This document shows, piece after piece, positions 1 through 45,975 of a stretch of DNA of 45,975 nt. This DNA is from Alphaproteobacteria bacterium (GTDB taxonomy: Bacteria > Pseudomonadota > Alphaproteobacteria > UBA6615): contig JABJAG010000221.1 in NCBI GenBank assembly GCA_018666195.1, forward strand, positions 1 through 45,975, written 5' to 3'. Within the stretch, counting starts at the first letter, position 1. Each line of letters opens with the position of its first letter. Below the pieces are notes generated by a model that did no database searches, was not told where the DNA came from, and was given only the letters and a program-made list of their open reading frames with translations. The translations under genes were made by a program, and so were the position numbers.

Positions 1-41
1 CAAGCCACTCCGTGATCAAGGTCTTGTTATTGTTCGGCCTT

Positions 42-593
42 TTACGAAGTTTCCCGGCCACGAAAGACCGGACCACCATGAACATGGTCCGGGAGAGGTT
101 CGAGCGGCCCGCCCGGCATCAATGGACGCGCGGGATGTCGCCCCAGCGTGAGCGTGCGGTCGTACATCACGATCGCAGCCGCAACCCCGACATTCACGCA
201 AAAACGTGTCGGAATCTTGACGACGTGTGTGCATCGCGCCGACAGCGCAGGAGACAAAGACCCGCGCTCGGGGCCAAGCACATATGCCGCCCGCTGGGGG
301 TGGCGAAAACTCGGCAAATCGACCGCGTCATCGGTGAGTTCCACGCCCACAAGGTCGCATCCGCGCGGCAAGGTGAAGTCATCAAGTCCGGTATATTCGT
401 GGAGTGGTAAATGCGCCGGGGCATCCGATGTGTCAGATCGACCACCTTCACGCTTGGAATAAACCGCGCCAATAGTGAAGACAAAGCTGGCCTCGAAGGC
501 ATGCGCGGTCCGCATGATCGCACCAACATTCATCGGTTTCGAAATGCCTTCGACCCCAACTGCAAAATAGCCGCGTACTCTGTTTTCCGACAT
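42..593 (-). CDS. SpoU/TrmH-family RNA methyltransferase
   Basis: ORF 42..653(-), start trimmed to internal Met (MSENRVRGYF). SpoU-like motifs visible: NVGAIMRTAHAF, YVLGPERGSLS, IPTRFCVNVGVAAAIVMY. Confidence 0.8.
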   Translation of the reverse strand: MSENRVRGYFAVGVEGISKPMNVGAIMRTAHAFEASFVFTIGAVYSKREGGRSDTSDAPAHLPLHEYTGLDDFTLPRGCDLVGVELTDDAVDLPSFRHPQRAAYVLGPERGSLSPALSARCTHVVKIPTRFCVNVGVAAAIVMYDRTLTLGRHPARPLMPGGPLEPLPDHVHGGPVFRGRETS

Positions 594-664
594 GAAACGT
601 CGCTCCAAATTCTCGCTTGGCGCTAACTTGCATGCCCCCTGTGAGCGAGGCAAGGTGAGCCTCG

Positions 665-1741
665 ATGGACGACCTCATTATGCCACACCACCCCGATCTG
701 CCCGCGACCGGTGAGACCGCAAACCCGGTCCTCGTCGAGGTCATACGCGGATCCTTTGTCGAAAGCCGTCACCGCGGTGCCATTGCCGTGGTGGCACCCG
801 ATGGAACCGTGGTGCACGCTATAGGTGATGTCACCCGCGAGATGTTTCCCCGCTCGGCCATCAAACCCGTGCAAGCGCTGCCATTGGTCGAATCCGGAGC
901 AGCAGACGCGTTCGGGTTCGGCGATGTGGAAATCGCACTCGCCTGTGCCTCGCATCTGGGTGAGGAACGCCATGTGAGTGCCGTCCGGGAGATGTTGCAG
1001 CGCGCCGGTGCAAACCCGGAGCAGTTTGAATGCGGGGCGCAACCGCCTTCAAGCGCGCCCGCCGCCCAGAACCTCGCAAAGGCCGATGCGCCACCCCACG
1101 CCATTCACAACAACTGTTCGGGCAAACATGCGGGCATGATCGCCACCGCGCTCCACAAAGGCGAAGTGGTGGACGGTTACACCAGGATCACGCACCCCGT
1201 GCAGCAACGGGTGTTGGGCGTGTTTGAATCCATGACCGGCTGTGACCTGGGGCGGGCACCCCGCGGGACCGACGGTTGCTCGGTGCCCGTCTGGGCGATG
1301 CCTCTGGGAAATCTGGCCCTTGCCATGGCGCGCATGGCAGACCCGTCCGATCAACCTGAATCACGGCAGGCCGCAGTCACCCGAATCCGGGCAGCCATGG
1401 CAGCGCAGCCCTTCTACATCCATGGCAGTGATGCTTTCGGCACGGATGTGATCGCAGCCGCCGGCCCCGATGTTCTGGTCAAAGGCGGCGCGGAAGGTGT
1501 TTATGCTGCGATCCTGCCGGCGCTCGGACTTGGTGTGGCCCTGAAGATCGATGACGGGGCCAGCCGCGCGGCAGAACTGGCAATGATCCACACTCTTCAT
1601 CAGCTGGACGCCCTGACGGCAGAACAACGCACAATATTGACGGATCGTCTGCATCCGGTTCAAACCAACTGGTCGGGCAAAGACGTCGGCGAATTGCGGC
1701 CAACAACCGCCCTAACATTTCAGTCCTACGGAGACCTTTGA
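665..1741 (+). CDS. asparaginase-II family protein (Rhizobium-type L-asparaginase family)
   Basis: 358-aa ORF. Family-typical segments: ESRHRG, PRSAIKPVQALPL, ACASHLGEERH, NNCSGKHAGM. Confidence 0.75.
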   Translation: MDDLIMPHHPDLPATGETANPVLVEVIRGSFVESRHRGAIAVVAPDGTVVHAIGDVTREMFPRSAIKPVQALPLVESGAADAFGFGDVEIALACASHLGEERHVSAVREMLQRAGANPEQFECGAQPPSSAPAAQNLAKADAPPHAIHNNCSGKHAGMIATALHKGEVVDGYTRITHPVQQRVLGVFESMTGCDLGRAPRGTDGCSVPVWAMPLGNLALAMARMADPSDQPESRQAAVTRIRAAMAAQPFYIHGSDAFGTDVIAAAGPDVLVKGGAEGVYAAILPALGLGVALKIDDGASRAAELAMIHTLHQLDALTAEQRTILTDRLHPVQTNWSGKDVGELRPTTALTFQSYGDL

Positions 1742-1742
1742 G

Positions 1743-2723
1743 ATGCGTGCGATCGTTTGTGAAAACTGGGGCGACCCGGACACACTCCAGATGGGAGAAC
1801 TTCCCGAACCCAAAATGGGGCCCGGGCAGGTCCGCATTCGCATGCGCGCGGCCGGGGTGAACTTTGCCGATACCGTGCTGGTCCGCGGTCACTATCAGGA
1901 GAAACCTGAACTGCCTTTCGCGCCAGGTCTTGAGGGTGCAGGTGAAATTCTTGAAGTCGCTGACGACGTGACTGACTTCAAACCAGGTGACCGAGTCATG
2001 GCCGTCGTCTCCGCCGGCGGCTTTGCCGAAGAAGCGGTGTGCAATGCCGCCACGGTCTTCGCGATGCCCAAGGGCATGGACGACGCAACAGCCGCGGCGT
2101 TCCCGGTCGCTTATGGCACCTCGCATCTTGCACTCGCACATCGCGCAAACCTGCAACCCGGTGAAACCGTTCTGGTTCTCGGCGCGGGCGGTGGCGTAGG
2201 CCTGACAGCCATTGAGTGCGCCAAGGCGATGGGCGCAACCGTAGTCGCGGCGGCATCGTCAGCAGAAAAACTTGCTCTGGCCGCAGATCGTGGCGCCGAC
2301 CACCTGATCAACTACACCGATAACGACTTGCGCGCAGAGATCAAAAAACTGACCGACGGAAAAGGTGTCGACGTGGTCTACGATCCCGTCGGAGGCGATC
2401 TGGCTCAGACGGCGATGCGTTCGATGGCCTGGTGCGGTCGCTTTCTGGTGATTGGCTTTGCGAGCGGCGATGTCCCGCAATTTCCGGGCAACTACCTGCT
2501 GGTGAAAAACATCTCGATTGTCGGTGTCTATTGGGGTGCCTATCGCACACAGGAACCAAAAGTGTTTCGCGATGGCTTCGCCGAACTCACACGGTGGTGG
2601 GACGAAGGAAAACTCAAGCCCCACGTCTCACAAGTGTTTCCTTTGGCTGACACGCCCAAGGCCCTTGCCATGCTCGAAGGGCGCCAGTCGACCGGGCGCC
2701 TTGTGATCAATATCGACGGCTAA
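1743..2723 (+). CDS. NADPH:quinone oxidoreductase (zinc-independent MDR family)
   Basis: 326 aa. N-terminal GroES-like part (PGQVRIRMRAAGVNFAD, PFAPGLEGAG) and Rossmann motif VLGAGGGVGLTAIECAK. Starts 2 nt after the upstream stop. Confidence 0.85.
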   Translation: MRAIVCENWGDPDTLQMGELPEPKMGPGQVRIRMRAAGVNFADTVLVRGHYQEKPELPFAPGLEGAGEILEVADDVTDFKPGDRVMAVVSAGGFAEEAVCNAATVFAMPKGMDDATAAAFPVAYGTSHLALAHRANLQPGETVLVLGAGGGVGLTAIECAKAMGATVVAAASSAEKLALAADRGADHLINYTDNDLRAEIKKLTDGKGVDVVYDPVGGDLAQTAMRSMAWCGRFLVIGFASGDVPQFPGNYLLVKNISIVGVYWGAYRTQEPKVFRDGFAELTRWWDEGKLKPHVSQVFPLADTPKALAMLEGRQSTGRLVINIDG

Positions 2724-2730
2724 TCGCATC

Positions 2731-3999
2731 ATGTCCGACAGCAAAACCCGTGACCGTCTGGTCCGCTCCCAATATGAGTCCTATCCCTATCCCAAACGTG
2801 ATCCCGCGGATGAACGCACACGGCTGATCACGGGGTCTCCAAGTAATATCCCTGAGGTCAATCATTACGTCTTCGGTGGTCGCCGTGACCTGACGGCGCC
2901 GTTCAACGCGCTGGTTGCGGGCGGCGGCACCGGGGATGCCGTCATGATGCTGGCGCAGAATATGACCGATCTCGGAATTCCGGGCGAGGTCGTCCATCTC
3001 GACATGAGTGGCCCCAGTCAGGCCATTGCCAAGGAGCGCGCCGAAGTTCGAGGCCTCTCCAACATCCGCTTCGTCGAAGGCTCACTTCTGGATGTGTCCG
3101 ATATTGCTCCCGGCCCCTGGGACTACATTGATTGTTGTGGTGTCCTGCATCATCTCGAAGATCCGGATGCGGGCCTCGCCGCCCTGTCCAGGCAACTTGC
3201 CCCCAATGGCGGGATCGGGATCATGGTCTATGGGACCTACGGACGGACCGGCGTCTATCACATGCAGGACATGCTGCGGACCCTCGCGCCCAGCGACGGG
3301 ATGGAAGATAGCGACCGTGTGGATACCGCCAAACGTCTGGCCAAAGCATTGCCGACAACCGCATGGCTCAATCGCAATGGGTTGATTCGCGATCATCTGC
3401 ATGGCGGCGATCCCGGTGTCTACGATCTGTTTCTCCATTCGCGAGACCGCGCCTACACGGTGCCACAGATCGCCGATTGGGTTGCGGGGGCAGGCATGCG
3501 CCTGGTCACCTTTATCGAGCCCTTCCTCTACGATCCGAACTGGCTGGTGCGCGACCCGCGGCTCCTCAAACGTCTGGAGCCTTTCGATGCCATCACCCGC
3601 GCCGCGTTTGCGGAGCAATTCACCGGCAACCTCAAAAAACATGTGTTCTATGCGGTCCGGCAGGACAATGACGTTTCCGTGCTAACGACCGATTCACCTG
3701 ACGTCATCCCGGGTCTGGTCAACCAGAGCGCCGCGGAAGCCGCTGAATTGATGCCTTCTGGCGGACAAATCGTGGTCTCGACCGAAGGCCTGAAAGTGGA
3801 CATGCCCGTGCCGCCACTTGCCCGCATGCTTGTCGGCCTGTGCGACGGCAAGACAAGCCTTGCCGAAATTCATGCGCGCGTCCAGGAGAAGCGACCGGAA
3901 ATGGACTATGCGACCTTCAAGGTTCAGTTCGATGCGCTCTACAAGGTGATGAGCGCGATCAATCGGATGGTTCTGCGGATGCCCGCAAACGACGGCTAA
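2731..3999 (+). CDS. class I SAM-dependent methyltransferase with uncharacterised C-terminal domain
   Basis: 422 aa. SAM motif I LVAGGGTGD and post-I/II region DYIDCCGVLHHLEDP. The C-terminal roughly 200 aa have no motif I recognise. Confidence 0.75.
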   Translation: MSDSKTRDRLVRSQYESYPYPKRDPADERTRLITGSPSNIPEVNHYVFGGRRDLTAPFNALVAGGGTGDAVMMLAQNMTDLGIPGEVVHLDMSGPSQAIAKERAEVRGLSNIRFVEGSLLDVSDIAPGPWDYIDCCGVLHHLEDPDAGLAALSRQLAPNGGIGIMVYGTYGRTGVYHMQDMLRTLAPSDGMEDSDRVDTAKRLAKALPTTAWLNRNGLIRDHLHGGDPGVYDLFLHSRDRAYTVPQIADWVAGAGMRLVTFIEPFLYDPNWLVRDPRLLKRLEPFDAITRAAFAEQFTGNLKKHVFYAVRQDNDVSVLTTDSPDVIPGLVNQSAAEAAELMPSGGQIVVSTEGLKVDMPVPPLARMLVGLCDGKTSLAEIHARVQEKRPEMDYATFKVQFDALYKVMSAINRMVLRMPANDG

Positions 4000-4209
4000 T
4001 AACCACCGCCGTCATTGGCCGCAGACAGGTCACCATCCAGGCGATACAGCTGCTGTTCGCCAAATCCGCGCACGTCGTGAATTCCATGATCACTGACGAG
4101 TTTGCTAATATTCGCAAAGCCGCCGTACTTGTCGAACAATCGCAAACGCATCCAGAAAAAACTTGCCCCTCACTCAGACACTATCGCCCATAAACAACGA
4201 CCATTTTTA

Positions 4210-5109
4210 TTATTCGGATGGACGACGGCCAACTGCCAGCACCATACCAAGGGTTGTAACCACAAGACCTGTCCATGCGATCAATGTCGGAACCTCGTTG
4301 AGGAACACCAGACCCAGGAGCACCGCGAGAACCGGTGCGCCGGCCAGAAACACGGCCATGGTCGTCGCCCGGATGGACTTGGTCGCACGGGTGATCAGCA
4401 TGACGACAATGAAACTGGCCACCACACCCTGATACACGGTCTGCAACGCGATTTCCTGCCAGGGTGGAAAACCATCGCCACGCAACAAGCCTGAGGGCAG
4501 GAACAGAATCCAGATTGGAATATAGACAGCGGAACTGATGGTTGGTGCGGCAATCACAGCCTGCAGAATTGTAACATTCCAGCGCCGCAATGCGGTCATG
4601 TAGATCGCAAAACATGCACCGGCTCCGATCAGCAACAAATCTCCGAACCACTGATCAGCAGGAGCGTGAACAGAGAAACTGTCCCCACCCAGCATCAGAC
4701 CACCGACCACAATCAGAACCAGACCACCCGCCTGTATCCCGGACGGTCGCTCGCGCAGCCAGAGAAAACCAACGATGGCTGCAAAGATCGGCATGGTCCC
4801 ATTGGTCAGGACACCAGCATGGATCACCGGGGCCAGCGACATGCCCCCGAACGACGCCAACGCAAAGGGTGCGCCGACCCCGAAAGACAACACTGCCCCT
4901 TTCCAGAGAGGCAAACCTGCAAGACCACGCGTCAGCAACAGCGGCAGAACAATAATGGCGCCGACGCCAACCCGAAGGGCGGCAACGTCATAAGGCGTGA
5001 GGGCGTGAAGGACACCAAAACGCGAGGCGACAATCCAGCCCCCCCAGATGAACGGAACCACAAGCCCACAGGCCAGACCAATCGCAAAACTGGATCGGAG
5101 TTCGCTCAT
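4210..5109 (-). CDS. DMT (EamA) family transporter
   Basis: 299 aa, about 10 hydrophobic segments, two EamA-like halves. Its start overlaps the stop of the upstream DMT gene by 4 nt. Confidence 0.85.
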   Translation of the reverse strand: MSELRSSFAIGLACGLVVPFIWGGWIVASRFGVLHALTPYDVAALRVGVGAIIVLPLLLTRGLAGLPLWKGAVLSFGVGAPFALASFGGMSLAPVIHAGVLTNGTMPIFAAIVGFLWLRERPSGIQAGGLVLIVVGGLMLGGDSFSVHAPADQWFGDLLLIGAGACFAIYMTALRRWNVTILQAVIAAPTISSAVYIPIWILFLPSGLLRGDGFPPWQEIALQTVYQGVVASFIVVMLITRATKSIRATTMAVFLAGAPVLAVLLGLVFLNEVPTLIAWTGLVVTTLGMVLAVGRRPSE

Positions 5110-6032
5110 TCTGTCTCATGTCCCCCAGTTGGCGATGCGCTACCCGACAACAATCCCGGGCCAAGCGCCACAAGAATCCCAACCGTGACCACGCAGATGC
5201 CAATCACACTGATGGTCGAGGGGATTTCACCCAGTGCCGGGATCGCGATCAGCACAGCCACCGCCGGCGCACCGGACATCATTGCCGATTGCCGCATTCC
5301 CCCCAGCATTCGCGCTGCATGGGCAATCAGGATGGACGCAATAAAGGCTGCAACGATTCCCTGATAAACACCCTGAAGCAGAATCTCCGGCCAGGGTGTG
5401 GCCGCGAGATTGCTCGGTAGAGCCAGCCACCAGAGGGGGATATAGAGCAACAGGTTGATGCCATTTACGGTAATCAGAGACTGAAAGGCCGTCAGACCCC
5501 AGCCGCGCACAGATGTCAGAAAAGTAGCATTCAGCGCCGCGGCACCAAGAAACAGCAGATGTCCGCGCCATTGCCCCCGCTCTCCAAAGAGCAGCGCATC
5601 ATATCCGGTCCCCACCACCCCGAGCACAATCAGCAACACCCCAACAATCCGCCATCCACTGAGCCGCACACCGAAGACCGCCCAGGCGAGCAGAGCTGCG
5701 AAGACCGGCATGGCACCATTGATCACGATGCCGCCATGAGCCACCGGCGCGAAAGACATTCCACCAAAAACAAGCAAAGTGAATGGCGCGCCCGAGGTGG
5801 TCGCGATCACCGCCGCCTTCCAGAGCGGGATGCGTGGCCACCGCACAAGAAAGAAGAACGGAATGGTGCAAATTCCTGCAATGCCAAACCGAAGGGCGGC
5901 CATATCGTAGACGGTCAGGGTCGACGTTGCCCCAAAGCGCGAGACGACAAGGAAGCCCGAAAACAGGAGCAACACACCGACGCCGGCCAGCACACCCAAA
6001 AGCGCATCACGGTTCATACTCTGGTGACCCAT
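5106..6032 (-). CDS. DMT (EamA) family transporter
   Basis: 308 aa polytopic membrane protein paralogous to the 4210..5109 product. The start could instead be the Met at 6017 (MNRDALL). Confidence 0.85.
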   Translation of the reverse strand: MGHQSMNRDALLGVLAGVGVLLLFSGFLVVSRFGATSTLTVYDMAALRFGIAGICTIPFFFLVRWPRIPLWKAAVIATTSGAPFTLLVFGGMSFAPVAHGGIVINGAMPVFAALLAWAVFGVRLSGWRIVGVLLIVLGVVGTGYDALLFGERGQWRGHLLFLGAAALNATFLTSVRGWGLTAFQSLITVNGINLLLYIPLWWLALPSNLAATPWPEILLQGVYQGIVAAFIASILIAHAARMLGGMRQSAMMSGAPAVAVLIAIPALGEIPSTISVIGICVVTVGILVALGPGLLSGSASPTGGHETE

Positions 6033-6035
6033 TGG

Positions 6036-6072
6036 CAGAAAAAGGCCCCACGCGTTTGCGCAGGGCCTTTCA
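6036..6072 (-). terminator. rho-independent terminator after scoB
   Basis: Minus-strand read GAAAGGCCCTGCGCAAACGCGTGGGGCCTTTTTCTG. GC-rich stem AAAGGCCC/GGGCCTTT with inner GCG/CGC pairing, followed by a T-run. Lies 41 nt downstream of the scoB stop. Confidence 0.6.
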
Positions 6073-6112
6073 AACTAGCGGACGCGAACAGCGCCCGTCG
6101 ATAGATGTTGGA

Positions 6113-6745
6113 TTACTGGGTGACGATGGTCGCTTCGCTACGCTCACGAACTTCGTCAACGCTGACACCGCTCGCCAGTTCCTGAATATGCACGCCGCCC
6201 TCACCAATCGTGAACACGCCGAGCTCGGTAATAATGTCGTCAACGACTCCAGCGCCGGTCAGCGGCAGGTTGCATTCCTTGAGCAACTTGGCCGAGCCGT
6301 CCTTGGCATTGTGATCCATCAAAATGATCACGCGCTTGACGCCCGCGACCAGATCCATCGCGCCGCCCATGCCCTTGACCATCTTGCCCGGAATCATCCA
6401 GTTGGCCAGATCACCATTCTCGGCCACCTGCAATGCCCCGAGGATCGACATGTTGATATGTCCGCCACGGATCATCGCAAAAGATTGGGAACTGTCGAAG
6501 TAGACTGATTCCGGCAACTCCGTGATCGTCTGCTTCCCCGCATTGATCAGATCCGCATCGACTTCGTTGTCTCGCGGGAACGCACCCATGCCAAGCATGC
6601 CGTTCTCTGACTGGAACGTGACGTTCATGTCATCAGGGATAAAGTTGGCAACCTTGGTCGGCATACCAATGCCGAGGTTCACATAGAAGCCGTCTTCGAG
6701 CTCCAGTGCCGCACGTGCACACATTTCATCTCGTGACCAAGCCAT
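6113..6745 (-). CDS. scoB: 3-oxoacid CoA-transferase subunit B
   Basis: Start trimmed to [30 protein letters not shown] within ORF 6113..7045. Contains the SENGMLG catalytic-Glu motif typical of family I CoA-transferase B subunits. Confidence 0.9.
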
Positions 6746-6782
6746 ATTTCCGTCTCCTTTTTTATTGTCCTTGCAGAGTCGC

Positions 6783-7484
6783 TCAGTCTTCCGTGACCGT
6801 GCGGAACTCAATGCGTTTCTCGAAATCCGAACCCTGGAAGATACGGTCGACATAAATGCTCGGCAGGTGAATTCCATCAGGGTCGAGCTGACCGGGTTCA
6901 ACCAGTTCCTCGACCTCGACCACACAAACCTTGCCTGCGGTTGCCATCGGGGCGTTGAAGTTGCGAGCTGTCTTGCGGAAGACAACATTACCTGCCGTGT
7001 CACCCTTCCAGGCTTTGACGATCGAAAGATCACCGACGAGGCCACGCTCCATCAGATAGGTCACGCCGTCGAATTCACGGGTCTCCTTGCCTTCAGCGAT
7101 CAGGGTGCCAACACCGGTCTTCGTGAAGAATGCCGGGATGCCCGCACCACCAGCGCGGCAACGTTCGGCCAACGTACCCTGTGGGTTGAATTCCAGTTCC
7201 AGCTCACCGGCAAGATACTGTGCCTCGAAGGTTTTGTTCTCACCCACATAAGAGGAGATCATCTTCTTGACCTGCCGTGTCTGCAGCAGCAATCCGAGGC
7301 CGAAATCATCAACACCCGCATTGTTCGACGCGACCGTAAGGTCCTTCACGCCGGAATCGCGAATCGCGAGGATCATGTGCTCTGGAATGCCGCACAGACC
7401 GAAGCCTCCGGCCAGGATTGTCATCCCGTCGAAAAGAGTTCCTTCGAGCGCGGACTTGGCGTCCGTGTAAACCTTTTTGCTCAT
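6783..7484 (-). CDS. scoA: 3-oxoacid CoA-transferase subunit A
   Basis: 233 aa. [15 protein letters not shown]...[13 protein letters not shown] and SSYVGENK motifs typical of the A subunit. Lies directly upstream of scoB. Confidence 0.9.
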
Positions 7485-7735
7485 CTCTCAGCCCTGAATT
7501 GTTCGTATTTTGTTGCCGGTCCATATGTGACCTACATGCCGGTATGCCCTCAGTCGGGACAGCGCTGATAAACACCACCAAGCGTCCTGCTGTCAAACCC
7601 GGCAAGGGTCGGGAGGATGCCCAACCCGGGAAGACCTTCCTAGCACACAATACGCGGTCATCCGCTGCGCCCGCGCAATACTGCCCTGCACGGCCTGACT
7701 ATCAGAGACAATGCAGGGGGTTTAAGGTCCCGCAA

Positions 7736-8629
7736 ATGCCTCGCACGCCTTCAACCCTTTCGCCTGCCGTACTCGCCATCATCCTGATGATTGGCGCTGT
7801 CGTACTGTTTGCTGCAGGCCATGGTCTGGTGCGATTTGCGAGCACAGAATTACACCCGTTCCAGATTTCGTTTCTGCGCTCGTTTTTTGGGCTGGTTTTT
7901 GTTTTACCGCTGATCATGAAGGGCCCGGACTATTCAGACCTACGCGTCAAACTGCCAAAAATGCACCTGATCCGGGGTATCACCTCTTCAGTTGCCACAT
8001 TGGCCTGGTTCACAGCTGTTGCGACCATGCCTCTGGGCGAGGCTGTCGCCCTGAACTTCACCGCGCCACTGTTTGCAACCATACTGGCAGCGATCTTCCT
8101 GCACGAAGTTGTGCGCGCCAGACGCTGGGCCGCCACCCTGGTCGGGTTTGCCGGTGTATTGATCGTCATCCGTCCCGGCGTAGAGACGGTTCAACTCGGC
8201 GCCCTGCTCGCACTCGGCAGTGCGATGATGATTTCGGTCAATGTCCTGATGATCCGGGTCATGGCGCAAGTCGACAGTGCACGTGCGATTGTCACGTCCT
8301 TCAATCTGTTCCTGACAATTTTCACGCTGATCCCCGCTATCTTCGTCTGGGAATCGCCAAGTCTCACCATGATTGGTGTCACTTTCGGAATCGGAGCGCT
8401 GACCACTTTGGCGCATCTCGCGCTGACAAAGTCGATGCGACTGGCCGAAGCTTCCGCTGTGATCCCTCTCGATTTCCTGCGTCTTCCCGTATCAGCCTTG
8501 ATCGGGTTCATCTGGTTTATGGAAATACCTGACACCTGGACCATTGTCGGCGCGCTCATTATCGGCCTGTCCGCAGTTTACATCGCCCGCAACGAAGCCA
8601 TCGCCGGTAAGGTCAGAAAGACCACATGA
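7736..8629 (+). CDS. DMT (EamA) family transporter
   Basis: ORF 7418..8629 trimmed to Met at 7736 (MPRTPSTLSPAVLAIILMIG), because the upstream 106 aa are Arg/Cys-rich and non-membrane. Ten hydrophobic segments. Confidence 0.85.
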   Translation: MPRTPSTLSPAVLAIILMIGAVVLFAAGHGLVRFASTELHPFQISFLRSFFGLVFVLPLIMKGPDYSDLRVKLPKMHLIRGITSSVATLAWFTAVATMPLGEAVALNFTAPLFATILAAIFLHEVVRARRWAATLVGFAGVLIVIRPGVETVQLGALLALGSAMMISVNVLMIRVMAQVDSARAIVTSFNLFLTIFTLIPAIFVWESPSLTMIGVTFGIGALTTLAHLALTKSMRLAEASAVIPLDFLRLPVSALIGFIWFMEIPDTWTIVGALIIGLSAVYIARNEAIAGKVRKTT

Positions 8630-9552
8630 ACAATCCATCAAATACTAATCGACGTATTCTTGGTTTACCCCGACAGGTCTGGGGCGGCATTTCGATGGCG
8701 GCAGGTGTGGCCTGCCTGGCAGGCAATCACTCGATCGTGCGGATCGTATCAGACGAAGTCGGTGCTTTCGAAACTTCGGCACTTCGATTCATGTGGGCCC
8801 TGCCATTGATGTTGCCCTGGATCCTGAAAGGCAAAGGAGAGGTCCTGCGGACCAAGCGTCATGGATTGCACTTTGTTTCAGCATCTCTGACCGCCATTAC
8901 CACAGCCCTTTTGTTTCTGGGCCTGGCTCATCTCCCTGTTGCTTTGGCGACAACGCTCAATTTTACCGCACCACTGTTTACGACCATTATGGCGGTGGTG
9001 CTTTTGAAAGAGCGCGTCGAGCTTGCGCGCTGGGCCGCAACCGTGGTCGGCTTTCTGGGAGTGGTGGTCATCCTGCGGCCGGGACTTGTGGTTTTTGACC
9101 CCGCAACACTTCTTCCGATCTGTTCGGCGGCTGTGCTCACCCTTTGGTACTTCACACTGAAACGACTGGGACGAACCGACTCAACCGCGACCATCACGGT
9201 CTATCAAACGATCTGGGCCTCGCTCGTGCTGTTTTTGCTGGCACTGCCGGAGTGGCAAACTCCCAGTTTCACAGCTCTTTGGCTGTCGATCGCCATGGCG
9301 GCTATGGGCACAGCCGCCATCTTCCTCATGGCCCGGGCTTTCGAGCTGGCGGATGCCTCGCTGATCGCCCCGTTCGACTATGCGCGCCTGCCGTTTGTGG
9401 CGCTGTTCGGTTACCTGCTATTTGATCAGATTCCAGATATCTACACAGTGCTGGGTGCCGCGATCATTATCGGCTCTGCTTTCTATATCGCGCGACGTGA
9501 ATCCCGTGCGACGCCGCCCCAGCTTGACTCCGGTGGCAGCAAAACGGGTTAA
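8626..9552 (+). CDS. DMT (EamA) family transporter
   Basis: 308 aa polytopic protein. ATGA start/stop overlap with the preceding DMT gene. Confidence 0.85.
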   Translation: MNNPSNTNRRILGLPRQVWGGISMAAGVACLAGNHSIVRIVSDEVGAFETSALRFMWALPLMLPWILKGKGEVLRTKRHGLHFVSASLTAITTALLFLGLAHLPVALATTLNFTAPLFTTIMAVVLLKERVELARWAATVVGFLGVVVILRPGLVVFDPATLLPICSAAVLTLWYFTLKRLGRTDSTATITVYQTIWASLVLFLLALPEWQTPSFTALWLSIAMAAMGTAAIFLMARAFELADASLIAPFDYARLPFVALFGYLLFDQIPDIYTVLGAAIIIGSAFYIARRESRATPPQLDSGGSKTG

Positions 9553-9573
9553 TGGGTCCACAGGGAGAACACG

Positions 9574-10659
9574 ATGGATTACGGCATTTTCAACCTGATG
9601 AACCGACGTCACCCGTCCCAGACGGTGTCCGAGGTCATCACGCAGACTGTTGAACAAGTACAGGCTGCAGAAACCGCCGGATTCGGTATTTCGTGGTTCA
9701 CCGAGCATCACTTTTCGAATTACTCGCTGTCGCCATCGCCATTGATGATGATCGGCCATGTGGCGCCCCAAACGGTGCGCATCCGTCTGGGATCCGCCGT
9801 CGTATTGCCCGCGCTATATCAGCCCGCCCGCCTGATGGGAGAAATCTCGTTTGCTGATTGCCTCGCCGAAGGACGCCTCGTGCTGGGCCTGGGCGCCGGC
9901 TATCAGGCTTATGAACTGGCCCGGTTTGGCGTCGAACTGTCAGAAGCCAGTGAAATCACCAATGAGTGGATCGACTTCCTCTCGAAAGGCCTGGGACAGG
10001 AATCCTTCGAATATCACGGCAAACATATCGACCTGCCTCAGACCTGGTTCACAGCACGGCCCGCGCAGGAGCCACGACCGGAAATCTGGATTGCTGGCAA
10101 CAGCCCCGGCTCCCAACAGCGCGCCGTGAAGGGCAATCATCCACTTTTCGTGTCCGGCTTCGGTCGGGACATCGAAACTCTCGCAGAAATAAGATCCGAG
10201 GCCGAGAACACCTGGCAGGCTGCCGGAAAGAGCCCGGACGATCTGCAATTCGGCACCCTGCGCTACTGCTTCGTCACCGACGACAAAGCCGAAGCTCTCG
10301 CCTTCGCCGAAAACGCGCGGTATCAGGTGCGACTGTCACGGTATCTGCGACGTGGCCAGACCGAGCTCAACGCGCCCTGGCTTCCCGAAGAGCCCTTCGA
10401 AGATGAGATGTCACCAGAAGACATTCTGGCGTGGAACCCGATCGGTGATGCGGAGACCGTCGCTGAAAAGCTGGTCGAGGAAATCGAACAGGTGCGCCCG
10501 GTCCACACCGCCCTCTACATGACCATGGGAGACACCTCGCATGATGCGGCGATGCGATCCATCGAGGCCTTTGGCGACAAGGTTGTCCCGCTGATCGAGA
10601 AAAGCGTTGGCCCGCTGGTGACTGCCGGAACCCCGCTACCGGCCTACGCGGCCCAGTAA
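9574..10659 (+). CDS. LLM-class (luciferase-like) flavin-dependent oxidoreductase
   Basis: 361 aa. N-terminus MDYGIFNLMN...AETAGFGISWFTEHHFSNY...RLGSAVVLPALYQP...LGLGAGY is typical of the bacterial luciferase-like monooxygenase fold. GGGAGA Shine-Dalgarno sequence upstream. Confidence 0.85.
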   Translation: MDYGIFNLMNRRHPSQTVSEVITQTVEQVQAAETAGFGISWFTEHHFSNYSLSPSPLMMIGHVAPQTVRIRLGSAVVLPALYQPARLMGEISFADCLAEGRLVLGLGAGYQAYELARFGVELSEASEITNEWIDFLSKGLGQESFEYHGKHIDLPQTWFTARPAQEPRPEIWIAGNSPGSQQRAVKGNHPLFVSGFGRDIETLAEIRSEAENTWQAAGKSPDDLQFGTLRYCFVTDDKAEALAFAENARYQVRLSRYLRRGQTELNAPWLPEEPFEDEMSPEDILAWNPIGDAETVAEKLVEEIEQVRPVHTALYMTMGDTSHDAAMRSIEAFGDKVVPLIEKSVGPLVTAGTPLPAYAAQ

Positions 10660-10666
10660 CCGCACC

Positions 10667-11470
10667 ATGCAGGTCACGGCCAACGGGATCGACTTTGTCT
10701 GCCAGATCGATGGTCCGGAGGGAGCACCCTGGCTGACCTTTTCAAATTCGCTCAACACCAATGTCTCGCTTTGGGACGAACAGGTCGCACTCCTGTCCGA
10801 CCGCTACCGCATCCTGCGCTACAACACCCGCGGCCACGACGGGACCGGCGCACCGCCGGGACCATGGGATCTGGAAGACCTCGCATCCGACATCGTCGCG
10901 CTGTGGGATGAACTGCACATCGCCACAAGCCACTTTGTCGGCCTGTCAATTGGCGGGATGACCGGGCAGGCCCTCGCGCTCGGCTGGCCAGAGCGGATCA
11001 ACGCCTTTGTTCTCGCCGACACACGAGCGGATTTTACCGGCGAGTTTGCGGCCACCGTCCCGGGAATGATCGAGAGCGTGGCCCGAGACGGCCTGGACTC
11101 ACTGGTCGAGGTGATGCCCCTGCGCTGGTTTACCGACAATGTGCGGGCTGCGCAGCCTGATCTCGTCGAACGCGCGCGACGGTTGATCGCCTCCAACACC
11201 GCCGATGGCTATATCGCCTGCGCGGGAGCCATGACCCGACTCAACTACATAGAACGCCTGCACGAGATAAATCTGCACACCCTGCTGATCTGTGGCGCAC
11301 AGGACCTGGGCACACCACCCGCCGGGATGCGCGAAATGGCAGCGCGAATTCCCAACGCCACTTATGTGGAAATTGACCCGGCCGGACATCTCTCGAATAT
11401 CGAGAACCCGGCAGCGTTCAACGCCGCGCTCTTTCCATTCCTCGATTCCTTTGATCGGGCGACCACGTGA
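10667..11470 (+). CDS. alpha/beta hydrolase, 3-oxoadipate enol-lactonase-like
   Basis: 267 aa. Nucleophile elbow GLSIGG and C-terminal His context (PAGHLSNIENP). Overall layout resembles PcaD-type lactonases. Confidence 0.8.
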   Translation: MQVTANGIDFVCQIDGPEGAPWLTFSNSLNTNVSLWDEQVALLSDRYRILRYNTRGHDGTGAPPGPWDLEDLASDIVALWDELHIATSHFVGLSIGGMTGQALALGWPERINAFVLADTRADFTGEFAATVPGMIESVARDGLDSLVEVMPLRWFTDNVRAAQPDLVERARRLIASNTADGYIACAGAMTRLNYIERLHEINLHTLLICGAQDLGTPPAGMREMAARIPNATYVEIDPAGHLSNIENPAAFNAALFPFLDSFDRATT

Positions 11471-12471
11471 ACGCACTTGCCGTCAAACCCCGGCCTGTCC
11501 TGCAGCCACCCGCACTCGTGGCGCATGCCGACTGGTCCATCGACCCACGAAAACGATCCATGGCACGCGCCGTGCGCATGGCCAACGGAAACTATCTCGC
11601 CCTTGCGCCAGAACCCGTCAGCAACCTCGATGATCTGTTCGCACGCCTGAAAGCTGCTTCCGGCGTGGGCGAAACCGCATTTGTCGGCTTTGACTTTCCG
11701 CTCGGCGTTCCACTGGCCTACGCCAAATCCGCGCGCCTTGATCGTTTCATGACAGCGTTACCCAAATTTGGACGGGGTGCGTGGAAACACTTCTATGACC
11801 CGGCCAATAGCGAAGATGAGATTTCACCCAAGCGCCCTTTCTATCCAAACCGGCCGGGCGGAACCCGACGCCAACAGCTGATCGACGCCCTGAAGCTGTC
11901 CGGCGCAAACGAGCTATTCCGGCAGTGTGATCATCCAACCGATTTGCGCTCCGCAGCCAACCCGATGTTTTGGACGATGGGTGCACAACAGGTCGGCAAA
12001 GCCGCGATTTCCGGCTGGCGCGACCTGATCGCACCGGCGTTGCGTCAGGATCAGACCCTTCATATCTGGCCGTTCGATGGCCGGCTCACAGAATTGCTGA
12101 CCCGGCCCGGAATCACGGTTGCCGAGACCTATCCGGGTGAGGTCTATGGCCACCTCAAACTGCAGATCGCAGCATCCAACAAATCCAAACTCAATATGGA
12201 TCATCGACGCGAAGATGCTTCGCGGCTTCTCGGCTGGGCAAACGAAAACAACGTGCAACTCTCTGCTGCACTGGCCAGTGATATCCGGGACGGGTTCGGA
12301 GACAGCTCAGATGGCGAGGACCGTTTCGATGCCACCGTTGGATTGTTCGGCATGCTCAATGTGATCTTCGGGCATCGAACATCCGGGGAACCTGCTACGC
12401 CCGTGGTCCGTCAGATCGAAGGCTGGATTCTGGGCCTGGACGCAAAGACCCTTAAGAGCCCTGCCCGCTAG
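11467..12471 (+). CDS. hypothetical protein, possibly DUF429 / RNase-H-fold family
   Basis: 334 aa with a GTG start overlapping the upstream stop (GTGA). Segments VGFDFPLGVP, FRQCD, ETYPGEVY and DRFDATVGLFGM resemble the DUF429 pattern. Recognition is weak. Confidence 0.5.
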   Translation: MNALAVKPRPVLQPPALVAHADWSIDPRKRSMARAVRMANGNYLALAPEPVSNLDDLFARLKAASGVGETAFVGFDFPLGVPLAYAKSARLDRFMTALPKFGRGAWKHFYDPANSEDEISPKRPFYPNRPGGTRRQQLIDALKLSGANELFRQCDHPTDLRSAANPMFWTMGAQQVGKAAISGWRDLIAPALRQDQTLHIWPFDGRLTELLTRPGITVAETYPGEVYGHLKLQIAASNKSKLNMDHRREDASRLLGWANENNVQLSAALASDIRDGFGDSSDGEDRFDATVGLFGMLNVIFGHRTSGEPATPVVRQIEGWILGLDAKTLKSPAR

Positions 12472-12518
12472 CGCCGTCCAATCGTGGGCACGAAACAAGA
12501 TGAAACGAGGAGAGAGTT

Positions 12519-13280
12519 ATGGATGTGAACGGCAAGTCAGCGATCATCACCGGCGGCGGTTCCGGCATCGGTGCAGAAGTTGCACGCCATTGTGCAAAGG
12601 CAGGCATGAAGGTTGCGCTGCTTGATGTAAACATGGACGGCGCAAACGCCGTCGCTGACGAGATCGGCGGCACTGCTGTGGAATGCGATGTCACAAGTTC
12701 TGACAGCGCCGAAACGGCCATCGCCGCAGCGCGCGCCGCCAACGGCGTCTCCAGTCTTCTTGTCAATTGTGCGGGCATCGCAACACCGGGACGTATCGTC
12801 GGACGCAATGGCCCGCTACCTCTGGAAGCTTTCGCCGCGGTCATTCAGGTCAATCTGATCGGTTCTTTCAACATGATCCGCTTGTTCGGTTCTGACCTCT
12901 ATGGCACCGACCCGATGGAGGACGGCGAACGCGGCCTGATCATCAACACGGCCTCCGTCGCGGCCACCGAGGGCCAGATTGGACAAGCAGCCTATGCGTC
13001 TTCCAAGGGCGGTATCGTTTCACTCACCCTGGTTGCCGCGCGTGAGTTCGCGTCACAGGGCATCCGGGTGAACACCATCGCGCCGGGCCTGATCGATACC
13101 CCGATGATGGCAGGACTGCCTGATGAAGCCCGCGCCAGTCTGGGTGAGCAGCCAGAGTTCCCCAAGCGTCTCGGTCGTCCAGATGAATACGCCAAACTGG
13201 TTATGCATATGTGTGACAATGTGCTGATCAATGGCACGGTGATGCGTCTCGACGGCGCGTTGCGCATGGGAGCCCGATAA
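12519..13280 (+). CDS. SDR family oxidoreductase (type II 3-hydroxyacyl-CoA dehydrogenase-like)
   Basis: 253 aa. Cofactor motif TGGGSGIG, NCAGI, catalytic YASSK and PGLIDTPM. Confidence 0.85.
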   Translation: MDVNGKSAIITGGGSGIGAEVARHCAKAGMKVALLDVNMDGANAVADEIGGTAVECDVTSSDSAETAIAAARAANGVSSLLVNCAGIATPGRIVGRNGPLPLEAFAAVIQVNLIGSFNMIRLFGSDLYGTDPMEDGERGLIINTASVAATEGQIGQAAYASSKGGIVSLTLVAAREFASQGIRVNTIAPGLIDTPMMAGLPDEARASLGEQPEFPKRLGRPDEYAKLVMHMCDNVLINGTVMRLDGALRMGAR

Positions 13281-14348
13281 ATGGCACAGGACCCCCGCGT
13301 TGTTGCTGCTCTCAGCCACTGGGCTCCTCGATTTGTTGCCAACGGTATTTCGCTTACGGATTTTGAGGAGGTCACCGCCTCCATCAACACCTGGGAAGAA
13401 TGGTGCGCGGCCTGGTCGGCACGCGCAGCCCTCCATGAAGAGATGGGCCGCCAGGCACTCACCGATGGTCACAACCTAAGCGCGGGTGAGCACCTCACCA
13501 CCGCGGGTGTCTGCTACCACTTCGCAAAATTCCTGTTCGTGAACAATCCCGAAGAAATGCAGGTAGCACACATGAAAGCCGTTGCCTGCCGCCGCGATGC
13601 CTTACCCCATCTTCGTCCGGCGGGCGAACGCGTGGAAATGCCATATGAGGGGAACACACTGGCCGGAATCCTGCGACGACCAACCGACGCCAACACACCA
13701 CCCATCGTTGTCATGGCGATGGGCCTGGATTCGTCCAAAGAGGAAATGGATTCCTACGAGTCCCTGTTTCTCAATCGAGGTCTTGCGACCCTGACCTTCG
13801 ACGGGCCCGGACAAGGCGAAGGCGAATACGAGTTTGCCATCCGTCACGATTATGAGATCCCGGTGGGGGCCGTGTTCGACTGGCTGGAAGGGCGTACAGA
13901 TATAGACCCTGACCGCGCAGGGCTTTGGGGTGTCAGCCTTGGCGGGTACTACGCCGCGCGCGCCGCCGCCTTCGAGAAACGTGTGAAAGCCTGTATCACC
14001 CTGTCCGGTCCCTATAATTGGGGTGCCGCCTGGGAGAACCTGCCAGAACTGACCCGGGCAGCCTTCCATGCCCGTTCCCGTGCAGCGAGCGAAGCCGAAG
14101 CCTTCGAGAACGCGACGAAGCTTTCACTTGAAGGCGTGGCGCAGAACATCACCTGTCCGCTGTTTGTGCTGGCGGGCAAGCTCGACCGGATCGTGCCTTA
14201 TACCGATGCCGAACGTTTGGCATCCGAAACATCCGGGCCAGTGGAGCTGCTGGTGGTCGAGGATGGCAATCACATCGCCAACAATCGCCCTTACCGCTAT
14301 CGCGCCCAGTCGGCAGATTGGATGGCGGCACAGCTCGGCGCGGGATGA
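13281..14348 (+). CDS. alpha/beta hydrolase (FrsA / dihydropseudooxynicotine-hydrolase-like)
   Basis: 355 aa. Nucleophile elbow GVSLGGYYA with a helical N-terminal cap region. Starts directly after the SDR stop. Confidence 0.8.
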   Translation: MAQDPRVVAALSHWAPRFVANGISLTDFEEVTASINTWEEWCAAWSARAALHEEMGRQALTDGHNLSAGEHLTTAGVCYHFAKFLFVNNPEEMQVAHMKAVACRRDALPHLRPAGERVEMPYEGNTLAGILRRPTDANTPPIVVMAMGLDSSKEEMDSYESLFLNRGLATLTFDGPGQGEGEYEFAIRHDYEIPVGAVFDWLEGRTDIDPDRAGLWGVSLGGYYAARAAAFEKRVKACITLSGPYNWGAAWENLPELTRAAFHARSRAASEAEAFENATKLSLEGVAQNITCPLFVLAGKLDRIVPYTDAERLASETSGPVELLVVEDGNHIANNRPYRYRAQSADWMAAQLGAG

Positions 14349-14361
14349 CTCTCGGGGTGAG

Positions 14362-14649
14362 CTAGGTCAGCCTATCCATGAACGCGGCGAGTTCCATGTC
14401 GAGCGCTGTCAGGCCACCCGCATCGTGGGTGGACAGCTTGACATCAACCTTGTTCCAGACATTGAACCATTCCGGGTGATGATCCATCGCCTCGGCTTTC
14501 AGCGCAACCCGGCTCATAAATCCGAAGGCAGCGTTGAAATCGGGAAAGACAAATGTCTTCGCGATCGCGTCACGGCCCTCCACAAGGCCCCAGCCATCAA
14601 GCTGTGAAATCGCGGAATCGCGTGCGGAATTGTCGAGTTTTTCAGCCAT
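14362..14649 (-). CDS. 4a-hydroxytetrahydrobiopterin (pterin-4a-carbinolamine) dehydratase
   Basis: 95 aa. Characteristic [25 protein letters not shown] motif. Confidence 0.9.
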
Positions 14650-14734
14650 CGCGGTCTCCTGACGGTCAAATTTTGTTCCCCAGCAGGGTGATCCTGCTTG
14701 GCGTAGCGATCAAGCACCCCTATATGATGGCGCT

Positions 14735-15142
14735 ATGGCTGCCACTGCAATGTACCAAACCGCCCCAACCCTGACCGAGATCGAAGCGATCGCGGGCGAG
14801 GCCTTTGCGACGATCCCGCGCAGTCTGTCTGCGCATGTGGACAATGTGGCGATTCACGTCAGTGATTTTCCCGACGACGAGACCATGGAAGCAATGGATC
14901 TCGAAAGCCCCTTCGACATCCTCGGCCTGTATGTGGGAATCAGCCTCGATCAGAAATCCATCTGTGACTCCCCCCAGGACATCGACCGGATTTACCTGTA
15001 TCGCCGCCCGATGCTCGACTACTGGGTCGAATCCGGCGAGAGCCTCTTTGGCCTGGTCCGACACGTACTGATCCATGAAATCGGACACCACTTCGGCCTG
15101 TCTGATGACGATATGGACCGCATCGAGGCGAGCGCGAGTTAG
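14735..15142 (+). CDS. metallopeptidase-family (zincin-like, DUF1025-type) protein
   Basis: 135 aa. HEIGHHFGLSDDDM zinc-binding HExxH motif near the C-terminus. Confidence 0.8.
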   Translation: MAATAMYQTAPTLTEIEAIAGEAFATIPRSLSAHVDNVAIHVSDFPDDETMEAMDLESPFDILGLYVGISLDQKSICDSPQDIDRIYLYRRPMLDYWVESGESLFGLVRHVLIHEIGHHFGLSDDDMDRIEASAS

Positions 15143-15738
15143 CCCAGTACCTCGCGAACTTTCGCACCCAGAGCCGGCAAGACCTCATTCGTGAACCACG
15201 GGTTCTTGCGTTCCCATGCATTGGTCCGCCAACTCGGGTGAGGCAGCGGCAGCGCGTCCGGCACATACGCACGCCAGTCGGCGACGGCTGCGGTCATCGT
15301 CTTGTAGCCCGGCAGATAATGGTGAATCGCATGGCTACCGACAAAGAGCGTCAACGCCACCTTCGGCAGGACAGCCCGAATCCGGTCATGCCACAGGGGG
15401 GCACATTCCGGGCGCGGCGGCGCATCGCCACCACTGTTCAGACGCCCGGGGTAGCAGAACCCCATGGGCAACAGCGCCAGACTGTCCGGGTCATAAAAGG
15501 TGTCGCGGTCCACCCCGAGCCAATCGCGCAAGCGATCGCCGGAGGGATCATTGAAGGACAGATCGCTGTTATGTGCTTTCGTACCCGGCGCCTGACTGAT
15601 GATCAGAATCCGCGCACCCGCACCCGCGCGCACCAGAGGCAGCGGACCCAGCGGAAGATGGGCGGCGCAAACCGCACAGGCGCGCGCTTCGCGCAGGACC
15701 TGCTCCAGATTTTCGTCAACACTGCCAGGCGCCATCAC
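15139..15738 (-). CDS. uracil-DNA glycosylase superfamily protein
   Basis: 199 aa. Motif-A-like ILIISQAPG and motif-B-like LPLPHPSWRT. A CAVC pair lies near the N-terminus. Confidence 0.75.
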   Translation of the reverse strand: MMAPGSVDENLEQVLREARACAVCAAHLPLGPLPLVRAGAGARILIISQAPGTKAHNSDLSFNDPSGDRLRDWLGVDRDTFYDPDSLALLPMGFCYPGRLNSGGDAPPRPECAPLWHDRIRAVLPKVALTLFVGSHAIHHYLPGYKTMTAAVADWRAYVPDALPLPHPSWRTNAWERKNPWFTNEVLPALGAKVREVLG

Positions 15739-15745
15739 AGGGCGC

Positions 15746-16483
15746 TCACTCGGTTGCCAGTACTTTCAGCTCTTCGACAAAACCAGTGACAATTTCGGTT
15801 GCGGGCCCGTAGCGCCCCTCATGGAATGAGTTCGCCCCGAGGGATTCTTCAAGATTGAGCTCCACGGTCATCGCACCATGGGCGCGGGCCTCCTGAACAA
15901 ACCCGGCTGCCGGGTAGACATTGCCGGATGTCCCTATGGACATGAACAGGCCGCAATCGGCCAACGCGGACAGGATCGTGTCCATCTGCAAGGGCATTTC
16001 CCCGAACCAGACCACATGTGGACGCAAGGTTCCGGTCGCCTGACAGTTCGGGCAGGTCATGTCGGATGTCAGATCACCCAATCCGTCGATGAGTTGCCCG
16101 CAATCGTTGCAGCGGGTCTTCGCCAACTCACCATGCATATGGATCAGGTTTTTCGACCCACCGCGCGCGTGGAGATCATCGATGTTCTGTGTCACGACCA
16201 GCACCCCGCCGGGCCAGAACCCTTCGAGCGCCCCGAGCGCGTGGTGGGCCGCATTGGGATGCAGATCAGAATCGTTCATCTGAGCCCGCCGCACATTGTA
16301 AAACCCGAGCACGGCGTCGGGGTTTTGCGCGAAGGCCTGCGGTGTCGCCACATCCTCGATCTTGTGCCTGGCCCAGATACCATCCGGGTCCCGGAAGGTC
16401 GCCAGCCCCGATTCCTTGGAGATGCCGGCCCCGGTCAGGATCACGATCGGATCGGATGAATTGATTTGATCGAGAATGTTCAT
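15746..16483 (-). CDS. cobB: NAD-dependent protein deacylase (Sir2/CobB)
   Basis: ORF trimmed to MNILDQINSSDPIVILTGAGISKESGLATFRD. Has QNIDDLH, HG catalytic His, zinc-ribbon CNDC...CPNC and GTSGNVYPAA. Confidence 0.85.
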   Translation of the reverse strand: MNILDQINSSDPIVILTGAGISKESGLATFRDPDGIWARHKIEDVATPQAFAQNPDAVLGFYNVRRAQMNDSDLHPNAAHHALGALEGFWPGGVLVVTQNIDDLHARGGSKNLIHMHGELAKTRCNDCGQLIDGLGDLTSDMTCPNCQATGTLRPHVVWFGEMPLQMDTILSALADCGLFMSIGTSGNVYPAAGFVQEARAHGAMTVELNLEESLGANSFHEGRYGPATEIVTGFVEELKVLATE

Positions 16484-16546
16484 GCAGTCGGTATCCAGTG
16501 AAACAACGGGCCAGGACGGCAACCTAACGAGGACCCCGAAATCGAA

Positions 16547-17107
16547 TCAATCCTGATCGGCCGAGACATAGGACCCAAGCGGATAAGTGACCTCGGGAAT
16601 ATAGCTCGACCCCGAGCGCCCCAGATTTGAGGAATAAAGCACAAAGGAGCCCACCTGAAAGGGCGGCGCCTGAAACCCGGCATGCTCAGCAACAAACGGG
16701 GCAACCCGGGCCGGACTGGTGTCCCGACAACGGGCCAGAGTGACATGAGGGTGAAAGCGACGGGATTCCGGTGCCAAACCGGCGCGCTGACACACGGTCT
16801 CGATCCGGGCCTGAAATCTGGCCAACGCTTCGTTCCGCGTAACGCCGGCCCACAAGGCACGGACCTGACCACGGGATTCAAAATGCCCAACACCTGACAC
16901 CTGAATTTCGAATGGATCATCAGCAACACGCCCAAGCGCGTCGTGCACATCTTCGGCCACATCTTCGTTGACCTCGCCAATGTACCGCAATGTCAGGTGC
17001 ATACTCTCCGCCGGTATCCAGCGCGCGCCAGGCACTTGTCCGCGCAAGCCGGTCAGGCGCACCCGCAACTCTGCAGGCAGATCGAACGCGACAAAAAGCC
17101 GGATCAA
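16547..17107 (-). CDS. thpR: RNA 2',3'-cyclic phosphodiesterase (2H phosphoesterase, ThpR/LigT)
   Basis: 186 aa. Two HxT motifs (HLTLRY and HVTLAR). Start overlaps the FIST gene stop by 4 nt. Confidence 0.85.
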   Translation of the reverse strand: MIRLFVAFDLPAELRVRLTGLRGQVPGARWIPAESMHLTLRYIGEVNEDVAEDVHDALGRVADDPFEIQVSGVGHFESRGQVRALWAGVTRNEALARFQARIETVCQRAGLAPESRRFHPHVTLARCRDTSPARVAPFVAEHAGFQAPPFQVGSFVLYSSNLGRSGSSYIPEVTYPLGSYVSADQD

Positions 17108-18231
17108 CCCTGGACCTCCTCCGGCTCAGGGAACACGGTCAGCACACCGGTATAGGTGTAGAGACGGTCGTGCGAAATCTCGCCATTCCCAAAAAACCCC
17201 ACCACCGGGACATCACCAAACACTTCGGCGATCATCGAGAGTTCCTGAGATCCCGGCCCGAACTGATGCGGACCACGTGCCACACAACTGTGATAGACGG
17301 CGCCACGCAGATTGGTGCCCGCGCGGCGCTTCAGATCGGCCAGCATCCGCTGCATATCCTCAACCGCGCTCGCAGCGTCACGACGCACAAACATCAGCCT
17401 GTCGCCCACGCGCAATTCCTCTGCGACTGCGATCCAGCCCTGTTCGACGTCAAAGCCGACAAGGTTGCGCACCAGATAGTCCGCCGTGTCCGACCCCGAG
17501 ACCGGGATTGCGGCGTGGACATAGCCCGCCAGGCGTCGCAAATCCCGCGCGAGCAGTTCTCCTACGTCCTCCTTGAGGACGTCGAGCGCATTCCGGCCAT
17601 CGAGACCCGAGACAATGCCCTCTTCCATGGATGAGATAGTGTGAACAGTCCCAATGGGCGAGCAGCCCTGGGTCAGAGCTGTCGCAACAGGCACGTCATC
17701 GGTGAATAGAATGCCCGCCAGGCCTGAGGGGGCATCTGCAGCACCCAGGAGCGGGGTCGCCGCAGCACCTGAAGTCAGCGCCCCCACAAGATACGCGCCC
17801 GTCGATTTGGCCAGTTCCGGCATGGCATCCAGCACAGCACTTTGCCGCGGATCAGCATGCACAATCGCAAGCTGGGCATTGCTTGCCACCTGCAGATCAG
17901 TTGATTCAGGTTCACCGGGAAATGCCGCCGCGGCTGTGTCAGGCACATCAAGCACCATCAACGCCATCGCCGGTGTGTCAAAATATTCAACACCTGTCGC
18001 ACAGATCGCCGGAGCGACCGCGCCCCGCCATGTACGCAAGCCCGTACGTTCACGTACATAACTCAGAATGTCCTCAACCTCCGCACCAAGCGGGTCGGTG
18101 ACATAAAGCAGGCCTGTTCCCCGAACCGGACCTTCAAGTTGATCAAGGCAATGTTCGGCAAGATCTCGCCAGCCCGTCCAGGCCACACCATTTTCGGTCA
18201 CACCGGCATGGGCAAATGGGAAAGTTGTCAT
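17104..18231 (-). CDS. FIST (N+C) domain sensory protein
   Basis: 375 aa soluble protein. C-terminal GFFGNGEI motif and overall layout resemble FIST_N/FIST_C proteins. Judged by eye only. Confidence 0.65.
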   Translation of the reverse strand: MTTFPFAHAGVTENGVAWTGWRDLAEHCLDQLEGPVRGTGLLYVTDPLGAEVEDILSYVRERTGLRTWRGAVAPAICATGVEYFDTPAMALMVLDVPDTAAAAFPGEPESTDLQVASNAQLAIVHADPRQSAVLDAMPELAKSTGAYLVGALTSGAAATPLLGAADAPSGLAGILFTDDVPVATALTQGCSPIGTVHTISSMEEGIVSGLDGRNALDVLKEDVGELLARDLRRLAGYVHAAIPVSGSDTADYLVRNLVGFDVEQGWIAVAEELRVGDRLMFVRRDAASAVEDMQRMLADLKRRAGTNLRGAVYHSCVARGPHQFGPGSQELSMIAEVFGDVPVVGFFGNGEISHDRLYTYTGVLTVFPEPEEVQG

Positions 18232-18250
18232 CTGTTAAACCATTCCGATC

Positions 18251-18889
18251 TTACTTTGAGGAGGACGGCCCCAAACGTCCAAGTTCTTCGAGCACATAAG
18301 GTGTGATGCGATCGACGATTCGTGCGACCCCGGCCGCATTGGGATGAATGCCGTCCGCCTGGTTCAGCTCAGCCTCTGCAGCCACACCCTCCAGAAAAAA
18401 CGGGTACAGAGCGACGTTATGCTTTTGCGCCAATCGCGCATACATCCCGTTAAAGGAATCACCGTATTCACGCCCAAGATTGGGTGGCGCGCGCATGCCC
18501 GTGAACAGAACCTTCGTGTCCCGGGTGCCGAGTTCGCGCAACATCGCATCGAGATTGGCCTCTGTCTCAGCTGGATCAATGCCGCGCAACCCATCATTGG
18601 CCCCGAGCTCAAGGATCACAAGATTGGCATCTGGCGGCATAGACCAGGCCAGCCGCGCACGACCGCCGGCCGTTGTATCTCCCGACACGCCGGCATTGAT
18701 GACCCTGGCATTGAGCCCGTGCGCGACCAGAGCGCGTTCCAACTGCAACGGAAAGGAATCCACTTCTTCAAGTCCGTAACCTGCTGACAGGCTATCGCCG
18801 AATGCAACGATGACTGTCTCGTCCGCAGCAACACCAGCAGACGATATCGCCAGAAACGCAGCGAAATCCAGAACAGCACGGCGCACCAT
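18251..18889 (-). CDS. SGNH/GDSL arylesterase (TesA-like) with signal peptide
   Basis: ORF 18251..19045 trimmed to MVRRAVLDFAAFLAISSAGVAA. Has block I FGDSLSAGYG, block III GANDG and block V DGIHPN. Confidence 0.85.
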   Translation of the reverse strand: MVRRAVLDFAAFLAISSAGVAADETVIVAFGDSLSAGYGLEEVDSFPLQLERALVAHGLNARVINAGVSGDTTAGGRARLAWSMPPDANLVILELGANDGLRGIDPAETEANLDAMLRELGTRDTKVLFTGMRAPPNLGREYGDSFNGMYARLAQKHNVALYPFFLEGVAAEAELNQADGIHPNAAGVARIVDRITPYVLEELGRLGPSSSK

Positions 18890-18974
18890 TCGAAAAATCA
18901 CACCATTGATGATCCGTATCGAACGGCCATATGTACAAGTGGTGTGTGACCTAATGCGACGGAAGTGAACCAGC

Positions 18975-19712
18975 ATGAACGACCCTTCGGGCACGGAAAC
19001 GAAACAGCCCCCAATCGATTCTTCACCTGCGCAATCCATGATCACGCTTGCCGGGGCTGAACTTCATTTGGCGAGTGCCGGGGGCAACGTCAATATCCTG
19101 CGCGGAATCAATCTTGCCGTCGCCCGTGGGGAAACCCTCGGTGTGGTCGGCCCTTCGGGCTCGGGCAAGTCAACCATGATGATGGTCATCGCAGGACTGG
19201 AGCGCCCGACCGGCGGCACTGTGCATGTTGCAGGACAAGACCTTGCTGCACTCAATGAAGACGCACTTGCGCGCTTCCGGCGGCAGCAGGTCGGGATCGT
19301 GTTTCAGGCTTTCCATCTGATTCCGACGATGAATGCCCTGGAGAATGTAGCGGTTCCCCTGGAATTTTCCGGCGACAGGAACGCTTTCGATCGCGCGCGT
19401 CAGAGCCTGGAAATGGTTGGCCTTGGGCATCGGCTCGATCACTACCCCTCACAGCTCTCGGGTGGCGAACAGCAACGTGTGGCGCTCGCACGCGCCTTTG
19501 CACCGGGCCCCGACCTTCTGCTCGCCGATGAACCCACAGGAAATCTCGACGGTGAAACCGGCGAACGAATCATCGAGACCTTGTTCGAGTTGTCCGAACA
19601 GCACGGCACGACCTTGCTGCTGATCACCCATGATCCCGCCATCGCTGCCCGATGTGACCGCACAGTCCATTTGCGTGACGGTCAGATCGTCAACAGCGAA
19701 CAGACCTCGTGA
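18975..19712 (+). CDS. ABC transporter ATP-binding protein (YbbA/LolD-like)
   Basis: 245 aa. Walker A GPSGSGKST, signature LSGGEQQR, Walker B LLLADEPT. Divergent from the tesA-like gene, as in the enterobacterial tesA-ybbA-ybbP arrangement. Confidence 0.85.
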   Translation: MNDPSGTETKQPPIDSSPAQSMITLAGAELHLASAGGNVNILRGINLAVARGETLGVVGPSGSGKSTMMMVIAGLERPTGGTVHVAGQDLAALNEDALARFRRQQVGIVFQAFHLIPTMNALENVAVPLEFSGDRNAFDRARQSLEMVGLGHRLDHYPSQLSGGEQQRVALARAFAPGPDLLLADEPTGNLDGETGERIIETLFELSEQHGTTLLLITHDPAIAARCDRTVHLRDGQIVNSEQTS

Positions 19713-22252
19713 ACGACCCCGCAATTTCCTGGTCACTGGCCCTGCGACTGGCGCGACGCGAATTACGCGGCGGCACTCGCGGGTTCCGCATCTTCATCGC
19801 CTGCCTGGCTTTGGGCGTGGCTGCCATCGCAGCTGTGGGGTCGACCCGCGCGATGCTGGAAGACAGCATCAGCGCAGATTCACGCGAAATACTGGGTGGA
19901 GATCTGCTTATCGACATTGTCCATCGGCCCGCCACGGCGGGTGAACGAAACGCGATGGACATAGCCGGCATCGTCGCTGCAAGCGCAGAAATGCGCGCGA
20001 TGGCCCGCGCCGAAAACGCACAGGCTGCCCGCACGTTGGTCGAACTCAAGACCGTGGAAGACACCTATCCGCTTTATGGCGCACTCGAAACGGCTCCACC
20101 CTTGCCTCGCGCAGCTCTGCTGAAGCGCAGTGACGGGGTGTGGGGCGCGGCCGCCGCACCGGAACTTCTCACCCGGCTCAACATTTCCGTGGGGGATTTC
20201 CTGCAGATCGGAGACGCCCGCTTCGAGGTGCGCGCCGCCATCACTCACGAACCTGATCGGATCGGCGGTTCCGGCCTGTTTTCACTTGGTCCCCGGGTTT
20301 TGGTTTCCGCTGCGGCATTGTCCGAGACCGCTTTGGTCCAGCCGGGGAGCCTGATCCATTACAATTATCGGGTTCGCCTGCCCGCTGATGTTCCATCGCG
20401 TGAATTTATTGAAACACTGAACACCGATTTCCCGGAAGCCGGCTGGCGCATTCGGACACTGGATGAATCCTCTCCACAGCTGACCCGATTGATCGGCAGG
20501 GTCACTCTGTTTTTGTCCTTTGTCGGCCTGACCGCCCTTCTGGTCGGCGGGGTGGGCGTCGCCAACGCAGTGCGGGCCTGGCTGGATGGTAAAACCAGTT
20601 CCATCGCCACGTTGAAATGTATCGGCGCGCCGCGCGCGCTTGTGTTCCGGGTTTACCTCCTCCAGGTCATCGCGCTGGCCCTGCTCGGAATCATTGCAGG
20701 CCTGATTGGCGGTGCGATACTTCCCATGGTGGCTGCCGACCTGCTGGCACAAGTGGTGCCCATCCGGATTGCAACCGGCCTGTTTATTGAACCTCTCGCC
20801 GTCGCAGCTCTGTTCGGCCTGCTCACGGCACTGACTTTCTCTGTCTGGTCGATCGCACGGGCGGGGGATGTTCCTGCTGGCGGCCTGTTCCGGGTGCTGG
20901 TTGACCCAAGCCGCGGATGGCCTCGCCTCCCCTACATACTGGTCACGGCTGTGCTCGCGGCGGCTCTGGCAGCTCTGGCGGTTCTCTCTGCATCAGATGC
21001 ATGGTTTGCGGCGTGGTTCGTGGCTGGTTCCATCGGCGCCATGATTGCGTTTCGGCTTGCCGCGTTCGGCATTGCCAGATCTGCCGCACGCCTGAAAGGC
21101 ATCCAGCGCCCGGCACTGCGGCTGGCGATCGCGGGACTACACAGACCCGGCGCACCGACCGCCTCGGTTGTCCAGTCCCTAGGGCTGGGCCTGTCGATGC
21201 TTGTCACGGTGGCGACCATTGAAGGCAATCTCTCACGACAGATTGCCGAGGAGTTGCCCGCCGACGCCCCGGCGTTTTTCTTTGTCGATATCCAGCCTGA
21301 TCAGATTGCGCCCTTTGGCAAGATCGTTGATGGTATTCCCGGCGTGACGCGCAGCAAAGAGGTCCCGATGCTACGCGGGCGCATCACCGCTATTGACGGC
21401 GTGCGCGCTGCAGACGCGACTGTCGCGCAGGATGCGCGTTGGGTCTTGCGCGGCGACCGCGGCATCACCTGGGCCAGCGAAGCCCCGGCTCACAACCCGA
21501 TTGTCACAGGCGAATGGTGGCCTTCAGACTATGCCGGAGAGATGCTCGTCAGCCTTGATCACCGAATCGCTGTCGGGCTGGGATTGGCGATCGGGGATAC
21601 AATCACAGTCAACATACTGGGACGGGAATTCACCGCGACCATCGCCAACACAAGGCAGATCAACTGGCAACGGCTGGCGATCAACTTCGTGATGGTCTTT
21701 TCCCCCGGTGTGCTCGAATCTGCACCGCGCATGCACATCGCCGTGGTTCACGCAGATGAAGCCACAGAAGACGCGCTCGAACGCGCAGTCACCGATCGAT
21801 TTGCCAATGTGACCTCGATCCGGGTGCGTGGCGCACTCGAAACCGTTGGCGCCTTAATCAGCAATGTCGGAACCGCAGTGCGACTGACAGCCTTGATCAC
21901 GATTCTTGCCGGCACGCTGGTGCTATCCGGCGCCATCGCCGCCGGTCACCGGCGCCGAATATATGACAGTGTTGTTCTGAAAGTCCTTGGCGCGACCCGT
22001 CGTGATATCGTCACGGCCTATGTTCTGGAATACGGTTTGCTGGGTCTGGTCACAGCCGTCATAGCGGCAATTGTTGGCAGCGTGACCGGATGGGCCGTGG
22101 TGACATGGATGCTGGGTATCAACTGGAGTTTCGAGCCCGAGGCCATCTTCGTCACGACAGTCATTGCCACAATGATCACCATCGGCGCCGGACTGGTTGG
22201 CACATGGCGCGCAATGGGGCAGAAAGCGGCTCCATGGTTGCGTAACGAGTAA
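19709..22252 (+). CDS. FtsX-like ABC transporter permease (YbbP-like, duplicated FtsX domains)
   Basis: 847 aa. GTG start overlapping the ATPase stop (GTGA). Two clusters of transmembrane segments separated by large soluble loops. Confidence 0.85.
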   Translation: MNDPAISWSLALRLARRELRGGTRGFRIFIACLALGVAAIAAVGSTRAMLEDSISADSREILGGDLLIDIVHRPATAGERNAMDIAGIVAASAEMRAMARAENAQAARTLVELKTVEDTYPLYGALETAPPLPRAALLKRSDGVWGAAAAPELLTRLNISVGDFLQIGDARFEVRAAITHEPDRIGGSGLFSLGPRVLVSAAALSETALVQPGSLIHYNYRVRLPADVPSREFIETLNTDFPEAGWRIRTLDESSPQLTRLIGRVTLFLSFVGLTALLVGGVGVANAVRAWLDGKTSSIATLKCIGAPRALVFRVYLLQVIALALLGIIAGLIGGAILPMVAADLLAQVVPIRIATGLFIEPLAVAALFGLLTALTFSVWSIARAGDVPAGGLFRVLVDPSRGWPRLPYILVTAVLAAALAALAVLSASDAWFAAWFVAGSIGAMIAFRLAAFGIARSAARLKGIQRPALRLAIAGLHRPGAPTASVVQSLGLGLSMLVTVATIEGNLSRQIAEELPADAPAFFFVDIQPDQIAPFGKIVDGIPGVTRSKEVPMLRGRITAIDGVRAADATVAQDARWVLRGDRGITWASEAPAHNPIVTGEWWPSDYAGEMLVSLDHRIAVGLGLAIGDTITVNILGREFTATIANTRQINWQRLAINFVMVFSPGVLESAPRMHIAVVHADEATEDALERAVTDRFANVTSIRVRGALETVGALISNVGTAVRLTALITILAGTLVLSGAIAAGHRRRIYDSVVLKVLGATRRDIVTAYVLEYGLLGLVTAVIAAIVGSVTGWAVVTWMLGINWSFEPEAIFVTTVIATMITIGAGLVGTWRAMGQKAAPWLRNE

Positions 22253-22270
22253 AGTTTCAGGGGAAGATGT

Positions 22271-23068
22271 GTGACAAACAACGACCGCGACGACCAGATA
22301 TCGATTGAGCCACGCCCACCACTGCACCCGCCCAAGGTTCACACCATGGGGATGGGCCACATTCCGCTGACCTTTCTGGTCACCGGTTCAGCCTCATTCA
22401 TCTACGCCGTCGCCTTTGGTCTGGGCACCGCACCGCCGATTGCCAGTCTTGTCATTCTGGTCATCCTGCTGGTGCTCTCTGCGTTGGTACCAAAGTCGAA
22501 CACAAAGACACGAATCACAGACGAAGGACCAGCTTACGCGCGAACACTGACCACCGGTACGCGCTTCACCCTTGTCCGAGTGGGCATCACCTGCCTGCTG
22601 GGCGGATTGGCGATCCTGCCCACAGCCAGTGACCAGCCGACCGCCGTGTTGTGGTCTCTCGTGGTCTTCGGGCTTGGCGCTGCCTTGCTGGAGACCAGTG
22701 ACAACTGGCTGGCCCGGGTCACCGGCTCACGCAGTCTCTACAGCGATCGGCTGAGCAACATGACCGGCGCATTTTTCGCGCTCATTCTGGCTTTGCTGCC
22801 CATGCAACTGGGCCTGATGGACACCTGGGTCATCGCAGCCGGACTTCTGGGCTTCGCAGATGTGGCTCTTTCACGCCGTGGGGCAAAAGGCGAAACGCCG
22901 CTCTGGCAGATCTGGAGCCGGCTGATCGCGCGTGCGCTGATGTTGGCTATTCTGGTTCCACTCGGCCCCGATTGGGCACCACCGATCCTGGCCGTACTGG
23001 CCATGCTGATCCTGTCGTATCATGTGATCAACGCGCTGCAGGCGCAGACGAATACGTCAAATACGTAA
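22271..23068 (+). CDS. hypothetical polytopic membrane protein
   Basis: 265 aa with a GTG start; an alternative Met start lies about 25 codons in (MGMGHIPL). About 6-7 hydrophobic segments and no recognisable motif. Confidence 0.5.
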   Translation: MTNNDRDDQISIEPRPPLHPPKVHTMGMGHIPLTFLVTGSASFIYAVAFGLGTAPPIASLVILVILLVLSALVPKSNTKTRITDEGPAYARTLTTGTRFTLVRVGITCLLGGLAILPTASDQPTAVLWSLVVFGLGAALLETSDNWLARVTGSRSLYSDRLSNMTGAFFALILALLPMQLGLMDTWVIAAGLLGFADVALSRRGAKGETPLWQIWSRLIARALMLAILVPLGPDWAPPILAVLAMLILSYHVINALQAQTNTSNT

Positions 23069-23210
23069 AACTGATCGAATTCAGGCGTTTACTTCGCCAT
23101 TATCACGAAAAATCCAATGGGTTTCCGGTTGATTTGAGCCGGTCGCCATCCCATATTTGCGGCACAGGTTAGACGTTTTAGCAGGGGAGCCCCGAAGGGG
23201 ACGAAACACC

Positions 23211-23957
23211 ATGGCAAACGAATTCAATCGCGAGACGGTCATTCAGGGCCGCAGCGCAGCCGACGCACAGATCGATGAGGGCCTCCGGTCCTATATGCTG
23301 CGCGTCTACAACTACATGACCATCGGCCTCGCACTGACCGGCCTCGTGGCCTATCTGGTCTCCAGTACACCAGCACTGCTGCAGTTGTTCTACGCGCAGA
23401 ACGCCGTCGGCCAGATACAGCCAACCATGCTGGCCTATATCGCGATGTTCTCGCCATTGGCTTTCATACTGGTTCTGAGCTTCGGCATTCAGCGGATGAG
23501 CGCATCAACGGCGCAACTGGTGTTCTGGGTGTTCGCAGCTGTCATGGGCCTGTCGATGTCCCACATCTTCCTGACCTTCACAGGTGCCAGCATCACCCGG
23601 GTGTTTTTCATCACCGCCTCCACATTCGCCGCAATGAGCCTGTATGGGTACACGACAAAGCGCGATCTCTCGGGCCTTGGGTCATTCCTGTTCATGGGTC
23701 TGATCGGCATCATTCTGGCAAGCATCGTGAATATCTTCATCGGTTCGACGGTGTTGCAATTCGCGATTTCCGTGATCGGTGTTCTCGTCTTCGTTGGCCT
23801 TACCGCCTACGACACCCAGAAGATCAAAGAGATGTATGACGAGCTTGATGGTTCCGAGGTCGCTGGCAAAAAAGCGATTATGGGCGCACTGCGCCTCTAC
23901 CTCGATTTCATCAACCTGTTCATGATGCTGCTGCACTTGTTCGGCAATCGCGACTAA
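23211..23957 (+). CDS. Bax inhibitor-1/YccA family membrane protein
   Basis: ORF trimmed to MANEFNRETV. Has GLRSYMLRVYNYM, seven hydrophobic segments and a C-terminal AIMGALRLYLDFINLF motif. Confidence 0.85.
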   Translation: MANEFNRETVIQGRSAADAQIDEGLRSYMLRVYNYMTIGLALTGLVAYLVSSTPALLQLFYAQNAVGQIQPTMLAYIAMFSPLAFILVLSFGIQRMSASTAQLVFWVFAAVMGLSMSHIFLTFTGASITRVFFITASTFAAMSLYGYTTKRDLSGLGSFLFMGLIGIILASIVNIFIGSTVLQFAISVIGVLVFVGLTAYDTQKIKEMYDELDGSEVAGKKAIMGALRLYLDFINLFMMLLHLFGNRD

Positions 23958-23978
23958 CCCGCAGAACCAAACACCATC

Positions 23979-24012
23979 AAACGCCCGGGCTTTGTCCCGG
24001 GCGTTTTCTTTT
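23979..24012 (+). terminator. rho-independent terminator after the BI-1 gene
   Basis: AAACGCCCGGG-CTTTGT-CCCGGGCGTTT followed by TCTTTT. A 9-11 bp GC-rich stem plus T-tract, about 22 nt after the stop codon. Confidence 0.8.
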
Positions 24013-24062
24013 GGGCGCTCTCGCGTCAATATCCGTTCACGAAACAAATAGCGGAGAAAAAC

Positions 24063-24827
24063 ATGTCCGGCCTGAAAAACAAGATCGTCGTGTTGACCGG
24101 TGCAAGCCGTGGCATCGGCGCTGCGGCAGCAAAGGAAATGGCCTCTGACGGCCCGCATTTCATACTCTGCGCGCGCAAGGCTGAATCCTGCGCCGACACC
24201 AAAGCCACTGTCGAAGCCCTGGGTGCAACGGCCGAGTGTCACGGCTTCGATGTTTCCGATGCCGACGCCGCCAAAGCCTTTGTCGACGCTGTCATCGCCG
24301 AACATGGCCGGATTGACGTGCTGATCAACAATGCTGGCATGAACGTCATGGGTTCAGTTGCCAAGGTCACGCCTCAAGCCTTTCAGGGCGTTCTGATGGG
24401 CAATGTCATGGGGCCCTACAATCTGATTTCAGCTGCGATGCCTTCGATGCTCGAGCATGACGCGGGCACCATCATCAACATCACCAGCGCACGCGCTTTT
24501 ATGCCCGACCGATTCTATGGCGCCTATTGCGCCTCGAAGGCTGCATTGCTCTCCATGACCCAATGTCTGCACTTTGAACTGGTTGATACCGGCGTGAAGA
24601 TTTTTGCTCTGTCGCCGGGCTTCACCCAGACCGACATGGTTGCCGAGATTTACGCGAGCAGCGAATTTCGAGCCCAGGCCCTAACCCCCGATCAGGGCCA
24701 ATCACCCGAACGCCCGGCAAAGATGCTGGCCTGGCTGGCACGCGAAGCCCCCGCTGACCTGGCAGGAAAACACAACGAGATCCAGTTCAACGACATCACC
24801 CTGCGCGCAGGGATGGAAAACGTCTAG
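24063..24827 (+). CDS. SDR family oxidoreductase
   Basis: 254 aa. TGASRGIG, NNAG and catalytic YCASK. Confidence 0.85.
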   Translation: MSGLKNKIVVLTGASRGIGAAAAKEMASDGPHFILCARKAESCADTKATVEALGATAECHGFDVSDADAAKAFVDAVIAEHGRIDVLINNAGMNVMGSVAKVTPQAFQGVLMGNVMGPYNLISAAMPSMLEHDAGTIINITSARAFMPDRFYGAYCASKAALLSMTQCLHFELVDTGVKIFALSPGFTQTDMVAEIYASSEFRAQALTPDQGQSPERPAKMLAWLAREAPADLAGKHNEIQFNDITLRAGMENV

Positions 24828-24852
24828 CGGACCGCACCATGCCCACCACGCA

Positions 24853-26070
24853 ATGAACAAGCGGCTTTCCTTCGCCGATATGCTCGATCACCACCCCGGC
24901 CAGTCCGCCGCGGTTCTGGCTGGCAAAGCGCTGCATCAGGCCTGCGCATTGATGCAGGCAGATGGCGGCGTGTTGTATCTACTGCGCCACGATAAAGAGG
25001 AATCCAGCCTCATACGTGCTGCCTCCTGGCCCGAAACATCGGAGGTGGAAGACATCATCCCGATCGACCACCCTTCCATGTCGACTATCGTCGCCCAGAC
25101 AGGTTCGACCCTCAAATTTGATGACGCTGCCGCGTCCGAAGCAATTGCCCTCATTGACCGTGCCACGGATTTTCCCGCAGACATGGAGCCCGGCGCGATT
25201 GCCGCTTTTGCCCTGACAAATCACGCCAAGGACGTGGTTGGCGTGGTGACGTTGAGCAACGATGTTTCCTCCGGGCGCGCCTTCGCACAGGAATCCCTGG
25301 AACTGTTTGCGCGCTTCAACCGATTGGCCGGCGCAGCCGTGGAGCGCGCCGACCTGCTCGAGCGCATAGGCCAGATTCGTTTTGACCCGACCGAACGCAA
25401 CAATCGTCTGCGCCAACAGGTCGAGAAACTGGCCTTCATCGAAGACATTGAAGGTGTTCGGGGTGATGACGCCTTCCGGTTGGCAATTTCAATGCTCGCC
25501 CGCGCCGCCGAAATTTATGACGAAGGCACCGGAAATCACGTCTTCCGCGTGAATGAGTACAGCCACTTCCTGGGTCAGACATTGGGCATGGACGCGAAAT
25601 ACTGTCACCAGTTGCGATACTCGGCCCAACTTCACGATGTTGGGAAAATGGGTGTCGCCCCAACAGTCCTGCGCAAGACGAGCGCCCTCAACACCGAGGA
25701 GCGCCGCGAAATGGACAACCACACGATCTATGGCCACCGCATCCTGAATCAGTCACCCCGCCTGGCGATGGCGGCCGAAATCGCCCTCAATCATCATGAA
25801 AAATGGGATGGCAGCGGCTACCCCGACGGCAAGCGGGAAGACGAAATTCCACTCTCTGCCCGTATCGTTCAGATCGCGGATATCTATGATGCCCTGCGCT
25901 CCAAACGGCCCTACAAGCCCGCGCTGGATCATCAGCAGGCCCGCGACATCATCCTGCATGGCGATGACCGGATAGACGCCGGGGGCCATTTCGACCCCCG
26001 GGTTGTCGAAGCATTCGGCGACACGCACGAATCCTTCGACAAAATCTGGAGAAACCTGCAGGACGTCTGA
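24853..26070 (+). CDS. GAF-like sensor domain / HD-GYP phosphohydrolase (putative c-di-GMP phosphodiesterase)
   Basis: 405 aa. C-terminal HD-GYP hallmarks HDVGKMGV, HHEKWDGSGYPDG and IADIYDAL. The N-terminal roughly 190 aa look GAF-like. Confidence 0.8.
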   Translation: MNKRLSFADMLDHHPGQSAAVLAGKALHQACALMQADGGVLYLLRHDKEESSLIRAASWPETSEVEDIIPIDHPSMSTIVAQTGSTLKFDDAAASEAIALIDRATDFPADMEPGAIAAFALTNHAKDVVGVVTLSNDVSSGRAFAQESLELFARFNRLAGAAVERADLLERIGQIRFDPTERNNRLRQQVEKLAFIEDIEGVRGDDAFRLAISMLARAAEIYDEGTGNHVFRVNEYSHFLGQTLGMDAKYCHQLRYSAQLHDVGKMGVAPTVLRKTSALNTEERREMDNHTIYGHRILNQSPRLAMAAEIALNHHEKWDGSGYPDGKREDEIPLSARIVQIADIYDALRSKRPYKPALDHQQARDIILHGDDRIDAGGHFDPRVVEAFGDTHESFDKIWRNLQDV

Positions 26071-26077
26071 ACGCGCC

Positions 26078-27130
26078 CTAGTCCGTCGGTGACAGGTTCG
26101 TGCCCACGCGCTTCTTCATCTCGCGCGGCTTACGATAGACAGCCGAGGAACGCAGCACCGGCTCACCGTCGGCATAGGAAATCGCCTCAACGAAGTTCAT
26201 CGTCCGTGTGGTCTTCACCAGGCGCACATCACATTCGACCCATTGGCCGGGATGGATCGGGGCAAGAAAATCCGCGTCCAGATGAATGGTCGGCGTGAGC
26301 GCCACGACGCCGAGTTCGTAGAGCGCGGACTGGGCCATCGCCACATCCACAAAGCTGGTCATCCAGCCACCATGCACAACATTGCGCGGGTTGAGTTGAT
26401 GGGCCGCAACCCGAAACCCGAATACAGCTTTCGTCTTGCCGCACTTCACGAAAAGCGGGCCGTTGAGGGTCGTGAACGGACTGGTAAAGGAGAACGGCTC
26501 GAACCCGCGCGGCACCTTCACCGCATTTTTCAAACGGTATTCCAGGTGATCGAGGCGGTCAGCGCCCCAGAAGGTTTCGCCGTCCAGCACCATGAACGGT
26601 GCCCCGAACATGCCGTCCTTGATGGCGCGTTTGAAGGCCGCATCCAGCGCTTTCTGCGCCGCCTTGTCGTTCTCGGCCGCCTTGATCTCCTTCAGGGTCA
26701 GCGGCACGCCACGCGCCTTGCAAGCAGCAGCGAGTTGGCTGGCCGTGCGGACCTCCTGCCCGGTGCCGAAATAGCGGTGAGACACAGCGCGCGCGAACGC
26801 CTTGGCAAGCTCCGGGGTCTTGCGGTTGAGCCGCCAGAAAACGAGGCGATGCAGGGTCGCCCCATAAGGCGGAACTGCCGGTGGAAACGGCGAGGCCACC
26901 GGCAGATCATTCATCTCACACAGACGGGGAAAATCTTTCACATTGTGGGCAAACTTGGCGGGCTGCGCGCGCGGGGAAATCACTTTGTGATGGTCCAGTA
27001 CGGCAGGTAACGACACACAGTGCCACTCGACCTCACGACCCCAGCGTTTTGCGAGCGCCTCGATATTGTTCATCGCCACATAGGAATAGGCCGAGACGAA
27101 ATCGAAATAGAACTTGATCGGGGTTGCCAT
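26078..27130 (-). CDS. fusion protein: DsbA-like 2-hydroxychromene-2-carboxylate isomerase domain + PaaI/4HBT hotdog thioesterase domain
   Basis: 350 aa. N-terminal IKFYFDFVSAYSY ... FGAPFMVLDGETFWGADRLD (HCCA isomerase family). C-terminal NPRNVVHGGWMTSFVDVAMAQ (PaaI-type hotdog). Confidence 0.75.
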   Translation of the reverse strand: MATPIKFYFDFVSAYSYVAMNNIEALAKRWGREVEWHCVSLPAVLDHHKVISPRAQPAKFAHNVKDFPRLCEMNDLPVASPFPPAVPPYGATLHRLVFWRLNRKTPELAKAFARAVSHRYFGTGQEVRTASQLAAACKARGVPLTLKEIKAAENDKAAQKALDAAFKRAIKDGMFGAPFMVLDGETFWGADRLDHLEYRLKNAVKVPRGFEPFSFTSPFTTLNGPLFVKCGKTKAVFGFRVAAHQLNPRNVVHGGWMTSFVDVAMAQSALYELGVVALTPTIHLDADFLAPIHPGQWVECDVRLVKTTRTMNFVEAISYADGEPVLRSSAVYRKPREMKKRVGTNLSPTD

Positions 27131-27196
27131 GAAAATTCTCCAGAACCTGAATGAAATGGGGCTGTCTGTGTTGAGGGGTGTGGGTAGGTCTGCTGG

Positions 27197-28378
27197 TCAG
27201 ACATCCCTGTATTCGCTGATCTGCGGTTCGCGTCGAACCAGCCACCAACCATATTGCTCCGGCCAGTCCGCAAACTCAGGATCGGCCTGCAGCTTGTGTG
27301 CAGCATGGCGCGCCCAGTAGGGGTCGAACAAGGCTTCACGCCCGATCGCGACCAGATCGGCCTGCCCGTCAGCGACAATAGCTTCGGCGTGTTCGGCGTG
27401 GATCACCAGCCCGACCACCATGGTCGCGATATCAGCTTCCGTGCCGATCCGTGACGAATAAGCCGTGCGAAAACCCAACGGGGTCTTGCCCTGGGCGGCT
27501 GTTGCAGGTCCGGATATTCCGCTCGACGAGCAGTCAATCACATCGACGCCGCGCGCCTTGAGTTCGCCGGACAACACCACGGAATCCTCGAGCTGCCAGC
27601 CTTCGGTGACACCATCGGTATCGACCGAGGAAATGCGAACGAAGAGCGGTTTGTCGTCCGGCCAGACCGCGCGCACCTTCTCCGCTGTTTCCAGCGCGAA
27701 TCGCATGCGGCCAGCACGATCGCCGCCATAGGCATCGTTGCGCTGGTTCGACGTCGGCGAGAGGAACGAGTGCGACAGATAGCCATGGGCGGAATGGATT
27801 TCGAGAACCTCGAACCCCGCATCCAGCGCATGTCCAGCGGCTGCGGCAAAACGATCCTGAATGGCGCCAATTTCTGCGATGGTGAGTTCACCGGGCATGA
27901 TCCATCCTTCGCGGACCGGTTCCGGGCTGGGGGCCACAATGTCCCAGGGCATCTCACCACGTCCCGCGTCGCTGTCATCCATCGCAGCATTGCCGTGCCA
28001 GGGGCGTTGCATGCTCGCCTTGCGACCCGCATGCGCAATCTGAATCGCTGGCAGAGCACCATATCTGGCAATTGATGCCGTCACGGGCTTGAGGGCGCGG
28101 GCATGATCAGCCGACCAGATGCCCAGATCACCATGGGTAATCTTGCCACGTGGCTCAACCGCTGCCGCCTCGGTGAACACCGCTGCCGCACCGCCCATCG
28201 CGAACTGGCTGAGATGGATCATATGCCAGTCACTGGCCAGACCGTCATCGGCGGAATAGGTGCACATCGGTGAAATCACAACACGGTTCTTGAACGTGGT
28301 GCCACTGACAGTCAGCGGGGAAAACAATGCGCTTTTCTGATGATCGGCCACGGGCCATTCCTTCAATATTGGGGGCAA
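27197..28378 (-). CDS. NADH:flavin oxidoreductase (Old Yellow Enzyme family, YqjM/NamA-like)
   Basis: 393 aa. FKNRVVISPMCTY, IQIAHAGRKAS, EIHSAHGYLSHSFLSPTSNQRNDAYGG. Confidence 0.9.
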   Translation of the reverse strand: MPPILKEWPVADHQKSALFSPLTVSGTTFKNRVVISPMCTYSADDGLASDWHMIHLSQFAMGGAAAVFTEAAAVEPRGKITHGDLGIWSADHARALKPVTASIARYGALPAIQIAHAGRKASMQRPWHGNAAMDDSDAGRGEMPWDIVAPSPEPVREGWIMPGELTIAEIGAIQDRFAAAAGHALDAGFEVLEIHSAHGYLSHSFLSPTSNQRNDAYGGDRAGRMRFALETAEKVRAVWPDDKPLFVRISSVDTDGVTEGWQLEDSVVLSGELKARGVDVIDCSSSGISGPATAAQGKTPLGFRTAYSSRIGTEADIATMVVGLVIHAEHAEAIVADGQADLVAIGREALFDPYWARHAAHKLQADPEFADWPEQYGWWLVRREPQISEYRDV

Positions 28379-28418
28379 GACACAATGAGCCGGCCACGCG
28401 CCGTCTCACTGTAGCGGG

Positions 28419-29351
28419 CTATTCAGATGGTTTTTTCAGAACCTTGAGCAGTTTGAGCAAGGTCGCGTCCCGCTCTTCGGCCAGTTGGCCAATCGAGCGG
28501 CCGCGGGCCTCGGCATCAATACCGTCGATAATCTTCTGTTTGACCGCATCGTTGAGTTCGGGATCACCGAGCGCTTCCCAGCGTCGTTCCTGACTGGGCC
28601 CCAGGATGTCGAGATAGCGCGCGATGCCGCCATCACCACCGCCGAGATGATAGGTCATATGCGGCCCCATGAAGGCCCAGCGCAGGCCGGGACCACCTGT
28701 GATCGCCTTGTCGATATCCTCAACCGTGGCGTAACCCTCAGCGACCAGATGTACCGCCTCACGATAGAGCGCTGCCTGCAATCGGTTGACCAGATGACCC
28801 GGGATTTCCGCACGCAGTCGGATCGGCGTCTTGCCAACGGATTCGTAGAATTCCATCGCCTTGTCGACAGCCCAGGTCTCGGTCAGCTTGCCGCCACCCA
28901 CTTCAACGACGGGCATCAAATGCGGCGGATTGAACGGATGACCCAGCACAATGCGCCCGGGATGCTTGGCTTTATGTTGATATTCGGAAACCGGCAAGGC
29001 AGTCGAGCTGGATGAGATCACAACCTCCGGCGCAGTGTCGCGATCGATCTCGGCCATGAGGTTGGCTTTGATCTCGGCATTCTCCGGGCCGCTCTCCTGC
29101 ACGAACCCGACACCCTCCAGCGCCTCTCCGATACGGTCAAAGCACTGCAGCCTGTCGAGGGCGGCACCTTCGGCAAGACCCAGCTCTTCGAGCAACGGCC
29201 AGGCCCGGACCACCAGGGAGGTCACATTTTCCGCATAGCCATCCATTGGATCCCAGCACCGAACGTCCAGGCCCTGAGCCAGAAAATACGCCGCCCATGA
29301 AGATCCAATGGTGCCGGCACCAACGATTCCGACGGTTGTTACAGTCTTCAT
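28419..29351 (-). CDS. 3-hydroxyacyl-CoA dehydrogenase family protein, L-carnitine dehydrogenase-like
   Basis: Trimmed to MKTVTTVGIVGAGTIGSSWAAYFLAQGLDVRCWDP. Has FVQESGPE, GHPFNPPHLMPVVEV and the C-terminal tail seen in LcdH-type enzymes (recognised from memory). Confidence 0.75.
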   Translation of the reverse strand: MKTVTTVGIVGAGTIGSSWAAYFLAQGLDVRCWDPMDGYAENVTSLVVRAWPLLEELGLAEGAALDRLQCFDRIGEALEGVGFVQESGPENAEIKANLMAEIDRDTAPEVVISSSSTALPVSEYQHKAKHPGRIVLGHPFNPPHLMPVVEVGGGKLTETWAVDKAMEFYESVGKTPIRLRAEIPGHLVNRLQAALYREAVHLVAEGYATVEDIDKAITGGPGLRWAFMGPHMTYHLGGGDGGIARYLDILGPSQERRWEALGDPELNDAVKQKIIDGIDAEARGRSIGQLAEERDATLLKLLKVLKKPSE

Positions 29352-29416
29352 GTCACGTGACCTCACGGGTTCGGGTCAGGCTGTACTGAAGCCCGGGATA
29401 ACAAAACGTTTGCGAA

Positions 29417-29818
29417 TTATGACGAAACAGGCGTTCCGGCAATTCCGCTACGAAGATCCTTGGCTGTGAAGAAATGACAATCTTCATCGGGTGAGATGCT
29501 CACACTGTGAACAACGTTCGCCGGGATATAAATGAGCTGACCCGGACCGACTTCGGATTCCTGACCATCGACCGTGGCGCTCAGATTGCCTGTGAGGATG
29601 TAAATCCACTGCTCGTTCGGATGCGTGTGGGGCAATGATGACTGCCCGGCTGGCAAGGTCATGATGCCCACCTGAGTCAATTCGCCTTCAACCACCGGGC
29701 CGAAGGTCTCTGCATAACCCGGCCCTGCGTCCAGACCCTGCAACTTGTCGACATCAAATACATAAGCGCCGTTGCCGGCCTTGTAGGCACCTTCGGTTTT
29801 CGTCTGTGTGTCAGCCAT
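29417..29818 (-). CDS. cupin domain protein
   Basis: 133 aa. Cupin motifs PHTHPNEQWIYILTG and GQLIYIPANVVHSV. Confidence 0.8.
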   Translation of the reverse strand: MADTQTKTEGAYKAGNGAYVFDVDKLQGLDAGPGYAETFGPVVEGELTQVGIMTLPAGQSSLPHTHPNEQWIYILTGNLSATVDGQESEVGPGQLIYIPANVVHSVSISPDEDCHFFTAKDLRSGIAGTPVSS

Positions 29819-30069
29819 TCTTTCCTCCCTGGATCAGGGCTGGAGAGTACACCGGATCAGAACACAAATTCGACCCGCAACCCGAAGATGGTCGAAGAAA
29901 ATTATCCGGAAATTTCATGCAATTCCGGCTCAAAAAGAACACGTACAAAACACACTTTCAGTATTAACAATGACCCGCTTTTTAGACGTCTGTATTTGGT
30001 TCTCTGCAGTGATCAAAAGTAATGTCCGTACATCAGTTAACAACCAGAACACAGCCGGCGGGAGCCAAC
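29819..30069. promoter_or_regulatory. AT-rich divergent control region (cupin gene <-> ParA-like gene)
   Basis: 251 nt, clearly AT-richer than its surroundings. Inverted repeat CCGGAA-N11-TTCCGG (29906..29928). Three AGAACAC copies (29859, 29936, 30046). GGAG Shine-Dalgarno sequence at 30061. Confidence 0.45.
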
Positions 30070-30777
30070 ATGAACATCCTTGCGCTGACATCGCAAAAGG
30101 GCGGATCGGGGAAAACCACCCTCGCAGGACATCTCGCCGTCGCCGCAGAGATCGCCGGCGCAGGCCCCGTTGCAATCATCGACACCGACCCCCAGGGCAG
30201 TCTGACCGACTGGTGGAACGAACGACACGCCAAGACACCATCATTTCTCAGCGCCTCGATCGCGACCCTCGCCGGAGATCTGGAGCGAGCGCGAAATCTT
30301 GGTTTCAAACTCGTGATTATCGACACACCCCCGGCGATCACCGACATGATCGAGCACGTCATCGGGCTGTCTGATCTCATCGCGATCCCCACGCGCCCCA
30401 GCCCGCATGATCTGCGAGCGGCCGGCACCACCATTTCGATGGTCGAGGCCGTTGGCAAACCTCTGGTTTTCATCATCAATGCCGCCAACCCGCGTGCCCG
30501 AATTACCGGGGAGGCTGCCGTCGTCCTGTCGCAACACGGCACCGTCGCGCCCGTGACCATTCATCAGCGAACGGATTTCGCCTCCAGCATGATCGATGGT
30601 CGCACGGTGATGGAACTCCCCCGCGCCGAACGCTCCTCAGATGAGGTATCCCGATTGTGGAACTATCTGCACGGCCGGTTTGAGCGACAAACCAAACCCA
30701 CTGTCATGTCAGATGGCTTCGCGCGCCTGACAGGCCTGCGTAACAACGGCACAATCCACTGGCCCGACGCGCGATGA
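30070..30777 (+). CDS. ParA/Soj-family ATPase (small, type Ib-like)
   Basis: ORF trimmed to MNILALTSQKGGSGKTTLAGHLA (deviant Walker A KGGSGKT). Has IIDTDPQGS and VIIDTPP (Walker B-like). 235 aa with no N-terminal HTH. Confidence 0.85.
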   Translation: MNILALTSQKGGSGKTTLAGHLAVAAEIAGAGPVAIIDTDPQGSLTDWWNERHAKTPSFLSASIATLAGDLERARNLGFKLVIIDTPPAITDMIEHVIGLSDLIAIPTRPSPHDLRAAGTTISMVEAVGKPLVFIINAANPRARITGEAAVVLSQHGTVAPVTIHQRTDFASSMIDGRTVMELPRAERSSDEVSRLWNYLHGRFERQTKPTVMSDGFARLTGLRNNGTIHWPDAR

Positions 30778-31169
30778 GCGAGGGCCTGCTAGCCAGAAAA
30801 GGCGAAGCCAACCCGGCCACCACCCACCACGGCGGTGAGTCGCGATTTCAGGCGCGCCGGATCATTGTCCTGCCGCCCATTCCATTGCAGCGGCCGGCAG
30901 ATTCAACATCCCCACAAGAGAAACTGCCTCGTCGTGCGGCGAATATGGCAAAGCCCGCGAAGCCGCCCATCAAGCGCCGGAAGTTCACCTTCCGCATTGA
31001 ACCCGAACGGCATGCCGCGTTCTGTAACACCGCCGAATCGCTGGGAATTAGCCGTCAGGAACTTCTGACACGCGCACTTGATGCCTATCTGAAACAGATG
31101 CCCGCGTCAGACACGCGCCAACACAATCACTGGTCCCAAGAGGATCCCGCCCCACAACTGCCGCTTTAG
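30774..31169 (+). CDS. ribbon-helix-helix (ParG/CopG-like) protein with long disordered N-terminal tail
   Basis: ATGA overlap with the ParA stop. C-terminal KRRKFTFRIEPERHAAFCNTAESLGISRQELLTRALDAYLKQ fits a strand-helix-helix pattern. An alternative start at 30945 would give 74 aa. Confidence 0.65.
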   Translation: MSEGLLARKGEANPATTHHGGESRFQARRIIVLPPIPLQRPADSTSPQEKLPRRAANMAKPAKPPIKRRKFTFRIEPERHAAFCNTAESLGISRQELLTRALDAYLKQMPASDTRQHNHWSQEDPAPQLPL

Positions 31170-31195
31170 CCGTATGTGGAGGAAAGAACAGAGCC

Positions 31196-31981
31196 ATGCC
31201 TGATCCCAACATAAAAACCGATCCGATTGCCCGTCCGGCACCCGCTGCATCTCTGGCCGCAATCACCATCAGCCGGAAGATGACGGAAACGCCCGAACAT
31301 TGTCCGGGAGAACCCAACACCCGCGCCCAGGACGCCGCTCCGGTGGCACTCGTTCCGACCAACGATGACAGTCCGGTTTCCGTCCGCCATCATCCTCAGC
31401 CACCTCAGGCGTTTCGCGCCCCGCGGCACGTAGCCAACTTCCGCAATCCGCAGCAAGACCTTCCCGCATATGCTGCAACGCCATCAACCTCAGGTCATGA
31501 TATCGCGCCTGCTGCAATCATCGATTTGTGGGAGCACCTGGCGGGCGAACACCTCAGGCCCAAGCTGCAGGAACTGGACTCATTGACGATTGCGCGCCAG
31601 TGGCCAAACAGCCTTTTGCTTCGGGTGACGGAGCACGGTCGACGTCCGGCCCTCGAAGTTGCCCATATGTTTGTTCCCACTTCGGGAGGTCCGACTGTTC
31701 CCATCCCGATCGATGCCATGACAGTCGACTGGATCGTCGCATTGGGTCGCGAAGTGGTCGTGACTGAAAGCCCGGTTCATGAAACCGATGCTGTGCCCAC
31801 AGGAAACGGACCGATAAACTGCGGTGTGATTGCACTTCCCTTTGGCCCTCGGAGCAGCGTGGATCACGTCCTCTGTCACCTCTATCGGGTCGATGAGACA
31901 GTGCTCGAAGGTGACGCCGTGTTGGAGCTCCGCATGCCGCCACGTGACCGAAAGGGCATCAAGCGCCTGTTTGGCTACTAA
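31196..31981 (+). CDS. hypothetical protein, Pro-rich N-terminus + PAS_5 (DUF1457)-like C-terminal domain
   Basis: 261 aa. The C-terminal roughly 150 aa (DLWEHLAGEHLRPKLQELD...LLLRV...VIALPFG...VDHVLCHLY) resemble the alphaproteobacterial PAS_5 pattern. Weak call made by eye. Confidence 0.45.
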   Translation: MPDPNIKTDPIARPAPAASLAAITISRKMTETPEHCPGEPNTRAQDAAPVALVPTNDDSPVSVRHHPQPPQAFRAPRHVANFRNPQQDLPAYAATPSTSGHDIAPAAIIDLWEHLAGEHLRPKLQELDSLTIARQWPNSLLLRVTEHGRRPALEVAHMFVPTSGGPTVPIPIDAMTVDWIVALGREVVVTESPVHETDAVPTGNGPINCGVIALPFGPRSSVDHVLCHLYRVDETVLEGDAVLELRMPPRDRKGIKRLFGY

Positions 31982-32006
31982 CGCCGTTTTGGCGGGCTGT
32001 CCTGCC

Positions 32007-32777
32007 CTAGTTCGAGAACACTTTTTTCAGAAGATCCGTGGTTCGCTTCGCCGGATTTTCGCGGATCGCCTTCTCTTCCTCGGCCAGGTACAGGAATATG
32101 CGTAGTCCGAGTTCGAGGACATGGTTCGAAAGGTCCGCCTTCACGTCGGGTACAAAAGGCACATTCTTGTAACGACTGATCGCAGCGTCATAGGAACGTA
32201 CAGCACCGACTTCCGACAGACTCTGATCCACGATGGGACGCATCCTGGATTTCAAATCGGGGGTCATGGTGCGCTCAAAGAAGCGCGTTGCCGCGTCATC
32301 TGGACCGTTATAGATCTCGCGGACGTCATCCATGGTCATTTGGTCCACCGCATTCCAGAACACAGATTGGGCCTCAGGCGCAGCAGCTTCCGCGGCGCGG
32401 TTCAGCTTGAGCTCCAGATCATCCATCATGCCGGACAACCCGACCCGCGAGAGCGTGCTCTGCACCGTCGAGAGGCTTTTGGGCAAAGGAACATGAATCC
32501 GGGGGTCGGCGTTGTATCCGTTCACAGCCCCAACCTGGCCAACAACAGTTTTCGCCCCAACCTTGAGCGCCTCACGCAATCCCGCCCCAATATCGGCGTC
32601 ATTCAACCCAAGCGAGGGCGTGTTTTGCGACGACCCGGAACCCGGAATTTGGCGCAACAGTTCACCACCGCGTTTAAAGAAATCGGATTGCGCCAGTGCG
32701 CCATGCGATGCTGCAACAATTGTAACGACAGCAACGGATGCCAGTAGCGCCTTGCGCCGGATAGACTTTTTTTGCAC
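32007..32777 (-). CDS. DUF4197 family periplasmic protein
   Basis: 256 aa. Signal peptide KALLASVAVVTIVAASHGALA. Conserved-looking LNDADIGAGLREALKVG ... YLAEEEKAIRENPAKRTTDLLKKVF. Confidence 0.7.
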   Translation of the reverse strand: MQKKSIRRKALLASVAVVTIVAASHGALAQSDFFKRGGELLRQIPGSGSSQNTPSLGLNDADIGAGLREALKVGAKTVVGQVGAVNGYNADPRIHVPLPKSLSTVQSTLSRVGLSGMMDDLELKLNRAAEAAAPEAQSVFWNAVDQMTMDDVREIYNGPDDAATRFFERTMTPDLKSRMRPIVDQSLSEVGAVRSYDAAISRYKNVPFVPDVKADLSNHVLELGLRIFLYLAEEEKAIRENPAKRTTDLLKKVFSN

Positions 32778-32890
32778 TGAACTGCCCCCAGGTTTTCACA
32801 GACACCCTACACCATCTGCGCGCCGGCCACATGTCCATTGCTGGAACAAATGCTAGACTGCCTGCTCTTCCCACCCGGACACCGACTCTC

Positions 32891-33256
32891 ATGAACCGAA
32901 TTGTACTCCTCATCATTGCCACACTTACCGGACTGGGAGCTGCTTATTCGGTCTGGCTCAATCTGGGCACCGAAGACGGAACGACAACCGGGACGCTAAT
33001 ACGCGCCATCGTGGCCATCGTCGTCATCGGCGCAATGCTGATCACCTGGGAGGCGCTTTTCAAAGCTCCCGCAGCACGAGTCACGCGCCTGAAACGAACG
33101 GCATTGCTGATCCTTGTCATCGGCATTCTCGGGGTCGGCATCAACGCCTTTCTCAGCAGCCGAACGAATGATCCCGATGGGCCAGTTTTTGTTTTGTCCC
33201 TGTTGCTCGTCCTGCAGGCGTTTCTGACCATCGCTCATGCCAGTCGCTCCGAGTGA
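32891..33256 (+). CDS. hypothetical small membrane protein (4 TM)
   Basis: ORF 32831..33256 trimmed to MNRIVLLIIATLTG. Four hydrophobic segments, no known motif. Confidence 0.5.
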   Translation: MNRIVLLIIATLTGLGAAYSVWLNLGTEDGTTTGTLIRAIVAIVVIGAMLITWEALFKAPAARVTRLKRTALLILVIGILGVGINAFLSSRTNDPDGPVFVLSLLLVLQAFLTIAHASRSE

Positions 33257-33299
33257 TCACAGCGCCTGATCTGGTTCAGGACTCACGCAGGAAAGCCGT

Positions 33300-34172
33300 A
33301 TGACCGGAAATCTTCGCGGCATTGCCTGGATGGCAACAACGGGTGTTCTGTTCGTCGCTGTCACCGGAATTGTCCGCCATCTGGGCACAGATATGAGTCC
33401 GGTTCAGGCCGCGTTCATACGCTATCTATTCGGTCTTCTTTTGCTGCTACCTGTCTTCGTTCGGATGGGAAGCCTTCGGCGGCCAGCTTCGGTCATCGGA
33501 CTGCATGCATCACGCGGAGTTATCCATGGAATCGGGGTCATGCTCTGGTTCTTTGCCATGGCAAACATCCCCATCGCAGAAGTAACCGCACTGGGGTTCA
33601 CCGCACCTATTTTCACCACCGTCGGCGCCGCATTATTTCTGGGAGAGCGTTTGCGCCTCTATCGGATCGGGGCTGTGCTGATGGGGTTTGGCGGCGCACT
33701 GGTTGTGCTGCAGCCCGGATTTCAGGAAATAAATATCGGCTCCATTGCTCAGCTCACCGCCGCGCCGTTGTTTGCGGCGTCTTTCCTGATCGCCAAGCGA
33801 TTGACCAATGTCGAGTCCAGTACGGCGATCGTCGCTTATCTCTCGGTCTTTGTGACTTTGGTTCTGTTGGTCCCAGCCATTTATGTCTGGCGAACGCCAA
33901 CCGCGATTGAACTGGTCTGGCTGTTCGCGACAGCGGCTCTCGCCACACTTGGCCACTACACACTGACTCAGGCTTTTCGCGCCGCAGACATTACCGTGAC
34001 GCAGCCTATTCAGTTTCTACAACTTGTCTGGGCGACCATTCTGGGGCTGGCCGTGTTCGGAGAACAGCCGGAAATCTGGACCTGGGTGGGCGGCGGTATG
34101 ATTGTCGCGAGCGCAACCTTCATCGCACACCGGGAAGGAAAACGCCGCAAAGACCGGGTTGAGAACCTTTAA
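33300..34172 (+). CDS. DMT (EamA) family transporter
   Basis: 290 aa, ten hydrophobic segments, duplicated EamA layout. Confidence 0.85.
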   Translation: MTGNLRGIAWMATTGVLFVAVTGIVRHLGTDMSPVQAAFIRYLFGLLLLLPVFVRMGSLRRPASVIGLHASRGVIHGIGVMLWFFAMANIPIAEVTALGFTAPIFTTVGAALFLGERLRLYRIGAVLMGFGGALVVLQPGFQEINIGSIAQLTAAPLFAASFLIAKRLTNVESSTAIVAYLSVFVTLVLLVPAIYVWRTPTAIELVWLFATAALATLGHYTLTQAFRAADITVTQPIQFLQLVWATILGLAVFGEQPEIWTWVGGGMIVASATFIAHREGKRRKDRVENL

Positions 34173-34300
34173 CGAAAGACGACCGCTGCAGCTGCCAGAA
34201 CCAGCATAGCCACCGCACAAAGCCCCACCAAAACCAAAACCACCGCCAGAACCAGGCCCTGCATGATGGGCTTCTGCTCTACTATTTCCTGTTCTTCCAT
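34169..34300 (-). CDS. candidate 43-aa single-pass membrane peptide
   Basis: Below the ORF-track cutoff. Translated by hand as MEEQEIVEQKPIMQGLVLAVVLVLVGLCAVAMLVLAAAAVVFR. GAGGGGAAG Shine-Dalgarno-like sequence 7 nt upstream of the ATG at 34300. Confidence 0.25.
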   Translation of the reverse strand: MEEQEIVEQKPIMQGLVLAVVLVLVGLCAVAMLVLAAAAVVFR

Positions 34301-34382
34301 AAATCCGCTTCCCCTCGCGAACGTCCATAGCCTGCATAACGCACCACGGGCCTGCTCCGCCAGCCGCTTCTCTATCCACAGT

Positions 34383-34772
34383 ATGGTTCTTCAACCGCAT
34401 AGACCCATGTATGGTAACTGCGAATCACACACTTCTTCGGAGAATCCGTTGAACTTCGTTTTCGATGTCGGCTTTTTCGCCGCAGCCTTTGTCCCCACCT
34501 TTCTCGTCAGCCGGATCGTGTTCCGGCTCTCCAAGTCGTGGGAGGGGCACTGGCAACGTCTCGTCCTCGCAAATATTGCATCGGGTATCATCTGTATTCT
34601 AGTGTTTGTGGTATCGGGCTCATGGTTCGCTGCCGGATTTGATTTCCCCTGGCTTTACGGCGTTGCGAATTTCGCTCTCGCGCAAACCATCTGGCTTGCG
34701 GTTGATGTCTACTCCGACTGGATCAACAAGCGCCTGACCAACGGAACCAACCCCGACATCAGCAAAAGCTGA
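34383..34772 (+). CDS. hypothetical membrane protein
   Basis: ORF 34263..34772, with likely start at the Met at 34383 or 34407. Three or four hydrophobic segments and lower GC than neighbouring genes. Confidence 0.45.
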   Translation: MVLQPHRPMYGNCESHTSSENPLNFVFDVGFFAAAFVPTFLVSRIVFRLSKSWEGHWQRLVLANIASGIICILVFVVSGSWFAAGFDFPWLYGVANFALAQTIWLAVDVYSDWINKRLTNGTNPDISKS

Positions 34773-34786
34773 GACCTAGAGGCGTC

Positions 34787-35296
34787 ATGGGCACTGACGG
34801 AAGTTCTGCGGCAAACGCAGATATCGATATCGGAAAATTCTGGAACGCGGTGGGGCAACGCGCCGTGGCCGCAACGATTGTGACCGCACGAGGCAGCGCC
34901 GGGCCAGCCGGATTTCTGGGCCTTTCAGCCACCCATGTCTGTGCTGCCCCGCCAACCATGCTGGTCTCCATCGATGCAAAAACCTCCGCGCTGGGTGCGA
35001 TCCGGGATTCGCGGCATTTCGCGATCAACTACCTGCCAGGCGGAACGGAAGACGTGGTCGATCTCTTCTCCGGGAAAAGCGACATCAAGGGCCCTGCCCG
35101 TTTTGAGGCGAACCGATGGGGTTATCTGGCAACCGGCGCGCCTGTGTTCAATGGCGCCGTTGGCGTGATGGATTGCATCCTGGAAGAAACCATCGAGCGA
35201 CACGGAACCATTCTTGCCCTCGGTCGCGTGGTCGCAGTTTCCGGTGACCCGGAAGCGGATCCGCTGGTGTATTTCCGAGGTGGTTACCTGACCTGA
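34787..35296 (+). CDS. flavin reductase family protein (FMN-binding split barrel)
   Basis: 169 aa. Pattern VTARGSAGPAGFLGLSATHVCAAPPTMLVSID ... RHFAINYL ... FNGAVGVMDCILEE is typical of HpaC/NtaB-like reductase components. Confidence 0.85.
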   Translation: MGTDGSSAANADIDIGKFWNAVGQRAVAATIVTARGSAGPAGFLGLSATHVCAAPPTMLVSIDAKTSALGAIRDSRHFAINYLPGGTEDVVDLFSGKSDIKGPARFEANRWGYLATGAPVFNGAVGVMDCILEETIERHGTILALGRVVAVSGDPEADPLVYFRGGYLT

Positions 35297-35305
35297 TCCA
35301 CCGCG

Positions 35306-36655
35306 TTACTGCGCCGCCTGATCTTCGACTTCAGCAAAAAACTGATTTTCGGGGCGGGGCAAACCAAGGTTTTCACGCAAGGTGGGGCCTTCATATTCAC
35401 GGCGCAGCAGCCCACGACGCTGTAGCTCTGGTGCGACACGATCCACGAACAGATCGAGACCTTCGGGCAGGAACGGGAACATAATCGTAAAGCCATCACT
35501 GGCACGGTTTTCGATCCACTCTTCCATTTCATCGGCAATGGTCTCGGACGTACCAACCAACGCAAGACCGGAATAACCGCCCATCCGCTGCGCCAGCTCT
35601 CTGACAGTCAGATCTTCTTGTTCGGCCATGCGAATGGCCCGCTCGCGGCCACTTTTGGAGGCATTGGACTCGGGAATCTCAGGCAGCGGACCATCAAGCT
35701 CGAACTTCGACGCGTCGGTCCCAAGCTGAATCGACAGTGATGCAATTGCACTATCCAGATGCACTTTGGAATCCAGCACAGCACGTTTCTCGCGCGCTTC
35801 CTCAACCGTATCGCCAACCACAACAAGACAGGCCGGCAGAATTTTCAGATGATCAGGATCGCGACCGAGTGTTTTCATCCGGCCCTTCACATCCGCATAA
35901 AACGCGCGCCCGTCTTCCATCGTGCGTTGGGCTGCAAAAATGGCATCTGCAGTTTCTGCTGCCAGCTGCCGTCCGGCTTCCGAGCCACCGGCCTGAACAA
36001 TCAGGGGCCAACCCTGAACCGGTCGTCCAATATGCAATGGACCACGAACATTAAAGTACTCCCCCTTGTGATCGAGTGTATGGAGTTTCTCCGGATCGAA
36101 GAAAACACCGGATTCCACATCGCGAATGAATGCATCATCCGCCCAACTGTCCCACAGGCCGGTCACCACGTCGTAAAATTCACGGGCACGTCGGTAGCGG
36201 TCAGCGTGATCGAGATGCTCATCCAAACCAAAATTTTTCGCCGCATCCGGGTTTGAAGTTGTGACGATATTCCAGCCAGCGCGCCCACCCGAAATATGAT
36301 CGAGTGAGGCAAACCGGCGCGCCACATGAAACGGGTCATCAAAGGACGTCGAACCGGTCGCAATCAGGCCGAGATTTTCTGTTGCCATGGATAACGCGGA
36401 CAACAGCGTGAATGGTTCAAACGATGTCGCTGTCGAACTGCGCTTGAGCGCATCCATCGGCATGTTCAGAAGGGCGAGATGATCAGCCATGAAAAAGGCA
36501 TCGAACCGCGCCTCTTCAAGTCGCTGAGCAAACTTCACAATGGCCCGGAAGTTGAAGTTCGCATCGGGCGTGCCGCCGGGGTAACGCCAGGCCCCGGTGT
36601 GGATGCTGATCGGGCGCATGAATGCCGCAAGATGAAGCTGTCGTGAAGCCGTCAT
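35306..36655 (-). CDS. FMN-dependent monooxygenase, NtaA/SnaA/DszA (LLM) family
   Basis: 449 aa. LHLAAFMRPISIHTGAWRYP ... FDAFFMADHLAL ... GRAGWNIVTS-like motif (GRAGWNIVTTSN). Confidence 0.9.
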   Translation of the reverse strand: MTASRQLHLAAFMRPISIHTGAWRYPGGTPDANFNFRAIVKFAQRLEEARFDAFFMADHLALLNMPMDALKRSSTATSFEPFTLLSALSMATENLGLIATGSTSFDDPFHVARRFASLDHISGGRAGWNIVTTSNPDAAKNFGLDEHLDHADRYRRAREFYDVVTGLWDSWADDAFIRDVESGVFFDPEKLHTLDHKGEYFNVRGPLHIGRPVQGWPLIVQAGGSEAGRQLAAETADAIFAAQRTMEDGRAFYADVKGRMKTLGRDPDHLKILPACLVVVGDTVEEAREKRAVLDSKVHLDSAIASLSIQLGTDASKFELDGPLPEIPESNASKSGRERAIRMAEQEDLTVRELAQRMGGYSGLALVGTSETIADEMEEWIENRASDGFTIMFPFLPEGLDLFVDRVAPELQRRGLLRREYEGPTLRENLGLPRPENQFFAEVEDQAAQ

Positions 36656-36712
36656 AATTGTTTACCTATTCTCATCACGTGTCATCGAACAGCACATCGT
36701 CCGCTTGAGGGA

Positions 36713-39028
36713 TCAATCCAGAGGCCCGAAATCCGGAGGTGACACCCGTCGCCGGGAGACAGCCTCATAAGCTGATGCAATTCGCAGCAAACTGTCCTCC
36801 GTACCCGGCTCCGAGCGGAACACGAGCGAGAACGGCAGTCCCGGTGCCGCCAACGCAGTGGGCTCCCGCGACGGCGAGGAAACATACTTTGTTCCATCTT
36901 CATTCAACTTGTAGACAGGGTCGTAAGCTGTCGAGACATAACCGGCAGGGACCAACATTTCAGTCAGGCCCGCGTTCGGGCCATAGAGGCTCTCGGGTCG
37001 CAAATTGTTGGACGTATCGTGCTGCAATGGGCCACCAATAATTCCGGGTGGCCATGGCGTGTGCAGACGCACGAACGCGTTCAGATTGTTCTCGATCAGC
37101 ACCATCATATCAACACGGCGGAGCAGCTCGCGCAGCATGATCCGCTCATTCACGCCCTGGCGCCCATCAAGCGCATTGCGAGGGTCAGAGGTTTCCTCCC
37201 AGTTCAGGAACCCTGAACGCTGGTCGTCGCCCCAGAACTTGGACCGCGCGTTCAAGGCGGCCCAATTGTCGAGTGCCTCATGGAAACCTGCCGCCTTCCA
37301 ATCTTCCGCCCGGCGCATCAGATACTGACTGATATGAAAACGGAAGGTCGTTGCAAGTTCCTGGTGCTGGATCGTTGCGATGTCGAAATTGGCCGGCGGC
37401 TCGACGGCTCCTTCGGCGAGTGCAACACAATAATCAATGGAATCCATCGTACCCTTGCCGAAGGTTTTCCCCGGCTGGAATTCCGTCGGACGGATCGCGT
37501 CTTCAAACTCCTTAAATAAAGGCGTCCCATCCGGGGCCAGACGGAAAAGCACATCCGGCATGAAAACCGGCAGAAGCTTTGCCAGCGCCCGCCGGAAGTC
37601 GGGCACCAACTGCTCCATGTCCGGATCCGGTGTCCAGAGCAAATCACCGGACTCGACCAGTGTGGCCCCCAGTCGCCCACCAAGGACATCCTTGATCTCG
37701 GCTGTTACGGCATCGACGATGGGTTTCTCGGTCAGAGAGTCCTTTGGATAGACCATCGACTCCCGCACCACGCCGAGGCGAATGCCCTTGAGCGCGCCGG
37801 CCGAAACATCATTGGAAAGGTGGGACGCATAGGGCGTATCGAGAACGGAGGAACGCGGCACGGTTGTATAGGGGTCACGCGGGTCATAATAACCGTTCTC
37901 GGAATCCTTGAGCGCATCAAGAATCTTCGCGCAATCGGGCAGCGAGCGGCCGTGAATACCTGAGCGATCGCAATAGATGTCCGCGCCAATCGCACCACCA
38001 TCAAAGCCGAGCATCGACTTGTGGGGCAGGATCAGGGCCACCGAATTGTGATTGGAGGGACCACGGCAGGAGGCGCGGGTTTCCTCACCCAAACTCGCCA
38101 TCACCAGATTGGTACTGACCGACAGAGCCGAGCCCGAACTCGATCCCAAAGAGGCCGCACGGGTCGTGTCATAGGGGTTAGAAGGATTTCCGCCCCAGGT
38201 CGCCCGCTGATAGCCCAGCGTCGAAGGCAACACCTTGTCCGGGTGATTGCGACCACCCGGATCGCCAGCACGGCCGTTATATTCCGTGTTCACAGCCTTG
38301 GCGAAAATGATCGCACCCTTTCTGCGCAGCTGGTCAACCAGCACGTGATCACGGGCGGGGAAATCATTGTCGTAGGCAGCATCCGCACCCCCGGTGGAGC
38401 GCATATCTATCGTGTCGAAGGGATCCTTAAAGGAGAAGGTCACCCCATACATCGGCAAGGCATCCAAATCGGGTTCGGTGCCATATTCCGCGTCCAGTTC
38501 TGCCGCTCGCTCGAGCGCATCAGGGAACTGTCGGAACATCTCGCACACCGGCGGTGCGCCAGCCGGGAGCGGTCCCTCAGAAGGGTTCTTGTCGAATTCA
38601 CCCCAGCAGGTAACCGAACGTTCGCCACGGATATTGAGGGTGGATAAAGCGTTGACCTGCCCGGCGCTGGGAACGCCGGCAATCATACCAAACTGCTGTT
38701 CGACATCCGGCTTGGAGGCCGTGGCCTCCATACGCCCGTATTCCAGCGGTGGACCTTTGTATTTGTCCAGATCAGGCAGAACGTCTGATACGGGAATGGT
38801 CTCGGTCGGAAATTTCAGCGGGGCGCCAGCACGCACGACGCCCGTGGACGCCGGGACGGATTTGCCGTCCTCCGTCACCAGCATGCTGGAAACACCATTA
38901 TAGGCCCGAGCACGATCAATATACTGCTGCACAACCGCAACCAGCGTGGTTTCCCCCGCGCGAATAGCTGCGTGCAAATCGTCGATTGAAGCCTCAACGA
39001 CGTCAAATTTATCCGAACCCGTTCCCAT
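36713..39028 (-). CDS. amidase-signature family protein, unusually large (771 aa)
   Basis: Start chosen at the ATG at 39028, with GAGGGA Shine-Dalgarno 5-6 nt upstream. Lys motif FSFKDPFDT and a Gly/Ser-rich signature SLGSSSGSALSVSTNLVMASLGEETRASCRGPS. Carries large extra N-terminal and C-terminal regions. Confidence 0.85.
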   Translation of the reverse strand: MGTGSDKFDVVEASIDDLHAAIRAGETTLVAVVQQYIDRARAYNGVSSMLVTEDGKSVPASTGVVRAGAPLKFPTETIPVSDVLPDLDKYKGPPLEYGRMEATASKPDVEQQFGMIAGVPSAGQVNALSTLNIRGERSVTCWGEFDKNPSEGPLPAGAPPVCEMFRQFPDALERAAELDAEYGTEPDLDALPMYGVTFSFKDPFDTIDMRSTGGADAAYDNDFPARDHVLVDQLRRKGAIIFAKAVNTEYNGRAGDPGGRNHPDKVLPSTLGYQRATWGGNPSNPYDTTRAASLGSSSGSALSVSTNLVMASLGEETRASCRGPSNHNSVALILPHKSMLGFDGGAIGADIYCDRSGIHGRSLPDCAKILDALKDSENGYYDPRDPYTTVPRSSVLDTPYASHLSNDVSAGALKGIRLGVVRESMVYPKDSLTEKPIVDAVTAEIKDVLGGRLGATLVESGDLLWTPDPDMEQLVPDFRRALAKLLPVFMPDVLFRLAPDGTPLFKEFEDAIRPTEFQPGKTFGKGTMDSIDYCVALAEGAVEPPANFDIATIQHQELATTFRFHISQYLMRRAEDWKAAGFHEALDNWAALNARSKFWGDDQRSGFLNWEETSDPRNALDGRQGVNERIMLRELLRRVDMMVLIENNLNAFVRLHTPWPPGIIGGPLQHDTSNNLRPESLYGPNAGLTEMLVPAGYVSTAYDPVYKLNEDGTKYVSSPSREPTALAAPGLPFSLVFRSEPGTEDSLLRIASAYEAVSRRRVSPPDFGPLD

Positions 39029-39029
39029 T

Positions 39030-39098
39030 ACGTCCCTCATGAATTGATTGGACCAATGATGTCTGGGCCAAACCAAAAAATCCAGTCATGAGGGACGT
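39030..39098 (-). promoter_or_regulatory. 13-bp perfect inverted repeat / RNA hairpin covering the amidase ribosome-binding site
   Basis: ACGTCCCTCATGA (39030..39042) and TCATGAGGGACGT (39086..39098) are exact reverse complements 43 nt apart. In the minus-strand mRNA the 3-prime arm contains the GAGGGA Shine-Dalgarno and ends 1 nt before the amidase ATG. Confidence 0.5.
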
Positions 39099-39112
39099 GA
39101 ACCTGCTCTTTG

Positions 39113-40399
39113 TTAAGCCTTGGAAAGCGCCTGATCGAGATCTGCGATAATGTCATCAGCGTGCTCGATCCCGATCGACAACCGCACATAACCCGGTGTG
39201 ACACCGGCTTGCAGCAGTTCCTCTGCCTGCATCTGACTGTGGGTCGTTGACGCCGGATGAATGGCCAGAGAGCGTGCATCACCAATATTGGCCACGTGAT
39301 AGAGCAGCTCCAGGGCATCGATAAACTTCTTGCCCGCTTCCAGACCGCCCTTCACTTCGATTCCGACCAGACCGCCGTAACCGCCATTCAGATGTGCATC
39401 CGCACGTTGACGGGATTCACCATCCATCAGACCCGGATAGATCACACGCTCGACCTTGTCATGACCATCAAGGAACGCAGAAACCCTAGCTGCGTTTTCG
39501 CAATGGCGCTCCATACGCAGCGGCAACGTTTCCAGGCCCTGAATGAACTGGAATGCGTTCTGAGGCGACATGGCCGCACCGATGTCACGCAACAGCGTGA
39601 CACGTGCCTTGAGAATGTAGGCAATCGGCCCCAGCGGCTTCACCGCCTCTGTCCAGACGGCACCGTGATAACTCGGATCCGGTTCGTTCAGCATCGGGAA
39701 ACGGTCTGCATGGGCTTCCCAGTCAAAATTACCGCCATCGATCAGCATGCCGCCAATCGAGGTGCCGTGACCGCCGATATATTTGGTGGTCGAGTACATG
39801 ACGATAGCCGCACCGTGATCGAGCGGTCGGCACAGCAAAGGTGCCGCCGTGTTGTCCATGATCAATGGCACCCCAAGCTCACGGCCGATGGCTGCGACGT
39901 CTGCAATCGGGAACACTTGCAGTTTCGGGTTCGGCAGGGTTTCGGCGTAGTAGGCGCGCGTCTTGTCATCCGTCGCAGCCCGGAAGGCTTCCGGGTCGGC
40001 CGGGTCCACGAAGCGGGCTTCAATCCCCATGTCGCGCATGGTGTTCTTAAACAGATTCCACGTGCCGCCATAGATGTCTGTGGAGCAGACAAAATTGTCG
40101 CCCGCGCGCGCGATGTTCAGAATCGAGAACATAGATGCTGACTGGCCCGATGACAGGCCAAGTGCGGCAACACCGCCCTCGATCGCAGCCAGCCGCTGCT
40201 CGAGCACATCCACGGTCGGGTTCATGATCCGGGTGTAAATGTTCCCCAGTTCCGCCAGTGCAAACAGGTTTCCTGCATGTTCGGTATCGCGGAACTGGTA
40301 GCTCGTCGTCTGATGAATCGGCACGGCAACCGACCCGGTGGTCGGGTCAGCACGATGGCCGGCATGCAAAGCGAGTGTCTCGGGGTGCTTGGTTGTCAT
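39113..40399 (-). CDS. metY: O-acetylhomoserine aminocarboxypropyltransferase / sulfhydrylase (PLP-dependent)
   Basis: ORF trimmed to MTTKHPETLALHAGHRADPTTGSVAVPIHQTTSY. Has STTKYIGGHG (PLP-Lys) and the C-terminal LSIGIEHADDIIADL typical of the Cys/Met-metabolism PLP family, MetY type. AGGAG Shine-Dalgarno upstream. Confidence 0.9.
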   Translation of the reverse strand: MTTKHPETLALHAGHRADPTTGSVAVPIHQTTSYQFRDTEHAGNLFALAELGNIYTRIMNPTVDVLEQRLAAIEGGVAALGLSSGQSASMFSILNIARAGDNFVCSTDIYGGTWNLFKNTMRDMGIEARFVDPADPEAFRAATDDKTRAYYAETLPNPKLQVFPIADVAAIGRELGVPLIMDNTAAPLLCRPLDHGAAIVMYSTTKYIGGHGTSIGGMLIDGGNFDWEAHADRFPMLNEPDPSYHGAVWTEAVKPLGPIAYILKARVTLLRDIGAAMSPQNAFQFIQGLETLPLRMERHCENAARVSAFLDGHDKVERVIYPGLMDGESRQRADAHLNGGYGGLVGIEVKGGLEAGKKFIDALELLYHVANIGDARSLAIHPASTTHSQMQAEELLQAGVTPGYVRLSIGIEHADDIIADLDQALSKA

Positions 40400-40491
40400 A
40401 GTCGAACTCCTGATCTTCGTGCGTGTGCCATAGCCAGCCAGAACGCCGCCCCTATTACACATGTATTTTGGTGTTATTATTCTGTTAATAC

Positions 40492-40526
40492 GGACAATAC
40501 TCGTATTTTTTGAATTGTCCAGTCAA
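40492..40526 (-). promoter_or_regulatory. candidate promoter/operator of metY
   Basis: AT-rich gap. Inverted repeat GGACAAT-N15-ATTGTCC (40492..40520) lies next to a minus-strand TTGACT -35-like hexamer (40521..40526). Confidence 0.3.
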
Positions 40527-40545
40527 ACCAACGGATGAAAGCATA

Positions 40546-41241
40546 TTACCAATCGAATCCTGGCCCTGAACGCGCCGCCCCGTCATGCAGATCAAGGCAG
40601 CGATTCATCCAGGCGTGGATTGGGTCGTCAGGCGTGACCAGCGCGAAGGGGCTCATCTTGCGTGCCCAGATAAAAGTGCCCATGACCAGATAGTCGGCAT
40701 AGAGCGGCGCAGCACCTCCCAGAAACGGCTGATCGGCCAGCATCTGGCGCAGCGGACCCAACCGTTCGCGGAGCTCAACCCGGCGTTCCTCCCGCCCCTT
40801 CTCCAACGCGACGATGCTATTTCCGAAACGCTTCGCCCGGGTTTCGGCAAACCAGTCCTTGTCCTCCGGCACGAGATGATCGTGGATATCCCGCAGGATC
40901 ATCGGCATCACGAACAAATGCAGTCGCGTCCGCCACCATTGGCTGACAAAGGCCGTGAGGGCATGACCTGCGGCACCTCCAAACAGGGAGGGCCGGTCGG
41001 GATAGGTTGTTTCGAGATACTCTGCGATGGCCCAGCTGTCGCAGACCCAGGTCTCGCCGTCACGGATTACCGGCAGAGTCGGAAAAGAGCCGTCACCTAT
41101 CCTCGGGATGCTCGTAAACGGTGTCGGAACGGTTTCGAATGAGAGACCCTTGTGGGCCAACGCCGGGCGTATGCGCCAGCAATGGCTGGAAAACCGGCGG
41201 TCATCCGCACCAACCAGATCATAGAGAACGATCCTAGACAT
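40546..41241 (-). CDS. glutathione S-transferase family protein
   Basis: 231 aa. Thioredoxin-like N-terminal domain (IVLYDL...SSHCWRIRPALAHKGLSFETV...FPTLPVIRDGETWVCDSWAIAEYLE) plus a helical C-terminal domain. Starts 8 nt after the NHase alpha stop. Confidence 0.8.
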   Translation of the reverse strand: MSRIVLYDLVGADDRRFSSHCWRIRPALAHKGLSFETVPTPFTSIPRIGDGSFPTLPVIRDGETWVCDSWAIAEYLETTYPDRPSLFGGAAGHALTAFVSQWWRTRLHLFVMPMILRDIHDHLVPEDKDWFAETRAKRFGNSIVALEKGREERRVELRERLGPLRQMLADQPFLGGAAPLYADYLVMGTFIWARKMSPFALVTPDDPIHAWMNRCLDLHDGAARSGPGFDW

Positions 41242-41249
41242 CAGAGCGG

Positions 41250-41894
41250 TCAGGCAGGTTCAACCGGCAGCGCGCATCCGACCACAGAATCACGGGTGAT
41301 CAGCGCGGCGAGATCGTCTTCGCTCAGGCCTTCTGTGCCCGCGGGGCGCATGGGCATGATCACGTAACGCAGATCCGCATTGCTGTCGTGAACGGCAATA
41401 TCGACGGCATCGGGAATATCCACGCCGAATTCGCGCAACACCTTGCGCGGCTCGCGCACAGCCCGGGACCGATAGGCCTTGCTGACATAGAAGGCCGGAG
41501 GTTCCCCGAGCAAAGATCGCGGATAACAGGAACACAGGGTGCACACGACCATATTGTGCCGCTTCGGGGTGTTTTCGATGGTCACAAGCGCAGCTTCGGT
41601 GGCCTCAATACCAAGTTCGGCAGCCGCGGCCTTGGTATCGCTCAGCATCCGTTCTTTGTATGCGGGGTCGACCCAAGCTCGGGCAATCATCCGGGCGGCC
41701 TGATGCGGGCTGCCGCGCTCGTTGAATTCCATACGGGCGCGAATCTCATCCGCCGTCATCACCCCCTGCTCGATCAGCAGGCTCTTCAACGCGAGAAAGC
41801 GCGCCTCACCTTCGGTGAGTTCAAGGTCATCATCCTCGCGGGTTGGTGCATGGTCGTCATGATCGTGATCATGATTGTGTTCGTCACCGTTCAT
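41250..41894 (-). CDS. nitrile hydratase family alpha subunit, cobalt-type metal site, His/Asp-rich N-terminal tail
   Basis: Start at MNGDEHNHDHDHDDH, where its ATG shares one base with the upstream stop (TGATG). Metal motif VVCTLCSCYPR. Collinear with Co-NHase alpha (LIEQGV, AWVDPAYKERML, YRSRAVREPRKVL, RPAGTEGLSEDDLAALITRDS). Confidence 0.9.
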   Translation of the reverse strand: MNGDEHNHDHDHDDHAPTREDDDLELTEGEARFLALKSLLIEQGVMTADEIRARMEFNERGSPHQAARMIARAWVDPAYKERMLSDTKAAAAELGIEATEAALVTIENTPKRHNMVVCTLCSCYPRSLLGEPPAFYVSKAYRSRAVREPRKVLREFGVDIPDAVDIAVHDSNADLRYVIMPMRPAGTEGLSEDDLAALITRDSVVGCALPVEPA

Positions 41895-42199
41895 CACGAA
41901 TCCTCTCCGGCCGGAGCCAGCCAATGATCATAGATTTCAATTTCGAGAACATCTCCGGGCGCGCCGTCATAATCGGGCCAGATATCATCCTGTCTGAACT
42001 GCACCCGATACAACGGAATCGGCGGCAGACCCCAGCGGCCATAGGCCTTGTCCTCCGGGTTTTCGAACAAGCCGCAGAAGCGTTCAATGGTGCCCGTCTT
42101 ATGGCGCACATAAGTCGGGGTACGCACATGGCCGGGCTTGCCGATATCAAGGATACGCACCCTGTCTCCCACGCTATAGCTTGCGGTTGGCTCAGACAT
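41894..42199 (-). CDS. nitrile hydratase beta subunit, C-terminal-half protein (101 aa)
   Basis: MSEPTASYSVGDRVRILDIGKPGHVRTPTYVRHKTGTI...PLYRVQF...IW matches the C-terminal SH3-like half of NHase beta. Its start overlaps the upstream stop by 8 nt (ATGTCTGA). Confidence 0.85.
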   Translation of the reverse strand: MSEPTASYSVGDRVRILDIGKPGHVRTPTYVRHKTGTIERFCGLFENPEDKAYGRWGLPPIPLYRVQFRQDDIWPDYDGAPGDVLEIEIYDHWLAPAGEDS

Positions 42200-42509
42200 G
42201 ATCCCGTGTCCCTGCCGCCAGAATTTCCTGGGCTCGCTTGTCGAACGTATCCGCGTCGAGCACACCCTTCTCGATCAACAACCGGATCATCCCATCAAGG
42301 CGCCGACCATAGAATGTCGAGTTGGCGTAATATTCAGCGGGCATCTCTTCCACCGTGCGGCGGAATTCATCGGTGACGACGACACCCTTCACCTGCAGCA
42401 GATTGAAGGCAGCGATCATCTGCTTTTCCCAAAACAACTGATCGCGATCCTCCTGAGGCACGGCCCCGGCCGGTTCACCGCCAATATCGGTTACGAGCTT
42501 GTCCACCAT
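42192..42509 (-). CDS. nitrile hydratase beta subunit, N-terminal-half protein (105 aa)
   Basis: MVDKLVTDIGGEPAG...LFWEKQMIAAFNLL...DEFRRTVEEMPAEYYANSTFYGRRLDGMIRLLIEKGVL matches the helical N-terminal half of NHase beta. AGGA Shine-Dalgarno upstream. Confidence 0.85.
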   Translation of the reverse strand: MVDKLVTDIGGEPAGAVPQEDRDQLFWEKQMIAAFNLLQVKGVVVTDEFRRTVEEMPAEYYANSTFYGRRLDGMIRLLIEKGVLDADTFDKRAQEILAAGTRDHV

Positions 42510-42543
42510 GGAATTGTCCTGCTTGTGGTTTTTTGTCCTGCCT

Positions 42544-42819
42544 TCAAAGGCGTCGGTACAGTTTCACCGCCGAATAGAGCGCCGCCAGAGTTGCCACGAA
42601 AAACCCGCCAAACAACGCGACGGGTGAGACGTCCCATGCAAATTGTCGGGCGAGATCGTAAACAACATAGATTGAAAATGTCAGCGCCAGACCGAGCATG
42701 AATGTCTTGCCGCGCAGCGCAATCACCAGAAAAATGCCGGCAATCACGGCCTCAAGTGCGATGGAGACGAATTGAAGGTTTTCGATCATAGCTGAAAGCC
42801 TACCCCAATCCGTCTCCAC
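42544..42819 (-). CDS. hypothetical small membrane protein (3 TM, 91 aa)
   Basis: GTG start preceded by an AAGGA Shine-Dalgarno that overlaps the ALDH stop codon. An alternative ATG lies at 42789. Three hydrophobic segments, no known motif. Confidence 0.55.
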   Translation of the reverse strand: METDWGRLSAMIENLQFVSIALEAVIAGIFLVIALRGKTFMLGLALTFSIYVVYDLARQFAWDVSPVALFGGFFVATLAALYSAVKLYRRL

Positions 42820-42827
42820 GCGAGTCC

Positions 42828-44270
42828 TTAAAGGCCAGCCTGGGTGATGAACTTGGTGTTCAGGTAGGCATCGATGGCCTCCGAACCACCTTCCGAGCCA
42901 TAGCCCGAATCCTTGACACCACCGAACGGTGTTTCGATCAACCCGATCCCATGATGGTTGATCGAGACCATGCCGCTTTCAAATGCCGAGCCAATAGCTT
43001 CGGCGGTCTTTGTGGACTTGGTGTAAGCATAAGCGGCCAGCCCGTAATCAAGGCGATTGGCTTCGGCGACAACGGCATCAAAATCCGAGAAGGATGAGAT
43101 CGGTGCGACCGGACCAAACGGCTCTTCATTCATGATCCGGGCATCCAGCGGCACATCTGTCATCACCGTCGGCTCAAAGAAGTAACCCTTGTTGCCCTTG
43201 CGCTTGCCACCCGTCTGAAGTGTGGCGCCCTTGCCAACGGCATCAGAGACAAAGCCCTCGATCGCATCGATCCGACGGTCATGCGCCAGCGGGCCCATCT
43301 TGTTGTCCGGGTCCATGCCATCACCGACCGGCAGAGTGGATGCGAATTCGGTGAAGCCCTCAACGAACCGGTCATAATGCTTTTCGTGGACCAGGAAGCG
43401 GGTCGGGGACACGCAGACCTGTCCGGCATTGCGGAATTTGTTGGCCGTCAGCACCTTGAGCGCAACTTCCACATCTGCATCTTCAAACACAATGGCCGGA
43501 GAATGGCCACCCAGTTCCATGGTCACCCGCTTCATGTGCTGACCGGCCAGCGCCGCCAACTGTTTGCCAACGGCTGTCGAGCCGGTGAAGGTCACCTTGC
43601 GAATGGTGCGATGGGGAATCAGATACTCGGAAATCTCCGCCGGGACGCCATATACCAGATTGACCACACCGTCGGGCAGCCCAGCATCAACGAAGCATCG
43701 GACCAATGCCGCGCAACTCGCAGGGGTCTCTTCCGGGCCCTTCAGAATGATCGAGCAACCTGCCGCAACAGCGCCCGAGAGTTTACGAACAGCCTGATTG
43801 ATCGGGAAGTTCCAGGGCGTGAAGGCCGCGACCGGACCCACCGGCTCTTTCACCACCATCTGAGTCACGCCACCCATACGCGCCGGGATCACCCAACCAT
43901 ATGTCCGGCGGGCTTCTTCAGCGAACCAATCGATAATGTCGGCCCCAAACAGGGTTTCAAGCTTGGCTTCGCCAAGCGGCTTGCCCTGCTCCATCGTCAT
44001 CATCGCGCCAATTTCATCGGCGCGCTCGCGAACCAGATTGGCCGCTTTGCGCATGACGTTGTAACGCTCCATCGCGGAGACTTCTTTCCAAACGCGGAAA
44101 CCCGTTTCTGCTGCTTCCAGGGCAGCATCCAGATCCGCGATCCGGGCATGGGCCACATTGCCGATCGGCTCTTCGGTCGCCGGGTTGAGAACGTCGATCG
44201 TCTCTCCGGCCGCAGCTGGCATCCATTTGCCGGCGATGTGAAGTTCGGTGTTCGGGTAGGCGTTGGTCAT
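42828..44270 (-). CDS. NAD(P)-dependent aldehyde dehydrogenase, succinate-semialdehyde dehydrogenase-like
   Basis: 480 aa. [20 protein letters not shown], catalytic Glu MELGGHSP, catalytic Cys [21 protein letters not shown]. Confidence 0.9.
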
Positions 44271-44378
44271 TGAGGTGTTCCCTGAGAAAGTCGTTTCGGT
44301 TTGAATTTCACGTAGTATGCCACAGCCGGGCGCAGGAAAAGAGTCCGACCGGTCGCAAATTGCGGGTTTGTTTTCGCC

Positions 44379-45062
44379 CTAGGCGGCTTCCGCCGCCGCG
44401 CTGGCCCGCGCGTTGAGATCGTCAAAGTCATCCGGCCAGTTATCCGCCAGCCAACGCAGATAGGTCTTCATATTCGCCGGGTCGATATGCAGCGAGTTCT
44501 TGATCTTGTCGACTTCCGGCTGGGCCTCGATGGTCAATTTGAGGGAGTCATTGAAGCGGTTGATCATGTTGAACATGCTACAGATCAGGGTGAGCTCGAC
44601 GATCTCACCCTCGTTGAACTGTGCCTGCACCCGTTCATAAACATCATCACGCGTTGCCGCCGTGTTTTTGGTCATATGTTCGGCCCATTCGATAGCAGCC
44701 CGCTCACGTTCGTCGAAAAGGTCCGAGGTCAAGTAATCGTCGGACGACATCGCGATCACCTGCTCATGGGTAATCCCGGCAGCCTCGCCCAGCGCCGTGT
44801 TGTGGGCAAAGCAGTATTCGCATCCATTGATGTGACTGGTCTTGATGATGACCATTTCCTTGATCTTGCCGGACACGCGCACGCCTGCCCATTCGCGCTG
44901 GTTGCCCGCCTGAAACGGCAGAAACAGCATCGCAAGATAAGGTGCATGCGCCATCGTGCGATAGGCGTTCGGCACCCGGCCAATCATGCTTGTGACGGCC
45001 CCAAAAAAGTCCTGCAGTTCTTCGGGTGCGTTCTCTGGATTTATGACTGGCAATCTCGCCAT
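44379..45062 (-). CDS. carboxymuconolactone decarboxylase (AhpD-like) family protein
   Basis: ORF 44379..45350 trimmed to MARLPVINPENAPEEL, with a GGGAGAG Shine-Dalgarno upstream. CMD-family motif SHINGCEYCFAHN. Confidence 0.8.
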   Translation of the reverse strand: MARLPVINPENAPEELQDFFGAVTSMIGRVPNAYRTMAHAPYLAMLFLPFQAGNQREWAGVRVSGKIKEMVIIKTSHINGCEYCFAHNTALGEAAGITHEQVIAMSSDDYLTSDLFDERERAAIEWAEHMTKNTAATRDDVYERVQAQFNEGEIVELTLICSMFNMINRFNDSLKLTIEAQPEVDKIKNSLHIDPANMKTYLRWLADNWPDDFDDLNARASAAAEAA

Positions 45063-45111
45063 GGTGTTCTCTCCCCTTCTTCGTGTTTGTCCGGCGAAGC
45101 GAGTTTTCTCC

Positions 45112-45975
45112 CTAAAAAGCCCGCGCGTATTTCGCCAACATGTCTTCGTCAACTTCGACACCAAGACCCGGCGCATCCGGGGCCGAGATATGGCCGCCAC
45201 GCACAGTGATCGGATTGCGAACCACATCTGTCGCCAGATAAGGCGTTGTCGGGCTGACACCCCAGGCCAATGTCGGTGCAGCGGCCGCCAGATGCAGCAC
45301 GGCAGCACTGGACACGCTGGTCTCTGCGGTCTTGCCCGCCAAGTTCGCATTCATTCCGAGTTCGGCAAACAGCTTCGTTGCTTCATTGGCGCGCGTCACA
45401 CCACCAAGCTTGATCATCTTGACGCTGCCGCCCTGGGCCGCCCCCATCGCGTGATGACGACGCACATCATCAAAACTGTGCAGGCCTTCATCCGCCGCAA
45501 TCGGACAGGATGCTTCACCAGCGATCATCGCCATGCCCTCCACATCGTGCCCGTGGAGCGGTTGTTCGAGAAAATCGAGCGCCGAACTGGCACCACGCGC
45601 AAACGAGACCGCCTCATCCCGGTTCCAACCCTGATTGGTGTCCGATGACAATTGAACCGCACCGGCAAGTGCTTCCCCGATCGCATTGGTGCGTTCGATA
45701 TCCTGATCCACCGGCTTCCCGCCAACCTTGATCTTCATGGCCGCATAACCTTCGGCCGCGCCATCCCGCGCGTCACCCACATCCGTCGAGACATCACCGG
45801 TTGCCAGCATCTTGACCACCGGCATACGTTCACGCTGCACGCCACCGAGAAGTTCCGAAACAGACATTTTCTGAGCCTTGCCCGCGAGGTCATAGAGCGC
45901 AATTTCGAGCACCGTCTTGGCACTGGCGTTGCCATAGAGGCGCCAGTCCATTTCTTTCATGTTGTCGATGAAGTC
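45112..45975 (-). CDS. mandelate racemase/muconate-lactonizing enzyme (enolase superfamily) protein, 5-prime end outside window
   Basis: The reading frame stays open to the window edge. Has KIKVGGKP, metal ligands in SDTNQGW / LEQP / ADEG, and KLGG. The N-terminal capping domain is missing from the window. Confidence 0.85.
   Translation of the reverse strand, partial: DFIDNMKEMDWRLYGNASAKTVLEIALYDLAGKAQKMSVSELLGGVQRERMPVVKMLATGDVSTDVGDARDGAAEGYAAMKIKVGGKPVDQDIERTNAIGEALAGAVQLSSDTNQGWNRDEAVSFARGASSALDFLEQPLHGHDVEGMAMIAGEASCPIAADEGLHSFDDVRRHHAMGAAQGGSVKMIKLGGVTRANEATKLFAELGMNANLAGKTAETSVSSAAVLHLAAAAPTLAWGVSPTTPYLATDVVRNPITVRGGHISAPDAPGLGVEVDEDMLAKYARAF

Follow-up and report, generated by a model that had tools for sequence, protein, structure and literature searches.

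A predicted nitrile/amide breakdown locus of separately varying modules, with a three-subunit cobalt-type nitrile hydratase, in uncultured marine Alphaproteobacteria

Three-subunit cobalt-type nitrile hydratases (NHases) have until now been characterised in Streptomyces. The S. canus enzyme AnhDEA is composed of subunits of 21.3, 10.4 and 11.35 kDa, has no activator and is encoded in the order anhD-anhE-anhA (PMC7329996), and the toyocamycin NHase has subunits of 21.2, 10 and 11.4 kDa (PMC8574189). Two further precedents concern sulfur and cyanide: CmoJ, a homologue of YxeK and DszA, takes part in the salvage of S-alkylcysteines alongside a flavin reductase and a deacetylation step (PMC10863075), and an O-acetylhomoserine sulfhydrylase is reported to form gamma-cyano-alpha-aminobutyrate (Omura et al. 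2003, as listed in PMC8191291). Few studies have dealt with the turnover of nitriles in seawater. NHases of the three-subunit cobalt type are common in metagenomes, and several close relatives of the enzyme described here come from marine samples, e.g., from the Fram Strait.

ORF calls and curated family models for the window (the whole 45,975-nt stretch of alphaproteobacterial DNA that was analysed) place eleven consecutive minus-strand genes in ~10.7 kb (35306-45975). An earlier note, made from the letters alone, had described the same minus-strand run with family assignments that are confirmed here, though it counted twelve genes. A run of eleven co-directional genes exceeds the expectation for random orientation but does not by itself show a single operon. 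The short gaps reported for the whole run are confined to the stretch from the aldehyde dehydrogenase (ALDH) gene through a small membrane-protein gene and the NHase genes to the glutathione S-transferase (GST) gene. Within this stretch, the membrane-protein gene lies 8-38 nt from the ALDH gene (depending on its start codon) and 34 nt from the NHase beta-N gene, the beta-C gene shares 8 nt with beta-N and 1 nt with alpha, and alpha and GST are 8 nt apart. Other gaps are wider, with 108 nt between the CMD/AhpD-like and ALDH genes, 146 nt between GST and O-acetylhomoserine sulfhydrylase (MetY), 84 nt between MetY and the amidase and 57 nt between the amidase and a monooxygenase. The window also has five EamA genes and numerous other catabolic units of small size.

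The NHase is encoded by three genes, with the beta subunit divided between two small proteins. The beta-N protein (105 aa; 42192-42509, minus strand; PF21006, 51 bits) aligns to residues 15-89 of the Pseudomonas putida Co-NHase beta subunit, with Trp72 replaced by Arg, and the beta-C protein (101 aa; 41894-42199, minus strand; PF02211, 74 bits) aligns to residues 129-219. Two beta arginines contact the oxidised cysteines in NHases and both are retained here, the arginine of DEFR in beta-N and that of the GHxR motif (GHVR) in beta-C. The alpha subunit (214 aa; 41250-41894, minus strand; PF02979, 251 bits against a gathering threshold of 27) has a His-rich N-terminus and the metal site VCTLCSCYPR, which aligns to Co-NHase structures, and falls marginally under the NHase equivalog cut-off of TIGR01323 (242.0 vs 249.85 bits). 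In the PDB it matches Co-NHases best (198-224 bits), with thiocyanate hydrolase at 173 bits. In a motif survey, the CSCYPR variant follows the split-beta layout across phyla, and separate beta-N and beta-C calls upstream of alpha are repeated in relatives. None of the ORFs in the cluster matched an accessory or activator-protein model. An identity of alpha as a thiocyanate hydrolase gamma subunit is not supported, as TIGR03887 gives 200.4 bits where its cut-off is 291.45. Based on family membership and the intact catalytic residues, the proteins are predicted to form an active cobalt-type, split-beta, three-subunit NHase.

The second enzyme is an amidase-signature hydrolase (36713-39028, minus strand; PF01425, 81 bits against a gathering threshold of 27). 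The earlier note had rightly called this protein a "giant amidase", and its length is given here as 771 aa instead of that of a 787-aa ORF with a TTG start because the 771-aa start is common to all homologues. Family membership is borne out by the PF01425 score, by a G-S-S-x-G-S motif, by a Lys/cis-Ser/Ser triad (Lys201, Ser296, Ser320) that is invariant or nearly so in 29 sequences down to 34% identity, and by the predicted fold, an AF2 model (pLDDT 72.8, pTM 0.82) whose match to Tse8 and peptide amidase extends along the full length. Members of the family are 71-95% identical across metagenome contigs of putatively marine and other origin. At ~70 of the 83 loci of amidase homologues neither an NHase nor the monooxygenase is nearby, and the neighbours are varied. 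Where associations do recur, the amidase appears to be their hub: two further layouts pair it with split NHases whose alpha subunits are just 43-52% identical (L089, with amidase, ADH, a betaN::alpha fusion and betaC; L141, with hydrolase, amidase, betaN, betaC and alpha), and it adjoins the monooxygenase in L087, L090, L091, L092, L148 and L163, of which L148 and L163, in distant taxa, carry the monooxygenase (72%) and a reductase (52-53%) in a different gene order. The intergenic DNA shown for these last two loci is AT-rich. Other members of the NHase clade have other hydrolases as neighbours, including a CN_hydrolase and an amidohydrolase in L003 and, in L005, a true AtzE-family amidase accompanied by AtzG- and AtzH-like genes, and there is no recognisable amide hydrolase adjacent to the NHase in L011, L017 or L020.

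The region between MetY and the amidase (39029-39112, minus strand) contains two invariant boxes, CTGGATTTTT and GACATCAT, which in relatives lie upstream of the amidase regardless of the preceding gene. A 13-bp inverted repeat spans the amidase Shine-Dalgarno sequence (hairpin of -36.2 kcal/mol, z -2.8), and a search across 9 loci of the region yielded no consensus structure. The same gap is a hot spot for insertions, with 6.8 kb inserted in L173 and L175 and HTTM fragments in L001.

Downstream of the amidase, a luciferase-like FMNH2-dependent monooxygenase (449 aa; 35306-36655, minus strand) belongs to the NtaA/DmoA/DszA/YtnJ group (TIGR03860, 550 bits vs 279.7), with PDB scores of 368 bits for YtnJ/MoxC, 346 for NtaA, 321 for DszA and 236 for DmoA. 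The flavin reductase gene (34787-35296, plus strand; PF01613, 93 bits; RutF/HpaC-like, under the cut-offs), taken previously to be divergent, is instead convergent with the monooxygenase, the 3' ends being 9 nt apart. A monooxygenase that passes TIGR03860 and a PF01613 reductase at this distance place the pair in the two-component NtaA/DmoA family, and the reductase likely supplies the FMNH2. The two genes co-occur in L087, L092, L148 and L163. On the plus strand the reductase is preceded by a co-directional hypothetical gene (169 aa; 34263-34772) and an EamA/DMT-family transporter (33300-34172; PF00892, 104 bits), the latter syntenic in L001, L007, L008, L009, L087 and L092.

Between the NHase and the amidase lie a LigE/beta-etherase-like GST (231 aa; 40546-41241, minus strand; PF22041/PF13409; 147 bits to PDB 4yam), which is under the NF042997 cut-off (184 vs 440), and MetY (428 aa; 39113-40399, minus strand; TIGR01326, 609 bits vs 495.1), in whose translation the PLP motif STTKYIGGHG is visible. 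Homologues that are ~60% identical to the GST have FAA hydrolase and aldolase genes for neighbours and not MetY. The AT-rich region between the two genes (40400-40545, minus strand; GC 0.42) has promoter-like blocks that are conserved across relatives, L087 included, a palindrome (GGACAAT-N15-ATTGTCC) and a sigma70-like match (TGGACA-16-TATTGT); no riboswitch was found in it. GST and MetY appear to be a facultative module, an optional neighbour with its own putative promoter.

The upstream end of the run is variable as well. An enolase-superfamily (MR/MLE) gene (45112-45975, minus strand; PF13378, 158 bits) is cut at its 5' end by the end of the window; the full-length orthologue in L001 is 366 aa, also its size in relatives, and is under every NCBIfam equivalog cut-off (best, muconate cycloisomerase, 199 vs 335). 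This gene is missing upstream of the NHase in L009 and L173 and from the L087 locus. A CMD/AhpD-like (YciW-related) protein (227 aa; 44379-45062, minus strand; PF02627, 35.7 bits), with all NCBIfam matches under their cut-offs, travels with the enolase-like gene in relatives, and the two appear to be a variable accessory module. The NAD(P)-dependent, SSADH-like ALDH (480 aa; 42828-44270, minus strand; PF00171, 536 bits; under the TIGR01780 cut-off, 484 vs 646) is a variable module too, swapped in L001, L002 and L012 for an S9/FrsA-like hydrolase of 387 aa and missing in L009 and L087. The small membrane protein (42544-42819, minus strand) has three hydrophobic segments and no match among Pfam- and NCBIfam-type profile models; its start is likely at 42789, giving the 81 aa seen in relatives, with 42819 as the alternative (range, 81-91 aa). 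Orthologues of 81 aa lie directly before the NHase in L173 and L009 and directly before GST in L087 and L092, both of which are without the NHase, and the gene opens the unit in genomes that lack the enolase-like, CMD and ALDH genes.

Close relatives, uncultured marine Alphaproteobacteria, were compared by blastn synteny and a matrix of tblastn matches. Conservation of the neighbourhood extends only to relatives whose alpha subunits are at least 93% identical, and even there the neighbourhood varies module by module; an outcome that the earlier note had named as refuting its proposal, a neighbourhood not conserved in related genomes, is seen in part. Between the membrane-protein gene and GST, the NHase genes form an exact 1.3-kb cassette that is either present or missing (missing in L087 and L092). 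L008 and L090, which keep the NHase, amidase and monooxygenase, show a clean deletion of GST and only two remaining fragments of MetY. The enolase-CMD-ALDH genes are lost or replaced (L009, L001), and the 6.8-kb insertion between MetY and the amidase in L173 and L175 brings in genes on the opposite strand. Together with conserved promoter-like blocks before both MetY and the amidase, this insertion appears, on sequence comparison, to indicate separate transcription units within the run, a second outcome that the earlier note had named as refuting. Independent modules, a MetY pseudogene, a large insertion and internal promoter-like blocks are not what a single operon or conserved cluster would be expected to display, and the linked "supercluster" first proposed is not supported, as its modules vary independently in relatives. 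The locus is, judging by these comparisons, assembled from at least five separately gained or lost modules: the enolase-like and CMD genes; ALDH; the membrane protein; NHase betaN-betaC-alpha; GST and MetY; and the amidase and monooxygenase with the convergent flavin reductase-EamA unit. Only the three-subunit cobalt NHase, the 771-aa amidase and the flavin monooxygenase appear to recur together.

The locus seems best read as an ordinary nitrile/amide breakdown locus rather than as one new pathway. We put the probability at about one half that this is a catabolic locus, variable among uncultured marine Alphaproteobacteria, with a classical two-step nitrile route and a monooxygenase at its core. 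In this scheme, the three-subunit cobalt-type NHase, apparently with no separate activator, would hydrate a nitrile to the amide, as its family membership and intact catalytic residues suggest; the 771-aa Ser-cisSer-Lys amidase, recurrently adjacent to it, may convert the amide to carboxylate and ammonia; and the NtaA/YtnJ-type monooxygenase, conserved as a partner of the amidase and supplied with FMNH2 by the reductase, may oxidise the product or a related compound. The nitrile-to-amide-to-acid route proposed earlier is favoured by the comparative data for the NHase and amidase, with activity predicted. Because L087 and L092 carry GST, MetY, amidase and monooxygenase without the NHase, the amidase would have a substrate from a source other than the NHase. 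The amidase-monooxygenase pair appears to be the older unit, with its own upstream control region, to which the NHase is an optional feeder cassette. The repeated occurrence of the NHase beside a very conserved amidase provides a concrete enzyme pair and a candidate nitrogen-scavenging route. It also argues for caution in reading long co-directional runs as single pathways, as comparison splits this run into separately mobile modules.

A rather unlikely alternative is that the unit without the NHase (membrane protein, GST, MetY, amidase and monooxygenase, with the reductase and EamA) salvages sulfur from S-alkylated or conjugated compounds. GST would make or break a thioether, the amidase would take off an acyl or amide moiety, cleavage of the C-S bond would fall to the YtnJ/DszA-like monooxygenase, and MetY would trap sulfide or methanethiol as homocysteine or methionine, with the NHase widening the range to a nitrile precursor. 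The best solved relatives of the monooxygenase, YtnJ/MoxC and DszA, fit this scheme, but NtaA scores almost as high as YtnJ, which leaves C-S chemistry putative. GST, MetY, amidase, monooxygenase, reductase and EamA do occur together without the NHase in L087 and L092, and E. coli EamA is an exporter of cysteine and O-acetylserine. Against this, GST and MetY are lost in the L008/L090 lineage that keeps the amidase and monooxygenase and are 6.8 kb away from both in L173, the GST relatives at 60% identity are unlinked to MetY, and MetY, with its own conserved promoter-like region, may be a housekeeping methionine enzyme. The precedent of S-alkylcysteine salvage in Bacillus subtilis (CmoO/CmoJ; PMC10863075) and of YxeK lies in a DszA/YtnJ-group monooxygenase, a flavin reductase and an amide-cleaving enzyme in one locus. 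The cluster here is unlike it in lacking an acetyltransferase, a sulfoxidase or second monooxygenase and a thiol reductase, and its hydrolase is an amidase-signature enzyme in place of an M20 enzyme. CmoJ is another name for YtnJ.

It is unlikely, by a little more, that the genes are neighbours without any shared pathway, collected in a recombination-prone region and with co-orientation that has no function beyond the NHase operon. Module presence and absence, insertions and a pseudogene at the locus in close relatives are as expected of such a region, as are the highly variable neighbours of the amidase family and a window rich in other small catabolic units and EamA genes. However, the amidase is found again beside an NHase, and beside the monooxygenase and reductase, at distant loci with other gene orders, a recurrence that is hard to explain unless selection acts.

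A more speculative and quite improbable extension is that the amidase, monooxygenase, reductase, optional NHase and MetY are a marine route by which an organosulfur metabolite with a nitrile or amide function, e.g., an organic thiocyanate (methyl thiocyanate) or an X-CH2-CN compound, is stripped of its nitrogen and of a volatile thiol. The NHase and amidase would release ammonia, the NtaA/YtnJ-like monooxygenase or spontaneous thiocarbamate collapse would free methanethiol or sulfide, and MetY would trap it as methionine or homocysteine; if true, this would be a previously undescribed salvage of reduced sulfur and nitrogen in oligotrophic Alphaproteobacteria.

Sulfur scavenging as first proposed had the split-beta enzyme act as a thiocyanate hydrolase, releasing COS and then sulfide to be fixed by MetY, and this is very improbable. 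Like ScnBAC of Thiobacillus thioparus, the enzyme belongs to the NHase family, has three subunits in the order beta-N, beta-C, alpha and carries a cobalt motif of three Cys, which map without gaps onto gamma128, 131 and 133, with an extra Arg three residues past the third Cys on gamma136, a residue presumably important in thiocyanate hydrolase. PDB searches also recover the thiocyanate hydrolase chains (gamma, 173 bits; alpha, 50 bits; beta, 22.6 bits), and MetY lies two genes downstream of NHase alpha, beyond GST. Unlike ScnBAC, every subunit scores better against Co-NHases (alpha, 198-224 vs 173 bits; beta-N, 33 vs 22.6; beta-C, 59 vs 50), the subunits are shorter (105/101/214 aa vs 157/126/243 aa) and in keeping with toyocamycin-type sizes, and TIGR03887 is below its cut-off (200 vs 291). 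The scanned window ORFs included neither a beta-carbonic-anhydrase nor a COS-hydrolase gene, and the Pro_CA gene present in L003 is 9 kb away. Further, an amide or C-N hydrolase, superfluous for thiocyanate hydrolysis, is the partner in about half of the NHase-clade contexts examined, as the amidase is here, and MetY is dispensable in L008. What survives of the sulfur proposal is a possible salvage by the monooxygenase, reductase, GST and MetY. Cyanide assimilation, with MetY condensing cyanide and O-acetylhomoserine to gamma-cyano-alpha-aminobutyrate (Omura et al. 2003, as listed in PMC8191291), the NHase converting this to glutamine and the amidase giving glutamate, would suit the NHase-GST-MetY-amidase order but is scarcely credible, as MetY and the NHase are gained and lost independently (L087 and L092 have MetY but no NHase, L008 and L090 an NHase and a MetY pseudogene), their neighbourhood is confined to one close lineage, MetY scores as an ordinary O-acetylhomoserine sulfhydrylase, and the amidase is widespread without either and is nearest to peptide amidase and Tse8 rather than glutaminase-like.

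The favoured reading, nitrile and amide breakdown, has its parallel in the classical NHase-amidase operons of Rhodococcus, Pseudomonas and other aldoxime-nitrile pathways, in which the NHase adjoins an amidase-signature amidase and nitrile is converted through amide to acid and ammonia. Unlike those operons, the cluster here has a split beta subunit, a 771-aa amidase with large insertions from a separate, very conserved family and an attached two-component flavin monooxygenase, and is without a recognisable activator, aldoxime dehydratase or regulator. The enzyme itself is closest in form to the toyocamycin NHase of S. rimosus (ToyJKL) and to AnhD/AnhE/AnhA of S. canus. The host here is a marine alphaproteobacterium, unlike those of the Streptomyces enzymes, and an amidase and a monooxygenase stand nearby in place of a nucleoside-antibiotic cluster. 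The likeness is one of subunit sizes and gene order: as in the Streptomyces enzymes, beta is split into two proteins of ~100 aa, the subunit masses are ~21, 10 and 11 kDa, a Co-type CTLCSC motif is present, and the betaN-betaC-alpha order is that of anhD-anhE-anhA in S. canus (PMC7329996).

The gene run at 35306-45975 is real, but it is an ordinary catabolic locus of mosaic make-up, in which a cobalt-type split-beta nitrile hydratase (NHase) appears, on comparison with related loci, to be coupled to a two-component monooxygenase and to an amidase that is highly conserved but uncharacterised. Every gene named in the earlier note was recovered by ORF listing and profile searches. On the minus strand these are an enolase-superfamily gene truncated at the window end (from 45112; orthologues, 366 aa), a CMD/AhpD-like protein (44379-45062), an SSADH-like aldehyde dehydrogenase (ALDH; 42828-44270), a three-TM protein of 81-91 aa (42544-42789/42819), NHase beta-N (42192-42509), beta-C (41894-42199) and alpha (41250-41894), a LigE-like GST (40546-41241), MetY (39113-40399), an amidase-signature (AS) protein (36713-39028), for which the start common to all homologues gives 771 aa, and a luciferase-like (LLM) monooxygenase of the NtaA/DmoA family (35306-36655). 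The genes number eleven, not twelve as first counted, and the flavin reductase (34787-35296, plus strand, where it is preceded by EamA and a hypothetical gene), described as divergent, is convergent with the monooxygenase, the 3' ends of the two genes being separated by 9 nt. The short gaps ascribed to the whole run hold only from the ALDH through the GST (-8 to 38 nt), the remaining gaps measuring 49, 108, 146, 84, and 57 nt. When the central 5 kb were compared with plasmid sequences by blastn, the only matches were at the level of the ALDH, and the cluster was not found. Elsewhere on the 46-kb contig, there are five EamA/DMT genes, four in two adjacent pairs (4210-6032, minus strand; 7418-9552, plus strand) and one at 33300-34172 (plus strand), and a separate luciferase-like monooxygenase (361 aa) is the first gene of a co-directional run (9574-14348, plus strand) continuing with an alpha/beta hydrolase, a 334-aa protein without assignment, an SDR, and an FrsA-like esterase.

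The proposal that the run forms one linked supercluster is not supported in view of the module-level variation among relatives, which emerged from blastn synteny and from a tblastn matrix comparing every cluster protein with the loci of the alpha homologues. The alpha homologues at 93-97% identity originate from uncultured marine Alphaproteobacteria MAGs, and conservation of the neighbourhood among the relatives is partial. One locus (L007) is nearly complete, with the gene set and order of the window and no match for the small membrane-protein gene, but in other relatives modules are swapped, lost, or interrupted. In three loci (L001, L002, and L012), an S9/FrsA-like hydrolase replaces the ALDH and membrane protein, and HTTM occurs only as fragments, which lie between MetY and the amidase (L001, 12949-13874; likewise L002). 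The enolase-CMD-ALDH genes are absent from L009, L173, and L175, and in the latter two a 6.8-kb insertion at the MetY/amidase junction (12221-18834) carries a TPR/GT41 gene, an intact HTTM gene (464 aa, vitamin-K-dependent carboxylase-like), and two genes on the opposite strand; this junction is an insertion hot spot in the relatives. In two further loci (L008 and L090), the GST is cleanly gone and MetY is reduced to two fragments (L008, 10620-10875 and from 10872; L090 likewise), with the NHase, amidase, monooxygenase, reductase, and EamA intact, so that in this lineage the GST-MetY module has been knocked out naturally. The three NHase genes (window 42550-41243) are precisely missing from a related genome with syntenic flanks (L087 and L092), where the order is membrane protein-GST-MetY-amidase-monooxygenase. 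Alpha homologues at 83-87% identity (L003 and L011) occur in unrelated gene contexts, and GST homologues at ~60% identity have no linkage to MetY in theirs.

Conserved noncoding signals, together with the L173 insertion, argue for at least separate putative units for MetY and for the amidase-monooxygenase pair: the GST/MetY spacer holds conserved blocks, the boxes upstream of the amidase are invariant, and the insertion falls between the two. The spacer (40400-40545, minus strand; 146 nt, AT-rich) contains the palindrome GGACAAT-N15-ATTGTCC, and its blocks, which overlap a sigma70-like match, are conserved in every relative, L087 among them; neither a SAM riboswitch before MetY nor any Rfam family was found at gathering or permissive thresholds. 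Upstream of the amidase (39029-39112, minus strand), the boxes CTGGATTTTT and GACATCAT are ~17 nt apart and precede the start by about 60 and 35 nt. They are invariant regardless of the preceding gene (window, L001, L007, L008, L009, L087, L091, L092, and L173), are absent from distant amidase homologues, and probably serve the amidase-monooxygenase unit as promoter or operator. A 13-bp inverted repeat, ACGTCCCTCATGA ... TCATGAGGGACGT (39029-39100, minus strand), pairs the Shine-Dalgarno sequence of the amidase in a leader hairpin (MFE, -36.2 kcal/mol; z, -2.8), and both arms are changed in L008 (CATCCC/GGGATG). Across nine loci, RNAalifold did not yield a consensus structure; a conserved RNA was therefore rejected, and the boxes are more likely DNA-level signals. 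Promoter and terminator scans gave counts not above those of shuffled sequence, and a terminator-like match inside the membrane-protein gene is probably due to chance.

The alpha subunit carries the cobalt-type motif VCTLCSCY, and its best matches among solved structures are Co-NHases (198-224 bits; thiocyanate hydrolase gamma, 173 bits); against the NCBIfam NHase equivalog it scores 242, just short of the cut-off (249.85). For both beta-N and beta-C, the alignment to NHase beta is better than that to ScnB and ScnA. Two arginines of NHase beta contact the metal-site cysteines, and both are retained in beta-N/beta-C. Among ~100 alpha genes collected here, the CSCYPR variant, with Arg at the position of Trp in classical enzymes, tracks a split-beta layout upstream of alpha across several phyla, with an actinomycete locus among the cases, and is the hallmark of a subgroup with no pointer to a particular substrate. 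An anionic substrate, considered from the pocket Arg-for-Trp changes (alpha CSCYPR; beta Trp72 to Arg), was dropped for this reason, and a literature search on Arg136 of thiocyanate hydrolase found nothing. The alpha N-terminus (41850-41894) is a His/Asp-rich tail, MNGDEHNHDHDHDDH, that resembles the corresponding end of P. putida Co-NHase alpha and may provide built-in metal handling in an enzyme apparently lacking an activator.

The amidase family (loci L087-L169) shares 71-95% identity over the top ~80 metagenome loci, with only a handful of full-length clusters at <62%. Lys201/Ser296/Ser320 are kept, and there are several invariant arginines (R210, R290, R355, R422, and R573). An AF2 model from a deeper alignment (pLDDT 72.8; first model, 47) matches both Tse8 and peptide amidase along its entire length and is thus an AS fold with insertions. 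Most family members have variable neighbours, and no partner dominated when these were clustered de novo (most frequent, TctC; 13/83 loci). Two associations recur in distant loci: the amidase is flanked by the monooxygenase (72%) and reductase (52-53%) in a different gene order at L148 and L163, where the intergenic DNA is AT-rich, and it adjoins split NHases of only 43-52% alpha identity in two further layouts, amidase-ADH-[betaN::alpha fusion]-betaC (L089) and TRZ/ATZ-type hydrolase-amidase-betaN-betaC-alpha (L141). The L089 fusion is a 321-aa protein followed by a separate 112-aa betaC (12094-13390), adjoining a 770-aa amidase and a zinc-type ADH. At L174 (12445-14761), on one long contig of a K_MB42-like lineage, the amidase is called in two pieces (542 and 244 aa), owing either to an error of assembly or to a frameshift that has made it a pseudogene. 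Other members of this NHase clade adjoin a CN_hydrolase and amidohydrolase (L003) or, at L005 (9381-14136; alpha 73% identical), precede a cupin, TctC, an AtzG-like gene, a true AtzE-family amidase (713 bits; cut-off, 461), and an AtzH-like gene, which hints that the substrate in that lineage is rich in N (ureide or triazine-like); L011, L020, and L017 have no C-N hydrolase beside the NHase.

A plain nitrile to amide to acid route, one of three offered in the earlier note, agrees with the class of the enzyme and with its recurrent link to the amidase, and is the best-supported core. The GST, MetY, monooxygenase, reductase, and EamA may serve a looser sulfur salvage: a comparable pathway is known in B. 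subtilis (PMC10863075), and among solved structures the monooxygenase is closest to YtnJ/MoxC and DszA, with NtaA only slightly more distant. Cyanide assimilation through MetY invokes real chemistry (Omura 2003, cited in PMC8191291), but is contradicted because MetY and the NHase are gained and lost independently. Thiocyanate hydrolysis is not supported: the alpha subunit scores 200 against the NCBIfam thiocyanate hydrolase model (far short of the cut-off, 291), and no COS hydrolase gene was seen among the window ORFs scanned, as the earlier note had recognised. A trigonelline-like pathway (monooxygenase, reductase, ALDH, and amidase) was considered but not adopted, the ALDH being a variable module and no supporting paper having been found.

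Comparison with described enzymes suggests that the NHase belongs, as a new marine representative, to the three-subunit Co-NHases. Its subunits (alpha/betaN/betaC, 214/105/101 aa) are similar in size to those of the toyocamycin NHase (PMC8574189), and it resembles S. canus AnhDEA (PMC7329996) in subunit sizes and in the betaN-betaC-alpha gene order; AnhDEA has no activator, and no ORF of the cluster here matched an accessory-protein model.

Follow-up and report, generated by a model that had tools for sequence, protein, structure and literature searches.

Nitrile Hydratases with Divided and Single Beta Subunits

AnhD-AnhE-AnhA from Streptomyces canus CGMCC 13662 is the one biochemically studied bacterial three-subunit nitrile hydratase (NHase) encoded outside a biosynthetic cluster. 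It hydrates acetamiprid, thiacloprid, and benzonitrile, its known substrates being xenobiotic N-cyano compounds and aromatic nitriles, and activator-free maturation has been published for this three-subunit enzyme (PMC7329996). The toyocamycin nitrile hydratase (TNH, ToyJKL) has subunits of 21.2, 10, and 11.4 kDa (PMC8574189), and the toyJKL genes of S. rimosus are embedded in the toy cluster (PMC12648386).

The thiocyanate hydrolase (SCNase, ScnABC) of Thiobacillus thioparus also has a divided beta subunit. The gene order, scnB-scnA-scnC, places the metal-binding gamma subunit last, and Arg90, Tyr108, and Trp112 of the beta subunit presumably line the pocket. Classical cobalt NHases (Pseudonocardia thermophila, 1IRE; Pseudomonas putida, 3QXE; Bacillus, 2DPP) instead have a single beta subunit of ~220–230 aa with a linker and depend on an activator gene. 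Their metal-binding motif is followed by a tryptophan (CSCYP-Trp), and the beta pocket is the hydrophobic Y-Y-W-H-W.

Architecture of the Locus

The locus described here lies in a stretch of 45,975 nucleotides (hereafter the 46-kb window) from an uncultured marine alphaproteobacterium. Three genes on the minus strand, in the order beta-N, beta-C, alpha, are joined by overlapping junctions.

42192..42509, minus strand: NHase beta-N, 105 aa (PF21006, 51.2 bits, E = 1.6e-13; TIGR03888 match)
41894..42199, minus strand: NHase beta-C, the SH3-like half, 101 aa (PF02211, 74.8 bits, E = 7.6e-21; TIGR03888 match)
41250..41894, minus strand: cobalt-type NHase alpha, 214 aa (PF02979, 251.7 bits against a cut-off of 27.2, E = 4e-75)
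41850..41888, minus strand: His/Asp-rich N-terminal tail of alpha, GDEHNHDHDHDDH, recognized by subclade conservation
41514..41549, minus strand: metal-binding claw of alpha, VVCTLCSCYPRS, residues 116–127, read directly from the sequence

Judged by their sequences, the three genes are a genuine, non-degenerate split-beta cobalt-type NHase-family enzyme. The Pfam and NCBIfam profiles agree with the original prediction that beta is encoded as separate proteins of 105 and 101 aa, and the coupled junctions that it described are present: the end of beta-N and the start of beta-C share 8 nt (ATGTCTGA at 42199..42192), and the alpha ATG overlaps the beta-C stop in TGATG at 41896..41892. A Shine-Dalgarno-like run, GGAGAGGA, lies 6 nt before the alpha ATG, and both beta halves have starts of their own, each preceded by a purine-rich run. 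On the full-length beta model TIGR03888, beta-N covers positions 4–103 and beta-C positions 136–226; thus, ~32 linker positions (104–135) are absent. The beta-N half is publicly annotated as a “hypothetical protein”.

The organization described for the S. canus enzyme (PMC7329996), in which beta-N and beta-C have genes of their own, alpha comes next, and an activator gene is lacking, is found here too, rather than the classical one of a single ~220–230-aa beta and a dedicated activator gene. No activator, CobW, or cobalt-transporter family was found among the window genes scanned. By description, AnhDEA and ToyJKL are both alike to the window enzyme in having two small beta proteins, the alpha gene last, a cobalt-type site, and no activator gene. 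Their subunit sizes (~21–24, 10–12, and 10–12 kDa) are matched as well (PMC7329996, PMC8574189), and the TNH masses in particular fit the earlier suggestion of ToyJKL-like small split subunits.

Metal Site, Catalytic Arginines, and Pocket

The alpha claw supplies the ligands Cys118, Cys121, Ser122, and Cys123. The threonine of the C-T-L-C-S-C claw marks the cobalt type. The claw VVCTLCSCYPRS, which contains the intact VVCTLCSC site noted previously, does not vary among 29 subclade members or the 120 best homologues and, together with the PF02979 score, identifies alpha as an NHase subunit of the cobalt type. The NCBIfam NHase-alpha equivalog model, TIGR01323, is missed marginally (242.2 bits vs a cut-off of 249.85). 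The best overall similarity of alpha is to the classical cobalt NHases (182–199 bits), which carry an identical VCTLCSC claw, with 46.5% identity to the P. thermophila alpha subunit vs 39.9% to SCNase gamma. In the His/Asp-rich tail, His8 and His12 reach 90% conservation or more within the subclade, and His15 is the same in every member. Similar tails occur in the other split-clade alpha subunits shown and in SCNase gamma (MSADHDHDHDHDHDH). The tail may be a built-in cobalt-capture segment.

The oxidized cysteines of NHases are hydrogen-bonded by two beta arginines, betaArg52 and betaArg157 in P. thermophila (Pt). Both are common to the classical and window enzymes. When 81 beta-N sequences are aligned to verified PDB references, including PtNHase beta, Arg50 of beta-N matches betaArg52 and is conserved in 81/81. 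Arg26 of beta-C aligns with betaArg157 in a column with 90% or greater conservation across the loci (the 90% consensus reads H.R); beta-C also has His24. The PDB matches of beta-N are NHase beta chains and SCNase beta, and beta-C shares 40% identity with SCNase alpha and 35.6% with the C-half of P. thermophila beta.

The pocket is less conventional. The window subclade carries the beta-N motif F66-Y-G-R69-R70 (FYGRR), whereas classical enzymes have YYWHW and most split-type enzymes have Y-Y-E-R-W. The position of the “strictly conserved” catalytic tyrosine (Pt betaTyr68) is occupied by Phe or Leu in the subclade, a replacement that could alter the chemistry, and an extra arginine replaces the classical Trp72 in the alignment to PtNHase. 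In alpha, Arg126 occupies the position held by Trp in classical cobalt NHases and by gammaArg136 in SCNase. Chain C of PDB 2dd4 reads C128-T-L-C131-S-C133-Y-P-R136, so an arginine does lie three residues after gamma-Cys133, as the original prediction had stated. No mention of SCNase Arg136 was found in the open literature.

Distribution of the Split and of the CSCYPR Arginine

Selection maintains the split, which is kept in all 11 independent close-relative contexts examined and in 71 of the 80 nearest species-level relatives, which span many phyla; CSCYPR is present in all 71. Arginine holds the claw +3 position in all 120 closest homologues, while among 150 family representatives (50% identity clusters) 53 have Arg and 26 have Trp. 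With Arg in 71/71 split loci, the residue is a hallmark of the whole split-beta clade and not a thiocyanate marker. The original prediction had read the arginine as a sign that the substrate is probably not a conventional nitrile and might be thiocyanate or a deazapurine nitrile, unless the residue turned out to be common in NHases. That interpretation is not supported: the arginine is clade-wide and frequent in the family at large, and the S. canus enzyme, itself of the three-subunit type, takes ordinary nitriles.

In the neighbor-joining (NJ) tree, classical cobalt NHases form a branch of their own, and SCNase gamma diverges at the base on a long branch, well away from the window subclade. 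Many natural beta–alpha fusions occur among the 50%-identity representatives, although the “beta-N + alpha” class in this fusion check may be a profile artifact. Clustering at 90% identity divides the FYGRR subclade into at least 120 clusters, most of which come from Alphaproteobacteria of marine and soil origin, and no paper on this marine clade was found. Since the split layout and the arginine are normal for a large, little-studied branch, the window NHase belongs to a known enzyme type, of which it is an uncharacterized member, and does not represent a new one.

Genomic Context

Five further genes on the minus strand flank the NHase genes.

42828..44270, minus strand: aldehyde dehydrogenase, SSADH-like (PF00171, E = 1e-160; TIGR01780, 483.6 bits, below the cut-off of 646)
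42544..42819, minus strand: 91-aa hydrophobic protein, probably membrane, 34 nt upstream of beta-N; no family
40546..41241, minus strand: GST-family protein with GST_C_7 and GST_N domains, starting 8 nt after the alpha stop
39113..40462, minus strand: O-acetylhomoserine sulfhydrylase, MetY type (TIGR01326, 609 bits, above the cut-off of 495)
36713..39076, minus strand: long amidase-signature enzyme, 771–787 aa depending on start choice (PF01425, E = 1e-22)

The aldehyde dehydrogenase heads a tightly packed gene run, its stop lying 8 nt from the small membrane gene. The latter is missing from the closest syntenic relatives, and its product has no significant Pfam or NCBIfam match and no tblastn match in any locus. 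The GST gene is probably co-transcribed with alpha; its product scores 183.9 bits with the beta-etherase model (cut-off 440), and among the loci a GST lies near the NHase only in the marine lineage (L003 and L004). Between GST and MetY there is an intergenic gap of ~85–150 nt with a weak promoter-like site. The linkage of MetY to the NHase is uncertain: it is seen only in the marine lineage (the window, L003, and L004) and is absent from the other 10 contexts. Rfam scans of the whole window and of the MetY leader for a SAM riboswitch, which would mark MetY as housekeeping, gave no matches. Operon limits are inferred from spacing; in a scan of 35–46 kb, promoter-like sites are at chance level (5 found vs 4.6 expected), and no terminator-like site falls between the NHase genes.

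The more widely recurring neighbor is a C–N hydrolase: of 11 independent subclade contexts, eight have one beside the NHase and three have none nearby. Its identity varies: the long amidase in the window and in an Aquabacter MAG (L007), sets of AtzG, AtzE-like, and AtzH-like genes in L001 and L088, CN_hydrolase in L005 and L092, and hydantoinase A/B on two contigs. No literature linking NHases to AtzE/G/H-like genes was found. In the Aquabacter MAG, an amidase orthologue with 69.5% identity directly follows alpha, and GST and MetY are absent. A PDB search with the 787-aa amidase returns distant matches only, the best being a peptide amidase at 57.7 bits, and thus offers no clue to the substrate. 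The ~780-aa amidase is the probable partner that hydrolyzes the amide product. Genes for the uptake of carboxylates or small anions recur near subclade NHases: TctC is found in four contexts, and SDF and an NMT1-type ABC binding protein in a single context each. In the split clade at large, a Pfam scan of 131 downstream ORFs from ~75 loci finds four amidases, two CN_hydrolases, and no single enriched partner, such that the family-wide context is silent on substrate.

Proposed Function

Taken together, the locus is best read as a functional heterotrimeric cobalt NHase of the split-beta/CSCYPR clade that acts with the amidase as a nitrile-nitrogen scavenging module, probably on a polar or anionic nitrile, a reading to which we assign a probability of roughly 65%. 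The enzyme would be a cobalt-type heterotrimer, probably (alpha-betaN-betaC)n. By analogy with established NHase chemistry, a non-corrin Co(III) would be held by Cys118, Cys121, Ser122, and Cys123 of alpha, with two of the cysteines oxidized and hydrogen-bonded by arginines on separate polypeptides, Arg50 of beta-N and Arg26 of beta-C. The cobalt-bound nitrile would then be hydrated to the amide. A separate activator is probably not required for maturation; its job may fall to the His-rich tail of alpha, to beta-N, or to both, as has been reported for the three-subunit enzyme of S. canus. The conserved neighborhood suggests that the ~780-aa amidase would convert the amide to acid and ammonia, completing a nitrile-nitrogen scavenging module in this uncultured marine alphaproteobacterium.

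Regarding the substrate, a pocket that combines Arg126 of alpha with Arg69-Arg70 of beta-N and lacks the classical Tyr68/Trp72 suggests a small polar or anionic nitrile, e.g., a cyano-carboxylate or a cyano-amino acid. The idea of an anionic substrate thus persists in a weaker, polar/anionic form, carried by the extra beta-N pocket arginine and the recurring carboxylate transporters. A stronger proposal, which we consider doubtful, is that the FYGRR subclade is dedicated to a natural charged nitrile and that the cluster feeds cyanide-derived or thiocyanate-type C–N compounds into the amino-acid metabolism of bacterioplankton. Candidates may include gamma-cyano-alpha-aminobutyrate, beta-cyanoalanine, a cyano-carboxylate, or an organic thiocyanate. 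The cluster in question consists of the NHase, GST, MetY, the long amidase, and an NtaA/DmoA-type monooxygenase.

Alternative Readings

Some O-acetylhomoserine sulfhydrylases form gamma-cyano-alpha-aminobutyrate from cyanide. The presence of MetY, NHase, and amidase within one gene run raises the prospect of cyanide assimilation, in which MetY would make this compound from cyanide and O-acetylhomoserine, the NHase would convert it to glutamine, and the amidase would deamidate the latter; beta-cyanoalanine would yield asparagine by analogy. The carboxylate of an amino acid would suit the Arg-rich pocket. Elsewhere in the subclade, genes for amino-acid/dicarboxylate transporters (SDF, Opp, and TctC) and, immediately following alpha, for a paralogue of class-II aminoacyl-tRNA synthetases are in keeping with such a role. 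However, MetY scores as an ordinary OAH/OAS sulfhydrylase, is set apart from GST by the gap and weak promoter-like site, and is lacking outside the window, L003, and L004, making this route unlikely.

An SCNase orthologue would convert SCN- to COS and NH3, with the resulting sulfide assimilated by the neighboring O-acetylhomoserine sulfhydrylase, encoded two genes downstream of the NHase. The SCNase-like three-piece architecture that had been predicted is borne out: in a PDB search, beta-N aligns with 2dd4_B 47–127, beta-C with 2dd4_A 35–124, and alpha with 2dd4_C 4–220, with E-values far beyond chance, and the beta split falls at the same place. The two enzymes also share an Arg-Arg pair after a “DEF/EE” motif (Arg50-Arg51 in window beta-N, Arg91-Arg92 in SCNase beta), Y-G-R in the same subunits, and a His-rich N-terminus in the metal-binding subunit, and a NitT/TauT-type ABC system adjoins the L007 homologue as it does scnABC in T. 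thioparus (PMC5328954). The alignment of Arg126 with gammaArg136 would be a further link, but this residue is clade-wide and thus undiagnostic.

Several features set the window enzyme apart from SCNase. Identities are 39.9% (alpha/gamma), 28% (beta-N/beta), and 40% (beta-C/alpha), the first being below the 46.5% shared with classical cobalt NHase alpha. At 200.6 bits, alpha falls short of the cut-off (291.45) of TIGR03887, the NCBIfam equivalog model of SCNase gamma, and it scores better with the NHase-alpha model. SCNase beta has an N-terminal extension of ~40 aa and SCNase gamma a 12-aa insertion, neither of which is present in the window proteins, and Phe49, Phe66, and Arg70 stand in place of SCNase beta Arg90, Tyr108, and Trp112. 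SCNase gamma is also distant in the NJ tree. The context consists of amidases, which SCNase chemistry does not need, and not of cyanase or sulfur oxidation; no Pro_CA-type COS hydrolase or sulfur-oxidation gene was found among the annotated window genes, and the MetY linkage is confined to the marine lineage. Orthology to SCNase is, on this balance, quite improbable.

The three-subunit layout and sizes would also fit a tailoring enzyme similar to ToyJKL, in which case a 7-cyano-7-deazapurine (toyocamycin or a preQ0-type nitrile) would be hydrated. ToyJKL, however, belongs to an antibiotic biosynthetic cluster, whereas the window NHase genes share a catabolic run with an amidase gene, and their host is a marine alphaproteobacterium. 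The ToyJKL context is lacking, since no deazapurine biosynthesis or purine-salvage genes (toyB/C/D/M equivalents) occur in the 46-kb window. The nearest Streptomyces locus, L008 (a MAG), which serves as a proxy for ToyJKL/AnhDEA, has a split beta and CSCYPRS, yet its alpha is only 57% identical. The window subclade also differs from most split-type enzymes in having F-Y-G-R-R rather than Y-Y-E-R-W in beta-N. A deazapurine role is accordingly very improbable.

Lastly, the two beta ORFs lie in different frames and share 8 nt, such that a single indel could in principle fuse them, but the reading as an ordinary beta gene broken by a frameshift (a decaying pseudogene or a sequencing artifact) has a negligible chance of being correct and is refuted by the orthologue comparison that the original prediction had proposed as a check: the two-ORF layout recurs with varied junction geometry in every subclade context and across the many phyla of the 71/80 species, both halves keep a catalytic arginine, and the separate starts and the complete loss of the linker are as that prediction had argued.

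Implications

The current understanding of NHases stands, and nothing here overturns it. The three-gene layout is, however, no Thiobacillus or Streptomyces curiosity but the rule in a branch that is very large, spans a broad phylogenetic range, and has hardly been studied. Because the beta-N half is publicly labeled a “hypothetical protein”, NHase potential is under-counted in genomes and metagenomes. The subclade constitutes a natural experiment in which the “strictly conserved” beta tyrosine and the pocket tryptophan have been exchanged for Phe and Arg and no activator is encoded. Its substrate, if identified, would name a nitrile that is harvested for nitrogen by marine and soil Alphaproteobacteria, and dedication to a charged nitrile, if true, would represent a previously undescribed route in marine bacterioplankton.

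Subunit Composition and Gene Junctions

Three consecutive minus-strand ORFs most likely encode a functional three-subunit cobalt nitrile hydratase (NHase), the beta subunit being divided between two genes:

42509..42192, minus: beta-N, 105 aa, N-terminal NHase-beta domain only (PF21006, E = 1.6e-13)
42199..41894, minus: beta-C, 101 aa, C-terminal SH3-like NHase-beta domain only (PF02211, E = 7.6e-21)
41894..41250, minus: NHase alpha, 214 aa (PF02979, E = 4e-75)

The beta-N/beta-C junction is ATGTCTGA (42199..42192) and the beta-C/alpha junction is TGATG (41896..41892), with GGAGAGGA 6 nt ahead of the alpha start. Because the halves cover only positions 4-103 (beta-N) and 136-226 (beta-C) of TIGR03888, the full-length beta model, the linker is absent. 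The metal ligands lie in the alpha claw, VVCTLCSCYPRS (residues 116-127). The original prediction had described the ORFs, domains, both junctions, missing linker, and claw accurately, and its architectural interpretation, a three-gene split-beta cobalt NHase-family enzyme, is right. In public annotation, alpha is named correctly, beta-C appears as "SH3-like domain-containing protein" or "nitrile hydratase subunit beta", and beta-N as "hypothetical protein".

Conservation of the Split

The beta split is ancient and maintained across relatives, which refutes a decayed pseudogene and bears out the earlier view that the split does not resemble a frameshifted gene. In the subclade of close relatives, separate beta-N and beta-C genes precede alpha in 11 of 11 independent genomic contexts, and CSCYPRS occurs in 120/120 close alpha homologues (71-100% identity). 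A wider sample, one genome per species, comprised the 80 nearest relatives (46-71% identical), from Alpha-, Beta-, and Gammaproteobacteria, Rubrobacteria, Streptomyces, Chloroflexota, Binatia, Nitrospinota, and others. In this sample, which is skewed by search patterns and by similarity-to-query ranking, the halves lie on different stop-free segments in 71 of 80 species, all 71 with CSCYPR, and none of the four CSCYPW loci is split. One of these four (L078) has a single ORF with both halves downstream of alpha; for the remaining three, the C-half is the only beta part detected. Among 150 family representatives (50% identity clusters), a sample with less bias, the post-CSCYP position is Arg in 53 and Trp in 26.

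Other layouts also occur. Alpha has a beta-N-like gene downstream in 6 of ~75 loci (L013 10741-11020, L083 10685-10970, and others), either in the order beta-C, alpha, beta-N or as an additional copy; the gene order may have been permuted in these loci, or the gene may be an activator derived from beta-N. Many family representatives (P0121-P0270), Arg-type ones included, span 300-520 aa and match beta profiles plus alpha. These long proteins are natural beta-alpha fusions, although the "beta-N + alpha" class among them may be a profile artifact. The NHase family appears to have split and fused repeatedly.

Relation to Characterized Enzymes

Thiocyanate hydrolase (SCNase) is a known three-subunit NHase-family enzyme. 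Toyocamycin NHase is an (alpha-beta-gamma)2 complex with subunits of 21.2, 10, and 11.4 kDa (PMC8574189). The Streptomyces canus enzyme AnhD-AnhE-AnhA, encoded in the order anhD-anhE-anhA without an activator, hydrates acetamiprid, thiacloprid, and benzonitrile (PMC7329996; PMC13243292). The window enzyme shares the defining architecture of all three and works in the same way; the layout is already known, and the enzyme is a further instance of that type.

References were the three Thiobacillus thioparus SCNase subunits, Pseudonocardia thermophila NHase (PtNHase) beta, and Rhodococcus erythropolis Fe-NHase alpha, each identical to its PDB chain, and PtNHase alpha, verified over residues 10-198. 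Window alpha is 46.5% identical to PtNHase alpha, 43.5% to the Fe-type alpha, and 39.9% to SCNase gamma. Beta-C shares 40% identity with SCNase alpha and 35.6% with the PtNHase beta C-half, while beta-N shares 28% each with SCNase beta and PtNHase beta. Neighbor joining on 94 alpha sequences over 203 columns, without support values and with the Fe-type enzyme as root, places PtNHase and the CSCYPW loci in a classical cobalt branch and every split/Arg locus in a second branch, where SCNase gamma is basal on a long branch and L001-L007, L087-L090, and window alpha together form a tight subclade. Window alpha scores narrowly under the NCBIfam equivalog cut-off for NHase alpha, consistent with a distinct subfamily.

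Identity as SCNase fails on the equivalog cut-off, specific insertions, pocket residues, and context; the 40-aa beta N-extension and 12-aa gamma insertion of SCNase are absent from the aligned window subunits. Identity as ToyJKL, the toyocamycin enzyme, is ruled out by genomic context.

The PDB-matched SCNase gamma sequence reads C128-T-L-C131-S-C133-Y-P-R136, so the original prediction correctly gave an Arg136 three residues after Cys133. The proposal that this Arg marks an unconventional substrate lacks support in the form argued, since the residue is a clade-wide trait and a characterized split enzyme takes ordinary nitriles.

Catalytic and Pocket Residues

In all NHases, two beta arginines hydrogen-bond the oxidized cysteines. 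Both are kept here, one on each beta polypeptide: beta-N Arg50 (present in 81/81 sequences) corresponds in the alignment to PtNHase betaArg52 and beta-C Arg26 to betaArg157. Most split-type enzymes and SCNase also have in common an Arg directly after the canonical one (beta-N Arg51; 75/81), an Arg at the PtNHase His71 position (beta-N Arg69; 72/81), and a His/Asp-rich alpha N-terminus. The subclade departs from the other split enzymes at three positions, so that the local beta-N motif is FYGRR in the window, YYERW in most split enzymes, YYGRW in SCNase, and YYWHW in PtNHase.

Beta-N pocket residues by PtNHase position
Tyr68: subclade Phe or Leu; rest of split set Tyr (65/81); SCNase Tyr
Trp70: subclade Gly; rest of split set Glu (65/81); SCNase Gly
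Trp72: subclade Arg70; rest of split set Trp (56/81); SCNase Trp

Window alpha begins with the His/Asp-rich tail GDEHNHDHDHDDH (41850-41888; residues 3-15). Tails of this kind are also seen in SCNase gamma (MSADHDHDHDHDHDH) and the other split-clade alphas shown, whereas the two classical alphas aligned lack them. The tail may be a built-in cobalt-capture segment replacing an activator.

Genomic Context

The minus-strand run comprises enolase-superfamily (MR_MLE), CMD/AhpD-like, aldehyde dehydrogenase, and 91-aa hydrophobic protein genes, then beta-N, beta-C, and alpha, and finally genes for GST, MetY-type sulfhydrylase, the 787-aa amidase, and NtaA/DmoA-family monooxygenase. Divergent from this run are genes for a flavin reductase and an EamA transporter. 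Gaps are 8-34 nt from aldehyde dehydrogenase through GST and larger ahead of MetY.

42544-42819: 91-aa hydrophobic protein, no family assigned, 34 nt upstream of beta-N; probably a membrane protein
36713-39076: unusually long amidase-signature protein (771-787 aa according to the start chosen; orthologue at L007 10643-12985); Pfam amidase model matched only at residues 184-441
35306-36655 and 34787-35296: NtaA/DmoA-family FMN-dependent monooxygenase (550 bits, over cut-off) and divergent flavin reductase, where the NHase run closes

The window genes scanned include no activator, CobW, cobalt transporter, Pro_CA-type COS hydrolase, or deazapurine gene, and the window holds no Rfam element. Alongside MetY and GST, the monooxygenase/flavin reductase pair gives the cluster a flavor of scavenging from organosulfur or organonitrogen compounds, its link to the NHase being putative. 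The long amidase, whose best PDB match is peptide amidase (57.7 bits), is an uncharacterized enzyme family in its own right.

The decisive comparison is Aquabacter (L007; 71% alpha identity), in which an amidase orthologue (69.5% identical) directly follows alpha, with neither GST nor MetY, and an HTH-cupin regulator and NMT1-type ABC binding protein lie upstream. The long amidase is kept beside NHase in both a marine lineage and Aquabacter. Two Fram Strait contigs (L003, L004; 93% alpha identity) keep the window arrangement, but with a peptidase_S9 gene in place of the dehydrogenase and small membrane gene. AtzG-like/amidase/AtzH-like genes with TctC or SDF transporters occur in L001 and L088, and CN_hydrolase adjoins NHase in L005 and L092. 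Overall, a C-N hydrolase adjoins NHase in 8/11 subclade contexts, with no hydrolase near it in L087, L089/L091, or L090; the wider split clade has no dominant neighbor partner.

Hydantoinase A/B genes neighbor NHase in two contigs. In one of them, the contig with P0059, a 471-aa paralogue of class-II aminoacyl-tRNA synthetases (tRNA_anti-codon + tRNA-synt_2) sits 15 nt past alpha, ahead of hydantoinase A and B; the pairing is odd and may point to the amide of an amino acid as product. Glutathione-related proteins directly flank NHase in two independent contexts (GFA-family upstream, L005 8799-9290; GST downstream, window 40546-41241), an arrangement that may be fortuitous or may signal that the substrate undergoes thiol chemistry.

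Elsewhere in the window, a 5.5-kb stretch (4210-9552) carries four EamA-family transporter genes interspersed with a CoA-transferase gene; next come a second luciferase-like monooxygenase gene (9574-10659) and two genes for alpha/beta-hydrolases. The gene for a ParA/CbiA/VirC1-like P-loop ATPase (30022-30777) precedes a 261-aa ORF without family match (31196-31981); the two may form a partition module or mark the border of an island, separating a housekeeping part from the catabolic cluster.

Proposed Function

The domains, metal ligands, both beta arginines, and the kept split are read directly from sequence. From the neighborhood, the NHase would hydrate a nitrile to its amide, which the conserved long amidase would convert to acid and ammonia. 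Maturation probably needs no activator, given that no gene for one is present, that alpha carries a His-rich tail, and that such maturation is published for the S. canus enzyme (PMC7329996). Judged from sequence, the Arg-rich, Tyr- and Trp-depleted pocket may favor a small polar or anionic nitrile, an unproven reading that fits the recurring carboxylate transporters. The remaining interest lies in the subclade's unusual beta-N pocket, its conserved ~780-aa amidase partner of uncharacterized kind, and the natural substrate.
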